Origin: an uncultured Candidatus Binatia bacterium
Lineage (GTDB): Bacteria > Desulfobacterota > Binatia > UBA9968 > JAJDTQ01
Length of the DNA: 64,000 nt
Direction: 5' to 3'
Assembly: GCA_965215605.1 (NCBI GenBank)
Contig: OZ244070.1
Coordinates: 2,176,001-2,240,000, forward strand
A program made the position numbers and the translations under genes. A model generated the notes under the pieces. It saw nothing but the letters and a program-made list of their open reading frames with translations. It did no database searches and was not told where the DNA came from. This document shows, piece by piece, positions 1-64,000 of this stretch (positions are counted from its first letter, which is position 1; each line of letters starts with the position of its first letter).

Positions 1-46
1 GACCTCCGTTCCAACCTGAGGGCCGGGGTTTGCAAGGGAGAACAAA

Positions 47-652
47 ATGGAATGGCTGACGATAATCGCTATCGTGGTTGGACCTTTTTTGGGAATCTGG
101 GCACATGGGAAGCTCGAAGACCGGAAACGCGTTTGTGAGCGGAAGCTCGACATATTCAAGACTCTGATGGCTACCCGCGCCACCCCTCTGGCACGCGAGC
201 ATGTTGAATCTCTGAATCGAATTGACATTGAGTTCACAGGACGGAAGGAAAAGAAGGTGAGAGAAGCTTGGGCTGTGCTACTCGACCATTATGGACAAGG
301 CCCGACTCCCCCCATCAAGCCCCTACCGGGCCAACCGCAAGCAGAGCACGACAGCTACGCCCGCGACTTTCAGAAGTTTACGAGTGCTCAGGAACGATGG
401 GGCGAGCGCGTGATCGAGTTGCGAGCCGCCCTGTTGAGAGAAATGGGAGTGATTTTCAAGTACGAATTCGACGAGGTAAAGATAAAAAAGGCAATTTACT
501 ATCCGAAGCTGCACGGAGACGTTGAGACCGAGCAATTGGCGCTCTTGGCCGCCGCTAACGACGTTTTGTTGGGGAATCGGTACCTAGCAATGTATGTGGT
601 CAACTGGCCTACGCAGGCCGACCCAAGCAAGCACGAGATGCGCCCCGAATGA
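47..652 (+). CDS. Hypothetical membrane-anchored protein (DUF6680-like)
   Basis: 201 aa ORF with RBS GGGAG. N-terminal TM helix followed by 'IFKTLMATRATPLAREHVESLNRIDIEF', recalled as DUF6680-like. More A/T-rich than the downstream genes. Confidence 0.55.
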   Translation: MEWLTIIAIVVGPFLGIWAHGKLEDRKRVCERKLDIFKTLMATRATPLAREHVESLNRIDIEFTGRKEKKVREAWAVLLDHYGQGPTPPIKPLPGQPQAEHDSYARDFQKFTSAQERWGERVIELRAALLREMGVIFKYEFDEVKIKKAIYYPKLHGDVETEQLALLAAANDVLLGNRYLAMYVVNWPTQADPSKHEMRPE

Positions 653-989
653 CTTGCGTATGAAGGCAGATCTGGAAACAGGTCGGACGTTCTCTGCCAC
701 CCGTGCGATGGCGCGAGAACCCGCGCGATCAGATAGTTTGCTAAAGACGTTCACTTGAGCCGTGGGCCTCTAACGGACGCTCTCCGCGATGGGCAATCCC
801 CGTTTCGCCACCCCCGAAGCCTTGTTGGATCTGGACGGAAGTTGTCGATGGAAGTGAGGGGCGGACACCAAGGTTCGGCTGGAAAGAGCCGGTGCGGCGT
901 TGTAAACCGCAGTGAATTGTCAACAACGGCCGTAGAGGCTATAAATCGGTCGATTGCCCGCCGATCGTTTGCCGGGTACTCAATCCGCC

Positions 990-1847
990 ATGACCATTCC
1001 CGCTTTCGACCTTCTGAAACCCGGCTCCGTGGCTGAAGCCAGCGAGATGCTGCTCGAGCACGGCGATGAAGCGCGGCCCATCGCCGGGGGTACGACGCTG
1101 GTGATCCTGATGAAGCAGCGGGCGTTGCGCTTCTCCCATCTCGTGGACCTGCAGTCGATCCCGGGCCTTGAACGGATCACCGACAACGACGACGGGCTGA
1201 GCATCGGGGCGCTGGCCACCCACCGGTCGGTGGAGCGTTCGCCCCTGGTGCAGCGGCGCGCGCCGGCCCTGGCGCAGGCGTTCAGCCACGTGGGCAACGT
1301 GCGCATCCGGGAGACCGCGTCCGTGGGCGGCAACCTGGCCCACGCGGACTACCGGCTGGACCCGCCGCCGGTGCTGCTGGTCCACGGCGCGGAGGTGGTG
1401 CTGGCCGGAGCCCAAGGCACCCGCGTGGTGGCGTTGAAGGACTTCTACCGCGGTATGTACGAGACGGTCATTGAGTCGGGAGAGATCCTGGTGGAGGTGC
1501 GGGTGCCGCACGCGGCCCCGGCGGCCCGGACCGTCTACTCGCGGTTCAGTTCGCTCTCGGCCAACGACTGGCCGTGCATCGGCGTTGCGGCGCTGCTGTC
1601 CCTGGAGGGCGCGAACGTCGGCGAGCTTCGGCTGGGCCTCAGCGGCGTGGCGGAAGCACCGCTCCTGGCCGCGGGCATGGACCGGTTCCAGCGGGAAGGC
1701 TGCTCCGAGGAGCTTTGGGAGGCGGTCTGCGATGCCGTCGACGAGCAGTTGTCGCCGGTATCGGATCTCCGCGGCAGCGCGGACTACAAGCGGGAGATGA
1801 CCCGGGTGTGGGTCAAGCGGACCCTCCGGGGGTTGGCGTCTTCGTGA
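990..1847 (+). CDS. Xanthine dehydrogenase/CoxM-family FAD-binding subunit
   Basis: Motifs AGGTTL, IGALAT, VRIRETASVGGNL and SDLRGSADYK. ATG at 990 chosen as start. Confidence 0.9.
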   Translation: MTIPAFDLLKPGSVAEASEMLLEHGDEARPIAGGTTLVILMKQRALRFSHLVDLQSIPGLERITDNDDGLSIGALATHRSVERSPLVQRRAPALAQAFSHVGNVRIRETASVGGNLAHADYRLDPPPVLLVHGAEVVLAGAQGTRVVALKDFYRGMYETVIESGEILVEVRVPHAAPAARTVYSRFSSLSANDWPCIGVAALLSLEGANVGELRLGLSGVAEAPLLAAGMDRFQREGCSEELWEAVCDAVDEQLSPVSDLRGSADYKREMTRVWVKRTLRGLASS

Positions 1848-1856
1848 GGTAAGAGC

Positions 1857-4178
1857 GTGGCGGATTATTCCATCGTCGGCAAGCCGGTTGACCGCCGGGA
1901 CGCCGTCCAGAAGGTGACGGGCCGGGCGCTACACGTGGGCAACATGGAGCCGCCGGGGCTGTTGCAGGTGGCGGTGCTGAGAAGTCCTCATCCACACGCG
2001 CGCATCGTCCGCATCGACAAGTCCCGGGCCGAGGCGGCCCCCGGCGTGGCCGCGGTGCTCACGGGCGCGGACATCGCCGCCATGCCGGGCATCACGCCTT
2101 ACCACGGGCCGGCGTTCGCCGACCAGCCGGTGCTGGCCATCGACCGGGTGCGCCACGAGGGCGAGCAGGTGGTGGCGGTGGCGGCGGAGAGCCGGCGCGC
2201 GGCGGAAGAGGCGCTGGAGCAGGTGGAGGTGGAGTACGAGCCGTTGCCGGTGGTGCTGGACGTGCTCGACGCCATCAAGCCCGACGCCCCCATCGTCCAC
2301 GACGAGATCCGTCCCTCGGGAGCGTTCGCGGACCTGGCCCACGTCAAGGCCGGCGAACGGTCCAACATCTGCTACCACTACAAGCTGCGCAAGGGCGACG
2401 TGGACCAGGCCTTCGCCGAGGCCGACCGGATCTTCGAGGACGTGTTCACGGCGCCGCCGGCCCAGCACGTGCCCATGGAGCCTCACGTTTCGCTGGCGTA
2501 CGTGGACGAGGGCGCGCGCATCAACATCCACACCGCCAGCCAGTCGCCGTCCTTCGTCCGGGGCGAGTTGGCGCGCATGCTGGGCCTGCCCATGAACCGC
2601 ATCCGCGTGCGGGTGCCGTATCTGGGCGGCGGCTACGGCGCCAAGCTCTACAACAAGCTCGAGCCGATCGTGGCGATATTGGCCATGAAGACGGGCCGGC
2701 CGGTGAAGTACAGCCTGAGCCGCGAGGAGGAGTTCCAGACCGTCACCAAGCACGGCGTGGTGGTGAAGCTCAAGACCGCGGTCAAGGGGTCGGCCATGAC
2801 CGCGCGCAAGTGCGAGGTCTACTGGGACACCGGCGCCTTCGCCGAGATCGGTCCGCGGATCGTCCACAAGTCGGGCTATACCTCCTCCGGGCCGTACAAG
2901 ATCCCCAACGTGTCCATCGATTCCTACTGCATCTACACCAACAAGCCGCCGGCCGGGCCGTTTCGCGGTTTCGGGGTGCCGCAGGTGATCTGGGCCTACG
3001 ACTCCCAGATGGACATCGTCGCCCGGGGCCTCGGCAGGGACCCGGTGGACTTCCGCCTGGAACACGCGCTGGAGGAGGGGGACCTCTACGTTACCGGAAC
3101 GCCGATTCATGCATGCGGGCTGAAGGAAGCGGTACAGCGCGCGGCCGATGCCGTGGGATGGGATCAACCCAAGGCGACGGCCTCGGGCACCAGGCGCCGG
3201 GGCAAGGGCATCGCCTGCGGGGTGAAGGCGGTGCTCACCCCCTCCATCTCCGGCGCCATCGTCATCCTCAACGCCGACGGCAGCGCCAACATCCTGAGCA
3301 GCACGGTGGAGATGGGCCAGGGTTCCGAGAGCGCGCTGGCGCAGATCGCGGCCGAGGAGCTGGGGATCTCCCACGACAAGGTGCACGTGGTGCAGCCCGA
3401 CACTGACGTCACTCCCTACGACACCATCAGCGCGGGAAGCCGCTCCACCTACCACATGGGCAACGCCGTCCGCATGGCCGCGGCCAACGTCAAGGCGGAG
3501 TTGTTCGAGACCGTGGCCGGGAAGCTCGAGATCGACGCCGCCGACCTGGAATCCCGTGACGGCCGGGTGTTCGTGCGCGGCGCCGAGGAGCGGGGCATGA
3601 CCGTCACCGAGGCGTTCCTGGCCAAGTTCGGGAGCTTGGGCACCACCATCACCGGCGAGGGCCTGTGCCAGCCCGAGGTGACGCCCACGGACCCCGAGAC
3701 CGGCATGTCGGAGAAATGCACCGAATACTGGTTCGCCTCCGCCAGCGCCGTGGAGGTGGAGGTAGACACGGAGACCGGGCGGCTGGAGGTGTTGCAGTTC
3801 CACGCCGCCGGCGACGCCGGCACCGCCATCAACCCCAAGTACTGCGAGCAGCAGCTCGTGGGCGCGGCCACCATGCACCTGGGGCTGACGCTGTTCGAGC
3901 AGATGGTGTTCCAGGACGGACAGCTTCTCAACGGCTCGTTGCTGGACTACCAGATCGCCTCCATCAAGGATGTGCCGCCGGAGTGTCACCCCATCGTGGT
4001 GGAGGTGCCCCACAAGGACGGCCCCTTCGGCGCCAAGGGCATCGGCGAGACCGGCGCCCTGACCGTAGCCGCGGCCGTGGCCAACGCGCTGGAGGACGCC
4101 GTGGGCGTGCGCGTGCGCGACATCCCGCTCACCGCGGAAAGGATCCATGAGGCGCTCAAGGCGGCGGGAAAGACGTGA
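1857..4178 (+). CDS. Xanthine dehydrogenase-family molybdopterin-binding large subunit
   Basis: 773 aa with LRSPHPHARI, GGGYGAK, FRGFG, EMGQG and GAKGIGE motifs. Lacks the CO dehydrogenase AYxCSFR loop. Confidence 0.92.
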   Translation: MADYSIVGKPVDRRDAVQKVTGRALHVGNMEPPGLLQVAVLRSPHPHARIVRIDKSRAEAAPGVAAVLTGADIAAMPGITPYHGPAFADQPVLAIDRVRHEGEQVVAVAAESRRAAEEALEQVEVEYEPLPVVLDVLDAIKPDAPIVHDEIRPSGAFADLAHVKAGERSNICYHYKLRKGDVDQAFAEADRIFEDVFTAPPAQHVPMEPHVSLAYVDEGARINIHTASQSPSFVRGELARMLGLPMNRIRVRVPYLGGGYGAKLYNKLEPIVAILAMKTGRPVKYSLSREEEFQTVTKHGVVVKLKTAVKGSAMTARKCEVYWDTGAFAEIGPRIVHKSGYTSSGPYKIPNVSIDSYCIYTNKPPAGPFRGFGVPQVIWAYDSQMDIVARGLGRDPVDFRLEHALEEGDLYVTGTPIHACGLKEAVQRAADAVGWDQPKATASGTRRRGKGIACGVKAVLTPSISGAIVILNADGSANILSSTVEMGQGSESALAQIAAEELGISHDKVHVVQPDTDVTPYDTISAGSRSTYHMGNAVRMAAANVKAELFETVAGKLEIDAADLESRDGRVFVRGAEERGMTVTEAFLAKFGSLGTTITGEGLCQPEVTPTDPETGMSEKCTEYWFASASAVEVEVDTETGRLEVLQFHAAGDAGTAINPKYCEQQLVGAATMHLGLTLFEQMVFQDGQLLNGSLLDYQIASIKDVPPECHPIVVEVPHKDGPFGAKGIGETGALTVAAAVANALEDAVGVRVRDIPLTAERIHEALKAAGKT

Positions 4179-4227
4179 TCCGGGGTGTGTCCGAAGAAGC
4201 GACGAAGAGTCATGGAGCCATGGGGTC

Positions 4228-4701
4228 ATGGAACGTAACATCAGCCTGACGGTCAACGGCCAGCAGCGGGAGCTGGAGGTCAACGACGCCGACACCTTGC
4301 TGGAGGTCCTGCGCGACGGGCTCAAGCTGTGGAGCGTGCGCGAGGCTTGCGGCGTGGGGGCCTGCGGAAGCTGTACCGTGCTCCTGGACGGACGCCCGGT
4401 GAGCGCGTGCTTCCTGCTCGCAGCCCGCCTGGACGGCCGATCCGTGGAGACCGTCGAGGGGCTGGCCGGCGACGACGCGCTGCACCCGATCCAGCAGGCT
4501 TTTCTCGAGAACGACGCCGCCCAGTGCGGTTACTGCACCCCCGGCTTCGTCATGGCCGCCAAGGCGCTGCTCGAGGAGCACGGCGACCCTACCGACGACC
4601 AGATCCGCGATTACCTTTCCGGCAACCTGTGCCGCTGCGGCGGTTATCCCAACATCATGCGCGCGGTGCGCGCCGCGGCAACGCGCCTGAGCGGTAGTTG
4701 A
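4228..4701 (+). CDS. (2Fe-2S)-binding small subunit (CoxS-like)
   Basis: Cys motifs CGVGACGSC, QCGYCTPG and NLCRC. Confidence 0.92.
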   Translation: MERNISLTVNGQQRELEVNDADTLLEVLRDGLKLWSVREACGVGACGSCTVLLDGRPVSACFLLAARLDGRSVETVEGLAGDDALHPIQQAFLENDAAQCGYCTPGFVMAAKALLEEHGDPTDDQIRDYLSGNLCRCGGYPNIMRAVRAAATRLSGS

Positions 4702-4712
4702 ATGCCTGCAAC

Positions 4713-4764
4713 CGTCATTCCCGCGAAAGCATGCCCTCGACCCCGATCGGGGGCGCGAATCCAG
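4713..4764. repeat. REP-like palindromic intergenic element
   Basis: CGTCATTCCCGCGAAAGC...GCGCGAATCCAG with inner palindrome CCCCGATCGGGG. Resembles the GTCATTCCCGCGAAAGCGGGAATCC class of REP elements. Confidence 0.55.
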
Positions 4765-4787
4765 GGGCGGGAAAGAGGTGCCGAACG

Positions 4788-6947
4788 ATGACCGATCCCG
4801 CTCCCGGTCCGCACAACCTCGCAGCGCTGTTGAGGCCCCGGAACATCGCGATGATCGGCGCCTCCGAGCGGGCGCCCCACGCGGCCGCGCTCATGCGCAA
4901 CCTCTTCCGGTTCGGCTTCCCGAAGGAGCGCATCTACCCGGTCAACCCGCGTTACGAGCAGCTCTTCGATCTACCGTGCTACCCCTCGGTGGCCGCGGTG
5001 CCGGAAGACGTGGACCTCGCGGTCATCGCGATTCCGCGCGACGGCACCGTCCAGGTCATGGAGGAGTGCGCCGCCAAGGGCGTCCGCGCCGCCCTCACCG
5101 TGGCCACGGGCTTCGGCGAGTTCGACGACACGGGCCGGAAGCGTCAGGCGGAGCTGGCGCGCATCGTGCGCGAGCACGGCATCGCGCTGGCCGGACCCAA
5201 CACCTTGGGCTACCTATCCCTCGAATGCGGCGCCGCGCTGTGGTCGTCGCCGCTTCCCGAGCGCCTCACCACCGGGCCCGTGAGCGCGGTGTTCAGCAGC
5301 GCCGGCCTGCTCAACCTCTTCCTCAACACCGCCGCCGACCGTTGCCTGGGGTTTCGCTACGCCATCGCCCCGGGCAACCAGGTGGGCGCGGGCTTCACCG
5401 ACTACCTGCGCGCCGCGGTGGACGACGACGGCACCCGCGTGATCGTCGCCGTCATCGAGTCCATGAGCCGTCCGCAAGAGATGGCGGGGCTCCTGGACCT
5501 GGCCCGGGAACGGGAAAAGGTGGTCGTCGCACTACGGCTCGGGCGTTCGCAGAAGGGCGGGCGCGCGGTCACCTCGCACTCGGGCAACATGGCCACCTCG
5601 GGCGCGGTGTGGGACGGCCTGTTCCGCCAGAAGGGCGTCATCCCGGTGGACAATCTGGATCAGATGCTGGAAGTCACCGCGTTGGCCGTGGGGACGCCGG
5701 AGCCCTACCGTCTGCCGGCCGCCGGCGGCGTCGGCATCGTCACCATCTCGGGGGGCGATTGCAGCTTCCTGGCCGATATCTGCGAGCGCAACGGCGTGGA
5801 CCTGCCCGAGCCTTCCGGCGCCACTTACGAGGCGATGCGCCGCTACTTCGACAAGGAGAGCTTCAACGGCAACCCCCTGGACATCGAGGAACTGCACTGG
5901 GCGAACCGGCCCGGATATCTCGAGTGTCTGGAAACTTTCATGTGCGACGACAACTTCGCCGTGGTCTGCTGCCGGCTGAACCTGCCCAAGAGCCCCAGCG
6001 ACCGGCTGACAGAGTTGTACCGCGAGTCGGCGGCGGCGCTCCGGCGCGGCGGCAAGCCGTTCGTGTTCCTTTCCAGGGCCAGCGAGCAGCTCGACCGCTC
6101 CTGGTTCGAGTTCTTCACCGAGCTGGATGTGCCCCTGCTGCTGGAGTACGAGAAGTCGCTCTGCGCCGTGCGCGGCGTCCTGGCGCTGTCGCGGGGTCGT
6201 GCGCGCGGCGTGTCCGGCGAGGTTGCACCACCCGTTGTCGAGGCGGCGGAAACCGAGACGCTGCGCCGTCTGGTGGCCGCCGGCGACGCCTCCCACGCCA
6301 CGGTGCGGCGGCTGCTCCAAGTCTACGGCATCCCGGTGGCGCCCGAGCACCTGGCGCGCTCCCGGGACGAGGCGGTCGAAGCCGCCGCCGGCATGGGGTT
6401 CCCGGTCGCCTTGAAGGCCGAGTCCGCGGACCTGCCCCACAAGACCGAGGCGGGCGGCGTGCGCCTGAACCTGGGCAGCGCGGAGGAGGTGGCCTCGGCG
6501 TACGACCGGCTGCTGGAGGACGTGGGCCGAAACGCGCCCGGCGCCCGCATCGACGGGGTGCTGGTGCAGAAGATGGTCGAGGGAGTGGCCGAGGTCATCA
6601 CCGGCACCTCGCGCACGCCGGACCTGGGCATCTGCCTCGCCTTCGGCCTCGGCGGCATCTACACCGAGGTGCTGAAGGACGTGGCGTTCCGGCTGCCGCC
6701 GCTGGGCGTGGCGGAAGCCCATGACATGATCCGTGAGATTCGCACCTACCCGCTGCTCACCGGGGCCAGGGGGAAGCCCAAGGCCGACGTGTCCGCCCTG
6801 GCGGAAACCATCGTGGCGCTGTCCCGGCTGGCGCTGGACTTCCGCGCCGAAGTGGACGAAATCGAGTTCAACCCACTCATGGTCCTTCCGGAAGGGCAGG
6901 GGGTGCTGGCGGTGGACACGCTGATCCGATGCGTCGGAGGGCACTAG
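4788..6947 (+). CDS. Acetate/acyl-CoA ligase (ADP-forming) family, fused alpha-beta
   Basis: CoA-binding N-terminus (IGAS, YPVNP, GPNTLG), phospho-His motif SHSG, and ATP-grasp C-terminus (HKTEAGGVRLNL, EFNPL). Confidence 0.88.
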   Translation: MTDPAPGPHNLAALLRPRNIAMIGASERAPHAAALMRNLFRFGFPKERIYPVNPRYEQLFDLPCYPSVAAVPEDVDLAVIAIPRDGTVQVMEECAAKGVRAALTVATGFGEFDDTGRKRQAELARIVREHGIALAGPNTLGYLSLECGAALWSSPLPERLTTGPVSAVFSSAGLLNLFLNTAADRCLGFRYAIAPGNQVGAGFTDYLRAAVDDDGTRVIVAVIESMSRPQEMAGLLDLAREREKVVVALRLGRSQKGGRAVTSHSGNMATSGAVWDGLFRQKGVIPVDNLDQMLEVTALAVGTPEPYRLPAAGGVGIVTISGGDCSFLADICERNGVDLPEPSGATYEAMRRYFDKESFNGNPLDIEELHWANRPGYLECLETFMCDDNFAVVCCRLNLPKSPSDRLTELYRESAAALRRGGKPFVFLSRASEQLDRSWFEFFTELDVPLLLEYEKSLCAVRGVLALSRGRARGVSGEVAPPVVEAAETETLRRLVAAGDASHATVRRLLQVYGIPVAPEHLARSRDEAVEAAAGMGFPVALKAESADLPHKTEAGGVRLNLGSAEEVASAYDRLLEDVGRNAPGARIDGVLVQKMVEGVAEVITGTSRTPDLGICLAFGLGGIYTEVLKDVAFRLPPLGVAEAHDMIREIRTYPLLTGARGKPKADVSALAETIVALSRLALDFRAEVDEIEFNPLMVLPEGQGVLAVDTLIRCVGGH

Positions 6948-7016
6948 TGTAGTGTCCTGTCCGGTTCATGCGCATGATAAAATGCGCGGGATGTTCCCAG
7001 TCGAAGGAGTGCGATC

Positions 7017-8081
7017 ATGAAGATTACGGACCTGCAGTTGGAGACGCTCGAGCTCCCGTACAAGAAGCCCCTCATCACCGCCACCAACCAATTCTACTCG
7101 TCCAACGGGCTCCTGGTGAGCGTGGAGGCGGACTCGGGACACACCGGCTACGGCTATATCGACGTGTTCCCCAGGACCGGCGAGACCCCGGCTTCGGTCC
7201 GGTACGCCATCGAGGAGATCATGCGGCCGCTGCTGGTGGGGCAACCCATCGAGGAGCTGGCCCGGCTGAGCGCTCTCATCAACTTCCGTATGGTGGACAA
7301 CCGGCGCGCCAAGGGCGGCGTGGAGATTGCCTTGTACGACCTTCTGGGCAAGTGCCACGGAGCGCCGCTCTACGTGCTCCTCGGCGGGCTGGTGCGGAAG
7401 GAGATCACGGTCATCAAGATGGTGAGCGTGGGAGAGCCGATGGAGATGGCCCGGGAGTGCCGCGAGCTCGTCGGAGAGGGTTACCGCGCCCTCAAGCTCA
7501 AGGTCAGGGGTGAGGTGGGGCTGGACTTGGCGCGGGTGACCGCGGTGCGCGACGCGGTGGGGCCCGACATCTACATCAAGGTGGACGCCAACGAGGCCTT
7601 CGACGCGAAGTCGGCCATCCGCATGGCCGCGGGCATGGCCGAGCTCGGCGTTGCGGTGTTCGAGCAGCCGCTGTCCCGGCATCACGACACGGCCCTGGCC
7701 GAGGTGAAGGCCCAGTCGAGCATCAAGATAGAGGCCGACCAGTCGGCATCGTCGGTGCACGAAGCCTTCAGGCTCATCCGCGACAACGCCTGCGACTCCA
7801 TCAACACCGGCATCCTCAAGGCCGGCGGCATGCAGCAGGCCCGGCAGATCGCCGACATGTGCGCCCTCACCGGCACCGGGTGCGGCCTGAGCAACATCGC
7901 CGCCTGCATGGTCGGCGACGCGGCCCTGCTGCACTTGGCCCTCAGTTCCCCCGGGGTCTCCCAGTTCTGCGAGATCGGCGAGTGCGAGGGCCTCACCGGC
8001 GATCCGTTCACCGGCATCAAGGTGGTGGACGGGAAGCTCGGAGTCCCGGAAGGGCCGGGCTTGGGCGTCACCCGGGGCTGA
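7017..8081 (+). CDS. Mandelate racemase/muconate lactonizing enzyme (enolase superfamily) protein
   Basis: Motifs EIALYDLLGK, KLKV, VDANE, EQPL, ADQS and C-terminal PEGPGLGV. RBS GGAG. Confidence 0.88.
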   Translation: MKITDLQLETLELPYKKPLITATNQFYSSNGLLVSVEADSGHTGYGYIDVFPRTGETPASVRYAIEEIMRPLLVGQPIEELARLSALINFRMVDNRRAKGGVEIALYDLLGKCHGAPLYVLLGGLVRKEITVIKMVSVGEPMEMARECRELVGEGYRALKLKVRGEVGLDLARVTAVRDAVGPDIYIKVDANEAFDAKSAIRMAAGMAELGVAVFEQPLSRHHDTALAEVKAQSSIKIEADQSASSVHEAFRLIRDNACDSINTGILKAGGMQQARQIADMCALTGTGCGLSNIAACMVGDAALLHLALSSPGVSQFCEIGECEGLTGDPFTGIKVVDGKLGVPEGPGLGVTRG

Positions 8082-8119
8082 CGCGCCGCACCTCCCGGTT
8101 CCCGGAAACGGAGGCGGAC

Positions 8120-9100
8120 ATGGACCCCCACGATTTTGCGCCCCGCTTCCCGTGGCTGGGCGGTGATCTGCAGACGCTGCGCTACTATTTCTTCCCCGCC
8201 AGCGAGGACTTGTCCGCCTGGCCGGCGGAGCGCTTGAGCTTTCCTCTGCCGGAGTCCGGCGGCGACGCGCTGCTTGCCATGCTGCATCGTCCGCCCCGCG
8301 CCACGGACCGCCCGCTGGTGATCCTGGTGCACGGCCTCACCGGGTGCGAGGGCAGCTCCTACATGTTCGAGACCACCCGCTCTTTCCTCAACCTCGGATA
8401 TCCGGTCATGCGCCTCAACCTCCGGGGCGCGGGCCCGTCGCGGGAGACTTGCAGTAGAAGTTATTGCAGCGGTTCCGGGGACAACATCGCGGCGGTGCTG
8501 TCGGCCCTCGACATCGAAGAGGCCCGCCGTGGAGTCGTGCTGATCGGGTTCTCCCTCGGCGGCACCGTGATGCTGCACGGTCTGGCGCGATATGCGTGCG
8601 CGGTCCCGCCCATCTGTGCGGTAACGGTGTCCACGCCGCTCGACCTGGCAGCCGTGATTCGCCGGCTGATGAGCCCCCGCAATGTGCTGTATCACCGGTG
8701 GCTGCTGGTGCGCATGAAGAAGGCGGTGATCGGCGGCGCCTCCGAGATTTCCCCGCGGCAACGCGCGGACGTCGAGGCCGCCCGCAGCATCTACGAGTTC
8801 GACAACGCCTTCACCGCGCCGCACCATGGCTTCGCGGACGCCGACGACTACTACGCGCGCTGCTCGGCCACCGGATTGCTGGAGCGCATCGACACCCCGT
8901 TGCTGCTGCTGCACGCCAGGAATGATCCTTGGATACCGGCGACGCCCTACGAGCGCATCGCCCGCGCCACCCCGCCCAACGTCACCCTGATGCTCACCGA
9001 CGACGGCGGCCACGTGGGCTTCCACGACCGCCGCAACGCCACGCCTTGGTACAACACCGTGATCCAGGCGTACCTGGAGCGTGTCACCGGCTCAGGATGA
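8120..9100 (+). CDS. YheT-like alpha/beta hydrolase
   Basis: Motifs HGLTG, nucleophile elbow GFSLGG, NDPW and GGHVGF. RBS GGAGG before ATG 8120. Confidence 0.85.
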   Translation: MDPHDFAPRFPWLGGDLQTLRYYFFPASEDLSAWPAERLSFPLPESGGDALLAMLHRPPRATDRPLVILVHGLTGCEGSSYMFETTRSFLNLGYPVMRLNLRGAGPSRETCSRSYCSGSGDNIAAVLSALDIEEARRGVVLIGFSLGGTVMLHGLARYACAVPPICAVTVSTPLDLAAVIRRLMSPRNVLYHRWLLVRMKKAVIGGASEISPRQRADVEAARSIYEFDNAFTAPHHGFADADDYYARCSATGLLERIDTPLLLLHARNDPWIPATPYERIARATPPNVTLMLTDDGGHVGFHDRRNATPWYNTVIQAYLERVTGSG

Positions 9101-9947
9101 TGGAGATGGTGCCGGTCATGACCGCGAAGGTGCCGGTGACGGTGCGGGCGTTGATGCGCTCGAGGCCGCGCAGGAAGACGACGGTGAGGATCAGGGTCCA
9201 CAACGGGGTGGAGGCGACGATGGGGGATACCACCACCACTCGGCCCAGGCTCACGGCGATGAGGGACAGGAGGGACCCCGCGGACTCGAAGATGCCCGAC
9301 AGGATGAACGGAGGCACGGCGCGGCGGTTGAGCACGAATTCCTCGGTGCGGAGACGGACCGCCACGTACGGGCCCAGCGAGACGAACGACACCACGGCCA
9401 GGATGGCGGCGAAGTAGAGAGGCTCGTTGGAGATGTCGAAGGCGATGCGCCGTATCGGGAACGCGATGCCGGCGAACAGGGCGGCCAAGAGCGGGAAGAT
9501 CGCCTCCCACCAGTGGTAGCGCAGGCCGGATGCCGCCGGTTGCCAGGAGATGAGCGCGATGCCGCCCACCACCAGCACGGTTCCCGTGAGGATCCCCGGA
9601 CTGGCGTGCTCTCCCAGGAAAGCGATGGCGATGACGGCGCTCCACAGCGGATAGGTGTTGCGCAGAGGCTCGGCGCGGGAAGCGCCCAGGCGGTGGATGC
9701 CGGTCAACTGGAGCAGGCTTGTGGCGGTCTGCAGGACTCCCAGACCGACGAACAGCAGCAGCGGCAGCCATTCAACGTGAGGGATCCCACCCATGAGGAG
9801 CACGCCGATCCAGAAAACGACCGTGCGCAGGAAGAGCAGCACGCAGGCCGCGGTCAACGGGCTGGAGTGGTGCATCCCCATGCGCGCGGTGATGGAGCCT
9901 CCAGAGTAGAGGATGGCGGCGGCGAGGGCGATGAATTCGGGTCGCAT
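9084..9947 (-). CDS. DMT/EamA family transporter
   Basis: About 10 hydrophobic helices in two EamA repeats (PLWSAVIAIAFLGE; PLWTLILTVVFLRGLE). Confidence 0.85.
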   Translation of the reverse strand: MRPEFIALAAAILYSGGSITARMGMHHSSPLTAACVLLFLRTVVFWIGVLLMGGIPHVEWLPLLLFVGLGVLQTATSLLQLTGIHRLGASRAEPLRNTYPLWSAVIAIAFLGEHASPGILTGTVLVVGGIALISWQPAASGLRYHWWEAIFPLLAALFAGIAFPIRRIAFDISNEPLYFAAILAVVSFVSLGPYVAVRLRTEEFVLNRRAVPPFILSGIFESAGSLLSLIAVSLGRVVVVSPIVASTPLWTLILTVVFLRGLERINARTVTGTFAVMTGTISIILSR

Positions 9948-10061
9948 GGGGTCCGTAACGCGATATGGCAACAGGCCGGGGTTCGGGCGCGCCGATCCGG
10001 TCCACTGTCCTTCTTGAACCAAGAGTCGATCCGGAGCAAGCTCCGGGGCCGGCCCTGCGGG

Positions 10062-11222
10062 TCACGCGTCCAGGCGGGGCCGTGTGAGGACAGGCCAGTA
10101 GGCGACGAGGAAGACGGCAAAAGCCCCGGACCAGAGGAGCGCCGCGGCGTCGATGGCAAGTGCGCCCGCCTCCGGGCCGACCAAGGTGCCCAGGACCCGA
10201 AACGCGGCGGCCAGGTGCACCAGCACGAAGGCCGCCGTGTCCGCGGGTCCTGCCTCCAGCTCCCGGCCGGTGTGGCCCCGTGCGCTCCGCGTCATCATCC
10301 CCAGCATCAGCCCGCCCATGACGCCCACGCCAAACGCGTGCAGGGACGATGCCGCCGGAATCTCCGCGCCGGCGAGCCAGAGAGCGCGCAGGGCCAGGGA
10401 GACCACGAGCCAGCCGTAGGACAACGGCAGCACCCAGAGCAACGGCTTTCGGAAAGTTGAGAAAGGGTCCCAAAGCCAGAGCCTGATCCCATGGGCAACC
10501 GCGCCGGCGGCCGCCACCGCCGCCAGCCATGGACCGCCGGGTCCGGCGACGGCGAGCACCCCGAGGGAGGCGAAGGCGGCGAGGTCCACCCATCGGTTGC
10601 TCCGGGGACGCGCCGAGGGTACCGCGTTGGCCGTGAAGGCGGGGATCACCCGGCCGGCCATCAACGCGACCATCAGCGCGAACAGATCCAGGGCCAGCCG
10701 TGCGGCTCCGTTCGTCCGCGGCAGCGCCCACAGAGCGGCGTACTCGAGGTGGAACAGCAGATTGGCCGCCGCCAGCAGGATCACCACGGCGACCACCTTG
10801 AGGTTACGCCAGTTGCGGGCCTTGACCACCGGCACGGCCACGGCGAGCGCGAGACAGGGGAGGAACAGGCAGTCCACGGCCGCGGCCGCAAGCGCCGGTC
10901 CGGTGCCCGCCAGCACCCGGCCCGCCGCCCAGAGGCCGGCCAGGGCCGCCAGGCTCGCCCCCGTGGGCATGGCTCGACCGGTCCAGGTCCGCGCGGCCGT
11001 CAACAGGAAGCCTGCCAGCACCGCGGCGGCGAAGCCGAACACCATCTCGTGGGCGTGCCACGCCGTGCCCGCGAGATAGCCGGGGCCGGGTAGCGGAAGA
11101 TCGGCCCCGAACCGCCACAACGGCACCGCCGTCGCCGCGAAGGCCGCCGCCAGCAGGTAGAAAGGTCGAAAGCCCATGTGGAGCACGGGCCATGAACGCG
11201 TCTCTTCGGGCATCGTCTTCAT
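10062..11222 (-). CDS. nnrS: NnrS family membrane protein
   Basis: Motifs GFRPFYLLAA, WHAHEMVFGF, GRVIPAFT and RSARGHTGR. Confidence 0.9.
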   Translation of the reverse strand: MKTMPEETRSWPVLHMGFRPFYLLAAAFAATAVPLWRFGADLPLPGPGYLAGTAWHAHEMVFGFAAAVLAGFLLTAARTWTGRAMPTGASLAALAGLWAAGRVLAGTGPALAAAAVDCLFLPCLALAVAVPVVKARNWRNLKVVAVVILLAAANLLFHLEYAALWALPRTNGAARLALDLFALMVALMAGRVIPAFTANAVPSARPRSNRWVDLAAFASLGVLAVAGPGGPWLAAVAAAGAVAHGIRLWLWDPFSTFRKPLLWVLPLSYGWLVVSLALRALWLAGAEIPAASSLHAFGVGVMGGLMLGMMTRSARGHTGRELEAGPADTAAFVLVHLAAAFRVLGTLVGPEAGALAIDAAALLWSGAFAVFLVAYWPVLTRPRLDA

Positions 11223-11317
11223 CGCTGCAGGCGACAAGATTTCCTGCGCATCTTCGTCAACGTACTTGCGGAACGTAACACTCGGGCCCTCTCAACCAGG
11301 CGATCCGTCGGGGCGGC

Positions 11318-11779
11318 TCACAGCAGCGGCAGGATGGCGCCGAACAGCACGCCCTCGAACAGCGTCCGGTGCAGCACGAGCTCCAGGCTGACGTACACCA
11401 GCGCCCACACCGACACGGCCGCCACGACGCACCGCTGCCAGGACAGTTTGGCGAAGCTGCGCAGGAACAGGACCATGTAGATGGGGATGGTGAGCTGGAA
11501 GCCGATGAGGAAAACCAGCACGCAGAAGACCGCCAGCCAGGCCACGACGGGGGCGGCCTTGGACCAGGGCGCCACCTCCACGGTGTCGTCCGGGGCCGCC
11601 CGCGGGGAGAGCGACTCGCGTCCCAGGCAGAACAGGATGAACGCGAGCGTGGGGATGCCCAGAACCAGCGGCACAAGCCCGCCCTGTCCCTCGAAGCCGA
11701 AGGAGGGGATGACCACCACCAGCACCACCGCGAGGTAGAGCAGGTTCACGATCACGTAGCTGTAGTTCACGCGCTTCAT
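11318..11779 (-). CDS. tctB: Tripartite tricarboxylate transporter small subunit, TctB family
   Basis: Small protein with 4-5 TM helices directly downstream of tctA. Confidence 0.75.
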   Translation of the reverse strand: MKRVNYSYVIVNLLYLAVVLVVVIPSFGFEGQGGLVPLVLGIPTLAFILFCLGRESLSPRAAPDDTVEVAPWSKAAPVVAWLAVFCVLVFLIGFQLTIPIYMVLFLRSFAKLSWQRCVVAAVSVWALVYVSLELVLHRTLFEGVLFGAILPLL

Positions 11780-11789
11780 GGCATGACCG

Positions 11790-13259
11790 TCAGCGGGTGC
11801 GCATCCGCGCAAAGAGCGGGACTGCCACCATGGTCACGATGAGGATCCAGGAGATCACGCTGTCGAAGAAGCCCAGATAGCTGCCGTCGTGGATGCGCAC
11901 CGTCAGCAGGAACGAGTTCTCCGCCAGATTCCCCAGCACGAACCCGATGACCAGCGGCAGCACCGGCACGCCCGCGCGCCGCATGCCGAAGCCGAGGATT
12001 CCCAGCAGCACCACCAGCACCACGTCCCAGATGTTTTCCCGCAGGATGTAGGTGCCCGACAGGGAGACCACCGCGATGATGGCGGACAGGTAATACACCG
12101 GCACCCGGGTGATGATGGCCAGGTAGCGCGCGGCCAGCAGGCCGAAGATGCTGGCGAAGGCGTTGGACACGACGTAGCCGTTGAGCAGGGTCCAGATGAA
12201 GATGGGCTTGTCGAGGATCAACTGCGGCCCGGGGGTGACCCCGTGCATGATGAAGATGCTCAGCAGCAAGGCCATGGCCAGGCTTCCGGGAATGCCGAAG
12301 CTCAGGGTGGTCAGCAGCGCGCCGCCGTCCTTGGAGTCGTTGGCCGCCTCGCTGGCGATGACGCCCTCGGGATGGCCCTTGCCGAAGGAGCCCGGGTCCT
12401 TGGACGACTGCACGGCCACGGTGTAGGCGATGAGGTTGGCGGTCTCGCCGCCCACCCCGGGAATGATCCCCACCAGCGTGCCGATGGACGAGCTACGCAA
12501 CAGGCAGACCACGTAGCGGAAGTTCTCCATCACGCCCTGCCATGCGCCCCGGATGCTGGCCTGGATGTTGTCTCGGGCGATGGTGCCGCCCTGGGCCGAG
12601 TAGTTGATGAGCTCGCCGATGGCGAACAGCCCCACGAAGAACGGGATCAGCGGGATGCCGTCCCACAGGTACTCGCTGCCCATGGTGTAGCGGATGAGGC
12701 CCGTGGGCTCGTTGAGACCCACCAGGGACAGCAGGATGCCGACCCCGCCGGCGATGAGCCCGTTCAACAGCGATCCCTGGCTCACCGTGGCGGTCGTGAC
12801 CAGCCCGAACACCACCAGCCAGAAGATCTCCGGGTGGCCGAAGGCGATCACCAGCGGGCGCATGACCTGGATCAGCAGGGCCAGGATCACGAGCCCGAAC
12901 AGCGCGCCCAGGAGACACGCCCCGGCCGACAGTCCCAGCGCCCGCGCCGCCTCGCCGCGTTGGGCCATGGGGTAACCGTCGAAGCAGGTGGCGGCGTTCA
13001 CCGGGGTGCCCGGCGTGTTGAGCAGGATGGCGCTGACGGAGCCGCCGAAGGAACTGGCCCCCATGATGCCCGAGAACAGGTAGACCGCGGTGATGGCGTC
13101 CCAGGTGAAGGTGAACGGCAGCAGCATGGACATGGCGAGGATGCCGCCCAGGCCCGGGACCGCGCCGAAGATGAGTCCGATGACGCTGCCGACGAACAGC
13201 GTCAGAAGGACGTGCGGCTCGGCGATGGTGACCAGCGCGCCGCCGAATCCTTCAAACAT
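11790..13259 (-). CDS. tctA: Tripartite tricarboxylate transporter permease TctA
   Basis: Motifs GAVPGLGG, ILLNTPGTP, DGYPMA, SEAANDS and FGIPGS. Confidence 0.92.
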   Translation of the reverse strand: MFEGFGGALVTIAEPHVLLTLFVGSVIGLIFGAVPGLGGILAMSMLLPFTFTWDAITAVYLFSGIMGASSFGGSVSAILLNTPGTPVNAATCFDGYPMAQRGEAARALGLSAGACLLGALFGLVILALLIQVMRPLVIAFGHPEIFWLVVFGLVTTATVSQGSLLNGLIAGGVGILLSLVGLNEPTGLIRYTMGSEYLWDGIPLIPFFVGLFAIGELINYSAQGGTIARDNIQASIRGAWQGVMENFRYVVCLLRSSSIGTLVGIIPGVGGETANLIAYTVAVQSSKDPGSFGKGHPEGVIASEAANDSKDGGALLTTLSFGIPGSLAMALLLSIFIMHGVTPGPQLILDKPIFIWTLLNGYVVSNAFASIFGLLAARYLAIITRVPVYYLSAIIAVVSLSGTYILRENIWDVVLVVLLGILGFGMRRAGVPVLPLVIGFVLGNLAENSFLLTVRIHDGSYLGFFDSVISWILIVTMVAVPLFARMRTR

Positions 13260-13298
13260 GAACGCCCGTTTCCTGTTTCGCGGGACCGCGGAGAGCCC

Positions 13299-13327
13299 GA
13301 CACGGTCCCGGGAGGCGGGACCGTGTC
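13299..13327. terminator. Perfect 12-bp stem hairpin between tctC and tctA (terminator or mRNA stabiliser)
   Basis: GACACGGTCCCG-ggagg-CGGGACCGTGTC. Confidence 0.55.
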
Positions 13328-13346
13328 AGGTCACCAGGGGCAAGGG

Positions 13347-14345
13347 TCACTTGATGTACTTCTTGAGCAGCGGGGTATTGTCCCCCACCAGGGCGATCAT
13401 GTCGGCGATGAGCTTGGTGGTGTCCTGCTTGCTCAACGGCGCTACGATGTTGCCGTTGGCCTCGATCCTTTCCTTCAGCGCTGCATCGTTGTTGACCTTG
13501 ACCAGGGCCGCCTCCACCACGGACGCGATGTTGTCGGGGGTCTTGGGCGGCAGCGCGTAGAGGTTCTGCCCCACCAGCGAAGCCGATCCCAGCGCCGGGA
13601 ACCCCTGTTCTACGCCGGTCGGGATGTCGGGGAACTTGGGGTGCCGTTTCGGCAGGTAGACGACGACGGCCTTGGCCTCGCCGGACTGGACCGCGGTGGT
13701 CCAGCGCTTGGTCAGCGGCAGGTTCGTGATGGTGATGTCGCCGCGGATGATGCCGGTGATCAGCTCGGGACCCTTGAAGCCGGCGATGAACTCCACCGGG
13801 AAGCCCACCAGGTTGGCGGTGATGACGGAGATGGGGAACGTGTTGCCGCCGGTTCCGGTGATGCCCGCCTTGATGGGCTTCTTGGCGGTCTTCATCTGCT
13901 TGAGCGACGTCCACTGGTCCTTGCCCTTCCGGGTGGTGGCCTGCATGAAATACGGGTTGGATACTTGGCGCCCGATCCAGGTGAAGCTCCGCAGGTCGGG
14001 CTTCATCCCCCGCGCGACCTGGTTGACGGCTTGTCCGGGCAGGTTGATGGCGGCCATGGTGTAGCCGTCCGGCTTGGACCGGTTCAGGATGGTGACGGAG
14101 TTCCTGCCCCCGGCGCCCGGCACGTTGCGGATGATCACGGGGACTCCCAGCAATTTCGACATGACCTCGCCCTGGAGCCGCGCGGCGGTATCCATGGCGC
14201 CGCCTACCGAGAAGCCCACCAGGATGGTGATGGGTTTGCTGGGCTTCCACGGGTCCGCGGCGGTTGCCGGCGTCGCCGCCAGCGCCAGCGCCCCGGCCGC
14301 CAGCGCGACCAGGCACGCGTTGCTCAACGTCTTCGGAATTCGCAT
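13347..14345 (-). CDS. tctC: TTT substrate-binding protein (TctC/Bug family)
   Basis: Signal peptide plus PSKPITILVGFSVGGAMD, NVPGAGG and KPDGYT. Confidence 0.9.
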   Translation of the reverse strand: MRIPKTLSNACLVALAAGALALAATPATAADPWKPSKPITILVGFSVGGAMDTAARLQGEVMSKLLGVPVIIRNVPGAGGRNSVTILNRSKPDGYTMAAINLPGQAVNQVARGMKPDLRSFTWIGRQVSNPYFMQATTRKGKDQWTSLKQMKTAKKPIKAGITGTGGNTFPISVITANLVGFPVEFIAGFKGPELITGIIRGDITITNLPLTKRWTTAVQSGEAKAVVVYLPKRHPKFPDIPTGVEQGFPALGSASLVGQNLYALPPKTPDNIASVVEAALVKVNNDAALKERIEANGNIVAPLSKQDTTKLIADMIALVGDNTPLLKKYIK

Positions 14346-14456
14346 TACGGGCTCCTTTCGATTTGAGGGGAAACCTTTTCAGGACGCGTGTTTCGCCACG
14401 CGTGGCCGATTCTTGCACTCCTTCAACCCCCGGTCAAGAAGTCGTCCGGGGAGGCT

Positions 14457-15869
14457 CTACCGCAGCAGCGAGGGGTCGAAGGGCTTCAGCAGCCCGTCCA
14501 GGCTGACCTCCCGCACCTTGTCCCGGGGCGGCCGCGCCCGCTGCGGGTACTGCACCGGCGGCGCCGGTTTGGTGGCGTCCAGGATCATGACCGCGCCCAT
14601 GACGGGCTCGTGGGCGCCGTCCACCCGGTAGTTCCAGTTGGAAGGCAGCAGGTCGCCCGGCCCGTTCCAGTCCGGGATCGTGAGCACGTCCTCGTCCGGC
14701 CGCATGCGGGTCCCCACCGCCCAGGTCACCTCCGGCTCGTTGAACACGTTGATGTCGTCGTCCACCACCACCACGCAGCGGAGGTTCTCGGGCTCGGTGG
14801 AGATGGCGGCCAGCGCCGCGCGCTTGACCTCCGAGTCCTTGGTCTTGCGGATGGAGATGTAGCAGTGGGTGCGGGCGTGGGCCGGCACGTTGACGTTGAC
14901 CACGCCGGGAACGGCTTCCCGGACCCGCCGGTAGATGGTGCCCATGCGCGGCAGGCTGCCCAGTACCAGGTGCTCCTGGCCCGCGGGAAAGACGTCGTAG
15001 TAGATGGGGTTCCGGCGCATGGTCATGGCCTGCACGTGCATCACCGGCTGGGCCCCCATGCTGACGTAGTAGCCGGTCCACTCGCCGAAGGGGCCTTCGA
15101 GCCGGGTCTCGTCCGGCAGCAGCCGCCCCTCGATGACGATCTCCGCGTGGGCCGGTACCATGAGGTCCACGGTCTCCGCCTTGACCAGTTCGATGGGTTC
15201 CTGCAAGAGCGCGCCGGCCTCGGCGAACTCCCCGCCGATGCCCGGCAGCCGCGACACCGCCCCGAGCATGAAGGTGGGGTAGTGGCCGACCACCAGGGCG
15301 AACTCCGTGGGCTCGCCGCGCTCCGAGTTCCGCCGGTAGATGTAGCCGCCGTGATGGCTGCCCTGGATATAGACGCCGAGGGTGCGGGGGTCGTGGACCT
15401 GGTGGCGGTAGAGGCCGGCGTTCTGGGCGCCGGTGTCGGGATCCCTGACGATCATGACGCCGCCGGTGATGTAGGGCCCGGCGTCGAGCTCGTTGTGGAA
15501 CGGGATCGGCAGGGCCGACAGGTCCGCCGCGTCGCCCTTGAGTACGACTTCCTTCACCGGGCCGTCGGCGACCGTTTCCGCCTGGATGGGCTTCGCCTGG
15601 CGTTCGCCGTACACCCGGGCCATGTCCGCCACGCCGGTGTCCAGGGCCAGCGCCAGCCGCTCGTAGGTGGCCGTGAGGTTGATGACCAGCGGCACGGACG
15701 AGCCTTCCACGTCGGTGAAGATCAGAGCGGGGAACCGGCCGTCCTCGGCCAGCCGCTCGGCGATGGCGGTGATGTCGAATCCGCGGTCCACCCGGCGAGT
15801 GACCAGCTTGATCTGGTCCGGCGCCGATGCCGCAAGTTGCTCGATGAACGCGCGCAGGTCCTTGGCCAT
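14457..15869 (-). CDS. UbiD family (prFMN-dependent) decarboxylase
   Basis: Motifs DLRAFI, DAGPYIT, AEIVIEG, EGPFGEWTGY and VVVDDDI. Confidence 0.9.
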   Translation of the reverse strand: MAKDLRAFIEQLAASAPDQIKLVTRRVDRGFDITAIAERLAEDGRFPALIFTDVEGSSVPLVINLTATYERLALALDTGVADMARVYGERQAKPIQAETVADGPVKEVVLKGDAADLSALPIPFHNELDAGPYITGGVMIVRDPDTGAQNAGLYRHQVHDPRTLGVYIQGSHHGGYIYRRNSERGEPTEFALVVGHYPTFMLGAVSRLPGIGGEFAEAGALLQEPIELVKAETVDLMVPAHAEIVIEGRLLPDETRLEGPFGEWTGYYVSMGAQPVMHVQAMTMRRNPIYYDVFPAGQEHLVLGSLPRMGTIYRRVREAVPGVVNVNVPAHARTHCYISIRKTKDSEVKRAALAAISTEPENLRCVVVVDDDINVFNEPEVTWAVGTRMRPDEDVLTIPDWNGPGDLLPSNWNYRVDGAHEPVMGAVMILDATKPAPPVQYPQRARPPRDKVREVSLDGLLKPFDPSLLR

Positions 15870-15997
15870 GGTATCCGTCCTCTTCAGGCCGTCTGAAGGC
15901 CCTTGGCCCCATCCATATCACACTCCCGCGGCCGGAACGATGGTCCTTGAAATCACGCCGCCTATGGCATAGACGATAAGGTTTCGAGAGACCTGCC

Positions 15998-16999
15998 ATG
16001 GGAACCTATCTGCTGCGCCGCCTCGTCGGGACGATCCCGGTCATGATCCTGATCAGCCTGCTCGTCTTCCTGCTGATCCAGGCGGCTCCCGGCGACCCCA
16101 CGCTCATGCTGCTGGGCGAGGACAGTACCCAGGAGGATATCGATCAGGCCACGAAACGGTGGGGCCTCGACCAGCCCGTCTACGTCCAGTACGTCAAGTT
16201 CTTCATGTCCGCGGCCCAGGGCGACCTCGGCCGCTCGTTCAAGTACGACGAGCCGGTGCTGGACGTGATCGTCAACCGGATCCCGGCGACGCTGGAGCTG
16301 GCCAGCGCCTCGGTCATCATCGCGATCATCTTTGCCATACCGCTGGGGGTGTGGGCCGCGGCCAAGCCCAACTCGTGGGTGGACAATACCGGCACGACCT
16401 TCGGCCTGTTCGGCATCAGCATGCCCAGTTTCTGGTTCGGCATCATGCTGATCCTGTTGTTCGCCGGGATACTCAACATCCTCCCGTCCGCGGGACGGGA
16501 TACCTACGGCATCGCGGGTGAGCGCATTACCGGGTTCTACATTCTCGACAGCGCCCTCCAGGGCAACTGGGCCGGAGTGCGCGACGGCGCGGAACACGTG
16601 TTCCTGCCGGCGCTGGCGCTGGGCTCCAACATGCTCGGGATCCTCATGCGGGTGACCCGGTCGTCGGTGCTGGAGGTGATGAACGAGGAATACGTGACCA
16701 CCGCCCGGGCCAAGGGCCTGGTGGAGCGCAAGGTGCTGTGGCGCCACGTGTTCAGCAATGCGCTGATCCCGGTGATCACCGTGGTGGGGCTGGAGCTCGG
16801 CACGCTGCTCAGCGGCTCGATCATCGTGGAGACGGTCTTCTCCTGGCCCGGCAGCGGCAGCCTGCTGATCACCGCCCTCAACGCCCGGGACCACCCGCTG
16901 GTGACCGGGCTGGTGCTGGTTTACACGGCGGCGTTCGTCGCCATCAATTTTCTGATCGACGTGCTCTATGCAATCATCGATCCAAGAATCCGGTACTGA
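15998..16999 (+). CDS. Peptide/nickel ABC transporter permease (DppB/OppB-like)
   Basis: Motifs APGDP, GDLGRS, EAA loop EYVTTARAKGL and ETVFSWPG. Confidence 0.9.
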   Translation: MGTYLLRRLVGTIPVMILISLLVFLLIQAAPGDPTLMLLGEDSTQEDIDQATKRWGLDQPVYVQYVKFFMSAAQGDLGRSFKYDEPVLDVIVNRIPATLELASASVIIAIIFAIPLGVWAAAKPNSWVDNTGTTFGLFGISMPSFWFGIMLILLFAGILNILPSAGRDTYGIAGERITGFYILDSALQGNWAGVRDGAEHVFLPALALGSNMLGILMRVTRSSVLEVMNEEYVTTARAKGLVERKVLWRHVFSNALIPVITVVGLELGTLLSGSIIVETVFSWPGSGSLLITALNARDHPLVTGLVLVYTAAFVAINFLIDVLYAIIDPRIRY

Positions 17000-17885
17000 C
17001 ATCGGCCAACCGGAACCTGTTCCCAAGCGGCGCGGACGCCAGTGGTGGCGCCGGTGGATGCGGACCAAGGTCTACATCGGCGGCTCCATCGTGGTGATTT
17101 TCATCATCGCGGGCGCCCTCGGGCCGCTGGTGGCGCCCTACGATCCCAACCACCAAAGCCTCGAGACCATGCTGCAAGGCCCCCAGTGGTTCTGGGGGCC
17201 CCATTTCCTGGGCACCGACAACCTCGGCCGGGACATCCTGAGCCGCATCATCTTCGGCGCCAGGGTCTCTCTGCTGATCGCCTTCGCGGTGGTTTTCATA
17301 TCCGGTTTCGTGGGCGTCATTCTGGGAGCCACCTCCGGCTACTTCGGCGGCAACATCGACTTCACCATCCAGAAGTTCGTGGAGGTGGTGTGGGCCTTCC
17401 CGCCGCTGCTGCTGGCCCTCAGCATCATGGCGTTCCTGGGACAGGGGCTGGGCAACCTCATCCTGGCGCTGGTGGCCCAGCGCTGGATCCAGTACTGCAG
17501 GGTAACGCGCGGGCAGAGCCTGTCCCTCAAGGCCCGGGAGTTCGTCATCTCCGCCAAGTCGCTGGGCGCCAGCGACGCCCAGATCATCGCGCGCCACATC
17601 ATCCCCAACCTGATCCAGGTGTCCCTGGTCATCGGCACCTTCGCCATGGCGTCCTCCATCATCTCCGAAGCCAGCCTGAGTTTCCTGGGCCTGGGCGTGC
17701 CCCCCGAGATCCCCACCTGGGGCACCATGCTCGCCGACGGCCGCATCTACATCAGCACCGCATGGTGGCTGGCGCTCTTTCCCGGCCTGTCCATCTTCGT
17801 GACCGTCCTGGGGATCAACCTGCTGGGCGACGCCCTGCGGGACGTCCTGGACCCGAGGCTCAAGCGGGCGGGAACCGGCATTTGA
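16968..17885 (+). CDS. Peptide/nickel ABC transporter permease (DppC/OppC-like)
   Basis: Motifs LGTDNLGRD, EASLSFLGLG and NLLGDALRDVLDP. Exact start uncertain. Confidence 0.88.
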   Translation: MQSSIQESGTDIGQPEPVPKRRGRQWWRRWMRTKVYIGGSIVVIFIIAGALGPLVAPYDPNHQSLETMLQGPQWFWGPHFLGTDNLGRDILSRIIFGARVSLLIAFAVVFISGFVGVILGATSGYFGGNIDFTIQKFVEVVWAFPPLLLALSIMAFLGQGLGNLILALVAQRWIQYCRVTRGQSLSLKAREFVISAKSLGASDAQIIARHIIPNLIQVSLVIGTFAMASSIISEASLSFLGLGVPPEIPTWGTMLADGRIYISTAWWLALFPGLSIFVTVLGINLLGDALRDVLDPRLKRAGTGI

Positions 17886-18886
17886 CATCCTCGCCGTCAC
17901 GCCTGGGCATGGTGCTGTATCACGGCATCGACAGCGGCGACGAGTTGCGGAACCATGCCCGTGTCGCGGAAGAGGCCGGCTTCGATTCCCTGTGGGTGAC
18001 CGAGCGCTACTTCCACGAGGAAACCTTTTCGCTGCTGGGATTCCTGGCCGCCGCCACCCGGCGCATACGGCTGGGGCTGGGCGTCACCAATCCCTATACG
18101 CGAAACCCCGCGCTGATGGGCATGAGCGCGGCGACCCTGGACCGTATCTCCGGGGGCCGCTTCCTGCTCGGTCTGGGCCGGAGCGACAGGTCGGTGATCG
18201 AGGGCCGCATGGGCATACCCTACGAGCGGCCGCTGGAGCACATGAGGGAAACGGTCGCGCAGTTCAGAGAGCTCCTGGCCGGAGAGCGTGTCAGCGGAGC
18301 CGCCGCCTGTTGGGACCTGAAATCCGTGCGGCTGGCGGTGAAGCCGGTGCAGGAAAGCGTGCCCGTCTACCTGGCCGCCATCGGCCCCAAGGCGTTGCGG
18401 CTGGCGGGGGCGGTGGCCGACGGCGTCCTGCTCAACGCCTACGTCCCCGCGAGCTACGTGCGTTACGCGGTCCAGGAGATCACCGCCGCGGCCCGGGAAG
18501 CCGGCCGCGATCCGGCGTCCATCGACATCGCCTGCATGCTGATCGTGCGTCTCACCGACGATCCCGCGCGGATGATGCCGGCCCTCAAGGAGCGGATGGT
18601 GCGGCTCCTGGTGGAGCCCTTCGTGGGGGAGGTGTTGTTGGAGCGGGGCGGCTTCGATCCGGGAATTCTGCCGTCGCTGCGGGCCACCGCCGAAGATGAC
18701 GGCGAGAAGGCCGCCGTGCACCTGATCACCGAGGCCATGGTGGAGGCGTTCTATCTGCTCGGGGACGCCCGGGAGTGCCGCCGGCGCATCGACGAATACC
18801 GCGAGGCCGGGGTGAACCACCCGCTGCTGCTGCCCCGGCTCGAGGACTACGAGAGCGCCGTCGAGGCCTTGGGGCCCCGCCCGTAG
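17882..18886 (+). CDS. LLM-class flavin/F420-dependent oxidoreductase
   Basis: C-terminal part of the ORF 17042-18886: AEEAGFDSLWVTE, TLDRISGGRFLLGLG, AIGPKALRLAGAVADG. TTG start overlaps the dppC stop. Confidence 0.85.
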   Translation: MTSSPSRLGMVLYHGIDSGDELRNHARVAEEAGFDSLWVTERYFHEETFSLLGFLAAATRRIRLGLGVTNPYTRNPALMGMSAATLDRISGGRFLLGLGRSDRSVIEGRMGIPYERPLEHMRETVAQFRELLAGERVSGAAACWDLKSVRLAVKPVQESVPVYLAAIGPKALRLAGAVADGVLLNAYVPASYVRYAVQEITAAAREAGRDPASIDIACMLIVRLTDDPARMMPALKERMVRLLVEPFVGEVLLERGGFDPGILPSLRATAEDDGEKAAVHLITEAMVEAFYLLGDARECRRRIDEYREAGVNHPLLLPRLEDYESAVEALGPRP

Positions 18887-18951
18887 GGATGGGCCGCCTC
18901 GTCCCCGCGAGATATCATGGGGCAACCATATGACAAGCATTGATCCATCAT

Positions 18952-20271
18952 ATGATAAACACTGACACGCCCCAGCCGCGCCCTCGCAAACCGCTCAACG
19001 TTCGGTTCTTCTACGGCTGGGTCGTGGTGGCGACGACCTTCACGGCATCGCTTTTGGCCGCGGGCATCCGCGCCGCGCCGCAGACCTTCGTGCGGCCGCT
19101 GGAAGCGGACTTCGGCTGGAGCCGCGGAGCGATCAACGCGGCGGTGTCCATTAACCTGGTGCTTTATGGCGCCATCGGTCCCATCGCCGGGCGCTTCCAG
19201 GACCGCAAGGGGCCGCGGGTGGTGATGCTCATCGCGCTGACGCTGTTGGCGGTGGGGGCGGGGGCCACCGCGTTCATCAACGAACTATGGGAGTTCCTGC
19301 TGGTGTGGGGCCTGATCGTCGGCAGCGGCGCGGGCGGCATTTCGTCGGTGCTGGCGGCCAGCGTCGCCCACCGCTGGTTCGTGCGCCATCGCGGGGTGGT
19401 GCTGGGCCTGCTGAACAGCGCCGGCTCCACCGGACAGCTCATCTTCATCCCGGTGGTGCTGAGCCTGATCGTGGCATGGGGCTGGCGCGTGGCGGCCATG
19501 GCGCTCTCGGGTGTGGCGGTGGTGGCGTTCCTGCTGGTGTGGTGGTTCATGCGCAACGATCCCGCGGAGGTGGGGGAGGAGGCGCTGGGCGAGTCGGAGG
19601 CCAACGCGGCCGCGGCCGCGGCCGCGAAACCGGGCGGCGCGGCGCCGGTGACCAGCACCACGGTGCGGGACGCGATCCGGACGCGCACCTTCTGGCTCCT
19701 GGCGGGCGCCTACGCCATCTGCGGCGGCACCTCCAACGGCCTCATCGGGGCGAACATGATCCCGCACGCCCTGGACATCGGCATCAGCCACCAGGTGGCC
19801 AGCATCACCGTGGGGATCATGGCCGGGCTGAACTTCGTCGGCACCATGGGGGCCGGGTGGCTCTGCGACCGCATGGACCCGCGCAAGGTATTGGCGGGGA
19901 TCTACGCGTTGCGGGCGGTCGCGCTGTTCATCCTGCCGTCGGTCACCGGCCCCGCCGGCATGTTCGTCTTCGCGGTGATCTACGGCCTGGACTGGTTCGC
20001 GACGGTGCCGCCGGTGGTGGCCATCGCCGGCAACACCTTCGGCAAGAACTCGGTGGGCAGCATCTACGGCCTGATCTTCCTGGCGCACCAACTCGGCGGC
20101 GCCGCCATGGCCCAGGGCAGCGGCATCGCCTACGATGTGTTCGGCGACTATGGCCCGTCCTTCCTCACCGGCGGGGTGCTGGCGTTGCTGGCCGTGCTCA
20201 TGTCGATGGCTATTTCCAAGGACCCGCCGGTCCGGCTGGCGCCGCCGCAGCCCGGATTGGCGGCCACCTGA
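18952..20271 (+). CDS. MFS transporter
   Basis: 12-TM pattern with FFYGWVVV, HRWFVRHRG and YGLDWFATVPP. Confidence 0.9.
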   Translation: MINTDTPQPRPRKPLNVRFFYGWVVVATTFTASLLAAGIRAAPQTFVRPLEADFGWSRGAINAAVSINLVLYGAIGPIAGRFQDRKGPRVVMLIALTLLAVGAGATAFINELWEFLLVWGLIVGSGAGGISSVLAASVAHRWFVRHRGVVLGLLNSAGSTGQLIFIPVVLSLIVAWGWRVAAMALSGVAVVAFLLVWWFMRNDPAEVGEEALGESEANAAAAAAAKPGGAAPVTSTTVRDAIRTRTFWLLAGAYAICGGTSNGLIGANMIPHALDIGISHQVASITVGIMAGLNFVGTMGAGWLCDRMDPRKVLAGIYALRAVALFILPSVTGPAGMFVFAVIYGLDWFATVPPVVAIAGNTFGKNSVGSIYGLIFLAHQLGGAAMAQGSGIAYDVFGDYGPSFLTGGVLALLAVLMSMAISKDPPVRLAPPQPGLAAT

Positions 20272-20347
20272 GCCGCGCGCCGGAGCGACGGTCCCACCGG
20301 GCCGTGGCCGGCTCATCATGGTGGACGGGAGCGAATGGAGATGACGC

Positions 20348-21520
20348 ATGGCTTGTGATCCCAACTATCTCAGCTTTTCCGACGCGGAGTACCAGCGTCG
20401 CAACGCGGCCGTGCAGGCGCGCATGAACCGCATGGGCCTCGACGCGGTGGTGTTCTACGGCAGCCGCACCGCGCCGGACATCCACTACCTGTGCAACTGG
20501 CTCACCACTTCCGAGGCCTACTTCATCTATCCGGGCGAGGGAGAGTCCACGCTGTTCGTGCAGTTGTCCAACCACCTGCCCAACGCCAGGCGCATGGCTG
20601 TCATCGACGATGTCCGCTTCGGCGGCTCCAGCCCCACGGGGTCGGTGGATTCGGTGCCGCGGGTGCTGGAGAACCTGAAGGAGCGCGGGCTGGAGAAGGG
20701 CTCGGTAGGCCTGTGCGGCAACGTGCCCTACCGGCACTACCTGCGGCTGGTGGATGCCCTGCCCGAAGTGAAATGGTCGGATTTCAGCGCCGAGATGCGC
20801 AACCAGCGCCAGGTGAAGAGTGCCGAGGAGATCGAGCGCCTGCGCCAGGCCTCGGCCATGAGCGACGACTCGGTGGCGGCCCTGCGCGAGCGGGCGCGCC
20901 CCGGCATCCCGGAGCACGAGCTGGCGCGCATCGTCGAGGACGTCTACCTGGGGAAGGGCGGCGTCAACGGCATCCATTTCATGATCACCACCTCCATGCG
21001 CGACCCCAGGGGCGGCGTGCCGCAGCAACACCTGTCCAATCGCATCCTGCAGAAGGGCGACGTGCTGGTGACCGAGATCAGCACCAACTACGCTGGCTAC
21101 ACCGGACAGGTCCTGCGCACCTTCACCATCGGCGAGGAGCCCACGCCAGAGTACCGGCGGCTCCACGACGTGGCCATGGAGGCCTTCGACCGCATCGCCG
21201 GGGTCATCAGGGCGGGCGCCGGAGTGGAGCCGGCGCTGGAGGCCGCGGACGTGGTGCACGAGCGCGGTTTCACGGTCTATGACGACGTGGTCCACGGCGC
21301 CAGCCAGTTGCCGCCGATCCTGCGGACCCGGAAGACCAGCCGCGGGACGCCGCCGGATTTCCGTTTCGAGACCAACATGTGCCTGGTGATTCAGCCCAAC
21401 GTGGTGACCGAAGACGGGTTGCGCGGGGTCCAGTTCGGCGAGATGATGCGCGTAACCGATACCGGACTGGAAAACATGCACGATTGCCCGAGAGAGCTCA
21501 TCGTGTGCCGTAACGGATAA
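20348..21520 (+). CDS. M24/creatinase-fold hydrolase
   Basis: Creatinase N-domain, VKSAEEIE and pita-bread fold. Metal ligands are atypical. Confidence 0.8.
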   Translation: MACDPNYLSFSDAEYQRRNAAVQARMNRMGLDAVVFYGSRTAPDIHYLCNWLTTSEAYFIYPGEGESTLFVQLSNHLPNARRMAVIDDVRFGGSSPTGSVDSVPRVLENLKERGLEKGSVGLCGNVPYRHYLRLVDALPEVKWSDFSAEMRNQRQVKSAEEIERLRQASAMSDDSVAALRERARPGIPEHELARIVEDVYLGKGGVNGIHFMITTSMRDPRGGVPQQHLSNRILQKGDVLVTEISTNYAGYTGQVLRTFTIGEEPTPEYRRLHDVAMEAFDRIAGVIRAGAGVEPALEAADVVHERGFTVYDDVVHGASQLPPILRTRKTSRGTPPDFRFETNMCLVIQPNVVTEDGLRGVQFGEMMRVTDTGLENMHDCPRELIVCRNG

Positions 21521-21538
21521 CCGCGGAGAGAGGGCCCT

Positions 21539-22441
21539 GTGCCGTACATGCCCGTGGCTCGTTTCAAGAAGGGATATGCCGCCGGCCTGGCGCTGGCGCT
21601 GTGGGTGGTGACGTGGCCGCCCGGGGCCGGCGCGGCGGACGACCGGGTGGCGCGAGGTGCCTATCTGGCCCGCGCCGGCCTGTGCATCGCCTGCCACACC
21701 GACTTCGGGAACAAGGGCGCCGAGCTCGCCGGGGGCTACGCCATCGAGGTTCCCTTCGGCGTCATCCACAGCACCAACATCACGCCGGATCCGGAGACGG
21801 GCATCGGCGGCTGGAGCGACGAGGAGTTCCTGCGGGCCATGCGCCGGGGCATCGGCCGCGGCGGCGAGCACCTGTTTCCTGCCTTCCCCTATACCTCGTT
21901 CACGGGCATGACCGACGAGGATGTCCTTGCCATCAAGGCGTACCTGTCCACGGTGAACCCCGTACGCAAGGAAAACCGCGCGCCCGAGTTGACCGTGCCC
22001 TTCGGCTGGCGCTTTCTGGTGGCGGGATGGAAGTGGCGCTACTTCGAGGAGGGAGCGTGGCAACCGGACCCGGACCGGTCCGCCCAATGGAACCGGGGTT
22101 CGTACCTGGTGAACGCGGTGGTCCACTGCGGCGAGTGCCACACGCCGCGGGACTGGGCCGGTGGGCTCGACCGTGAGCGCTTCATGGCCGGCGCCGCCGA
22201 CGGCCCGGAGGGCGAGACTGCCCCCAACATCACGCCACACAAGCAGACCGGGGTGGGTGACTGGTCGGTGGAGGACATGGTGGAACTGCTCAAGAGCAGC
22301 TACAAGCCCGACGGCGACAACGTCCAGGGCCTCATGGAACGGGTCATCGTTCACGGCTACGAGCACCTGAGCGATGAAGACCTCACCGCCATTGCCGTTT
22401 ACCTGCGCTCGCTGCAGGGCGTGGACAACGCCGTTGACTGA
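21539..22441 (+). CDS. Diheme c-type cytochrome (gluconate/alcohol dehydrogenase cytochrome c-like)
   Basis: Signal peptide, heme motifs CIACHT and CGECHT, and NITPDPETGIG. Confidence 0.88.
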   Translation: MPYMPVARFKKGYAAGLALALWVVTWPPGAGAADDRVARGAYLARAGLCIACHTDFGNKGAELAGGYAIEVPFGVIHSTNITPDPETGIGGWSDEEFLRAMRRGIGRGGEHLFPAFPYTSFTGMTDEDVLAIKAYLSTVNPVRKENRAPELTVPFGWRFLVAGWKWRYFEEGAWQPDPDRSAQWNRGSYLVNAVVHCGECHTPRDWAGGLDRERFMAGAADGPEGETAPNITPHKQTGVGDWSVEDMVELLKSSYKPDGDNVQGLMERVIVHGYEHLSDEDLTAIAVYLRSLQGVDNAVD

Positions 22442-22628
22442 GAGTGGTCGAAGTCAGCCCCACGGATGAACCCGTATCCGTTCACCGTTCAATCGATGAG
22501 GTTCAGGACATCGAGTTCGCTAATATGCCGAATTCGCAGTTGCCCTATATGGCGCAGTTATGCTATGTATTATTCGAGTTTAGGCAATGGTGTGGTATTC
22601 TGCCTGCCTCAGAAAGGGAGGGATTGTC

Positions 22629-23105
22629 ATGAAGAGCTCATTGCAAAGGCGGCCGGTGTGGAGACTGGCCCTGGTTGCCGTGCTGGCCGTGTCGTTCGTG
22701 ATAGCGATGAATTCAGGAACGCCGTTTGCGACCACCCAGATTTCCACCGACGCCGACGAGGGAGACAAGATGACCTTCACCGTCAACCTTGGCGTTGCTC
22801 CCAATGGCTATTCCATCCGTTATACCTTCAAGACCGAGGACGGCACCGCCGAAGCGGGAAAGGACTACACCGCGCGTACGGGAAAGGTGGTCTTCGCTTC
22901 GGGTGAGAGCACCAAGACGGTGGACGTGTGGACATCGACAGACCAGATTGAGGAGGATGACGAATACTTCACTTTGAAATTGTACAATATCGAAGCGAAA
23001 GGATTCTCGGCGGCGCACTCCGGGTGGGTCTCGTTCCGGAACCAGCTCTATGGCGTTCCGAATGAGCAGTCGCTTAACGGCGAGATCAAGGACGTTGCGC
23101 CGTGA
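22629..23105 (+). CDS. Secreted single Calx-beta domain protein (paralog 1)
   Basis: RBS GGGAGGG, signal peptide, and EGDKMTFTVNL...TEDGTAEAGKDY...VFASGESTKTV...EEDDEYFTLKL. Confidence 0.8.
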   Translation: MKSSLQRRPVWRLALVAVLAVSFVIAMNSGTPFATTQISTDADEGDKMTFTVNLGVAPNGYSIRYTFKTEDGTAEAGKDYTARTGKVVFASGESTKTVDVWTSTDQIEEDDEYFTLKLYNIEAKGFSAAHSGWVSFRNQLYGVPNEQSLNGEIKDVAP

Positions 23106-23240
23106 AATGGAGGCCAGGATCTGATCGGTTGGGGTTGAAACGGCCTTGAGCCGGTCGCCGCAACAGGCGACCCCGGGCACGGCGAAGAAGTTTCCCGGGT
23201 TCCCTGGGACCGCCGTCGCAACAGAAGACCTTAGCGAGCG

Positions 23241-23781
23241 AGGAGGGAGGATCATGAGACAGGAATCGAACAGGAAAACCGAATGGACCGCATGGCGCGC
23301 CGCCCTTGCCGGCGTCGTACTGTTGGGGGGTGCGGCGCTCGTGGCGCCGCAAGCGGCCGACGCCGTGGACGCCGGCACAACCGAGGGCGACACGATGGAG
23401 TTCACCGTCGAACTCGGGGCTGCACCGAACGGCTGGGCGGTGCGCTACAAGTACAAGACGGAAGACGCCGCGGCCGTCAAGGGCGAGGATTACGAAGAGA
23501 CCACCGGCACCGTGACCTTCAACTCGGGGGTCAAGACCAAGAAGATCTCTGTGGACACGATTGACGACAGCGAGGAAGAAGACCCGGAAGTCTTCAAGCT
23601 CAAGCTCTATGACCAGGAGGTCAACGGGCTCTACCGCGACGTCACCGGATGGGTCACCCCGACGTCCAGCATCCGGTCCATGCCGCGCACGATGACGTTG
23701 AAGGGCCAGATCCAGGACAACGACCAAACGGTCAAGGCGGATTGCGGGAACGCGGGTCAGTATTGCCAGTGACCGGGGACC
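23241..23781. repeat. Left arm of a ~540 bp inverted duplication (partner 32233-32773)
   Basis: Near-identical reverse complement from the RBS AGGAGGGAGGATCATG to GACCGGGGACC after the stop. Confidence 0.9.
23254..23772 (+). CDS. Secreted single Calx-beta domain protein (paralog 2) with C-terminal Cys pair
   Basis: RBS AGGAGGGAGG, signal peptide, EGDTMEFTVEL...GEDYEETTGTVTF...DPEVFKLKL, and tail CGNAGQYCQ. Confidence 0.8.
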   Translation: MRQESNRKTEWTAWRAALAGVVLLGGAALVAPQAADAVDAGTTEGDTMEFTVELGAAPNGWAVRYKYKTEDAAAVKGEDYEETTGTVTFNSGVKTKKISVDTIDDSEEEDPEVFKLKLYDQEVNGLYRDVTGWVTPTSSIRSMPRTMTLKGQIQDNDQTVKADCGNAGQYCQ

Positions 23782-23808
23782 AGGGATCAAGTACAAGGGA
23801 GACAAGTG

Positions 23809-24633
23809 ATGAATACCGATCGAACCTCAACCGGGCGCTTGGCGATTGCCCTTGCAGCGGTCGTGCTGGCCGCCGCCCTTGCCGCAGCCGGGCCCGCCCG
23901 CGCCCAGAACGCCCCTACATATGGCGACTGTGCTGATGCGTGGTACCAGAGCGACGCCTCCGATCATTGCCCGGCACGCGGCACCCAATTCTGGTTTGAC
24001 ACCCCGAACGGACAGTGCAGCGTCACGGCCAGGTGCAGGAAGTTGAATGGCGTGCCATCAACCCAGCAAACTGTCACCGGCGATCTGGATGACATGCGCG
24101 ATCTGGTGAGTTGCGACGGCAAGCTCAAAATCGGCTCTTGCCTCGACGCTACTCAACAAGCCGCCCTGGAGACAGCATGCAAGGATGCGTGGGATAACAG
24201 CGATGCCAGCCAGAGATGCGGTTCGTCCCGCGGATCCCACAGCGTGTCGACCTATCAAGGCGTGCAATGTCATGTCTCGACCTCCTGCGGGACCCCGGCG
24301 GTGTCGGCGTCCTTCTACGGGTCTACCGACACTGTGAAACAGCTCGATTACTGCAACAACGAGTTGTCCACCTCCTGCCCCACGGTCGAGAAATGCACGA
24401 GCGCATGGAATGCGAGTTCGGCCAAAGTTACCTGTAACTATTCCGGCGCCTTCAGCACCCAAGTCGGAGTGGATTCGGGACAGTGCTCCATAAAGACCCA
24501 TTGCGAAAGACGGGTTGACGATCCATTGGGGAAGACTGGGGGAGTCCTCGCAGTTGAGACCTCGTACAAGGGGGACCTGGGACAGGTGCAAAACCTCAAG
24601 AACTGCCATGGGACACTCAAGACATCCTGCTGA
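23809..24633 (+). CDS. Secreted Cys-rich repeat protein 1 (3 x 6-Cys domain)
   Basis: Signal peptide ending PARA|Q. 18 Cys in three repeats CxxAWxxSxAxxxC...CxxxxxC...G...LxxC...C. Confidence 0.8.
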   Translation: MNTDRTSTGRLAIALAAVVLAAALAAAGPARAQNAPTYGDCADAWYQSDASDHCPARGTQFWFDTPNGQCSVTARCRKLNGVPSTQQTVTGDLDDMRDLVSCDGKLKIGSCLDATQQAALETACKDAWDNSDASQRCGSSRGSHSVSTYQGVQCHVSTSCGTPAVSASFYGSTDTVKQLDYCNNELSTSCPTVEKCTSAWNASSAKVTCNYSGAFSTQVGVDSGQCSIKTHCERRVDDPLGKTGGVLAVETSYKGDLGQVQNLKNCHGTLKTSC

Positions 24634-24771
24634 GGTCCCGGTTTCTCCCGGTTTCGCGGGTCGCATGACATCGATCGGGTCGCACGTCTTCGGTCGCATA
24701 TCCCGGAGCGGGAAAGCTCGCCATGACCGGTCGGATTGTCGATCGGTGACCGGGCAGAAAGGAAGGAAGCG

Positions 24772-25638
24772 ATGAAGACCGATGGAACCCAGACCGGGCT
24801 GCGGGCCTCTTCCGGATCGACCGGGCGCTTGGCGATTGCCCTTGCAGCGGTCGTGCTGGCCGCCGCCCTTGCCGCAGCCGGCCCCGCCCGCGCCCAGAAC
24901 GCCCAGGACGGCCCGACGCGGGCCGAGTGCCTTGACGCGTGGGACGAGAGCGACGCCTCCGGTTCCTGTCCCTATTCCAGCAACCAGTTCTGGATGACGG
25001 CTTCGAACGGAGAGTGCAGCGTCACGACCAGGTGCAGGAAGTCGAATGGCAGGGCATCAGGGATGCAAAATGTCACCGGCGATCTGGATGACATGCGCGA
25101 TCTGGTGAGTTGCGACGGCACGCTCAAAATCAGCTCTTGCCTCTCCGCTACTGAACAAGCCGCCCTGGCGACAGCATGCGAGGAGGCGTGGGATGACAGC
25201 GACGCCAGCCAGCAGTGCGGTTCGTCCTACGGATCCCACAGCGTGTCGATATCAAACCGGCAATGTCATGTCTCGACCTCCTGCGGGACCCTGGCGGTGG
25301 CAGCGTCCTTCTACGGATCGCCCGACGATGTGAAACAGCTCGATTACTGCAACAGCGAGTTGTCCACCTCTTGTCCCGCCCCCGTGACGGTCGAGAACTG
25401 CAAGAGCGCATGGAATGCGAGCGACGCCAGTAATACCTGCAACGTTACAGGATATGCCGATACCAGGCCGGTCGCGGTGGATTCGGGACAATGCACCATG
25501 AGGGCCAGGTGCAGAAGATGGAGTACGGTATTCCCCGGCAACCCGGAGATCTCCCCGCAGTACGGCGATTTCAGGGGGAGTGTGGAACAGGTGGAAGACC
25601 TCAAGAACTGCCATGGGGCGCTTAAGACCTCCTGCTGA
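24772..25638 (+). CDS. Secreted Cys-rich repeat protein 2
   Basis: Paralog of 23809-24633 with the same 18-Cys frame. RBS AAGGAAG. Confidence 0.8.
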   Translation: MKTDGTQTGLRASSGSTGRLAIALAAVVLAAALAAAGPARAQNAQDGPTRAECLDAWDESDASGSCPYSSNQFWMTASNGECSVTTRCRKSNGRASGMQNVTGDLDDMRDLVSCDGTLKISSCLSATEQAALATACEEAWDDSDASQQCGSSYGSHSVSISNRQCHVSTSCGTLAVAASFYGSPDDVKQLDYCNSELSTSCPAPVTVENCKSAWNASDASNTCNVTGYADTRPVAVDSGQCTMRARCRRWSTVFPGNPEISPQYGDFRGSVEQVEDLKNCHGALKTSC

Positions 25639-25688
25639 GGTCCCGGTTTCGCGGACCGGGCCCCCGCGCCCCGGAATGAGGAAAGGCC

Positions 25689-26531
25689 ATGAGACAGGAC
25701 TCGAACGGGAAAACCGCACAAACCGCATGGCGCGCCGCCCTTGCCGGCGTCGTGCTGGCCGCTGCCCTTGTCGCAGCCGGCCCCGCCCGCGCCCAGAACG
25801 CGCAGGACGGCCCGACGCGGGCCGAGTGCCTTGACGCGTGGGGCGAGAGCGACGCCTCCGCGCATTGCCCATTTTCCAGCAACCAGTTCTGGATGACGGC
25901 GTCGAACGGAGAGTGCAGCGTCACGACCAGGTGCCGGAAATCGGATGGCTGGGCATCGCATATGCAAACCGTCACCGGCGATCTGGATGACATGCGCGAT
26001 CTGGTGAGTTGCAACGGCGTGCTCAAAGTCAGCTCCTGCCTCTCCGCTGCCGAACAAACCGCTTTGGCGACAGCCTGCGAGGAGGCGTGGGACGACAGCG
26101 ATGCCAGCCAGAAATGCGGTTCGTCCTACGGATCCCACAGCGTGTCGATATCAGGCCAGCAGTGTCAGGTCTCGACCTCCTGCGGGACCCTGGCGGTGGC
26201 AGCGTCCTTCTACGGATCGCCCGACGATGTGAAACAGCTCGATTACTGCAACAGCGAGTTGTCCACCTCTTGCCCCATCCCCGTAACGCTCGAGAACTGC
26301 AAGAGCGCCTGGAATGCGAGCGATGCCAGCGATACCTGTAACGTTACAGGATATGCCGATACCAGGCCGGTCGCGGTGGATTCGGGACAATGCACCATGA
26401 GGGCCAGGTGCAGAAGATGGAGCCCACGGTGGGTCGGCGAGGTCTCTCCGGGGTATAGCGATTTCAAGGGGAGTGTCGAACAGGTGGAAGCCCTCAAGAA
26501 TTGCGACGGGCGCCTCAAGACATCCTGCTGA
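25689..26531 (+). CDS. Secreted Cys-rich repeat protein 3
   Basis: Near-identical to protein 2 over long stretches. Leader N-region shared with the Calx-beta gene at 23254. Confidence 0.8.
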   Translation: MRQDSNGKTAQTAWRAALAGVVLAAALVAAGPARAQNAQDGPTRAECLDAWGESDASAHCPFSSNQFWMTASNGECSVTTRCRKSDGWASHMQTVTGDLDDMRDLVSCNGVLKVSSCLSAAEQTALATACEEAWDDSDASQKCGSSYGSHSVSISGQQCQVSTSCGTLAVAASFYGSPDDVKQLDYCNSELSTSCPIPVTLENCKSAWNASDASDTCNVTGYADTRPVAVDSGQCTMRARCRRWSPRWVGEVSPGYSDFKGSVEQVEALKNCDGRLKTSC

Positions 26532-26565
26532 GTTCCCGGTTTCGCGGGTCGCATGACATCGATCC

Positions 26566-26594
26566 GGGCGCGGGGCCTCTTCGGCCCGGCGCCC
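26566..26594. terminator. GC-rich hairpin between convergent cargo and exporter genes
   Basis: GGGCGCGGGGCC-tcttc-GGCCCGGCGCCC (one mismatch). No U-tract. Confidence 0.4.
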
Positions 26595-26604
26595 CGGCGG
26601 CTTC

Positions 26605-27804
26605 CTACTTGCCCTGGAGTCCGGCGATGGGATCGAGCCTGGATGCCTGGTGGGCGGGCTGGAACCCGAAGAACAGGCCGACCGCCACCGCCGTGCCGAG
26701 GCCGCTGGCCACGGAGAGCCCCGAGATCAGGAAGTCCCAATCGGTGAAGCGGCAGATCGTCCAGGTTGCCGCCAGGCCGAGCGCCACGCCAAGCACGCCA
26801 CCGGCGACTGTCAGGATGACGGATTCGATGAGAAACTGGCTCCTTATGTCCCGTTGCCGCGCGCCCAGGGCCCGGCGGATGGCGATTTCCGCGCGCCGCT
26901 CGGCCACGGACACGAGCATGATGTTCATGATCCCGATCCCGCCGACGATCAGCGAGATGCTGCCCACCGCGCCCAGCAACAAGGTGAAAATGCCCATCTG
27001 CGCCTCCATCCGGGCGATCAGCTCCTTCGCGGTGACGATATCGACGCCGAGATCGGGCGCGCGCTCGCGGAAATAGGACCGGACGTCCTCCACCGCCGCC
27101 TCGTAATGGACGCCGACGCCGGATCGGGCGACGATGACCTCGATTCCGGGGTCGGGGGCGATCCGCTGCGCCGTGGTTATCGGGACGAATATGGATTTGT
27201 CCGCGTTCACCTGGAACGGCAGTGCATAGCTCTCCCTCTTTCTGTCCAGCACGCCCACAATGGTGAAGAGAACCTCATCGACCTCGATGAGCGCCCCCAG
27301 AAGGCGGTCCGCCCCCTCCGCGCGCATTTTCTCCGCGACTTCGGCGCCGATGACGCACCAGTATCTGTCGGTATCCAGGTTCGAAACGAACCGGCCCTCT
27401 TGCAGCGTCAGCTTGTTCACGCTCGCGAAGGATCGGGTGACGCCCTGAACCGCGCCCCGCCCGACCTCCCGGCCGGCGAAGCGGAACGTCCCGCGCCCCG
27501 ATATCCTGGGCGCCGCCTCGACGATCGACGGGACCACCGCCGCCAGTTGCAGGGCGTCCGGGAGGCCAATCACGGCCCTTCCACCAGCATCCGACTTGCG
27601 GATGACAACGATGTCGGTGCCGAGCGCCTCGAATTGCTTGCGGGCCTGCCCCTTGGCGATCTCGCCGAGCGAGACCATCGCAATGACCGAGGAGATGCCG
27701 ATCATGACGCCGACCAGGCCCAGCACCGTGCGCAGCCTCGCCCGGCGCAGGCTGTTGGCCGCCTCGCGGGCATTGGCCGCAATGACCTGGAAGGTTCTCG
27801 ACAT
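26605..27804 (-). CDS. MacB/FtsX-type ABC permease
   Basis: Motifs LGLVGVMIGISSVIAM, a large periplasmic domain, VGGIGIMNIMLVSVAERRAEIAIRRALGA and PAHQASRLDPI. Confidence 0.92.
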   Translation of the reverse strand: MSRTFQVIAANAREAANSLRRARLRTVLGLVGVMIGISSVIAMVSLGEIAKGQARKQFEALGTDIVVIRKSDAGGRAVIGLPDALQLAAVVPSIVEAAPRISGRGTFRFAGREVGRGAVQGVTRSFASVNKLTLQEGRFVSNLDTDRYWCVIGAEVAEKMRAEGADRLLGALIEVDEVLFTIVGVLDRKRESYALPFQVNADKSIFVPITTAQRIAPDPGIEVIVARSGVGVHYEAAVEDVRSYFRERAPDLGVDIVTAKELIARMEAQMGIFTLLLGAVGSISLIVGGIGIMNIMLVSVAERRAEIAIRRALGARQRDIRSQFLIESVILTVAGGVLGVALGLAATWTICRFTDWDFLISGLSVASGLGTAVAVGLFFGFQPAHQASRLDPIAGLQGK

Positions 27805-27818
27805 GCCGGACGCCCGCG

Positions 27819-28523
27819 TCACGCCCCGGACGCCGCCGCGGCGCCGGGCCCGGCTCCTGGCTCGAAGAGCCTGCCGTCGCGAATGCGCGTCCGCCGCGCG
27901 CACTGGTCTGCCACCGACGGGTCGTGCGTGATAATCAGGATCGTGATGCCGCGCTCCTCGTTCAGCCGCCGTAGCAGCGCCATCACCTCGCGGGCCGTGT
28001 CGATATCCAGCGCACCGGTCGGCTCGTCGGCGAGCAGCAGCGCCGGCTTGCCCACCAGCGCCCGGGCGATGGCGACCCTCTGTTTCTGCCCACCGGAAAG
28101 CTGGTCCGGCCGGTGGCCGGTCCGGTCCGCCATACCGACGCGCTCCAGTATCTCCTGCGCGCGGCGGCGCATTTCCAGCCGCCCGGCACCCCGATAGACC
28201 AGCGGCAGGCAGACATTCTCCAATGCGGTCAGTTGCGGCAGCAGGTGGAAGGACTGGAACACGAAACCGATATGCCGGTTCCGGAGCGCGGACAGCTCGT
28301 TGTCGCGGAGCCCGGAGACATCGCGCCCGTCGAGGACACAGGCGCCCGAGGTCGGGCGGTCCAACAGACCGATAATGTTCATGAGGGTTGTCTTGCCGCT
28401 GCCCGAAGGTCCCATGATCGACATCAGGTCACCCGCATCGACCTCCAGATCGACGCCCCGCAGAACCTCGGTCGTGACCGGCCCGACCCGATAGGATCTG
28501 CGGATGTCGGTCAGCCTCAGCAT
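27819..28523 (-). CDS. MacB/LolD-type ABC ATP-binding protein
   Basis: Walker A GPSGSGKT, signature LSGGQKQR, Walker B LLADEPTG and ITHD. Confidence 0.93.
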   Translation of the reverse strand: MLRLTDIRRSYRVGPVTTEVLRGVDLEVDAGDLMSIMGPSGSGKTTLMNIIGLLDRPTSGACVLDGRDVSGLRDNELSALRNRHIGFVFQSFHLLPQLTALENVCLPLVYRGAGRLEMRRRAQEILERVGMADRTGHRPDQLSGGQKQRVAIARALVGKPALLLADEPTGALDIDTAREVMALLRRLNEERGITILIITHDPSVADQCARRTRIRDGRLFEPGAGPGAAAASGA

Positions 28524-28566
28524 CCCGCCCGGCGCCTCCCTTCGGCGCCCCGGTCCCTGCTCCGGA

Positions 28567-30333
28567 TCATCGGACGAGGACGACCTTGTCGCCAGGCGAA
28601 AGGCCCTTCACCACCTCGACCGAATCGAGCGTGGTGAGGCCGAGTTCGACCGCGCGCCGCTCCGCGCCGCCGCCGTCGGCGAGGACACGCAGCCAAGCCT
28701 TGCCGTTCCCCTGTTCCACTGCGCCGATCGGCACCATCAGGGCCGCCGGGCGGTGGTGGACGACGATCGTGACATAGGCCGACATGCCGACCCGCAGCCG
28801 GTCACGCGCCTCCGTTCCCAGCCTGTCCAGCGTGACGACGACCTCGAATTGCGGCGCGCCGCGCCGTCGCGTTCTGAGATCCGCCCTCGGTGAGACACGG
28901 GTCACGGCGCCCGCGATCTGCAGGCCGGGAAATCCGGGGCCGGTAATCCAGGCCTGCTGGCCGGCCTCGACCTTCCTCACGTCCACCTCGTCCACGCTGG
29001 TGACGACGGAGAGGCGCTCCAGGTCCGCGATGCTCAGCATCAACTCTCCCTGTCCCACCGGCCTGCCCTTCGTCAGGGGCCGGGCCCTCGGGCCCTCCGC
29101 CGCCATGACGACCCCGGCGATCGGCGCCCGGACCCGCGCCAGGTCCAGCTTTTCCTCATGCACGCGCAGGCGGTCCTCGGCCGTCCGGGCCTCCAGACGC
29201 GCCACCCGCCGCGCTTCTTCGCCGCCCTTTGCCTTCACCGCCTCCAGCTCCCGCCGGGCCTCCTCGATATCCAGGGCCCGGTTCTGCCGCTGCCGCTGCG
29301 CATCTTCTTGCTGCGAGGCGGGAACGAGCCCCTGCTCCAGAAGGAAGGCGGTCCTGTCGAGATGCCGCTCCGCATCGTCGAACGCAATCTTCGCCCGCCG
29401 CAAGGCTTGGCGGGCGCGCGCCATGTCGGCGCTGTTCTCCCATTCCTCGAGCTCGACAAGCCGGTCGTGCGCCTTGATATGCTCGACTTGGGCACGCCTG
29501 TGGTCCGCGGCGAGCTGGCCCGTGTCGAGAGCGACCAGCGGATCGCCCGCCGCCACCCGATCCCCGGGGGCGGCATGCAATGCGCTTACATGGCTTTCGA
29601 TCGGGCTGACGATCTCGGCGACGCGGCCCGGTGCCAGATGGCCCCTGAGCGCGATGGTGGACCGGAATTCGCGGGGCTGCACCGTCACGGCCGGCAGCGC
29701 GCCTGGACCGCCGGCCTCCTCTACTCCCGGGCCGGCGTCCAGCGCCGCAGCGGCGCTGAACAGATCCAACGGCCGGACATACCAGGCGCCGATGGCGAGA
29801 AACACCACCATGACGAACAGCATCGCCGCGCCGCGCGCCGTGCGCACGCGCTTCGTCATCGCCAAAAGCGCTTCATTCCGAGCCTCGAGGTCGCGATAGG
29901 CGCTCTGGAGCTCACCGAGCTGCGTTTCGATGACCGCCGCCTGGCGCAGCTCCGTCTCGCGCAGCTCACGGACTTCGGTGATGTCGGAGACGACAACGAT
30001 CACCGCCACCCGCTCCTCTCCCACCATGAGGCAGGAGGTTGTGACGGACAGCGAGCGATGCGCCTCGCCGACCCGGACCCGCGTGACGCGCCGCGCGATG
30101 TCCCCGCGTTCGGCAACGGCGTCGAGGACAATCTGGGTGAACTCGTCGAAACCCTCGAACGCGATGAAGATCTGCCCGAAGGAACGCCCGGGCGCCTTAT
30201 CGGGGTCGAGCCCGAACATCCGGCAGAACGCGGCGTTGGCCATCCTGACCGCCCCGTCGAAACCGATGACGATCACCCCGTCGGACAGGTTCTCCAGAAG
30301 CGTGTGGTAAATGTCGGGGTCGCGGTCGGTCAT
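28567..30333 (-). CDS. PAS-domain-fused MacA-like periplasmic adaptor (membrane fusion protein)
   Basis: N-terminal PAS (LLENLSDGVIVI...ANAAFCRMFG...VSDITE), coiled coil, one TM helix, then the lipoyl/hairpin/beta-barrel adaptor (VRAPIAGVV, VDEVDV, LRVGMSA, GLSPGDKVV). Confidence 0.85.
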   Translation of the reverse strand: MTDRDPDIYHTLLENLSDGVIVIGFDGAVRMANAAFCRMFGLDPDKAPGRSFGQIFIAFEGFDEFTQIVLDAVAERGDIARRVTRVRVGEAHRSLSVTTSCLMVGEERVAVIVVVSDITEVRELRETELRQAAVIETQLGELQSAYRDLEARNEALLAMTKRVRTARGAAMLFVMVVFLAIGAWYVRPLDLFSAAAALDAGPGVEEAGGPGALPAVTVQPREFRSTIALRGHLAPGRVAEIVSPIESHVSALHAAPGDRVAAGDPLVALDTGQLAADHRRAQVEHIKAHDRLVELEEWENSADMARARQALRRAKIAFDDAERHLDRTAFLLEQGLVPASQQEDAQRQRQNRALDIEEARRELEAVKAKGGEEARRVARLEARTAEDRLRVHEEKLDLARVRAPIAGVVMAAEGPRARPLTKGRPVGQGELMLSIADLERLSVVTSVDEVDVRKVEAGQQAWITGPGFPGLQIAGAVTRVSPRADLRTRRRGAPQFEVVVTLDRLGTEARDRLRVGMSAYVTIVVHHRPAALMVPIGAVEQGNGKAWLRVLADGGGAERRAVELGLTTLDSVEVVKGLSPGDKVVLVR

Positions 30334-31859
30334 TGCGGCGCCGCCTCAAGCCGGACGTCCCAGCGGTCCAGCACGCGTCCGGTGGTCCGGTCGAGCCGCG
30401 TCAGCGCAGCGAGCCAGGAGAGGATGGCGTCCGCTTCGGCCTGTTCCGCCTGGACCAGCTCTTCCTCGGCCGACGCCACCTCGAAGGTGGACGACAGGCC
30501 CTGGCCGAATTTTGCCTCCTCCACCGCCAGGTTCTGCTCCGCCAGTACGCGCGCGTCGCGCGCCAGTTCGGTCAGGCGGAGGCCCACCTCGACATCGTTC
30601 AGCGCCTGGCGCAGCGCCGTGCCGATCGACTCGCGCAATTCGACGACGCTTCTCTCCGCCTTCTTCAGCGCGTTGCGGGCCCTCAAGCGTGCGAGCTCAG
30701 GCGTCCGGTCGTTCAGCGGAACAGTGGCGTCTAACCGCACCTCACTATCCGGCCGGCCAGTGTCGCTATGCATCCACCGGAAGCTGAGAGCAACATCCGG
30801 CAACAGGTTGTTGCGGGCTACCGTCAACGCGATCCTGGCGGTCTCGACCCCGAGCCCGGCCTGGAGATAATCGACGCGGTTTTGCAGTGCTTCTTCGAGC
30901 GTCGGCGCAACGGCGGCGTCCTGCTGCCCGGCCTTCAACTCCTCCAGCGGACGGATGCGGATCCGGCTGTCAAGCTCCAGAATATCGATCAGGGCAAATT
31001 GCGCCGCTTCCAGGCGGTTCCGCGCCCGGACCAGCGCCAATTCCCGGGTGGCGATCGCCGCCTCGGACCGCCCCGCTTCGCGCTCGGCCACGCGCCCCGC
31101 GCCGATCAGCGCGCGCGTCGCCTCAAGCTGTTCGCGGGCGCGCTGCAATGAAGCTTCGCCGATTTCCACTTGCCGCACCGCGCCGATCAGCGCGCGATAC
31201 GCCCCGATCACGGCGACGACCAGATCCGCCGCAGTCTGGCGGAAGGCGAGGATGTCGATCCGTTCTTTCAGCCGCGCCTGCCGCACCGTTGCACTGTCGA
31301 TATCGGCCCAAGCGCCTTTCAGCAATGGCTGGGAAAAGCTGAAGGTTTGCGAACCGGCATCGTCGAACTTCCTCGACAGCCTTTCGTCCCAGCCGAGCGC
31401 GAACGCGCCGCCGGTGGGAACGCGCAGGCTCATCCGAGCGCCGAAGCCCGCCTTGTCGTCTTGCCGGTCCCTGCTCGCGAAGGGGCCGACGGTAACCTGA
31501 GGACTCCAGCGCTCCTCGGCCACATCCAGCGAAAACCTCTGCACTTCCCGGTCGAGCCGGCTGTTGAGAAGCGGCCGGTTGCGCGCCAGCGCCAGCCCGA
31601 TCGCGTCGCGCAGCGTCAGGTCGCAAACACTCGCGGCGCAGCCAGGGGGATCGTCCGCCGTCGCGGGCGTCTGGGCGGCCGCGGGGACCAGTGCCAAAAA
31701 GCACAGAACCGAGACGATTGCGAGGAAAAGCCCCGTCAGTCCCGGCGATGAGGCAAATGCAGTCGAAGCCCGGACGCGGCCCGCCGCCCCCGGTTGCCCG
31801 GACGATCCAACCGGCCTTGCCCAAGCTGTCGTGCGACGAACCTCAACTCCGTCGATCAC
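30330..31859 (-). CDS. TolC family outer membrane protein
   Basis: Hydrophobic signal ending AAA|Q, plus LTLRDAIGLALARN, FSQPLLKG and FGQGLSSTFEV. Start uncertain (GTG at 31859 assumed). Confidence 0.8.
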   Translation of the reverse strand: MIDGVEVRRTTAWARPVGSSGQPGAAGRVRASTAFASSPGLTGLFLAIVSVLCFLALVPAAAQTPATADDPPGCAASVCDLTLRDAIGLALARNRPLLNSRLDREVQRFSLDVAEERWSPQVTVGPFASRDRQDDKAGFGARMSLRVPTGGAFALGWDERLSRKFDDAGSQTFSFSQPLLKGAWADIDSATVRQARLKERIDILAFRQTAADLVVAVIGAYRALIGAVRQVEIGEASLQRAREQLEATRALIGAGRVAEREAGRSEAAIATRELALVRARNRLEAAQFALIDILELDSRIRIRPLEELKAGQQDAAVAPTLEEALQNRVDYLQAGLGVETARIALTVARNNLLPDVALSFRWMHSDTGRPDSEVRLDATVPLNDRTPELARLRARNALKKAERSVVELRESIGTALRQALNDVEVGLRLTELARDARVLAEQNLAVEEAKFGQGLSSTFEVASAEEELVQAEQAEADAILSWLAALTRLDRTTGRVLDRWDVRLEAAPQ

Positions 31860-31954
31860 GTCCCCCTCTGCGAGCCTCCAGTGACAGGCGAGATCAGTTC
31901 CCCAGCATCCCGCCTCCAGCAAATACCCGATTTCAGCGGGGCATGTCAATGTCA

Positions 31955-32204
31955 GCCCAGATCGTGTGAAAACTCGACGTCCCATCAACGGAAGCGTTCG
32001 AGCCGGCGCCTGGAGACGGAGACCCACTGCAATCTCGAAGTGATCTGGTTGCTGCGCCGGCTTCGGCCGGACTTCAAGACGATCGCGGACTTCCGGCGGG
32101 ACAACCGGGAGGCGTTTCGGCAGGTGTTTCGCGAGTTCGTGCGTCTTTGCCGCGAACTCGACCTCTACGGCCGGGAGCTGGTGGCGGTCGACGGCACGCG
32201 CATC
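31955..32204 (+). mobile_element. IS1182-family transposase fragment
   Basis: RSSRRLETETHCNLEVIWLLRRLRPDFKTIADFRRDN...VAVDGTRI. End-like sequence CAGATCGTGTGAAAACTC lies upstream. Truncated on both sides. Confidence 0.75.
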
Positions 32205-32232
32205 GACCCCATCGCGTGCCCGCTCGTTGCAC

Positions 32233-32773
32233 GGTCCCCGGTCACTGGCAATACGGACCCGCGTTCCGGCATCCCATCCTGACCGTTTAATCGTTATCCT
32301 GGATCTGGCCGGTCAACGTCATCGTGCTCGGCATGGACCGGATGCCGGATGTCGGTGTGACCCATCCGGTGACGTCGCGGTAGAGGCCGTTAACCTCCTG
32401 GTCGTAGAGCTTGAGCTTGAATACTTCCGGGTCTTCTCCATTGCTGTCGTCAATCGTGTTCACAGAGATCTTCTTGGTCTTGACCCCCGAGTTGAAGGTC
32501 ACGGTGCCGGTGGTCTCTTCGTAATCCTCGCCCTTGACGGCAGCGGCGTCTTCCGTCTTGTACTTGTAGCGCACCGCCCAGCCGTTCGGTGCAGCCCCGA
32601 GTTCGACGGTGAACTCCATCGTGTCGCCCTCGGTTGCGCCGGCGTCCACGGCGTCGGCCGCTTGCGGCGCCACGAGCGCAGCACCCCCCAACAGCACGAC
32701 GCCGGCAAGGGCGGCGCGCCATGCGGTCCATTCGGTTTTCCTGTTCGATTCCTGTCTCATGATCCTCCCTCCT
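32233..32773. repeat. Right arm of the ~540 bp inverted duplication
   Basis: Reverse complement of 23241-23781 with scattered substitutions. Confidence 0.9.
32287..32760 (-). CDS. Secreted Calx-beta protein (inverted copy of 23254-23772, C-terminal tail lost through a nonsense codon)
   Basis: Nearly identical protein. TAA replaces CAA, and the in-frame tail TVRMGCRNAGPYCQ* persists to 32242. Confidence 0.8.
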   Translation of the reverse strand: MRQESNRKTEWTAWRAALAGVVLLGGAALVAPQAADAVDAGATEGDTMEFTVELGAAPNGWAVRYKYKTEDAAAVKGEDYEETTGTVTFNSGVKTKKISVNTIDDSNGEDPEVFKLKLYDQEVNGLYRDVTGWVTPTSGIRSMPSTMTLTGQIQDND

Positions 32774-32819
32774 TCTCGGGCGTGGGAGCCCGGTCGCGGG
32801 CCGATTGCGCCCTGGACGA

Positions 32820-32933
32820 GTCGAAAGCTAGCCTGCATTATTCGCCACACCCACCATGACCAAAAATACTCCACTGCCGTTCGAATTGCCAGCCGTAAGC
32901 CGCAAGAAGGTGACCGCCGATTTCGCGGGTGGC
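32820..32933 (+). mobile_element. IS1380-family transposase 5' fragment
   Basis: MTKNTPLPFELPAVSRKKVTADFAGG matches the recalled IS1380 transposase N-terminus. It breaks off at the amidohydrolase stop. Confidence 0.65.
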
Positions 32934-32934
32934 C

Positions 32935-33927
32935 TCAGGAGCCGTTGCCGCTGTCCAGCCCCAGGAGCCTCGCGGCGTTGCCGCCGCGCACCGCGTCGGA
33001 GCCGCCCAGGCCGGCGCGCTCCAGCAGTCCCAGGGGATCGGTCTCGCCCATGTCGTAGGGGTAGTCGGTGCCCAGCAGGAGGCGTTCCTCGCCGGCAAGT
33101 TGATGCAGGAAGGCGAGCATGCGGGGGTCGTGCAGGATGGTGTCGAAGTAGAAGCGGCGGAAGTATGTCTCCGGGTTGCCGGGCACGGCGCGCGCCGCGT
33201 CCACCGCGCCGTGGCCGTGGACCACCCGGCCCAGGAGATATGGAAGGGCGCCGCCGCCGTGCACCAGGCAGATGTTGAGCGATGGGTAACGCTCCATCAC
33301 GCCGCCGAGGATCAGCGATGCCGCGGCAATGGCGGTGTCCACGGGATTGCCCACGAGGTTGTTCATGTAGTACCGGCTGAGCCGCTCCGCGGCGGCGACA
33401 CGGTGCGGATGCAGTTGCACCAGCACGCCCATGTCGGCCGCGCACTCGAAGAAGGGCCGGAACGCCTCGTCGTCGAGGTTGACGCCGTCGATGTGGGTGC
33501 CGATCTCCACCATCCGGATGCCCAGCGCGTCCACCGCGTAGCGCAGTTCCTCCACCGCCGCCACGGGGGACTGCATGGGGACGGTGGCCACCGGGATCAG
33601 CCCCGGCTCACCGCGCGCCGCCTCGGCATTGGTTTCGTTGAAGAGCCGCGACACCGCCTGCCCGTGAACCCCTTCCAACTGGTAGGTCACGATGGTCATG
33701 GGCGGCGACAGCACCTGCCGGTCCAGCCCCCGCTCCCGCATGGCGCTCAGGCGGGCGGGAAGGTCGGAGAGGAACGGCTGCAGCGCCGCGGGCCGCGCTT
33801 CCCCCACCCGCAGCGACAGCCCGCCGGAGCCGTCCTCCTCGATGTGGCAGCCGTGCCGGGCGCCGTCCCGGCGCATGGCCCGGATCCACTCGGGCGGAGT
33901 GAAGTGGGCGTGGACGTCGATGACCAT
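32935..33927 (-). CDS. Amidohydrolase_2 family (ACMSD-like decarboxylase/hydratase)
   Basis: Motifs IDVHAH, LHP, VHGGGALP, FYFDT and LLGTDYPY. Confidence 0.88.
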   Translation of the reverse strand: MVIDVHAHFTPPEWIRAMRRDGARHGCHIEEDGSGGLSLRVGEARPAALQPFLSDLPARLSAMRERGLDRQVLSPPMTIVTYQLEGVHGQAVSRLFNETNAEAARGEPGLIPVATVPMQSPVAAVEELRYAVDALGIRMVEIGTHIDGVNLDDEAFRPFFECAADMGVLVQLHPHRVAAAERLSRYYMNNLVGNPVDTAIAAASLILGGVMERYPSLNICLVHGGGALPYLLGRVVHGHGAVDAARAVPGNPETYFRRFYFDTILHDPRMLAFLHQLAGEERLLLGTDYPYDMGETDPLGLLERAGLGGSDAVRGGNAARLLGLDSGNGS

Positions 33928-34124
33928 GTGCGTCGTTCCCCTTTGCTTTTGCTGGTGGCCCCTGTGTTTAGGGACCGGACGGACGACTGCGCGATGCGCA
34001 TGCCGAATTCCCTACATCTACTACGCGACAGGTAGATGGGTCCATCCGTCGGAACTTCTCAAGAGACAACTTGATCAGGTATGGTATCGGTCGCGGTCAC
34101 GACGAACTCAAAGGTAGGTTACCG

Positions 34125-37100
34125 ATGCCGCCTAACCATGTAATTGACAACCATCACGAGACTCTGGCGGATCACCTTCGCCCCCGAATGATCAACGCGG
34201 ACGAGCTGCGCATGGTTTCCGCGTATTTCTCAATATACGGGTATGCGCTGCTGGAAAACGAACTTGGGACCATCGGAAGAGTCCGTTTTCTGTTCGGCGA
34301 GCCGGATTCGGCGGCCGATCTTGATCCCGGCAAGCAGGAGTTCAAGTCTTTCGAGATGACGGAGACGGGACTGTCCCCGCGCCATCAGCTACAACAAAAA
34401 CACCTTGCGCTGCGCTGTGCTGATTGGATTCGTAGTAATGTCGAAGTCCGTTCCATCAAGCAGGTGAATTTTCTGCACGGCAAGATGTATCTCACGGAGA
34501 CACGGGACGGTGGCGACGCAGTGGTAGGCAGCTCGAATTTCACTAAACGGGGTCTGGGCGGTGCAGCGGACGCCAACCTGGAGATCAATCTGGCGGTCGG
34601 CGCCGAGCCTCCGGGCGCGTGGCTTGACCTCAAGCAATGGTTCGATGCTCTTTGGCGGGACACCGGCCGCACAAGAGACGCCAAGGACGACGTATTGAAA
34701 GCGCTTGCCCGTGTCGGTCGCGACTACGCGCCGGAGTTCGTTTATTACAAGACGCTCTACGAATTGTTTCGGAGCGAACTGGAAGCCCAGAGAGCCGGTG
34801 AGAGCGACCTGCAGACACGTCTTTACGATACCGGGATCTGGAGGACGTTGTACGACTTCCAGAAAGATGCGGCGAAAACGGTCATCACTCGACTTGAGCG
34901 TCAGGGCGGATGCATCCTGGCGGACAGCGTGGGGCTTGGCAAGACCTACACGGCGCTGGCCGTCATCAAGTACTACGAACTCCGTTTCAACGCGCGGGTG
35001 CTCGTGCTGTGTCCGAAGAAGCTTAACGAGAACTGGATTCTGTATCCGGCCGCGAACGCCCGCAAGCAGAATCCGTTCATGGACGACCGCTTCGCGTTTA
35101 CAGTCCTGTCCCATACCGACTTGTCTCGAAGCAGCGGCGAGGCCGGTTCTATCAATCTCGCGGACTTCGACTGGAGTGGCTTTCATTTGGTTGTCATCGA
35201 CGAATCACACAACTTCCGGAACGCCACGGCAGGGCGCAAGGATAACCAAGGCAACGTCGTCAAGATGAGTCGCTATGAACGGCTGCTTGAGGAGGTCATC
35301 GCCAAAGGCGGCGACACCAAGGTGCTGATGCTGTCGGCGACCCCGGTCAACACGTCGCTCACCGATCTGCGCAATCAGATTGACCTGATGACTAACAAAC
35401 GCGAGGACTCGTTCCATGAGACTCTGGGTATTGGCAACTTCCGCAACTTGCTCGACGCCGCGCAGCGCAAGTTCAAGACTTGGGAGACGAGGAACAGAAC
35501 ACGGGACAAGACAAGCCTAGTCGAAGAGTTGGGAGCAGATTTCTTCAATCTCCTCGCGCGCGTCTCCATTGCCCGATCACGCAGGCAGATCAAGAAGTTT
35601 TACGCTGAGTCCATGCGCGAGATCGGCAGCTTTCCGTCACACGAAGTGCCAGAGAATCGCTATCCGCCGACGGACCTTCAGGGCGGGCTATCCTACAAGC
35701 TATTGAACGACCAGATCTCTTCGTTCTCCCTTTCTATCTACAATCCTTCCGCCTATGTCCTCAGCGAGGATGTGCTGCGCGACCTTCAGCAAGAAAAGGA
35801 AAAGTACCGTTTCAATCAGGCCGACCGCGAGAAGTTCCTGATCGGAATGATCCGAACGAACTTTCTGAAGCGGTTGGAGAGCTCCGCCCGGTCGTTGGCC
35901 CTGACGCTTGAACGCACGGTTGCCAAGATCGACGATCTTGCAGCGAAGATCGACGAATTCGACCGGAACCGAACTGAGTTGGACATCGAGACCGACGTGA
36001 CCCCCGAAGACGATGAGGACGATGAGGAGTTTCTCGTCAATCGAGGACGCCACCCTTTCCATTTGAAAGACCTGGACCGGTCCCGTTGGAAGGACGACCT
36101 CCTGCGGGATCGGGCTGTACTTGACAAAGCGCGTCGGAGCGTGGAACTGGTGACACCGGATCGGGACGGGAAGCTGGCTGCGGTTGTCGAAGATGTTCGT
36201 CGCCGGGCCTCAAGACCCACTACGGACAAGGACGGCCGCACCAACCGCAAGCTGCTCATCTTCACCACGTTCAAGGACACCGCCGAATACCTCTACGAGA
36301 ACCTCGAACCTGTGGCTCGTGAATCGAATCTGACCGTCGCTATGGTTGCCGGAGATGTAGTGCGGGCGCCTGAAGGCCCCAGTGATTTCCAGACGATTCT
36401 CGCCCGTTTTGCGCCTCGAGCGCGCGGAATACACAACGAGAAGAATGAACTCGATCTCCTGATCGCCACCGACTGCATTTCCGAAGGCCAGAATCTCCAG
36501 GACTGCGACACTGTCCTGAACTACGACATCCACTGGAATCCCGTGCGTCTTATCCAGCGCTTCGGACGCATCGACCGCATCGGTAGCCGTAGCCAGTCGG
36601 TGCGCATGATCAACTACTGGCCCACCAACGACATGGAGTTGTACCTGAATCTCCGGCACCGTGTGCAGGCGAGAATGGCGCTGGCGGACGCCGCGGCTAC
36701 AGGTGACGAGAACCGCCTGGCTGGTGATGCGGAAGAACAGGCACAGATGGAACTGAATTTCCGTGATGAACAACTCAAGCAATTGAAGAACGAAATCATC
36801 GATCTCGACGACATGGCGGACAGCGTAGTGATTAGCGACTTCACCCTGGACTATTTCCTGTCGCAACTCCTGCGTTATCTCGAACACAACAGGAAGGAAC
36901 TCGAAGCGGCTCCCAACGGGATCTACGCGGTCACCCAGGCAGAAGAGGGGAACCCCAGGTCCGGGGTTCTCTTCCTCCTGCGGCAGCGCAACGTCGCGGA
37001 CGGCGACGGCGCTCGTCATGTAAGCCTCACGTCACCCTGGTTTCTGGTCTTCATGCGCGACGATGGCACTGTGGGTCTGAGCCACATCAAGGCCCGCCAG

Positions 37101-37376
37101 GCCCTCGACTTGTTCGAGCGCGTGGCAGCAGGACAAGTGGAGTCATTACAGGAGCTCTGTGACGCCTTCGATGCGGAGACGCGTCAGGGTCGTGACATGA
37201 GCCGATACGACGCTCTGCTGGAAATCGCGGTGACAAGCATCGTCGGCCAATTCAAGGAAGTGGTCCGGCAGCATGTCGGCAAGCGCGGGTTCACGATTCC
37301 CAAGAAGGTTGAGCAACCGGCGGAACTCGACGACTTTGAGTTGGTAACTTGGCTGATCGTCAGGAATGGTACGTGA
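34125..37376 (+). CDS. PLD-nuclease domain fused to an SNF2-type helicase (restriction/defence-associated)
   Basis: PLD motif HGKMY...GSSNFT...NLEIN, Walker A ADSVGLGKT, DESHN, LSATP, and helicase-C motifs TDCISEGQNLQ and QRFGRIDRIG. Confidence 0.88.
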   Translation: MPPNHVIDNHHETLADHLRPRMINADELRMVSAYFSIYGYALLENELGTIGRVRFLFGEPDSAADLDPGKQEFKSFEMTETGLSPRHQLQQKHLALRCADWIRSNVEVRSIKQVNFLHGKMYLTETRDGGDAVVGSSNFTKRGLGGAADANLEINLAVGAEPPGAWLDLKQWFDALWRDTGRTRDAKDDVLKALARVGRDYAPEFVYYKTLYELFRSELEAQRAGESDLQTRLYDTGIWRTLYDFQKDAAKTVITRLERQGGCILADSVGLGKTYTALAVIKYYELRFNARVLVLCPKKLNENWILYPAANARKQNPFMDDRFAFTVLSHTDLSRSSGEAGSINLADFDWSGFHLVVIDESHNFRNATAGRKDNQGNVVKMSRYERLLEEVIAKGGDTKVLMLSATPVNTSLTDLRNQIDLMTNKREDSFHETLGIGNFRNLLDAAQRKFKTWETRNRTRDKTSLVEELGADFFNLLARVSIARSRRQIKKFYAESMREIGSFPSHEVPENRYPPTDLQGGLSYKLLNDQISSFSLSIYNPSAYVLSEDVLRDLQQEKEKYRFNQADREKFLIGMIRTNFLKRLESSARSLALTLERTVAKIDDLAAKIDEFDRNRTELDIETDVTPEDDEDDEEFLVNRGRHPFHLKDLDRSRWKDDLLRDRAVLDKARRSVELVTPDRDGKLAAVVEDVRRRASRPTTDKDGRTNRKLLIFTTFKDTAEYLYENLEPVARESNLTVAMVAGDVVRAPEGPSDFQTILARFAPRARGIHNEKNELDLLIATDCISEGQNLQDCDTVLNYDIHWNPVRLIQRFGRIDRIGSRSQSVRMINYWPTNDMELYLNLRHRVQARMALADAAATGDENRLAGDAEEQAQMELNFRDEQLKQLKNEIIDLDDMADSVVISDFTLDYFLSQLLRYLEHNRKELEAAPNGIYAVTQAEEGNPRSGVLFLLRQRNVADGDGARHVSLTSPWFLVFMRDDGTVGLSHIKARQALDLFERVAAGQVESLQELCDAFDAETRQGRDMSRYDALLEIAVTSIVGQFKEVVRQHVGKRGFTIPKKVEQPAELDDFELVTWLIVRNGT

Positions 37377-40226
37377 AGCGGAGCCTTCAAGCGCGGTGTC
37401 GTCATGGTGGATCGAACTGAAATACAGGCTGTGTTACGCGGTTTGTCGACCGGCGATCTGCTAGAAGGGGCCACGGGTCTCCTTGAAACCCTCGGCTATG
37501 CAAGTGATCGGACCCTCGCGGATTCTGGGGACCCGCGGGCCTTTTTTGCAGATTCTCCTTCTACTACGGAATCCCGTCACAACCTGCTGGACAAGGCCAA
37601 GGTCATTCGTCTGATCTTTCAGGTTACGGATGAAGAGATTCGATCCGGTGCTGGAGCACGTTTCATGGAATTCGATGGCGCCGGGTTCGATCAAGGGAGG
37701 ACGGATTGTTTTCTGTTCGTCGCTGTGGAATTGCGCGACGAATGGTATGCCCGCTCTACCTATGCCGGGATGACGCGGGAGATCAACCGGGCTTTTGAGG
37801 GAGCGCCCGCGGTCGTGCTCTTCCGCGCTGGACGACGTCTCACTATGGGTTTCGCTGGCCGGCGCGCCCACCAACGCGATGCCGCCCAAGACGTGGTGCA
37901 GGAAGTGAACCTGATCAAGGACATCAAACTTGCAACTCCCCATCGCGCTCACATCGATACGTTGGCCGAACTGTCCCTTCCGGCGATGCTCGCCTGGATG
38001 GACGCGCACGACAAACCCCATAATTTCGACGGCCTTCTCACGGCATGGCTCGCAATACTGAGCACCGAGGAACTCAACAAACGCTTCTACAAGGAACTGT
38101 TCGGTTGGTTCCAACGCGCCGTCAACGAGGCGAAATTCCCCCGCGACAAGAACAAGACCCTGCCTAAGGAGGAGCACATCATCCGCCTGATCACACGGTT
38201 GATGTTCATCTGGTTCATCAAGGAGAAAGGTTTGGTTGCAGGAGACATCTTTGTTGAGACACGGGTTCGCCATTTGTTGAAGGGCTATGATCCTGCGGCC
38301 GGCGATTCCTGGTATCGCGCCGTACTGCAGAACCTCTTCTTCGCTACCCTCAACACCGAGATCGGCAAACGTCGGTTCAGCACCGCCAGTCGAACCACCC
38401 ACCGGGTATTCTCCCTGTATCGGTACAAGGATCTGATGGCGAAACCGGACGAATTGATGGCGCTGTTCGAGAAGACCCCGTTCATCAACGGAGGCCTGTT
38501 CGAGTGCCTGGACAGTGGCGACAGGTCCCAAACCGCGAAGGGTTACCGCATCGACTGTTTCTCGGACAACCTGGAACACCGTGCCAAGTTGAGTGTGCCC
38601 AATCGCCTGTTTTTCGACGAAAAAGGGTTGATTCCGATCTTTGAACGCTACCGATTCACGGTAGAAGAAAACACACCCGTCGAGCAGGAAGTGGCGCTGG
38701 ATCCCGAACTGCTCGGCAAAGTGTTCGAAAACCTCCTCGCCGCCTACAACCCGGAAACGCGCGAGACGGTGCGCAAGCAGACCGGCTCCTACTACACGCC
38801 GCGGCCGGTGGTGAACTACATGGTTCGGGAGACAGTGGCTGCGGCGCTCGCAGAAAAGCTGAAAGCGGAGAATGACAAGGCCACGGAGTGGCGAGAACGT
38901 CTCGCGGGTTTGGTTGATGAAACCCATGCCTTCGGGAGTGACGACAACAGTTTTTTTGACGATGACAAGCGGCAATCGGTGGTCCGGCGCATTGCCGACC
39001 TGACGGTTCTGGACCCTGCCGTCGGCTCCGGCGCGTTTCCCATGGCCGTCCTGCATGCCTTGACGCTGGCACTCCGTAGACTGGACCCGGACAACCACCA
39101 TTGGGAGCAGGTCCAGCGGGACCGCGCCGGAACTCGCGCCAGACGTGCCTTCGACACCAGCGACGACGACACCCGTGGATTGGCGCTCAAGGAGATAGAC
39201 GAGACCTTCAAGCGCTATCGCGACTCTGACTTCGGGCGCAAGCTGTATCTGATCCAGAACACCCTGTTCGGCGTGGACATCCAGCCCATCGCCTGCCAGA
39301 TCGTCAAGCTGCGCTTCTTCATTTCGCTGGCGATCGAGCAGCAGGCGACCAAGGATTCTGCGGATAATTACGGCATTCGTCCGCTACCGAACCTGGAAAC
39401 CCGCTTCCTCGCGGCGAACACGTTGCTCGGAACGGCGGCGCAACGCAATCTTAGAACAGGGGAACAGGATCGCATCGAGGGCGAATTGCGAGAGAATCGC
39501 GAGCAGCATTTCAATGCCACCACTTGGGATGAAAAGACCGAATGCAGAAAGATCGACGAAAAACTCCGGACCGCACTGACGACAGAGCTCGTGCGTAACG
39601 CCGGCTTGTCTGGTGTCGAAGCAAGGAAAATTGCTGCGTGGGACCCATACGACCAGAACAGTGTGGCGGACTGGTTCGATCCGGAGTACATGTTCGGCAT
39701 CAACGACGGGTTCGATGTGGTCATCGGCAACCCGCCCTATATCCAGTTGCAGAAGAACGGCGGCCAGTTGGGGCAGTTTTACAGGAACGCCGGATACCAG
39801 ACGTTTGCCTCCACCGGCGACATCTACCAGCTTTTCTACGAAAAGGGCTGCCAACTGCTGAAGCCGGCCCGTGGACTGCTGGCCTACATTACGTCCAACA
39901 GTTGGTTGAAAGCGGAATACGGCAAACGGCTGCGCGGTTACTTCTCTGGTCAACACACGCCGCTGCGCCTGCTAGAGATGGGCAAAGATGTTTTTGACAA
40001 CGCCATTGTGGATACGAGCATACTGATTGCCCGCGAAGGGCGCGAGAGCGTCACCAGCAAGGCCGTGGATATGGACCGCTTGCCGGACAAGACGATCTTC
40101 CCACCGGCTGAACATCTTTGGGGTGAGCTGCGCCCCCGTGGCGAAAAGCCCTGGAGTGTGCTGTCATCCGTCGAGCAGGGTATTATGGACAAGATGGAGA
40201 AAGTTGGAACGCCGCTGAAAGAGTGG

Positions 40227-40238
40227 GATATCGCAATT
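40227..40238. repeat. 12-bp outer inverted repeat GATATCGCAATT (partner 45380-45391); candidate crossover site
   Basis: Homology between the two TRD cassettes begins exactly here (codons DIAI), with none outside it. Confidence 0.75.
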
Positions 40239-40293
40239 AACTACGGAATTAAGACCGGCTACAACCGCGCCTTCATCATCGATAACATCACTA

Positions 40294-41447
40294 ATATCCT
40301 GTCCGATTAATTAGTTGAAAAACAATACAGGGTGTAGTACCATGGGGAGAAGGGTGAAGGAGGCACCATGGCACGACCACCAGCAGGGATCGTTTTGAGT
40401 GAGGAAGAGAAGGCGGAGCTTGAGAGATGGAGCCGGCGGCGCAATACGCGAGCGGGTCTTCATCTGAGAGCGGGCGTGATTTTGGATTGCGCGCGAGGTT
40501 ACACAGGGGAGGAGGTGGCGAAGCGACACCACACGAGCCAGCAGACGGTGTCGAAGTGGCGGGGGCGGTTCGCCCGAGAGCGACTGGCGGGACTGTCCGA
40601 TGCTGTACGAAGCGGCCAGCCGCGCAAGCACAACGACATACGGGTGCAGGAAGTGTTGGACGCGACACTGAATCGACGGCCGAAGCATGCCACGCACTGG
40701 AGCGTGCGGAGTTTATCCGAGGACCTGGATGTGCCACGGGATTTCGTTCATCGTGTATGGCGAGCATTCGGGCTCAAACCTCACCTGTCGCGAAACTTCA
40801 AGCTATCCACCGATCCGCACTTCATCGACAAGGTGCGGGACGTGGTGGGTCTTTATCTGAATCCGCCGGACAAGGCGCTGGTGTTGTGCGTGGATGAAAA
40901 AAGCCAGATTCAGGCATTGGACCGTACCCAACCCGGTTTACCGCTGAACTACGGCACACCCGAGACTCGGACCCATGACTATCGGCGCTATGGCACCACC
41001 ACGCTGTTCGCCGCACTGGAGGTAGCCACGGGTCGAGTGTTGGGCAAGCTGCACCGCCGGCACAGAAGCCAAGAGTTCATCGCCTTCTTGCGCCACATCG
41101 ACTCGCAGGTCCCGGCCGCCTTGGAAGTCCACCTCATTCTCGACAACTACGGTACCCACAAGACCGCCCAAGTCAAGAATTGGCTGTTACGACACCCCCG
41201 ATTCCACTGTCATTTCATCCCCACCTACAGTTCCTGGATGAACTTGGTGGAGCGCTTCTTCGCAACCTTGTCCGAACACCAGTTACGCCGAGGCACCTAC
41301 CGCTCCGTGGTCGCTCTGGAGAAAGCCATACGAAATTACCTCGACCTGCACAATCAACATCCCAAGCCGTTTCGTTGGACCAAGTCCGCTGATGCCATCA
41401 TTGACTCCGTCACCAGCGTTATTAAACGAATTAACCAGACACCACAC
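40294..41447 (+). mobile_element. IS630-family element, apparently intact
   Basis: TA duplication at 40292-93 and 41448-49. Imperfect IRs ATATCCTGTCCGATTAATT / GTGTGGTGTCTGGTTAATT. Confidence 0.92.
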
Positions 41448-41450
41448 TAA
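40368..41450 (+). CDS. IS630 transposase
   Basis: HTH N-terminus and DDE triad in VDEK, LDNY and LVERFF. 360 aa. Confidence 0.93.
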
Positions 41451-41672
41451 CAGGTTGTTGAAAAACTCCGCCTGACGCGGATAACAGTAAGTAACATATT
41501 GGTATTGAGCGGGAGTAAAGGATGAGAGGAACGGATCCGCGTCAGGAAGGGATGTTCAGCTATGTGTCGCCGGCGGCGCGAGTGCCTGCGGACCATCCAT
41601 TGCGAGCGATGAGGTGGTCCTGGTTTGTAGGACAGGTAGGCGGCGGAGATAAGGTGTATTCCAGACGTTCGA

Positions 41673-42599
41673 TCATGCCGCCAAGGTCCCGTTTATCACG
41701 TCTTCGTGTTCCGATGGAACTGACAGAGGGGCGGGCGGGGTGTGAGGTCCGGCCTGCCTCTTGAGTCCTCGTTCGTAGGCCTCGGCCGGGGTGGAGCCGG
41801 CGAGGGCGGAATGAGGCCTTTGGGTGTTGTAGAAGTGGAGCCAGTTGGCGATGGTCCTTTGGGCGGCGAAGCCGTCCGAGAGCTCGTGCAGGTAGACGGC
41901 CTCGTACTTGAGGGAGCGCCACAGGCGCTCGATGAAGATGTTGTCCATGCACCGGCCCCTGCCGTCCATGGAGATGGCGACGCCGGCGTCCTTGAGCACG
42001 GAGGTGAACTCCAGGCTGGTGAACTGGCTGCCCTGGTCGGTGTTGAAGATCTCGGGAGGGCCGTAGCGTTCCAGAGCCTCTGAGAGGGCCTCGACACAGA
42101 AGCGGGCATCGAGGGTGTTCGACAGCCTCCAGGAGAGCACCCGGCGGGTGGCCCAGTCCATCACCGCCACCAGGTACAGGAAGCCCTTCTGGACAGGGAT
42201 ATAGGTTATATCTGCGGTCCACGCGTGATTGGGCCGTTCGATGGCGACCCCCTTGAGCCGATAGGGGTAGACCCGGTGCTCGGGATGCGGTCGGGTGGTC
42301 CGCGGCGCCTGGTAGATGGCCTGGAGACCCATCAGGCGCATCAGACGCCGCACCCGGTGACGACCCACACGGTCGCCCTCCCGCCACAGATGGCGGACCA
42401 TCTGGCGGCTGCCGTAGAAGGGGTACTCCAGGAACAGCTTGTCTATCCGGCGCATCAACGCCAGATTCTCCCCGCTCTCGCCCTTGGGCCGGTGGTACAC
42501 AGAGGATCGACTCACTCGAAGCAGATGGCATTGACGGCTCAAGCTGAGCTTGGGATGGCCGGGCTCGATCATCCCCCGGCGCTTCTCCCGGCTCACCAC
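41673..42599 (-). CDS. IS3 transposase OrfB (rve DDE)
   Basis: Motifs YGSR, WTADITY, NTDQGSQF and IERLWRSLKYE. Confidence 0.92.
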   Translation of the reverse strand: MVSREKRRGMIEPGHPKLSLSRQCHLLRVSRSSVYHRPKGESGENLALMRRIDKLFLEYPFYGSRQMVRHLWREGDRVGRHRVRRLMRLMGLQAIYQAPRTTRPHPEHRVYPYRLKGVAIERPNHAWTADITYIPVQKGFLYLVAVMDWATRRVLSWRLSNTLDARFCVEALSEALERYGPPEIFNTDQGSQFTSLEFTSVLKDAGVAISMDGRGRCMDNIFIERLWRSLKYEAVYLHELSDGFAAQRTIANWLHFYNTQRPHSALAGSTPAEAYERGLKRQAGPHTPPAPLSVPSEHEDVINGTLAA

Positions 42600-42874
42600 T
42601 TGAGCCCTTTGGCCAAAAAATCCCGCTCCACCGTCAGCTCCCCTATCTTCGCGTGCAGGTCCCGGACCTCCCCCTCGTGGTCTCCTCGTGCCCGCTCGGC
42701 TCCCTTCGAGAACACCTCCTTCATCCCCTCCACCGCCCGTTGCTTCCAGGTGCTCACCTGGTTCGGATGGACCTTGTGCCGCGCCGCAATCTCCTGGATC
42801 GTCTTGTCTCCGCGCAGCGCCTCCAGCGCTACCTTCGCCTTGAACTCTCCGCTGAACCGTCGTCGTGTGCTCAT
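42593..42874 (-). CDS. IS3 transposase OrfA
   Basis: RRRFSGEFKAKVALEA HTH and a leucine zipper ending ERDFLAKGL. Confidence 0.9.
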   Translation of the reverse strand: MSTRRRFSGEFKAKVALEALRGDKTIQEIAARHKVHPNQVSTWKQRAVEGMKEVFSKGAERARGDHEGEVRDLHAKIGELTVERDFLAKGLKW

Positions 42875-43840
42875 TGCGTATCCCCTCCCTAAGTCGGTGG
42901 AATACACCTTAGCAACCTGTCCGATTTTCCAGGACCACCTCAAAGAACCGGCAGCGGTTGATCGGGTCGGACATCGCGCGGGCCTTTTTCGGTCAGATAC
43001 TGGGCCAAGCCCGCGAAGGACGCCTGTTGTCGGATGAACACTTCAGCGTGGACGGGACGTTGCTGGAGGCGTGGGCGTCGATGAAGTCGTTCCGGCCGAA
43101 AGACGGAGGCGGACGGCGTGGTGGCGGTGGACGCAATGCCGAGGCGGACTTCCACGGCGAGAAGCGCAGCAATGCGACCCACCAGTCGAGCACCGATCCG
43201 CAGGCACGGCTGTACCGCAAGGGCCAGGGGCAGGAAGCGAAGCTGTGCTACCTGGGCCATGCGTTGATGGATAACCGCCATGGACTGATCGTCGATACCC
43301 GTACCACCGAAGCCGCCGGCCGGGCTGAGCGCGAGGCGGGCTTGGCGATGATTGCGGCGCGTCCCGGCATCGATCGGCTCACCCTCGGGGCGGACAAGGG
43401 ATACGATACAAAAGACTTTGTGGAGGGACTGCGCTGTGCCAACGTCAGTCCGCATGTGGCCCAGAACGACACCCACCGGCGTTCCGCCATTGACCGGCGC
43501 ACCACCCGTCACCGTGGTTACGCGGTGAGCCAGCGCATCCGCAAACGGATCGAGGAAGGCTTCGGCTGGGCCAAGACCATCGGAGGCATGCGCAAACTCA
43601 AGCACCGGGGCCTGGCCAAGGTGGACTTCCAGTTCACCCTCACCTTCGCCGTCTACAACCTGGTGCGACTCCGCACCCTGGGAGTCGGAGGTTGAGCATG
43701 CGTCCATGGCCACCGTGCGTCTGCGCCGGCTTCGTTCCCTTGAAATGGCCGGCGAAGCAAGTTCTGCTCCATGCCCTGAAGCCAGCTTTTCCATCGATTC
43801 TCTCACAAACGCTCAAATCTAGGCGTTTTTCCACGGCCTG

Positions 43841-43952
43841 CTAAGGAAGCGCTGGTGAGGGAGGATCCTCGGTCTGCCGAAATCATCAAACCGGTGTTGC
43901 GCGGCCGGGATATCCGCAGATACCGAGCAAAGTGGGCGGGACTGTGGTTGAT
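43841..43952. repeat. Main part of the left arm of the 134-bp perfect inverted repeat (remaining 22 bp at 40269-40290)
   Basis: 40269-40290 plus 43841-43952 equals the reverse complement of 45216-45349 base for base. Confidence 0.92.
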
Positions 43953-44611
43953 CGCGACCTTTCCTGCTCTTGGAATCAACATTGACAACTATCCTGCGGT
44001 GAAGCGGCACTTGCTGTCTTTCGGCAAAGCGCGATTGGAACAATTCGGTAAGATCCTGCCGGACGGCACGACATCCAGAAAGAAAACTGTATACTCGTGG
44101 TACGAATTACAGGATACTTGCGCTTACCACGCAGCGTTTCGGCACGAGAAACTGCTTTGGATGGACATGTCCAATGAGGGTCGCTTCGCCTACTCCAACA
44201 CCGAAATCTACTGCAACGACAAGGGCTTCATCATGACAGGAACGGCTCTCAAGTTTCTTTGTGGGATTCTGAATAGCGCTCTTATCACCTGGGTCATGAG
44301 AAAGAACGCACTGACTACCGGATTAGGGCTTATACAGTGGAAGAAGTTCGCAGTGGAGCGGCTTTCTATCCCGCACATAACGGTCAGAGAGCAGCGCACT
44401 TTCATTGATTTCGTAGAACGTTTGCGAACAGATGACAGGTTCGCGACGAGTTTCGACCCACACGGTGTGGAAGTTGAGCTCAATCAACGCGTGTACTCAC
44501 TGTACAGCTTGACCCCTTCAGAGATCGCCGCAGTAGAGAGACACTGACCTGCTTCCTCACTTGCCCGATTCCGGGACCACCTCAATGGAGAAGCAGCGTC
44601 CTTGGCCGTCG

Positions 44612-45391
44612 TCAATGATTTGTCGGACGATTGGGCTTTGCTGAAACGGCTCCCTTCAGAACAGCTTCAGATTCCTTGAAGGTGAGGCCGTAGAGCTTGC
44701 ATACGAGTCGGTCTATTTCCCTTTCCTTGTCGGTGGTGTTGACCGGCGGGTCTGAGGCCTTGAATTTTAGGACCCGATCGACCAAATCGACAAACGGTCG
44801 GCGGTGTGAGTTTGGTGCTTTTGGGATGGGTATGGCTTCTACGGAAGCACTGATCCATCGTGTTACACCCATGCCAGAGTTCAGGGCCGTTTTACCCATA
44901 AACCAGGTTATCAGCCTCGAGTTCAGCAACGCGCAGAGATATTTGATAGACGAACCAGACATCAGGAAGCCTGTGTTTAGGCAAAACGTACCATCCTTAT
45001 CGTAGGCAAATCGGCCTTCTTCTGTGAGGTCCATCCACAGCAGTTTCTCCTCCGAAAATACTTCGTGGTAAGCGCAATTACGAAGATTGTAAGGAGTTCT
45101 ACCCTTATCCTGCCGTTTTACCAATTGGGGATAGAAGCCATTCAGGTGGTCTTTGACTGAGGGATAGTCGTCAACATCGACAGGCGGAACATCACCGTAT
45201 CCGTTGTGCGCGTCAATCAACCACAGTCCCGCCCACTTTGCTCGGTATCTGCGGATATCCCGGCCGCGCAACACCGGTTTGATGATTTCGGCAGACCGAG
45301 GATCCTCCCTCACCAGCGCTTCCTTAGTGATGTTATCGATGATGAAGGCAGCATTGTAACCGGTCAGAATTCCTCGATAAATTGCGATATC
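44612..45391 (-). CDS. Silent alternative TRD cassette (allele B) of the methyltransferase
   Basis: Open frame DIAIYRGILTGYNAAFIIDNITKEAL...PYNLRNCAY...EKLLWMD...LNSRLITW, paralogous to allele A. No credible start or RBS of its own. Confidence 0.88.
   Translation of the reverse strand, partial: DIAIYRGILTGYNAAFIIDNITKEALVREDPRSAEIIKPVLRGRDIRRYRAKWAGLWLIDAHNGYGDVPPVDVDDYPSVKDHLNGFYPQLVKRQDKGRTPYNLRNCAYHEVFSEEKLLWMDLTEEGRFAYDKDGTFCLNTGFLMSGSSIKYLCALLNSRLITWFMGKTALNSGMGVTRWISASVEAIPIPKAPNSHRRPFVDLVDRVLKFKASDPPVNTTDKEREIDRLVCKLYGLTFKESEAVLKGAVSAKPNRPTNH
45216..45349. repeat. Right arm of the 134-bp inverted repeat
   Basis: Encodes AFIIDNITKEALVREDPRSAEIIKPVLRGRDIRRYRAKWAGLWLI on the minus strand, identical to allele A. 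Confidence 0.92.
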
Positions 45392-45455
45392 GTTGGTCAA
45401 GTCTTCGCAGTCTACGAGGTGGATGACTCTCAAGTCCCAGAAACAGGAGTTTCCC

Positions 45456-46424
45456 ATGAGTCCGTCGGTGACGAATAGATCTGACATTCACAACACTGTC
45501 CTGTCCTCAGCAGTTGCCCCTAATACGCGACTGGCGTACAGCAAAAGTTGGGCGTGCTTCACCGCGTACTGCACAGACGAGCAGATCGGCGACCCCCTGT
45601 CCGCTTCTCCAGAAATCGTCGCCCGTTTTCTTCTGGACTGCGCTACACGGCCCCGTCTGGGGCGCGACGTACCGTTGTCCATGGGCACGGTCTTCGTCTA
45701 CAACAGTGCAATCACCAAACGGTTCACCGACGCTGATAAGGTCTCGCCCACCCACCACCCAACCGTCCGGGCAACTCTCAGAGGCTTGAGCCGCCTTACG
45801 GACGCCGCGCCGCGGCGGGTCAAGGCGTTGCGCGAGGAGCACGTGAGGGCCATGATCGCTCAGTGTCCCGACTCGGTTATCGGGATGCGGGACGCAGCCG
45901 TTCTCGCTCTAGGTTTCGCCGCTGCCCTGCGCCGGTCTGAACTCTGCGCGCTGCGCGTGGACGATGTGGCCATCCTCCAGCCGGGCCGTGCACACCCCCG
46001 GCGGATGTTGCTCACGATCCGCCGATCCAAGACCGACCAAACCGGCAAAGGCCATACGATCGCTGTCCCGGAAGGGAAGACGATCAGGCCCATCCACCGT
46101 GTGCGGGCATGGCTGGCGGCGTCCGGCATCACGCACGGGCCGTTGTTTCGGACGATGAAGCGGGGCGGCGCGGTGCAAGAGAGGCCACTGCACCATTCGG
46201 ACGTTCCGCGCTTGGTCAAGCGCTACGCTGCGTTGATCGGGCTAGATCCGAAAGAGGTGGCAGGTCATTCGTTGCGTGCTGGTTTTGTAACCAGCGCCGC
46301 GGCGCACCATGCGCGCCTCGACAAGATCATGGCTGTTACGCGCCACACCAACCCGGCCACGGTCATGAAGTACATCCGCGACGCCGACGCGTTCAGCGAC
46401 CATGCGGGCGATGCCTTTTTGTAG
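45456..46424 (+). CDS. Cre-like tyrosine recombinase (putative invertase)
   Basis: RBS AGGAG. SAM-like N-terminus (NTRLAY) and catalytic motifs LRRSEL, SKTDQ, HSLRAG and RH...KYIR. Confidence 0.9.
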   Translation: MSPSVTNRSDIHNTVLSSAVAPNTRLAYSKSWACFTAYCTDEQIGDPLSASPEIVARFLLDCATRPRLGRDVPLSMGTVFVYNSAITKRFTDADKVSPTHHPTVRATLRGLSRLTDAAPRRVKALREEHVRAMIAQCPDSVIGMRDAAVLALGFAAALRRSELCALRVDDVAILQPGRAHPRRMLLTIRRSKTDQTGKGHTIAVPEGKTIRPIHRVRAWLAASGITHGPLFRTMKRGGAVQERPLHHSDVPRLVKRYAALIGLDPKEVAGHSLRAGFVTSAAAHHARLDKIMAVTRHTNPATVMKYIRDADAFSDHAGDAFL

Positions 46425-46469
46425 AAACACCCATCTTCTAATGTGGCAGCCGTGCCGGTGGCCTTTCGG

Positions 46470-47045
46470 CTATTCGGTCTTGGACATCACGTCAGCGGCG
46501 GCTAGGTCCTCGCCGACGCGGTGGAACGGCCGGCCCGAATCGCTCAATGCAAGGACCACGACGATCTCGTCGGCGCGCGGGGCGTCGGCGACGGAGACCT
46601 GCATGGCGTCGAAATGGCTGAACTTCCAGACGTCGTCCTTGTGGTGCAGCGGGCAATCGATGACCGTCCCGGGGCCGCCGATCTTCTTGGTCGATGGCAT
46701 GACCGAGTTCGCCGGGCCGACGACCTCGCGCACCGGCCGGCCCAGCCGGGGGTGCATCACCGCCGCGGCATGCTCCTTCTCGCCGTTCTCGCCGACGATC
46801 GCCGCCTTGCCGTAGCTGTGGACGGCGGCCCCGTCGATCCCCAGCGCATCGATGGCGCGTTGAACCAGCACGCCGCCAAGCTCCGCCCCCGCCTTCTGCA
46901 ACTCTTCGAGGCCCTCGTCATAGACCCCGGCATAGGGGTTGGCGATCACCGCGATGGCCGCGGCTTGCCGCGTCGGAGGCTCCACCGGCCGGTCGATCTC
47001 GCGCCGGGTCTCCTCGACAATGGTGATAAGCTTGCGGATTTCCAT
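46470..47045 (-). CDS. 'Amino acid synthesis' (AA_synth) family protein
   Basis: Motifs AVIANPYAG, YGKAAIVGENGEKEHAAA, SHFD and DAPRADEI. Confidence 0.82.
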   Translation of the reverse strand: MEIRKLITIVEETRREIDRPVEPPTRQAAAIAVIANPYAGVYDEGLEELQKAGAELGGVLVQRAIDALGIDGAAVHSYGKAAIVGENGEKEHAAAVMHPRLGRPVREVVGPANSVMPSTKKIGGPGTVIDCPLHHKDDVWKFSHFDAMQVSVADAPRADEIVVVLALSDSGRPFHRVGEDLAAADVMSKTE

Positions 47046-47229
47046 ACGGCCTCCTCCCGGCCCTGTCGGGCCTGACTCGCTCAGGGCACTATGCCATCAT
47101 CGGGTTTTGTTGCAACACCTGCGCGGTGGCGTCGCAAGAGCTCGGTTTGACAACAAGCCCTCCTATGGTGTTTCTTGGGGAACCTCGAAAAATCGGGCAG
47201 ATACGGCGCTTACGAACAGGAGGACCTTT

Positions 47230-48207
47230 ATGAGAAAGTGGCTTGCCCTCGCTGTGTTGCTGACTCTGGTGGCCTTTGCGCAATCGGCCACCGTCGCGGC
47301 GGCGGACTTTCCGAAGAAGAACATTACCATCATCGTCGCGGGCTCTCCCGGCGGCGGTTTCGACCGGCTCGCCCGGGGCATCGGCAGGACCATGCGGAAG
47401 TACCTGCCCAAGGGCGTCCATCTGGTGGTCAAGAACATCACCGGCGGCGGCCTGGTCATCGGCACGGTGGCCATGTACAAGGCCAAGCCCGACGGCTACA
47501 CGCTGGGGCACCTGTTCACCGACGGCATGCTCGGCAAGCAGTTGATCAGCGGCGTCGCCAAGACCGGCTACGACGTCACCAAGTTCACCTACATCGCGCG
47601 GGTCGGAGCCGAGCCCTACAGCCTGATCGTGGGCAAGAACTCCAAGTTCCATACCCTTGAGGACCTCCGGAAGGCCAAGCGGGTGAAATGGGGCGTGGAA
47701 GGCATCGGCGTGTCGCGCTGGATTCCGACTTTCGTGGCGGCCAAGGAGCTGGGCATCCCGATGGACGTGGTGTCGGGGTACCGAGGCACCAGCGAGGGCA
47801 TCCCGGCCATGATCCGGAACGACTTCGACGTCTATCTGCAGCCCATCGACCACCCCACCACCGCCACCTACATCGCGTCGGGCGACGTGAGGCCGGTCCT
47901 CCACCTGCACGGCGAACGGCCGGTGAATGCCCCCGACACGCCCACGGCCAAGGAGAAGGGGGTCGATCTCCGCCTCTACGTGGGCCGCAGCATCGTGGCG
48001 CCTCCGGGTCTGCCCGATGACCGGAAGAAGATCCTGGAAGACCTGTTCATGAAGGCCATGACCGATCCGGAATACAAGGAGTTCCTGGCCAAGTCCAAGA
48101 GCCCCATCGTCCCCGGTGACTCCAAGGTGGCGCAGGCCGATCTGGACAACTACGTGAAGACCTACAGCAAGTACACCCAAGCCATGCGCGACGCATTGCC
48201 GAAATAG
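47230..48207 (+). CDS. tctC: TTT substrate-binding protein (TctC/Bug family), orphan
   Basis: RBS AGGAGG, signal peptide, FPKKNITIIVAGSPGGGFD and KPDGYT. Confidence 0.88.
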   Translation: MRKWLALAVLLTLVAFAQSATVAAADFPKKNITIIVAGSPGGGFDRLARGIGRTMRKYLPKGVHLVVKNITGGGLVIGTVAMYKAKPDGYTLGHLFTDGMLGKQLISGVAKTGYDVTKFTYIARVGAEPYSLIVGKNSKFHTLEDLRKAKRVKWGVEGIGVSRWIPTFVAAKELGIPMDVVSGYRGTSEGIPAMIRNDFDVYLQPIDHPTTATYIASGDVRPVLHLHGERPVNAPDTPTAKEKGVDLRLYVGRSIVAPPGLPDDRKKILEDLFMKAMTDPEYKEFLAKSKSPIVPGDSKVAQADLDNYVKTYSKYTQAMRDALPK

Positions 48208-48214
48208 TGCGCGA

Positions 48215-48254
48215 CGGGTAGCGGGGACCGGTGACCCCCGGTCACCGCTGCCCG
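48215..48254. terminator. Long GC hairpin after tctC
   Basis: CGGGTAGCGGGGACCGG ... CCGGTCACCGCTGCCCG. Confidence 0.45.
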
Positions 48255-48270
48255 CGGAAAGCGAGATCGG

Positions 48271-49605
48271 ATGAATCAACCCGCCAAACCGGGCACCGGG
48301 CCGCGTCCGCCCATACCGCTGCCCTTTCACTACGCCTGGCTCGTCGTGGCCGTGACCTTCTTCGCCAGCTTCAACGGCGCCGGCATCCGTGTGGTTCCCA
48401 CCGTGCTGATCCTTCCGCTCGAAGCGGAATTTGGATGGGCTCGGTCCGCCATCACCTTCGGGATCTCCATCAACCTTCTGCTCTACGGCGCCGCCGCTCC
48501 TGTAGTGGGCTGGGTTCTGGACAAGTACGGGCCGCGCCGGGTGATGATGACCTCGCTGACCCTGCTCTTGGCGGGTCTGTTGGGCACCACTCTAGTATCC
48601 CAGTTGTGGCAGTTCTGGCTGACCTGGGGAGTCATGGTGGGGTTGGGGGCCGGCGGCATGTCCGGCGTGCTCTCCGCTTCGGTGGCGCATCGCTGGTTCA
48701 ACGCCCGGCGGGGACTCGCGGTGGGGATTCTCAGCAGCGGCAGCTCTTCGGGACAGATCGTCTTCGCCCCGTTCATGCTCCTGATCATCGGATACATAGG
48801 CTGGCGCATGGGTTCTTACGTGTTGGTTGCCTGCACGGTCGTGGCGGTGGCGATGGTCTGGCTGCTCATGCGCGACAAACCCGACGACGTCGGTCTGGAG
48901 CCCTACAACGAGGGGATCGGGGCAGAGACGGCGCCGGTGGTGGACAAAACGGCAGCCAAACAGGAGGAAGCGAAGCCCGCGGGACCGGTGATGGGCATCC
49001 GGGACGCCATCAAGACGCCCACCTTCTGGCTCCTGTGCGGGGTGTTCTCCATCTGTGGCGGCACCGCCAACGGGCTCATCGGAACCCACCTGATCCCTCA
49101 TGCCCTGGAGGAGGGATTCGAGGTGGCGACCGTCAGCTTTGCGTTCGCCCTGATGGGGACCATGAACATCATCGGGACGCTGTTCTCCGGCTGGTTGACC
49201 GACCGGGTCGATCCGCGAAAGCTGATTGCCGCGGTGTTCACCCTGCGGGGGTTGGCGCTCTTCTATCTGACGCTGGTGGACAACACCAGCGGACTCCTCA
49301 TCTTTACGGTCATCTACGGACTCGACTGGTTCGCCACGGTTCCGCCGGTGGTCACTCTCGCCGGCCAGACTTTCGGCAAGCAGTCCATCGGCCGGATCTA
49401 CGGTTGGATCTTCCTGTCGCACCAGATCGGCGGGTTCGCCATGGCCAACGCCGGCGGCCTCCTGTACGACTACGTGGGGAACTACGAGCTGGCGTTCTTC
49501 GCCGGCGGCTGGATGGGACTGATGGCCGCGGCGTTCGGGCTCAGCATCCGGCCCAGGAAGCCGATGCCGCCGCTGGCGCCGACGCCTGCCGGGGCGGCGG
49601 CCTAA
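48271..49605 (+). CDS. MFS transporter (paralog of 18952-20271)
   Basis: Shared motifs SINLLLYG, HRWF, ICGGT.NGLIG and YGLDWFATVPP. Confidence 0.9.
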   Translation: MNQPAKPGTGPRPPIPLPFHYAWLVVAVTFFASFNGAGIRVVPTVLILPLEAEFGWARSAITFGISINLLLYGAAAPVVGWVLDKYGPRRVMMTSLTLLLAGLLGTTLVSQLWQFWLTWGVMVGLGAGGMSGVLSASVAHRWFNARRGLAVGILSSGSSSGQIVFAPFMLLIIGYIGWRMGSYVLVACTVVAVAMVWLLMRDKPDDVGLEPYNEGIGAETAPVVDKTAAKQEEAKPAGPVMGIRDAIKTPTFWLLCGVFSICGGTANGLIGTHLIPHALEEGFEVATVSFAFALMGTMNIIGTLFSGWLTDRVDPRKLIAAVFTLRGLALFYLTLVDNTSGLLIFTVIYGLDWFATVPPVVTLAGQTFGKQSIGRIYGWIFLSHQIGGFAMANAGGLLYDYVGNYELAFFAGGWMGLMAAAFGLSIRPRKPMPPLAPTPAGAAA

Positions 49606-49627
49606 GGGGTGCCGGCGCCGAGGGGTT

Positions 49628-50086
49628 TCACGACCCCTTGTTCGTCTTCCCGGCGGAGTCGAGATTGTAAACGGCCTGCCAGGGCACGGAGCAGTGGGCC
49701 CAGACCAGGGGCTCGAACTTCTCCCACCACTCTACGTCACGCCCCTCCATGCTCAGCACCCGCACCATGCGCACCATGTCCTGGATCTGGTATTTTTCCA
49801 GGGCGTGCCGGAAGGCGGGCATGATGCCCGTGCCTTCCTTGATGATCCGGCGGATTTCGAAGACGTCCCGGTTCTCCGCGGTGTGGCGGAAATCCGGGAC
49901 CTCGGCCGAGAGCGCCTTGGCAATGGGGCCGTCCCCCCGGCCCGAGGGACCATGGCAGCTCGCGCAGCGCTGGGCGTAGACGAGCTTCATCTCCTCCTCC
50001 CGGATGCAGCCGGAAAGGGCCGCCAGGGCCAGTAGCAGGAGCCCTGCCCGGAGGAAGGGTCTGGGGTAGCGGAACTTCGCCGACAT
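49628..50086 (-). CDS. Monoheme cytochrome c lipoprotein
   Basis: Lipobox LSGC, heme motif CASCHG and distal Met in MPAF. Confidence 0.8.
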   Translation of the reverse strand: MSAKFRYPRPFLRAGLLLLALAALSGCIREEEMKLVYAQRCASCHGPSGRGDGPIAKALSAEVPDFRHTAENRDVFEIRRIIKEGTGIMPAFRHALEKYQIQDMVRMVRVLSMEGRDVEWWEKFEPLVWAHCSVPWQAVYNLDSAGKTNKGS

Positions 50087-50231
50087 CACCTTTTCTCCTA
50101 TCATCTTGAGTGCTTGAACAAAACAGATCATTGGGGCATCCGACCCGCCGGATGCACGGGACGATTGGCTTTCTCTCCCTGAACCCGATAGGCTTGGTCG
50201 CGTCTATCTCTCGTGAACGAGGGGTTTCGAG

Positions 50232-50834
50232 ATGGCCATCAGGATTACACGCGTGTATACGCGCACCGGCGACGACGGCACCACCGGCCTCGTGGGCGGC
50301 AAGCGGGTGCCCAAGGACTCCGAGAGGGTCGAGGCCTACGGCACCGTGGACGAGCTCAATGCAGTGGTGGGCTTGGTGCGGGCCTGGAACGAGCAGGGGA
50401 CGGGGGCGCGGGAGCTGCATCTCAAGCTCGACGCGACCCTCCAGCAGATCCAGCAGGAACTGTTCGATCTCGGCAGCGAGCTGGCGACACCCGGGGACTT
50501 CACCTACGACGGCATGCACCGGGTAGGGGAGGATGAGGTGACCCGCCTCGAGGGACTCATCAACGAGTGCCAGAAGGAGCTCGAGCCGCTCAAGTCCTTC
50601 ACCCTGCCCGGCGGCGGACCCATCAGCGCGCAGCTTCACCAGTGCCGGACGGTGTGCCGGCGGGCCGAGCGGGAGGTCCTCCGGTTGTCCCGGGTCGAAG
50701 AGGTGGGCGAATGGCCCCTCAAGTACGTCAACCGATTGAGCGACCTCTTCTACGTTCTGGGGCGATGGGTGGGCCGGAATCTGGGGGAGACGGAGTACCT
50801 CTGGCAAAGGGGTCTGACGAAGGGGCCGAAGTAG
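50232..50834 (+). CDS. PduO-type cob(I)alamin adenosyltransferase
   Basis: Motifs VYTRTGDDGTTGL, YGTVDELN, RTVCRRAER and NRLSD. Confidence 0.92.
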   Translation: MAIRITRVYTRTGDDGTTGLVGGKRVPKDSERVEAYGTVDELNAVVGLVRAWNEQGTGARELHLKLDATLQQIQQELFDLGSELATPGDFTYDGMHRVGEDEVTRLEGLINECQKELEPLKSFTLPGGGPISAQLHQCRTVCRRAEREVLRLSRVEEVGEWPLKYVNRLSDLFYVLGRWVGRNLGETEYLWQRGLTKGPK

Positions 50835-50888
50835 GCGCGCGGCAAGCGCGCGGAAAGTCCGTCGCGGCGGCGGACGGCGGAGTCGGAT

Positions 50889-51662
50889 ATGGCGGGAATC
50901 CTTGCAGGCAGGAAGGCGTTGATCTTTGGCGTGGCCAATGAGCGGAGCATTGCCTGGGCGGTGGCGCGGGAGCTCCATGCCCAAGGGGCGGAGCTGGCCT
51001 TCACCTACGCCGGAGAAGTGCTGGAGAAGCGCGTCAGGCCCCTGGCCGAAGGCATCGGCTCCAGCCTCGTCCTGCCGTGCGACGTCACCCGGGACGACGA
51101 GATCGAGGCGGTCTTCGAGACCGTCGGCCGCGAGTGGGGCGGCCTCGACATCCTGGTGCACGCCATCGCCTACGCCAGGAAGGAAGACCTGTCCCAGCCC
51201 TACGTGCAGACCGGACGGGAGGGATTTCATACGGCCCTGGACATCAGCAGCTACTCGCTGGTGGCGCTGACGCGCCACGCCGCCGAGCTCATGAAGGGGC
51301 GCGGCGGCGCGGTGGTGACGCTGACCTACATGGGGTCGGAAAAGGTGATCCCCAACTACAACGTCATGGGCGTGGCCAAGGCGGCGCTGGAGGCCAGCGT
51401 CCGTTATCTGGCCCATGACCTCGGCCCGGCGGGGATCCGGGTCAACGCCATCTCGGCCGGTCCGGTGAAGACCTTGGCCGCCTCCGGCATCGCCGGGTTC
51501 CGGGACATGCTGCATCTCGTCAGCGAGCGGGCGCCGCTCAGGCGCAACGTCGACCCGGCCGAGATCGGCCGGACCGCCGTCTATCTCGTGAGCGACCTGG
51601 GGAGCGGCGTGACCGGGGAGACGCTCCACGTCGATGCCGGCTACAACGTGATGGGCATGTGA
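50889..51662 (+). CDS. fabI: Enoyl-ACP reductase FabI
   Basis: Motifs GVANERSIAW, YNVMGVAKAALE, NAISAGPVKTLA and HVDAG. Confidence 0.95.
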   Translation: MAGILAGRKALIFGVANERSIAWAVARELHAQGAELAFTYAGEVLEKRVRPLAEGIGSSLVLPCDVTRDDEIEAVFETVGREWGGLDILVHAIAYARKEDLSQPYVQTGREGFHTALDISSYSLVALTRHAAELMKGRGGAVVTLTYMGSEKVIPNYNVMGVAKAALEASVRYLAHDLGPAGIRVNAISAGPVKTLAASGIAGFRDMLHLVSERAPLRRNVDPAEIGRTAVYLVSDLGSGVTGETLHVDAGYNVMGM

Positions 51663-51744
51663 GCGCCGGCGGGGCGCGATGGCGCGCAAGGGCGGGTTCG
51701 AGACCCGCTCAGCCGGTCATGCGGAAGCGAACGGGGGACAGAGC

Positions 51745-52176
51745 GTGAAGGAGATTTCGCCGCAGGAAGCCTACGATACGTTACGGCAGGACGCCGAGGC
51801 CGTCTACGTCGATGTGCGCACGGTGGAGGAGTTTGCCGCCGGCCATCCGGAGGGGGCGGTCAATATTCCCATTGCGTTCCTCGATCCGGCCCAGGGCATG
51901 GTCTACAACCACGACTTCGTCGACGTGGTGGAGCGGCATTTCGCCAGGGACCGGAAGCTGCTGCTGGGATGCAAGGCGGGTCCGCGCTCGAACAACGCCG
52001 CCAATCTCCTGGAGCAGCAGGGCTACCAGGACGTGGCCAGCGTGCGCGGCGGCTTCGGCGGGATGGTGGACCCCTACGGGCAGGTGCTGGTGGAGGGCTG
52101 GGCGGGGCTGGGTCTTCCGGTGAGCCAGGACAACGGCGAAGGCACGAGCTACGAGTCGCTGGCCGGCGAGGAGTAG
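51745..52176 (+). CDS. Rhodanese-like domain protein
   Basis: Motifs YVDVRTVEEFAAGHPEGAVNIP and active loop CKAGPRS. Start may be 51679. Confidence 0.85.
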   Translation: MKEISPQEAYDTLRQDAEAVYVDVRTVEEFAAGHPEGAVNIPIAFLDPAQGMVYNHDFVDVVERHFARDRKLLLGCKAGPRSNNAANLLEQQGYQDVASVRGGFGGMVDPYGQVLVEGWAGLGLPVSQDNGEGTSYESLAGEE

Positions 52177-52351
52177 TGACATGTTGACGGTCCGCCTCGA
52201 CTGCTTGACAGGGGTCCGGTTCTTGGGTCATAAAGGCACGTTTAAAACGGACCCTCTCCCAATACAAATCAAGACGTTACCGCCAATCGGCCGCTGCCGC
52301 GGCGAGGGCTTTCCCGTTCATTCGAGCGCCTGACGTTCAGAGATCGACCTT

Positions 52352-54436
52352 ATGGACACGTTAGAAGCATTTTACACCGGACTGGCCAATATCCTGCCGT
52401 TCTCGCCCGCCGGACAGGATCCGTTCCTGTTCATGCTCATCGGCATCGCCATCGGGTTCGTCGTGGGCATTCTGCCGGGGCTCGGGGGCGCCACGACCCT
52501 GGCGCTCATGCTGCCCTTCATCTACAAGATGGACCCCACCACCGCGTTCGCGTTCCTGCTGGGCTCCAACGCGGTGACCGCCACCACCGGGGACATCACC
52601 TCGATCCTGTTCGGGGTGCCGGGCGAGGGCATCACCGCCGCCACCATCGTCGACGGCCATCCCATGGCGAAGAAGGGCGAGGCCGGCCGCGCCTTGGGAG
52701 CCGCGCTCATGAGCTCGCTGGTGGGCGCGATCTTCGGCGCCTTCGCCCTGGCCCTGGCCATACCCATCGTCCAGCCTCTGGTGCTCTCCATCGGCTCCTC
52801 GGAGTTCTTCATGCTGGCGCTCCTGGGCATCACCTTCGTGGCGTCCCTGAGCGGCGGCAACCTCCTCAAGGGGTTGTGCACCGGCGCCCTCGGACTCGTT
52901 CTGGCCACCATCGGCCTGGATCCCATCGAGAGCGTCCCGCGGTTTACCCTCGATCCCCTCATCGGGGAAGACGCCGCGCTCTTCCTGTGGGACGGCTTGT
53001 CGCTGGTGTCGGTCACCGTGGGTCTTTTCGCCATTCCCGAGATCATCGAATTGTCGGTTCAGGGGTCGAGCATCGCGCGCCGAACCACCGGCAAGCTGGG
53101 CGGCGTCATGCAGGGCATCATGGACACCTTCCGCCACTGGAAGCTGGTGCTGGCGTGCAGCGCCATCGGTTCCTACATCGGCCTCATTCCGGGGCTCGGC
53201 GGCGGACCGGCCCAGTGGGTGGCCTACGCCCACGCGGTGCAGAGCTCGCCGGGCGACAAGGACCGCTTCGGCAAGGGGGCCATCGAGGGCGTCCTCGGAC
53301 CCGGCGCCGCCAACAACTCCAAGGAAGGCGGTTCGCTGGTCCCGACCATCGCGTTCGGGGTGCCGGGCAGCGTCTCCATGGCCATCCTGCTGGGGGCCTT
53401 CATCATCCAGGGAATCGTCCCGGGACCGGACCTGCTGGATCCGGCCAAGCACCTGAACCTGACGTTCTCGTTCGTGTGGATCATCGTCGTCTCGAACATC
53501 ATCACCGTAGCCGTGTGCCTGCTGTTCCTGAATCAGCTCGCGCGGATCACGTTCGTCAAAGGGACCTTCCTGATCCCGTTCCTCCTGCTGCTGATCTATC
53601 TGGGCGGCTTCGCCGTCAACAACGCCTTCGGCGATATGGTGATGGTGCTGATATTCGGCGCGGTGGGGTGGCTGATGGTGCGTTTCGACTGGCAGCGGCC
53701 GCCGCTGCTGCTGGGACTCGTGCTCGGCGGCATCGCGGAGAACAACCTGTTCATCGCCACCAAGGTTTACGGCGCCGGATTCGTGTTGCGGCCGGGTGTC
53801 CTGTTGATCGCGTTGCTGATTGTCGCGGGACTTTGCTACCCCATGTTCCAGGCCTGGCGGGAAAAGAAGCGGCTCGAGCGGCACGAAGCCAAGTTCGAAG
53901 TGCCGGGGGTCACCAAGACCGTCGAGGCGATCTCGCGCAACGAGCGCGTGGCATACGGCGTCTTCGCCTTGTCTTTCGTTGCGTTGTTCACCTACGTTCT
54001 GCGTGAGAGTTTCTTCGGCTTCGGCGCCGACGAGGAGCGCGCCGCGCTGTTCCCCATGATCATCGGCCTGCCGGCTTTTTTCATCAGCGTGGCGGTCTTC
54101 GTGAAGGAGATCCGCACCACCACCAGGGTCGTGGTGCACGGCGAAGAGGGCGTGGAGGAGGCGGAGGAGGAGATCTCCCCCGCCGAAACGCGCCGCCGGA
54201 CCGCAGCCATCGGCGCCTGGGTGGTGGGGTTCTTCCTCTCCATATGGCTGATCGGATTCGTGTGGTCGTCACTGGTGGCGACGTTCCTCTACCTCAAGCT
54301 CGGCGCCCGTGAGGGCTGGCTGATCACCGTCATCCTGACGGCGGTGGCGTATGCGTTCTTCGCCGGCGTCTTCGATTTGTTGCTCCACCTGCCCTTTCCG
54401 CCCGGCGACCTGTTCGTCTGGCTGGGACTTGATTGA
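52352..54436 (+). CDS. tctA: TctA-TctB fusion tripartite tricarboxylate transporter
   Basis: TctA motifs (GILPGLGG, DGHPMA, GAANNS, FGVPGS) followed by about 180 aa of TctB-like helices (LFPMIIG...LLHLPFPPG). Confidence 0.85.
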   Translation: MDTLEAFYTGLANILPFSPAGQDPFLFMLIGIAIGFVVGILPGLGGATTLALMLPFIYKMDPTTAFAFLLGSNAVTATTGDITSILFGVPGEGITAATIVDGHPMAKKGEAGRALGAALMSSLVGAIFGAFALALAIPIVQPLVLSIGSSEFFMLALLGITFVASLSGGNLLKGLCTGALGLVLATIGLDPIESVPRFTLDPLIGEDAALFLWDGLSLVSVTVGLFAIPEIIELSVQGSSIARRTTGKLGGVMQGIMDTFRHWKLVLACSAIGSYIGLIPGLGGGPAQWVAYAHAVQSSPGDKDRFGKGAIEGVLGPGAANNSKEGGSLVPTIAFGVPGSVSMAILLGAFIIQGIVPGPDLLDPAKHLNLTFSFVWIIVVSNIITVAVCLLFLNQLARITFVKGTFLIPFLLLLIYLGGFAVNNAFGDMVMVLIFGAVGWLMVRFDWQRPPLLLGLVLGGIAENNLFIATKVYGAGFVLRPGVLLIALLIVAGLCYPMFQAWREKKRLERHEAKFEVPGVTKTVEAISRNERVAYGVFALSFVALFTYVLRESFFGFGADEERAALFPMIIGLPAFFISVAVFVKEIRTTTRVVVHGEEGVEEAEEEISPAETRRRTAAIGAWVVGFFLSIWLIGFVWSSLVATFLYLKLGAREGWLITVILTAVAYAFFAGVFDLLLHLPFPPGDLFVWLGLD

Positions 54437-54505
54437 GACTCCGGAGGAAGCGACACGAAGGTGGCTCCCTCCGGGCTTCCCCCGGACGGTTCCCGGGTGG
54501 GCGTG

Positions 54506-54534
54506 TTGACCCGGTCCGGGGCGTCGGATAGGGT
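54506..54534 (+). promoter_or_regulatory. Putative sigma70 promoter upstream of the M48 gene
   Basis: TTGACC-17 bp-TAGGGT, with the ATG 7 nt after the -10 box. Confidence 0.35.
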
Positions 54535-54541
54535 TTAAGGT

Positions 54542-55912
54542 ATGCGGACGCCTCTCTACCGTCTCGCCGTGGTGTCGGTGGTTGCCTGCTTCGCCACGGC
54601 AGGTCTCGGCGCGCCGGCGGCCCACGCCCTTTCGCAGCAGGAGGAGATCCGCATCAGCCGCGAGTTCCGGCAGCAGGCCCGGCAGCACCTCAAGTTTGTC
54701 GAGGATCCCGAGGTCGAGTTGTATGTGGACGGTATGGCCCGCCGCATCCTCGAAGCCGTCGGCAACATCCGATACCCCTACCGTTTCTTCGTCATCCAGG
54801 ACGACTCCATGAACGCGTTCGCGGTGCCGGGAGGGAGCATCTTCCTTCACTCGGGCCTGATTGAACGCGTGGAGACCTCGGACGAGTTGGCGTCGGTGGT
54901 CGCCCATGAGATCGTGCACGTCAACGCGCGGCATTTCGCCAGCCTGTCCTCCTCTTCCGACACGGCCATGCTGGTGGGGGTGCTTGGTGTGTTCCTGGCC
55001 CCGGTCCTGGGCCCCGCGGCGCTGGCCGGCCCCGCCGTCGCCATGAGCCGGCAACTCGAGTTCAGCCGGCAGATGGAAGAGCAGGCCGACAACCTGGGCG
55101 TCTCCTACCTCGCACGCGCCGGCTACGATCCCCAGGCCGCGGTGGATTTCATGAACCGGCTGTATCAAGAACGGATACTGAACCCCGTGGGAAGACCTCC
55201 CTACCTGATGACCCACCCCTTGACGGACAAACGGATCGGCAATCTGGTGGCCTCGATACGGACCCGCGGACTGAAGCGCCCGCGCTTCAGGGAGGGCGAC
55301 GAGATCCACCGCGTCAAGCTGGTGATCGAGTTGCGGAACGATCCGCAGGCGGTGGTGGAACGGTTGCAGAAGGCCCACGACAGGCATCCGGAGGCGGCCA
55401 TGCCCACCTACTCGCTGGGCATCGGCTATGCCGCCACCGGCCGGTGGGTGCGCGCGAGGGACATGCTGGAGCGGGCGGCGCGGTTGAAGCCGGCCATCCC
55501 GAACCTCGACCGGGACCTCGGACGGACGTACATCCATACGGAAGAGTTTGCCAAGGCCCACGCGGCATTCGACCGCATGTTGAAGCGCAAGCCCGACGAT
55601 CCCATCACCCACCTGTACCGAGGTCAGCTCTTCGGAAAGGAGGCTCGCTTCCGTCAAGCGGCGGATGCCTATCTCCGGGTGCGCCGGTTCGCCCCTTCCT
55701 GGCCGGAGGCCGCCCGGAGGCTGGGCTATGCCTACCGCAAGCTGAACCAGCCGGGGAAAGCGCACTACCATCTGGCGCAGTCGTACCTGTTGCGGGACGA
55801 GATCGGCAAGGCCATCGATTCGCTGGAGCGAGCCGCCCGGCATTACGAGCCGGACTCTCCCAGGCTGCAGGTTATCGAGGACGAAATCGCGGCCATACGC
55901 GCCGGCGGTTGA
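54542..55912 (+). CDS. BepA/YfgC-like M48 metalloprotease with TPR repeats
   Basis: Signal peptide, NAFAVPGG, HEIVH, FSRQMEEQAD, THP and a TPR C-terminus. Confidence 0.88.
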   Translation: MRTPLYRLAVVSVVACFATAGLGAPAAHALSQQEEIRISREFRQQARQHLKFVEDPEVELYVDGMARRILEAVGNIRYPYRFFVIQDDSMNAFAVPGGSIFLHSGLIERVETSDELASVVAHEIVHVNARHFASLSSSSDTAMLVGVLGVFLAPVLGPAALAGPAVAMSRQLEFSRQMEEQADNLGVSYLARAGYDPQAAVDFMNRLYQERILNPVGRPPYLMTHPLTDKRIGNLVASIRTRGLKRPRFREGDEIHRVKLVIELRNDPQAVVERLQKAHDRHPEAAMPTYSLGIGYAATGRWVRARDMLERAARLKPAIPNLDRDLGRTYIHTEEFAKAHAAFDRMLKRKPDDPITHLYRGQLFGKEARFRQAADAYLRVRRFAPSWPEAARRLGYAYRKLNQPGKAHYHLAQSYLLRDEIGKAIDSLERAARHYEPDSPRLQVIEDEIAAIRAGG

Positions 55913-55918
55913 CCGTCC

Positions 55919-56665
55919 TCAATCGGTAAGCGCCCGCCGCAGCCGTCCGCGGGCCTGCACGTAGAGCTGGCAGGTCCTGGCTTCCGTCACCCCCAATTGC
56001 TCACCGATCTCCCGGAACTTGAGCTCCTGGTAGTGCCGCAGGGTTACCACCAGACGTTCACGTTCCGGCAGCATCGCCACCGCCCGTTTGAGCTTGTCCT
56101 CCATGTCCCGGCGCTCGACGGTATCCACGGGGTCCTCGGCATGCTCTGTGCCCCAGCCGTCCCGGTCGAGGACGAGGCTTGGTCCGGAAGCCGGGTCATC
56201 GAGGCTCAGGTGCTTCTGTTCGAGGACCCGGTGGTTGATCTTGTGGTACGTTTCCAACGGCAACTCCAGCTTGCCGGCCATCTCTTCCGAAGTGGCCTCG
56301 CGCCCCAGGCGTTCGCAGAGTTGCTGGCGCGCGGCGGTCACACGGCGTCCCCAGGCCCGGATCGAACGGCTTACCCAATCCAGCGAGCGCAGGCACTGAA
56401 TCATCTCGCCGTAGATACGGTGCCGGGCGTAGAGGTGGAACGAGACGCCCCGCTGGGGATCGTAACGCTCCAATGCCTCCAGCAGGCCCACGACCCCCGA
56501 GTTCACCAGGGATTCGAGATCGATGTTCGACGGCACCCGGCGATGGAGCTGGCGGGCCATGCGTTCGACGAGGGGAAGGCAGGCGGCGATGAGCTGTTTT
56601 CGGGAGCCGGCTTGCCCGGCCGCGGGAACCCTCCCCGGCTTGGCGCCGGCAGGCGAATCGTTCAT
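55919..56665 (-). CDS. FliA/WhiG-family sigma factor
   Basis: Motifs GVVGLLEALERYDP, LRSLDWVSRS and region 4 LPERERLVVTLRHYQELKFREIG. Confidence 0.88.
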   Translation of the reverse strand: MNDSPAGAKPGRVPAAGQAGSRKQLIAACLPLVERMARQLHRRVPSNIDLESLVNSGVVGLLEALERYDPQRGVSFHLYARHRIYGEMIQCLRSLDWVSRSIRAWGRRVTAARQQLCERLGREATSEEMAGKLELPLETYHKINHRVLEQKHLSLDDPASGPSLVLDRDGWGTEHAEDPVDTVERRDMEDKLKRAVAMLPERERLVVTLRHYQELKFREIGEQLGVTEARTCQLYVQARGRLRRALTD

Positions 56666-56844
56666 GGCGACACGAGAGCGCAAGGCCCGTGCCAGCCGCC
56701 ATGAGAGGCGAAGAATCCTGTGCCTACGGCAGGTTGGCGAGAGTGGGTCCGTCCTCCCGCCGGGGCCGAGTGTCAACGACCGGGAGAGAAGGCGTCATCC
56801 GGTTGGCGCTTTTCCGGGACGGCGAGGCCGGCAAACCGCTGGCG

Positions 56845-59247
56845 CTAGCGGTAGAGCTCGATCAGCTCCACCAAACCCAGGGCGCGCATTTCGCCGAACA
56901 GATAGCGTTTGATCTGGTCGACACGGTCCATCTGGAGAGCCGCCCGCCCGATGTCGAGCGCGGTCTCGTAGCTGACCGAGCGCACCAGCTTCCGGACCAC
57001 GGGGATGGACAGCGACTCCATGCTGAACTCCTCGATGCCCATGCCCACCAACAGCAGCGTCGACAACGGGTCCGCGGCCATCTCTCCGCACATGGCGACG
57101 CGCTTGCCCTTGTCCCTTGCGGCGCGGATGACCTGGTTCAGGGCGGCGAGCACCGCCGGGTGAAAGGGCTCGTAGAGGGGCGCCACCTTCCGATTCCCCC
57201 GGTCCACGGCCAGGAGGTACTGGATCAGGTCGTTGGTGCCGATGCTGACGAAATCCACCTCTTCCACCAACCGGTGCGCCACCTGCACCGCCGAGGGCAC
57301 CTCGACCATGATCCCCAGCTCCATGTCGGCATCGAAGGGTACGTGGTTGCGGGCGAGACAGGCTTTTGCTTCCCGCAGCATGGTCTTGACCCGGAGGATC
57401 TCCTCCAGACTCGAGACCATGGGGATCAGGAGACGCACCGGCCCCAGCGCGCCCGCGTGCAGGATGGCCCGGAGCTGCATCTGGAAGGTCTCGGACGCCT
57501 CCAGGGAAACGCGGATGGAACGCCACCCGAGGAACGGATTGGACTCGGCGCGGGCGATGCTCACGTACGGGGGGTATTTGTCCGCGCCGATATCGAGGGT
57601 GCGGATGGTGACCGGCTTGCCGCCCATGCCTTCCACCACCTTTTGGTAGAGGGCGAACTGCTGCGCCTCGGTGGGGAAATCGTGATAGGCGAGAAACGGA
57701 ATCTCGGTCCGGTACAGGCCGATGCCCTCGGCGCCGTGGTTCTGCGCGAACCGGATGTCCGTCAGCAGCCCCATATTGGCGAATAGCCCGACCCGGTGGC
57801 CGTCGGTGGTTTCGGCCGGCAGGTCCCGCATCTCGTCGAGCTCCCGGTTGACGGCGAGATAATGGCGCTCCAGCCGGTCATACTCGCCGACGATGTCGTT
57901 GTTGGGGTTGACGAAGATCACCCCGGAGTTGCCGTCGACGATCAGCGAGTCCTCTTTCCGGACGCTTTCCAGCAATCCCTCCGCCGCCACCACGGTAGGG
58001 ATCTCGAAGGACTTGGCCAGCAGCGACGCGTGGGAGGTAACGCCCCCGGTGGCCAGCACGATGCCCTGGAACCGTTCGCGTTCGATGAGGGCCAGATCCG
58101 CCGGAGAGAGGTCTTCCGCCACCAGAATGGCGCCTCCGTCCGGAACCACGAGCCGCCTGTCGTCGAAGCCGGTCAGGTTGTCCAGCAGCCTCTGGGCGAC
58201 GTCACGGATGTCCGCCGTGCGTTCCTTCAGGTACCGGTCGCCGACCTCGCTGACGGTCTTCACGTGCCGGCGGAAGATGCTGCTTACGGCATAATAGGCG
58301 GTGAGGTGTTCCTGAACGATGCGGCTCTCGATCTGCTGCTGCAGCACCGGGTCGTTCAGCAACATCCGGTGCACGTCGAAGATCGCCCCGGCCTCGTCGG
58401 AGATGAGGGCGATCATGCGGGTCTTGATGGCCTCCACCTGGCCCACGGCCTGTTGCACCGCGGAGCGAAAGCGCTCCAGCTCACCCTGCGGATCGCCCGT
58501 GTGGGTCTTCTGGATGGCCCCCAGGTCCACGCGACGTTGCATGATGTGGACCTTGCCGTAGGCAAAGCCGGGGCAGGCCGCCAGCCCGGTCAGCCGGCTG
58601 CGGAACTTTCTCTGGGGCTCGGTGGTGCGTTCCTTGCCCCGCCCTTCGTATGACCTCAGCCGCCGCAGCGCGTTGACCATCCGTTGCCGGGACTGCTTGC
58701 GCTCGCGCTCCTTGTCCTTGAGCGAGTCCACCAGCCGGGCGTGCACGATAATGGTGGAAACCTGGGCCGAGATGGCCTTCAGGAGCCGCACCTCGTCCTG
58801 GGTGAACTCGCGCGGACGGGAGGTCTGCACCACCAGTACGCCGATGGGCGTCTTGCGGGCGTGGATGGGGACGCCGAAGAAGGAGTGGTAGCGCTCTTCG
58901 CCGGTTTCCGGGAAGTACAGGAAGCGCGGATGCGAGGGGGCGTCCATGACCATCACCGGCTCCCGCGTCTCCACCACCAATCCCGCCAGACCTTCGCCCA
59001 CCGTCATGGAGACGCGGCCCACGGCCACGGTATCCAGGCCTTGCGTGGCGCTGAGAGTGAGCCTCCCGCTGTCGGCGTCGAGGAGGTAGACCGAGCACAC
59101 CTCGGTCTGCATGCGCTGGGCCACGATCCCCGCGATGCTGTTGAGGCACCCCTGCAGGTCCTCGGCCTGGTCGACGAACCGACTGATCTCTTCCAGCGTG
59201 ACCAGATGGGAGGCGTCCTCGGTGGCGATGTCGGGGATGTTGGCCAT
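56845..59247 (-). CDS. ptsP: GAF-domain PEP-protein phosphotransferase (EI-Ntr)
   Basis: N-terminal GAF domain, phospho-His in [31 protein letters not shown] and CGEMA. Confidence 0.93.
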
Positions 59248-59309
59248 GCCCCATTCTAAGGGGTTCGCGGGCCGATCACAATTCGAGAGGCCGGGTTCCC
59301 GAGGCCGAT

Positions 59310-59338
59310 TTGACCCGTTTTGGGGCAGATGTTACGTT
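59310..59338 (+). promoter_or_regulatory. Putative sigma70 promoter for folE (extended -10)
   Basis: TTGACC-17 bp-TACGTT with TG upstream of the -10 box, and the ATG 6 nt downstream. Confidence 0.4.
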
Positions 59339-59344
59339 GCCCCG

Positions 59345-59944
59345 ATGTCCACTCAACGGTCCATTGACGCCATGGAAACAGGGCCGGATGCCCTGGAGGG
59401 GCACGTTCGAGCCATCCTCGAGGCCCTCGGGGAAGACCCCGACAGGGAGGGCCTCGAGAAGACCCCGGCGCGGGTGGCGGCGGCGTTGACGTTCCTCACC
59501 AGCGGCTATCGCGAGGACCCCGACATCATCATCAACGGCGCGCTGTTCACCGAGGACTACCAGGAGATGATCGTCGAGAAGGACATCGACTTCCATTCCC
59601 TCTGCGAGCATCACATGCTGCCGTTTCACGGCAAGGCCCACGTGGCCTACATACCGCGCCACAAGATCGTCGGCGTCTCCAAGCTGGCGCGGCTGGTGGA
59701 CGCCTATGCGCACCGCCTGCAGGTGCAGGAGCGGCTCACCAACCAGATCGCGCAGACCATCATGGAACGCATCGATCCTCTCGGGGCCGCGGTGGTGATG
59801 GAAGCGGAGCACATGTGCATGCGCATGCGCGGCGTACAGAAGCAGAACTCCACCATCATCACGAGCGCTCTGCTGGGAGCCTTCCGGACGCAGGAGAAGA
59901 CCCGCGCCGAGTTCATGACCTTCGTCCGCGGTCACCGCTTCTGA
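59345..59944 (+). CDS. folE: GTP cyclohydrolase I
   Basis: Motifs [29 protein letters not shown] and HMCMRMRG. Confidence 0.95.
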
Positions 59945-59947
59945 CTC

Positions 59948-61438
59948 ATGTCCATCGAGATCAAGATCAGGGAGATCGCCCCGGCACGGGTCCAGACGGC
60001 GTTGCTGGCCATCCCCGTCACCGACAAGGGCCTGGAGGAGAGTCCGGCAAAGCGGCTCGACCGCAAGCTCAAGGGGCAGCTCGAAGCTCTGGTGAAGAAG
60101 AGCAGCTTTGCCGCCAAGCGCGGCACGGCCCTGTTGCTGGCCACCCACGGCGCCATGCCCGCGGGCCACGTCCTGCTGGTGGGCTTGGGGGAGCAGGATG
60201 AAGCGGGGCCGCATGCCTGGCGCACGGCCGGCGCCGTCACCGCCAGGGAGGCCGGCCGGGTCTGGGCCGACGACGCCGTGTTCATGCTGCCGGCGGACCA
60301 GCAGACGGGCGCCGTCGTGGAGGCGGTGGCCGAGGGGGCCCTCCTCAGTGCCTATCGATTCAACAAGTACCGGTCCAAGGACCCTGCGCCGGGAGGTCTG
60401 CGCAGGCTGATCGTGGGACGGACCGCGTCCGGCCGGAGCGCCGCCTTGACCCGGGCGGTGCGGCGGGCCAGGGTCTCGGTGTCGGCCATCTGCCTGGCCA
60501 GGGACCTGGTGAACGAGCCGGCTTCCACCGCCACCGCCAGCTATCTGGCGGAGCAGGCCGTTTCCCATTGCCGCGGGGAGGGGCTCAAGGTGGAGGTGTG
60601 GGGCAAGCGCAAGATCCAGCAGACGAAGCTGGCGGGTCTTCTGGCGGTCAACCAGGGTAGCCGGGAGGAGCCGCGTTTCCTCCACATCCGCTACAAGCCC
60701 AAGACGAAGCCCCGGCGGAAGGTGGCCCTCATCGGCAAGGGAATCACCTTCGATTCCGGCGGACTCTCGCTCAAGCCGCCGCGTTCCATGGAAACCATGA
60801 AGCTGGACATGGCGGGGGGCGCCGCGGTCATCGCGGTGATGAGCGCGCTCCCGGAGCTGGCCCCGGACGTCGAGGTCGTGGGGCTGGTGCCGGCCACGGA
60901 CAACCTGCCTGACGGCGGCGCGCAGAAACCGGGGGATGTCATACGGTATCTCAACGGCAAGACCGTCGAGGTCATGAACACCGACGCCGAGGGCCGTCTC
61001 ATTCTGGCCGACGCACTGGTGCTGGCGGCGCGGGAAAAACCCGACTGCATGATCAATCTGGCCACCCTCACGGGCGCCTGCATCGTCGCCCTGGGCAACG
61101 AGTTGGCGGGGCTCTTCTGCAACGATGGAGAGCTCGCCGAAGAACTCGTGGCCTGTGGCCGGGACGCGGGTGAGGGTCTATGGCGGTTGCCTCTGGCAGC
61201 CGAATACCGCGAGGACATCAAGAGTCAGGTCGCGGACATCAAGAACGTCGGCGGCGGTTCGGCCGGAGCCATCACGGCGGCGTTGTTTCTGCAGGAGTTC
61301 GTTGACAAGGTTCCCTGGGCGCACCTGGACATCGCGGGTCCCGCGTTCGCCGCCAAGGACCGCGTGACCTGCCCGAAGGGAGGAACGGGGTTCGGTGTCC
61401 GTACCCTGTTGAACTTTCTCTCCGCCGCCGGAGAATAG
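59948..61438 (+). CDS. pepA: Leucyl aminopeptidase (M17)
   Basis: Motifs GKGITFDSGG, MKLDMAG, NTDAEGRL and HLDIAG. Confidence 0.95.
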   Translation: MSIEIKIREIAPARVQTALLAIPVTDKGLEESPAKRLDRKLKGQLEALVKKSSFAAKRGTALLLATHGAMPAGHVLLVGLGEQDEAGPHAWRTAGAVTAREAGRVWADDAVFMLPADQQTGAVVEAVAEGALLSAYRFNKYRSKDPAPGGLRRLIVGRTASGRSAALTRAVRRARVSVSAICLARDLVNEPASTATASYLAEQAVSHCRGEGLKVEVWGKRKIQQTKLAGLLAVNQGSREEPRFLHIRYKPKTKPRRKVALIGKGITFDSGGLSLKPPRSMETMKLDMAGGAAVIAVMSALPELAPDVEVVGLVPATDNLPDGGAQKPGDVIRYLNGKTVEVMNTDAEGRLILADALVLAAREKPDCMINLATLTGACIVALGNELAGLFCNDGELAEELVACGRDAGEGLWRLPLAAEYREDIKSQVADIKNVGGGSAGAITAALFLQEFVDKVPWAHLDIAGPAFAAKDRVTCPKGGTGFGVRTLLNFLSAAGE

Positions 61439-61451
61439 GAGACACGCAGCC

Positions 61452-61775
61452 ATGGCCATTTCCCACGTTGGAGACACCGAGTTCGAAACGGAAGTGATCG
61501 GCGCGCCCATACCCGTCCTGGTGGATTTCTGGGCTCCCTGGTGCGGCCCGTGCAAGTCCATTGCGCCGGTGCTGGAAGAGCTGGCCGAAGAGTATGACGG
61601 CCGGCTCAAGGTGGTGAAGATCAACGTCGACGAAAACCCCGAGACTCCCACCCGCTACGGCGTCCGCGGCATTCCGAACCTCATGATCTTCAAGGAAGGC
61701 GGCCTCGCGGGGCAGATCGTGGGCGCGGCGCCCAAAACCAGGCTGGTGAGCGAGATCGACAAGGCGCTGGGGTAA
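61452..61775 (+). CDS. trxA: Thioredoxin
   Basis: DFWAPWCGPCK, 107 aa. Confidence 0.95.
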   Translation: MAISHVGDTEFETEVIGAPIPVLVDFWAPWCGPCKSIAPVLEELAEEYDGRLKVVKINVDENPETPTRYGVRGIPNLMIFKEGGLAGQIVGAAPKTRLVSEIDKALG

Positions 61776-62873
61776 TCAGCGCGCGTAGCGCCTCATGCTC
61801 ACGCTGATGAGCACGCCCACGGCTATCAGGGTGGTGACGAGTGAGGAGCCGCCGTAGCTGATGAGCGGCAACGGAATCCCCACCACGGGCACGAGTCCGG
61901 TCACCATGCCGATGTTGATGGTGAACTGCGAGAACAGAATCGCCGCCATTCCCGTGGCCAACAGCACTCCGAGACGGTCCTGAGCCCGCCTTACCACCCT
62001 GAGCGTGAGAAGAATGAGCAAGGCGTAGGCGGCCAGCAGCGCCACACAGCCCGAGAAGCCCCACTCCTCGGCGAACACGGCGAAGACGAAGTCCGTGTGT
62101 TGCTCGGGAAGGAACTCCAGCCGGTTCTGGCTGCCCTGCAGATAACCCGTGCCCCAAAGACGGCCCGAGCCGATGGCGATCTTGGACTGGACGACGTGGT
62201 AGCCGGCGCCGAGGGGGTCCGACTCCGGGTTCATGAAGGTCCAGATGCGGGTTTTCTGATACGGCTTCAGGAACTGCCAGGCCGCCGGCAGGGCGGCGAT
62301 GGCGACGATGGTGAGGTACAGCAGGGACCGTACGCGCAGTCCGGACATGACGATCACGACCATGGCGATGAGAAAGATGACGCCGGCGGTTCCCAAGTCC
62401 GGCTGCAGCAGCACGAGCCCCACCACCGGCGCGCTCAGCAGCAGCGGCACCCCGAGATCCATCAGGGAATACCCCGGCTCGTAGTAGCACAGCGTCTTGG
62501 CCAGCACGAGCACGAGGATAAGCTTGGCCGGTTCCGAGGGCTGGAGCGCGAAGAATCTCAGGTCGAGCCATCGCTGGGAGCCGCCGCTGGTGATGCCGAT
62601 GATCAGCACCAGGGCCAGGAGAATCACGACCGCGATGTAGACGGGGTAGGCCCAGTGGGCCAGTCGCTGGTAGTCCACGGAAAACGTGGCCACCATCATC
62701 GCCAGGCCGATGACGAGCCAGTAGGACTGTCGGGTGGCCAGATAGCGCGAGCACTCTTCGTTGACGCTGCAGGTGGCGCTGTAGATGGTCACGATGCCCA
62801 CCAGCGCCAGCGCCACGGTAAGCGTACACAGCGGCCAGTCGAAGCTGGAGACGAGCCGGCGATCAATCTGCAT
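61776..62873 (-). CDS. rodA: Rod shape-determining protein RodA
   Basis: Motifs QPSEPAK, QPDLGT, PEQHTDF and PLISYGGSS. Directly downstream of mrdA. Confidence 0.93.
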   Translation of the reverse strand: MQIDRRLVSSFDWPLCTLTVALALVGIVTIYSATCSVNEECSRYLATRQSYWLVIGLAMMVATFSVDYQRLAHWAYPVYIAVVILLALVLIIGITSGGSQRWLDLRFFALQPSEPAKLILVLVLAKTLCYYEPGYSLMDLGVPLLLSAPVVGLVLLQPDLGTAGVIFLIAMVVIVMSGLRVRSLLYLTIVAIAALPAAWQFLKPYQKTRIWTFMNPESDPLGAGYHVVQSKIAIGSGRLWGTGYLQGSQNRLEFLPEQHTDFVFAVFAEEWGFSGCVALLAAYALLILLTLRVVRRAQDRLGVLLATGMAAILFSQFTINIGMVTGLVPVVGIPLPLISYGGSSLVTTLIAVGVLISVSMRRYAR

Positions 62874-64000
62874 GGTCTGCCCGCGGCGGCGGCCTGACGT
62901 CCAGGGCAGAGAGCTGCCGGCTGCCCGGCTCGTGGTCATCCACCTCCTCGCCATCGAGGAGGAAATAGGCCTCGATGATCCGTTTGGCGATGGGCGCGGC
63001 CGTGGCGCCTCCGTGCCCCCCGTGCTCCACCAGGACCGTCACCGCGATCTCGGGTTGTTCGGCGGGAGCGTAGGCCACGAACCAGGCGTGGTCCCGCACC
63101 TCGTACGGCAGGTCCTCGCTCTTGACCGCTTCTCCGCGCATCTCCGCCACCTGGGCGGTGCCGGTCTTGCCGGCGATCCCCACGACATCCGAGCGCGCCC
63201 GTCTTGCGGTGCCCCGCCTGCCGTGGACCACGTCGAACAGCGCCCGCCTGACGACGCCCCAGTTTTCTTTCTTGAGCGCTACGGTGCCGGCCCGGACCGG
63301 GCCGTACTCTTCCATCACCTCGCCGTCCGGCGACACCACCTTCTTGACGAACCAAGGGCGGTACACGGTCCCGCCGTTGGCCACGGTGGCCGTCATGCTG
63401 GTCATCTGCAGGGGGGTGACGGAGAGGAACCCCTGCCCGATGGCCACCAGCGGCGTCTCTCCCGGGTACCACGGCGTTCCGAAGCGGCCCTTCTTCCACG
63501 CGCGGTCGGGAACCAGCCCCGGCCCCTCGCCTTCAAGCGGGATCCCGGTGGGCGACCCGAAGCCGAAACGGCGCGCGTACCGGGCGATCTTGTCGACGCC
63601 GAGGCGCTGGGAAATCTGGTAGAAGTATACGTCGCACGACTGCACCAGGGCCTGGTGCATGGTGACATGGCCGTGTCCCTGCTTCTTCCAATCCCGGAGG
63701 GTACGGTTGCCGACCTTGTACGAGCCGCCGCACCAGAGAGTCTGATCGGCAGAGATCACCCCTTCCTGCAACGCCGCCAGCGCGGTGACGATCTTGAAGG
63801 TCGAGCCCGGTGGAAACTGTCCCTGCAACGCCCGGTTGTGCAGCGGCGTCTCCTGGTCGTCGGTCAGATGCCGCCACTCCTGCGAGGTCAGGCCGCGGGC
63901 GAACCAGTTGGGATCGAACGCCGGTGAGCTCGCCAGCGCAAGCACGGCGCCGGTGTTCACCTCCAGGACGACGATGGCGCCTTCCTTGCCTTTCAACGCG
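62863..64000 (-). CDS. mrdA: Penicillin-binding protein 2 (partial, 5' end outside the window)
   Basis: Motifs SxxK in PPGSTFK, SCD, KTGTAQ and DHAWF. Confidence 0.92.
   Translation of the reverse strand, partial: ALKGKEGAIVVLEVNTGAVLALASSPAFDPNWFARGLTSQEWRHLTDDQETPLHNRALQGQFPPGSTFKIVTALAALQEGVISADQTLWCGGSYKVGNRTLRDWKKQGHGHVTMHQALVQSCDVYFYQISQRLGVDKIARYARRFGFGSPTGIPLEGEGPGLVPDRAWKKGRFGTPWYPGETPLVAIGQGFLSVTPLQMTSMTATVANGGTVYRPWFVKKVVSPDGEVMEEYGPVRAGTVALKKENWGVVRRALFDVVHGRRGTARRARSDVVGIAGKTGTAQVAEMRGEAVKSEDLPYEVRDHAWFVAYAPAEQPEIAVTVLVEHGGHGGATAAPIAKRIIEAYFLLDGEEVDDHEPGSRQLSALDVRPPPRADHAD

Follow-up and report, generated by a model that had tools for sequence, protein, structure and literature searches.

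In Type I hsdS invertons, a silent specificity cassette, inverted repeats within the coding sequence and a neighboring tyrosine recombinase go together with a change in both methylation and restriction specificity. A tyrosine recombinase, Rci, also rearranges C-terminal coding segments in the R64 shufflon, which has several such segments and many short sfx sites. The hsdS invertons of the pneumococcal SpnIII/ivr type are described in PMC7672463. Milman, Yelin and Kishony (NAR 2023; PMC9881135) list in their Table 3 long-read-confirmed programmed inversions in the coding sequences of Type II restriction-modification (RM) methylases that have a PLD + SNF helicase coding sequence immediately upstream, an architecture that a sequence-only reading of the DNA studied here had not recognized as characterized. 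Their loci, homologous to C. jejuni Cj0031, include Bacteroides ovatus CP083813.1 (5322008-5329826) and CP044495.1, and the paper reports coexisting variants in long reads as well as homologs with inverted repeats in three phyla. An effector made of an N-terminal HKD nuclease and a Swi2/Snf2 helicase is described together with an N6-adenine methylase in Type-2 “BR” or MANTIS (Gao_RL) systems (PMC12839542; bioRxiv 10.64898/2026.09.23.753747).

The window analyzed here is the whole 64,000-nt stretch of DNA, and all coordinates are positions in it. We consider it likely that the window holds a programmed-inversion specificity switch belonging to a two-gene, ATP-dependent RM-like island, disabled in this genome by insertion sequences (ISs).

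Components of the island

The island (34.0-46.4 kb, 12 kb) has a lower G+C content than its flanks, which carry amidohydrolase and AA_synth genes, and holds just a helicase-nuclease, a methylase, a spare recognition cassette, a recombinase and the inserted ISs. Its features other than the ISs are as follows, the left arm of the inverted repeat IR1 being split by the insertion.

34071..37376, + strand: HKD (PLD-type) nuclease fused to an SNF2 helicase, presumed restriction motor (Pfam PLDc_2, SNF2-rel_dom, ResIII, Helicase_C)
37404..40290, + strand: body of the methylase, interrupted by the ISs after 962 codons and 1 nt (Pfam Eco57I, 2.3e-32)
40227..40268, + strand: start of the duplicated segment, a 12-nt common edge and then variable patch N (NYGIKTG), 5' of IR1 (cassette alignment; comparison with G011, L019 and G010)
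40269..40290, + strand: first 22 nt of the IR1 left arm (read from the sequence and the cassette alignment)
43841..43952, + strand: other 112 nt of the IR1 left arm (inverted-repeat search, 100%)
43843..44547, + strand: target recognition domain (TRD) cassette A, modules alpha and p (Pfam TaqI_C, 2.2e-12; end of the PADLOC IIG profile, 1e-59)
43953..45215, no strand: segment that inversion through IR1 would flip, 1,263 nt (distance between the arms)
44115..44193, + strand, partner 45002-45080: second inverted repeat I2, diverged (76%), covering the conserved CAYH..EKLLWMD block
44612..45391, - strand: silent TRD cassette B, patch Y and modules beta and q, a 259-codon open frame (TaqI_C, 3.7e-15; PADLOC, 9.1e-58)
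45216..45349, - strand: IR1 right arm, unbroken (sequence reading and cassette alignment)
45456..46424, + strand: tyrosine recombinase, 322 aa, presumed invertase (Pfam Phage_integrase, 2.3e-15)

The helicase-nuclease matches the PADLOC profile C3a139 “HKD+Snf2” at 8.8e-102 and has the motifs H136-x-K138...GSSN, GLGKT, DESH and QRFGRIDR. Two known defense systems were considered and rejected. The BREX-related Type-2 BR or MANTIS systems do not fit an island (34.0-46.4 kb) in which both a DUF499 (AAA+) ATPase and a DUF3780-type partner are absent. Class 1 DISARM does not fit an island without DrmA, DrmB (DUF1998) and DrmC; DrmD (6.1e-35) and DrmMI (4.8e-14) are only weaker matches, scoring below the “HKD+Snf2” and IIG profiles.

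The methylase has the motifs of gamma-class N6-adenine methylases (motif I, DPAVGSGAF, at 537 and NPPY at 776) and a fused TRD, recognized by Eco57I and TaqI_C, respectively. Its PADLOC REase_MTase_IIG match (3.1e-87) is limited to the methylase and TRD part, the IIG profiles covering the protein solely from residue 431 on, and a search of PDB sequences returned matches to the catalytic domain alone, namely to CamA-type, BseCI and TaqI methylases. Residues 1-430 matched no family among Pfam, NCBIfam and PDB sequences, and in the ESM Atlas gave only leads to DUF7814 and MmeI helical spacer clusters; a full Type IIG enzyme is thus not supported, since these sequence searches recognized no endonuclease domain in the polypeptide.

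Inverted repeat and recognition cassettes

An inverted-repeat search matched 43841-43952 to 45216-45327 over 112 nt at 100%, and 40269-40290 against 45328-45349 extends IR1 past the insertion to 134 of 134 identical columns. The window thus has a perfect 134-nt inverted repeat with one arm inside the target coding sequence and the other in a partial paralog on the opposite strand. Outside IR1, cassettes A and B are identical at 326 of 598 aligned bases (54.5%), and at that background the chance of an identical run of 134 nt is about 10^-35. With the ISs taken out, cassette A continues the reading frame of the methylase body: 37404-40290 joined to 43841-44547 gives 1197 aa without stops, and fusing the body to cassette B, read as its reverse complement, yields 1200 aa, likewise without stops. 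The sequence-only reading had proposed the perfect 134-bp repeat, a second, paralogous TRD lying tail to tail on the opposite strand and a clean 1200-aa fusion with it, all of which our analysis bears out, both cassettes being TaqI_C domains. Its description of cassette B as start-less is not strictly correct: its frame is open back to an ATG in the same frame, which lies within the recombinase gene (45487).

The outer 12-mer GATATCGCAATT, which encodes DIAI, was found at both places claimed for it (40227-40238 and 45380-45391). It is the edge of the duplicated segment and we do not count it as a separate site, because the silent copies of G011 and L019 (see below) are without it. The patches NYGIKTG and YRGILTG had been put forward as likely DNA contacts that differ between the alleles; they lie 5' of the 134-nt repeat, so inversion through IR1 would leave that patch in place. 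With one perfect repeat pair and one diverged at 76%, the term shufflon is too strong for a single invertible segment. A by-eye comparison of the repeat in three genomes gave no convincing conserved dyad that could be a recombinase core site, the spacer (44535-44625) was nothing special as an RNA fold (z-score -0.88), and a scan of 43800-46600 for promoters and terminators found sites no more frequent than in shuffles. The spacer separating the cassettes contains 26 nt resembling an IS3 end.

The genome is assembled into 8 contigs, and a misassembly of this metagenome-derived genome might have created the repeat or the orientation of the segment. Public data comprise four runs from one study, kept as Logan contigs, and over 43400-46500 these short-read contigs stop exactly at the repeat arms (43923-45245; 45216-46500), as they would in any k=31 graph. 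The joints listed there are three “skips” with short sides and no strand change, and no contig with an IS-free junction was found. Against an artifact, the inner segment (43923-45245) is reproduced without differences in all four runs (one piece each in X2-X4, two overlapping pieces in X1), as is the recombinase side at 45216-46500 (one piece each in X1-X3, two overlapping in X4). The assembly has no alternative copies elsewhere, and two independent assemblies show the same layout, each with its own diverged repeat. We regard an assembly error as highly improbable.

Insertion sequences

The methylase gene is split by the following elements.

40291..43840, no strand: insertion of 3,550 nt, three nested ISs (Pfam transposase domains; ends read)
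40295-41446, no strand: IS630-family element (Pfam DDE_3 and HTH)
41451-43840, no strand: IS5-family element (Pfam DDE_Tnp_1)
41610-42942, no strand: IS3-family element within the IS5-family element (Pfam rve and HTH_21)

The insertion had been noticed from the sequence as an IS; the insertion is real, the single element is not. CTAA occurs three times, at 40291-94, 41447-50 and 43841-44. The IS5-family element would have come first, onto CTAA 22 nt inside the left arm, followed by the IS3-family element within it, with the IS630-family element settling on the duplicated CTAA. IS copies abound in this genome: the IS630 element has two other copies and the IS3 element at least ten, the IS5-type element being unique. 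The IS630-family copy shares 99.7-99.9% identity with its sisters, so the disruption is recent.

The open frame of the methylase continues into the IS to a stop at 40310, so that with the ISs in the left arm the protein ends without a TRD. A present function, as the sequence-only reading would have it, is not supported with the gene interrupted by 3,550 nt of nested ISs, and for this reason the inversion switch is probably dead in this genome. Nothing selects for switching now that the gene is broken, which counts against our preferred explanation. The three ISs in the methylase gene, the IS3-end-like stretch in the spacer and the abundance of ISs in the genome would also suit a pseudogenized defense locus that is functionless in any state, its perfect repeat reflecting recent duplication. 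Such a duplication predicts near-identity across the cassette, not 134 nt at 100% within 54.5%; moreover, the frames of the helicase-nuclease, of the two cassettes and of the recombinase are open, the disruption is recent and an intact form exists in G011. A mere remnant is therefore quite improbable.

The same layout in other genomes

The full set of helicase, methylase, inverted TRD and recombinase, a synteny for which the sequence-only reading had suggested searching, was found in a relative from the same genus (G011). Its methylase is an intact 1295-aa ORF, its recombinase is 67-68% identical to that of the window, its repeat spans 131 nt at 98.5%, and it also has a second inverted repeat of the I2 type. 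A Dehalococcoidia MAG (L019) has the same methylase, inverted cassette and recombinase (64% identical) with a repeat of 78 nt at 91%, in a different gene order with the helicase downstream. An expressed TRD and a silent inverted one beside a tyrosine recombinase thus recur in both. In all three genomes with a silent cassette, that cassette is a full-length open frame directly adjoined by the recombinase. G010 has the helicase and a methylase with one TRD, and neither spare cassette nor recombinase. The window, G011 and L019 loci lie in unrelated flanks, and none of seven flank proteins was matched in a synteny comparison with G010, G011 and G036. Among 401 genomes sampled from the phylum, 36 had a match to TRD_B and only G000 a close inverted pair; the layout is therefore a rare variant.

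Copies of the repeat are 100% identical within the window and 97.8% within G011, and 75-77% identical between the two, which shows concerted evolution of the repeat, homogenized inside each genome. The modules are also linked differently: N-alpha-p is attached and Y-beta-q silent in the window, Y-alpha-q attached and N-beta-p silent in G011, with mosaic breakpoints at IR1 and at the I2 block. Since the linkage differs and the breakpoints fall at the repeat, exchange has happened.

The recombinase and its relatives

An intact tyrosine recombinase 65 bp past the outer repeat had been reported correctly: its ATG (45456, preceded by AGGAG) lies 65 nt past 45391, and the catalytic residues R159, K192, H271, R274, H297 and Y306 are all present in an alignment to XerD and Cre. 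The assignment to the Cre family was too specific, similarity to XerD (1.6e-6) and Cre (4e-6) being equally weak; the protein also falls far under the cut-offs of all NCBIfam Xer models. The G+C content of its gene is 0.62-0.65 versus 0.50-0.52 for the cassettes.

Relatives of at least 48% identity (L014-L031) have a non-palindromic inverted repeat of at least 100 nt at 8 of 18 loci, compared with 5 of 150 stretches of 19 kb drawn at random from this genome for inverted repeats of that length. Relatives were found next to inverted gene pairs carrying unrelated cargo, or between the two members of such a pair, and the closest two (L014 and L015, 83%) neighbor other genes, not methylases. In metagenome contigs, alignment of the recombinase gave one locus (L091, 82% identity), without a TRD, and an exact 40-mer of the repeat gave no matches.

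These findings bear on whether the second TRD is a static paralog, homogenized or exchanged through RecA-dependent gene conversion, beside a recombinase that is the integrase of the 12-kb island and no invertase. A perfect 134-nt repeat suffices for homologous recombination and could equally be inverted or homogenized by it; gene conversion could yield the module mosaic, and no recombinase core site was found by eye in the repeat of the three genomes. The G+C content below that of the flanks and the differing contexts of the window, G011 and L019 also mean that the island moves. In each of the three loci the recombinase nevertheless directly adjoins the silent cassette, despite other differences in gene order, its relatives adjoin inverted pairs of unrelated cargo, and G010 has helicase and methylase and lacks both spare cassette and recombinase, so that the recombinase travels with the spare cassette, not with the island. 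We consider a static paralog unlikely.

A broader reading, rather unlikely as a whole, joins these observations: three exchangeable TRD modules (pre-repeat patch, middle and distal) would be recombined through nested repeats (homology edge, IR1 and I2), by which a single-chain methylase with one spare cassette could reach more than two specificities, and the recombinase would belong to an undescribed clade of dedicated invertases that also sit beside inverted pairs of genes for a TonB-dependent receptor, an RTX-repeat protein and unknown families in uncultured Binatia, Gammaproteobacteria and other MAGs.

Proposed switch

In the inversion switch that we favor, the island would have two enzymes, a helicase-nuclease of the HKD-SNF2 type and a gamma-class N6-adenine methylase whose single chain includes its own TaqI_C recognition domain. 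Cassette A would be fused to the methylase, and cassette B, facing it tail to tail on the opposite strand, would stay silent until the adjoining tyrosine recombinase flips the 1.26-kb segment bounded by the IR1 arms inside the coding sequence. The flip would exchange the TRD from its middle module through the distal one to the C-terminus, giving a 1197-aa or 1200-aa product. The methylated sequence would change with inversion, and the restricted sequence too, following methylase specificity because the nuclease is without a reader of its own. We infer that inversion is due to the recombinase rather than RecA, that it changes specificity and that the nuclease relies on the methylase. Besides the broken gene, several points weigh against the switch: the by-eye comparison gave no recombinase core site, the layout is rare in the phylum sample, the nearest recombinase relatives (L014 and L015) neighbor genes other than methylases, and the G+C content of the recombinase gene exceeds that of the cassettes.

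Should the switch work in intact relatives, a single enzyme would change the methylome of the cell together with its restriction target, a form of bet-hedging against phages and possibly a phasevarion, here in a lineage that is uncultured and little studied. The principle as such and the pairing of these genes have been published since 2023; the locus adds a clear case of concerted evolution in a recombination repeat, a module-level mosaic pinpointing where exchange occurs and a defense switch silenced by IS insertion exactly within the recombination repeat. The clade of the recombinase, with the other cargo that it accompanies, may prove the more useful lead.

Comparison with known systems

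The R64 shufflon has several segments, whereas the window has one segment and one long repeat, possibly accompanied by a diverged second repeat. Type I hsdS systems have several short repeats where the window has one long one, and the specificity domain of the window lies within the methylase polypeptide, with no separate HsdS and no HsdR or HsdM. Like BR and MANTIS as described, the island pairs an HKD-Swi2/Snf2 helicase effector with an N6-adenine methylase, but BR and MANTIS depend on a DUF499/AAA+ ATPase and on a DUF3780-type partner, and the island has room for its own parts only. The BREX type 1 PglX inversions of Lacticaseibacillus rhamnosus (NC_013198.1), as presented in PMC9881135, are likewise recombinase-adjacent and swap part of a PglX-type N6-adenine methylase; there, two nested inversions exchange the middle and keep the C-terminus, whereas one inversion would exchange the whole C-terminal end in the window, and BREX has BrxA/B/C, PglZ and BrxL, none of which is in the window locus. 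By their published description, the Type II loci of PMC9881135 share with the window a single-chain Eco57I-type methylase, inverted repeats within the coding sequence and an upstream PLD-helicase fusion, the window copy differing in its phylum and in being disrupted by ISs. The locus is a degraded member of an already documented kind of specificity switch.

Organization of the island

The segment between 34.0 and 46.4 kb of the window is probably a programmed-inversion switch, a reading that is well supported by comparative evidence. This island has a lower G+C content than its flanks (0.50-0.61 vs 0.62-0.71) and holds four coding elements, namely a helicase-nuclease, a methylase, a pair of target-recognition-domain (TRD) cassettes, and a recombinase.

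Features of the island and its neighbours
32935-33927, minus strand: amidohydrolase gene, left neighbour of the island
34071-37376: HKD-SNF2 helicase-nuclease, 1101-codon frame, N-terminal PLD/HKD nuclease domain followed by SNF2 helicase
37404 onward: Eco57I-type gamma-class N6-adenine methylase, starting 27 nt downstream of the helicase-nuclease
40295-41446: IS630-family element, DDE_3/HTH transposase
41451-43840: IS5-family element, terminal inverted repeats, DDE_Tnp_1 transposase in two pieces
41610-42942: IS3-family element (rve, HTH_21) inside the IS5-family element
43843-44547, plus strand: TaqI_C cassette A, attached to the methylase
45391-44612, minus strand: TaqI_C cassette B, silent, tail to tail with cassette A across a 64-nt spacer
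45456-46424: tyrosine recombinase, 322 aa, AGGAG 5 nt before the ATG
46470-47045, minus strand: AA_synth gene, right neighbour of the island

The helicase-nuclease carries the PLD/HKD motifs H136-x-K138 ... GSSN and the SNF2 motifs GLGKT, DESH, and QRFGRIDR, and its top PADLOC profile is “HKD+Snf2” (8.8e-102). The methylase has DPAVGSGAF at 537 and NPPY at 776 and matches Pfam Eco57I (2.3e-32). Its residues 1-430 match no family in Pfam, PADLOC, NCBIfam, or PDB sequence searches, with Atlas yielding only a lead to MmeI-spacer-like clusters, and therefore no nuclease is seen in this chain. The description “Type IIG-like” from the sequence-only reading thus stands for the methylase and TRD but not for a nuclease in the same polypeptide.

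The recombinase residues R159, K192, H271, R274, H297, and Y306 were placed by alignment to XerD and Cre. Matches to these two enzymes are equally weak (1.6e-6 and 4e-6, respectively) and every NCBIfam Xer model falls well short of its cut-off, so the protein, earlier called Cre-like, is better described as a tyrosine recombinase that is not specifically Cre. The recombinase region (45500-46500) has a G+C content of 0.62-0.65, near that of the genome flanks, and the cassettes (44000-45500) 0.50-0.52, which may point to separate histories for the recombinase and the methylase island. Within the recombinase gene, summed contig depth rises from ~10 to 620-900 at 46208-46415 in three of four runs, and a 51-nt contig of depth 2095 falls on 46296-46332. 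A very abundant short community sequence shares the stretch 46208-46415.

Inverted repeat and reading frames

A repeat search paired 43841-43952 with 45216-45327 (112 nt, 100%). From reading the sequence, the right arm continues the identity for a further 22 nt (45328-45349), matched by 40269-40290 beyond an insertion. Inversion through the repeat would flip the segment 43953-45215. When cassette A freed of insertion sequences (IS) is aligned with cassette B, the identical run covers 134 columns, and elsewhere 326 of 598 aligned bases agree (54.5%). The methylase body joined to cassette A gives 1197 aa and joined to cassette B 1200 aa, with no stop in either. Alignment and joined frames therefore confirm the inverted repeat, the paralogous tail-to-tail TRDs, and the clean 1200-aa fusion with allele B proposed from the sequence. 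Cassette B also has an open minus-strand frame for 32 further codons (45392-45487) to an ATG at 45487, overlapping 32 nt at the start of the recombinase gene on the opposite strand; in the silent cassette of G011, a relative from the same genus, no start codon lies close to the 5' end.

The 12-mer at 40227-40238 and 45380-45391 marks the limit of the duplicated segment, and between it and the repeat lie 30 diverged bases coding NYGIKTGYNR in cassette A and YRGILTGYNA in cassette B. This patch (NYGIKTG/YRGILTG), the first of those named in the sequence-only reading as likely to contact DNA, is upstream of the repeat and would not be exchanged by inversion through the repeat; evolution has nonetheless re-linked it in G011. 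A recombinase core site was looked for and none was located.

Insertion sequences in the methylase gene

The window locus is currently disabled by insertion sequences, three of which together occupy the 3,550 nt that separate 40290 from 43841. As a result the methylase reading frame terminates at 40310 and lacks a TRD; the frames of the helicase-nuclease, both cassettes, and the recombinase are still open. The IS630-family element has two sister copies in the genome (99.7-99.9% identity), both flanked by CTAG, the IS5-family element is unique in the genome, and the IS3-family element has at least 10 other copies. CTAA occurs at 40291-94, 41447-50, and 43841-44, and once in the uninterrupted repeat arm, a pattern consistent with two insertions in succession at one tetranucleotide, with CTAA duplicated each time. 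No direct repeat flanks the IS3-family element (41600-41612 and 42940-42950 examined) and the IS5-type transposase frame around it is incomplete (~30 codons before, 245 after), which together suggest a deletion adjacent to the IS3-family element. In the spacer between the cassettes, ~26 nt at 44569-44598 resemble an IS3-family terminal inverted repeat (42915-42942), with an 11-mer core present 34 times in the genome, and may be a solo IS end left behind.

Evidence for exchange between cassettes

Compared within a genome across the 134 columns of the repeat, the arms show 100% identity in the window and 97.8% in G011; compared between these two genomes, they show only 75-77%. High identity within and low identity between genomes indicates that the arms evolve concertedly within each genome, as judged from these alignments. 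Each cassette is a mosaic built from three modules: a patch preceding the repeat (N or Y), a middle module running up to a conserved CAYH..EKLLWMD block (alpha or beta, with gamma in locus L019 from a Dehalococcoidia MAG), and a distal module (p or q).

Module composition of TRD cassettes
Window: attached N-alpha-p; silent Y-beta-q
L019: attached N-gamma-p; silent Y-beta-q
G010, a relative from the genus/order set: Y-beta-q
G011: attached Y-alpha-q; silent N-beta-p

Examined site by site, informative columns change topology at two points, precisely at the 134-nt repeat and then at the CAYH..EKLLWMD block, which is itself a second, 76% inverted repeat in both the window and G011. All three silent cassettes (window, G011, and L019) have full-length open frames, an observation to be expected only if expression occurs occasionally.

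Distribution of the locus

A clear methylase orthologue was found in three of 41 genus/order genomes. G011 has the complete layout, with a helicase (51% identity), an intact 1295-codon methylase (53%), a recombinase (67-68%), and an attached TRD plus an inverted spare; its repeat measures 171 nt at 91% by repeat search, and BLAST delimits a 131-nt core at 98.5%. In G010 the helicase is accompanied by a methylase with one TRD, and spare cassette and recombinase are both absent; G036 has a more distant pair, also without recombinase. None of seven window flank proteins matched these three loci, indicating that the island sits at different places in different genomes. Among 401 genomes sampled across the phylum, 36 match cassette B and a close inverted pair occurs only in the window's own, making the invertible form rare within a methylase family that is itself common. 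No near-identical strain was found in the metagenome collection.

Scanning genome contigs with two recombinases gave 77 loci, and the 18 at ≥48% identity (L014-L031) were examined. A TRD pair adjoins the recombinase in two of them: L016, evidently the same locus as in G011, and L019, which has a helicase homologue (29% identity) downstream of the recombinase. In L030 (Nitrospirales MAG, 8552-8839) all that is left of the TRD is a 109-residue fragment immediately upstream of the recombinase, and in L029 (Arenicellales MAG) an HKD-SNF2 helicase homologue (15616-18888, 49%) lies 5.7 kb away from the recombinase, with no intervening TRD. It is possible that both are decayed or rearranged forms of the same switch.

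Recombinase relatives with other cargo

Relatives of the recombinase often adjoin inverted gene pairs of unrelated cargo. Non-palindromic inverted repeats of at least 100 nt occur in eight of the 18 loci (L014, L015, L016, L017, L021, L022, L026, and L027), and shorter ones in L019 (78 nt) and L018 (57 nt); four of the loci lacking the longer repeat are contigs <14 kb. As a rough control, 150 stretches of 19 kb were taken at random from the window's own genome, and 5 of them contained a repeat of this kind. A Pfam search of ten ORFs from seven loci identified four TonB-dependent receptors, which occur as pairs on either side of the recombinase in L017 and L018, and three RTX (calcium-binding repeat) proteins in L021, L026, and L027; the remaining three (L014 and L015) matched no Pfam family. 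These loci are not independent, several coming from related MAGs and L026 and L027 from the same genome.

Recombinase relatives at 54-83% identity adjoin or lie between inverted paralogue pairs in L014-L027 (for example L017, 6070-8946 and 10046-12838; L018, 5480-8785 and 9914-12961; other cargo in L021, 0-12000, L027, 32-7028, and L015, 5196-8713). One inverted pair (535 and 553 aa) has no Pfam family, and L021 has dozens of short inverted repeats either side of the recombinase, like a multi-segment shufflon. We offer only as a speculative and rather unlikely proposal that combinatorial shuffling of three modules is joined here with a separate clade of invertases that act on surface-protein gene pairs of uncultured lineages.

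Comparison with known systems

The HKD-SNF2 and methylase pairing is similar to the effector-methylase combination of BREX-related Type-2 “BR” systems (PMC12839542) and of MANTIS (bioRxiv 10.64898/2026.09.23.753747). BR systems and MANTIS are reported to require a DUF499/AAA+ ATPase plus one further partner, neither of which is in the island.

The kind of switch is already known. In the study of Milman, Yelin and Kishony (NAR 2023; PMC9881135), 22 loci were confirmed with long reads, half of them (11) targeting Type II RM enzymes of three classes: DISARM class 1-like, Cj0031 homologues, and BREX-1 PglX. In two of the Cj0031-homologue loci (CP083813.1 and CP044495.1), a CDS for a PLD and SNF helicase adjoins the methylase; in B. 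ovatus CP083813.1, a locus with inverted-repeat-bearing homologues in three phyla, it is immediately upstream. The architecture, which the sequence-only reading did not recognise as characterised, is therefore already in print, as inversions seen with long reads in methylase genes paired with a PLD-SNF helicase.
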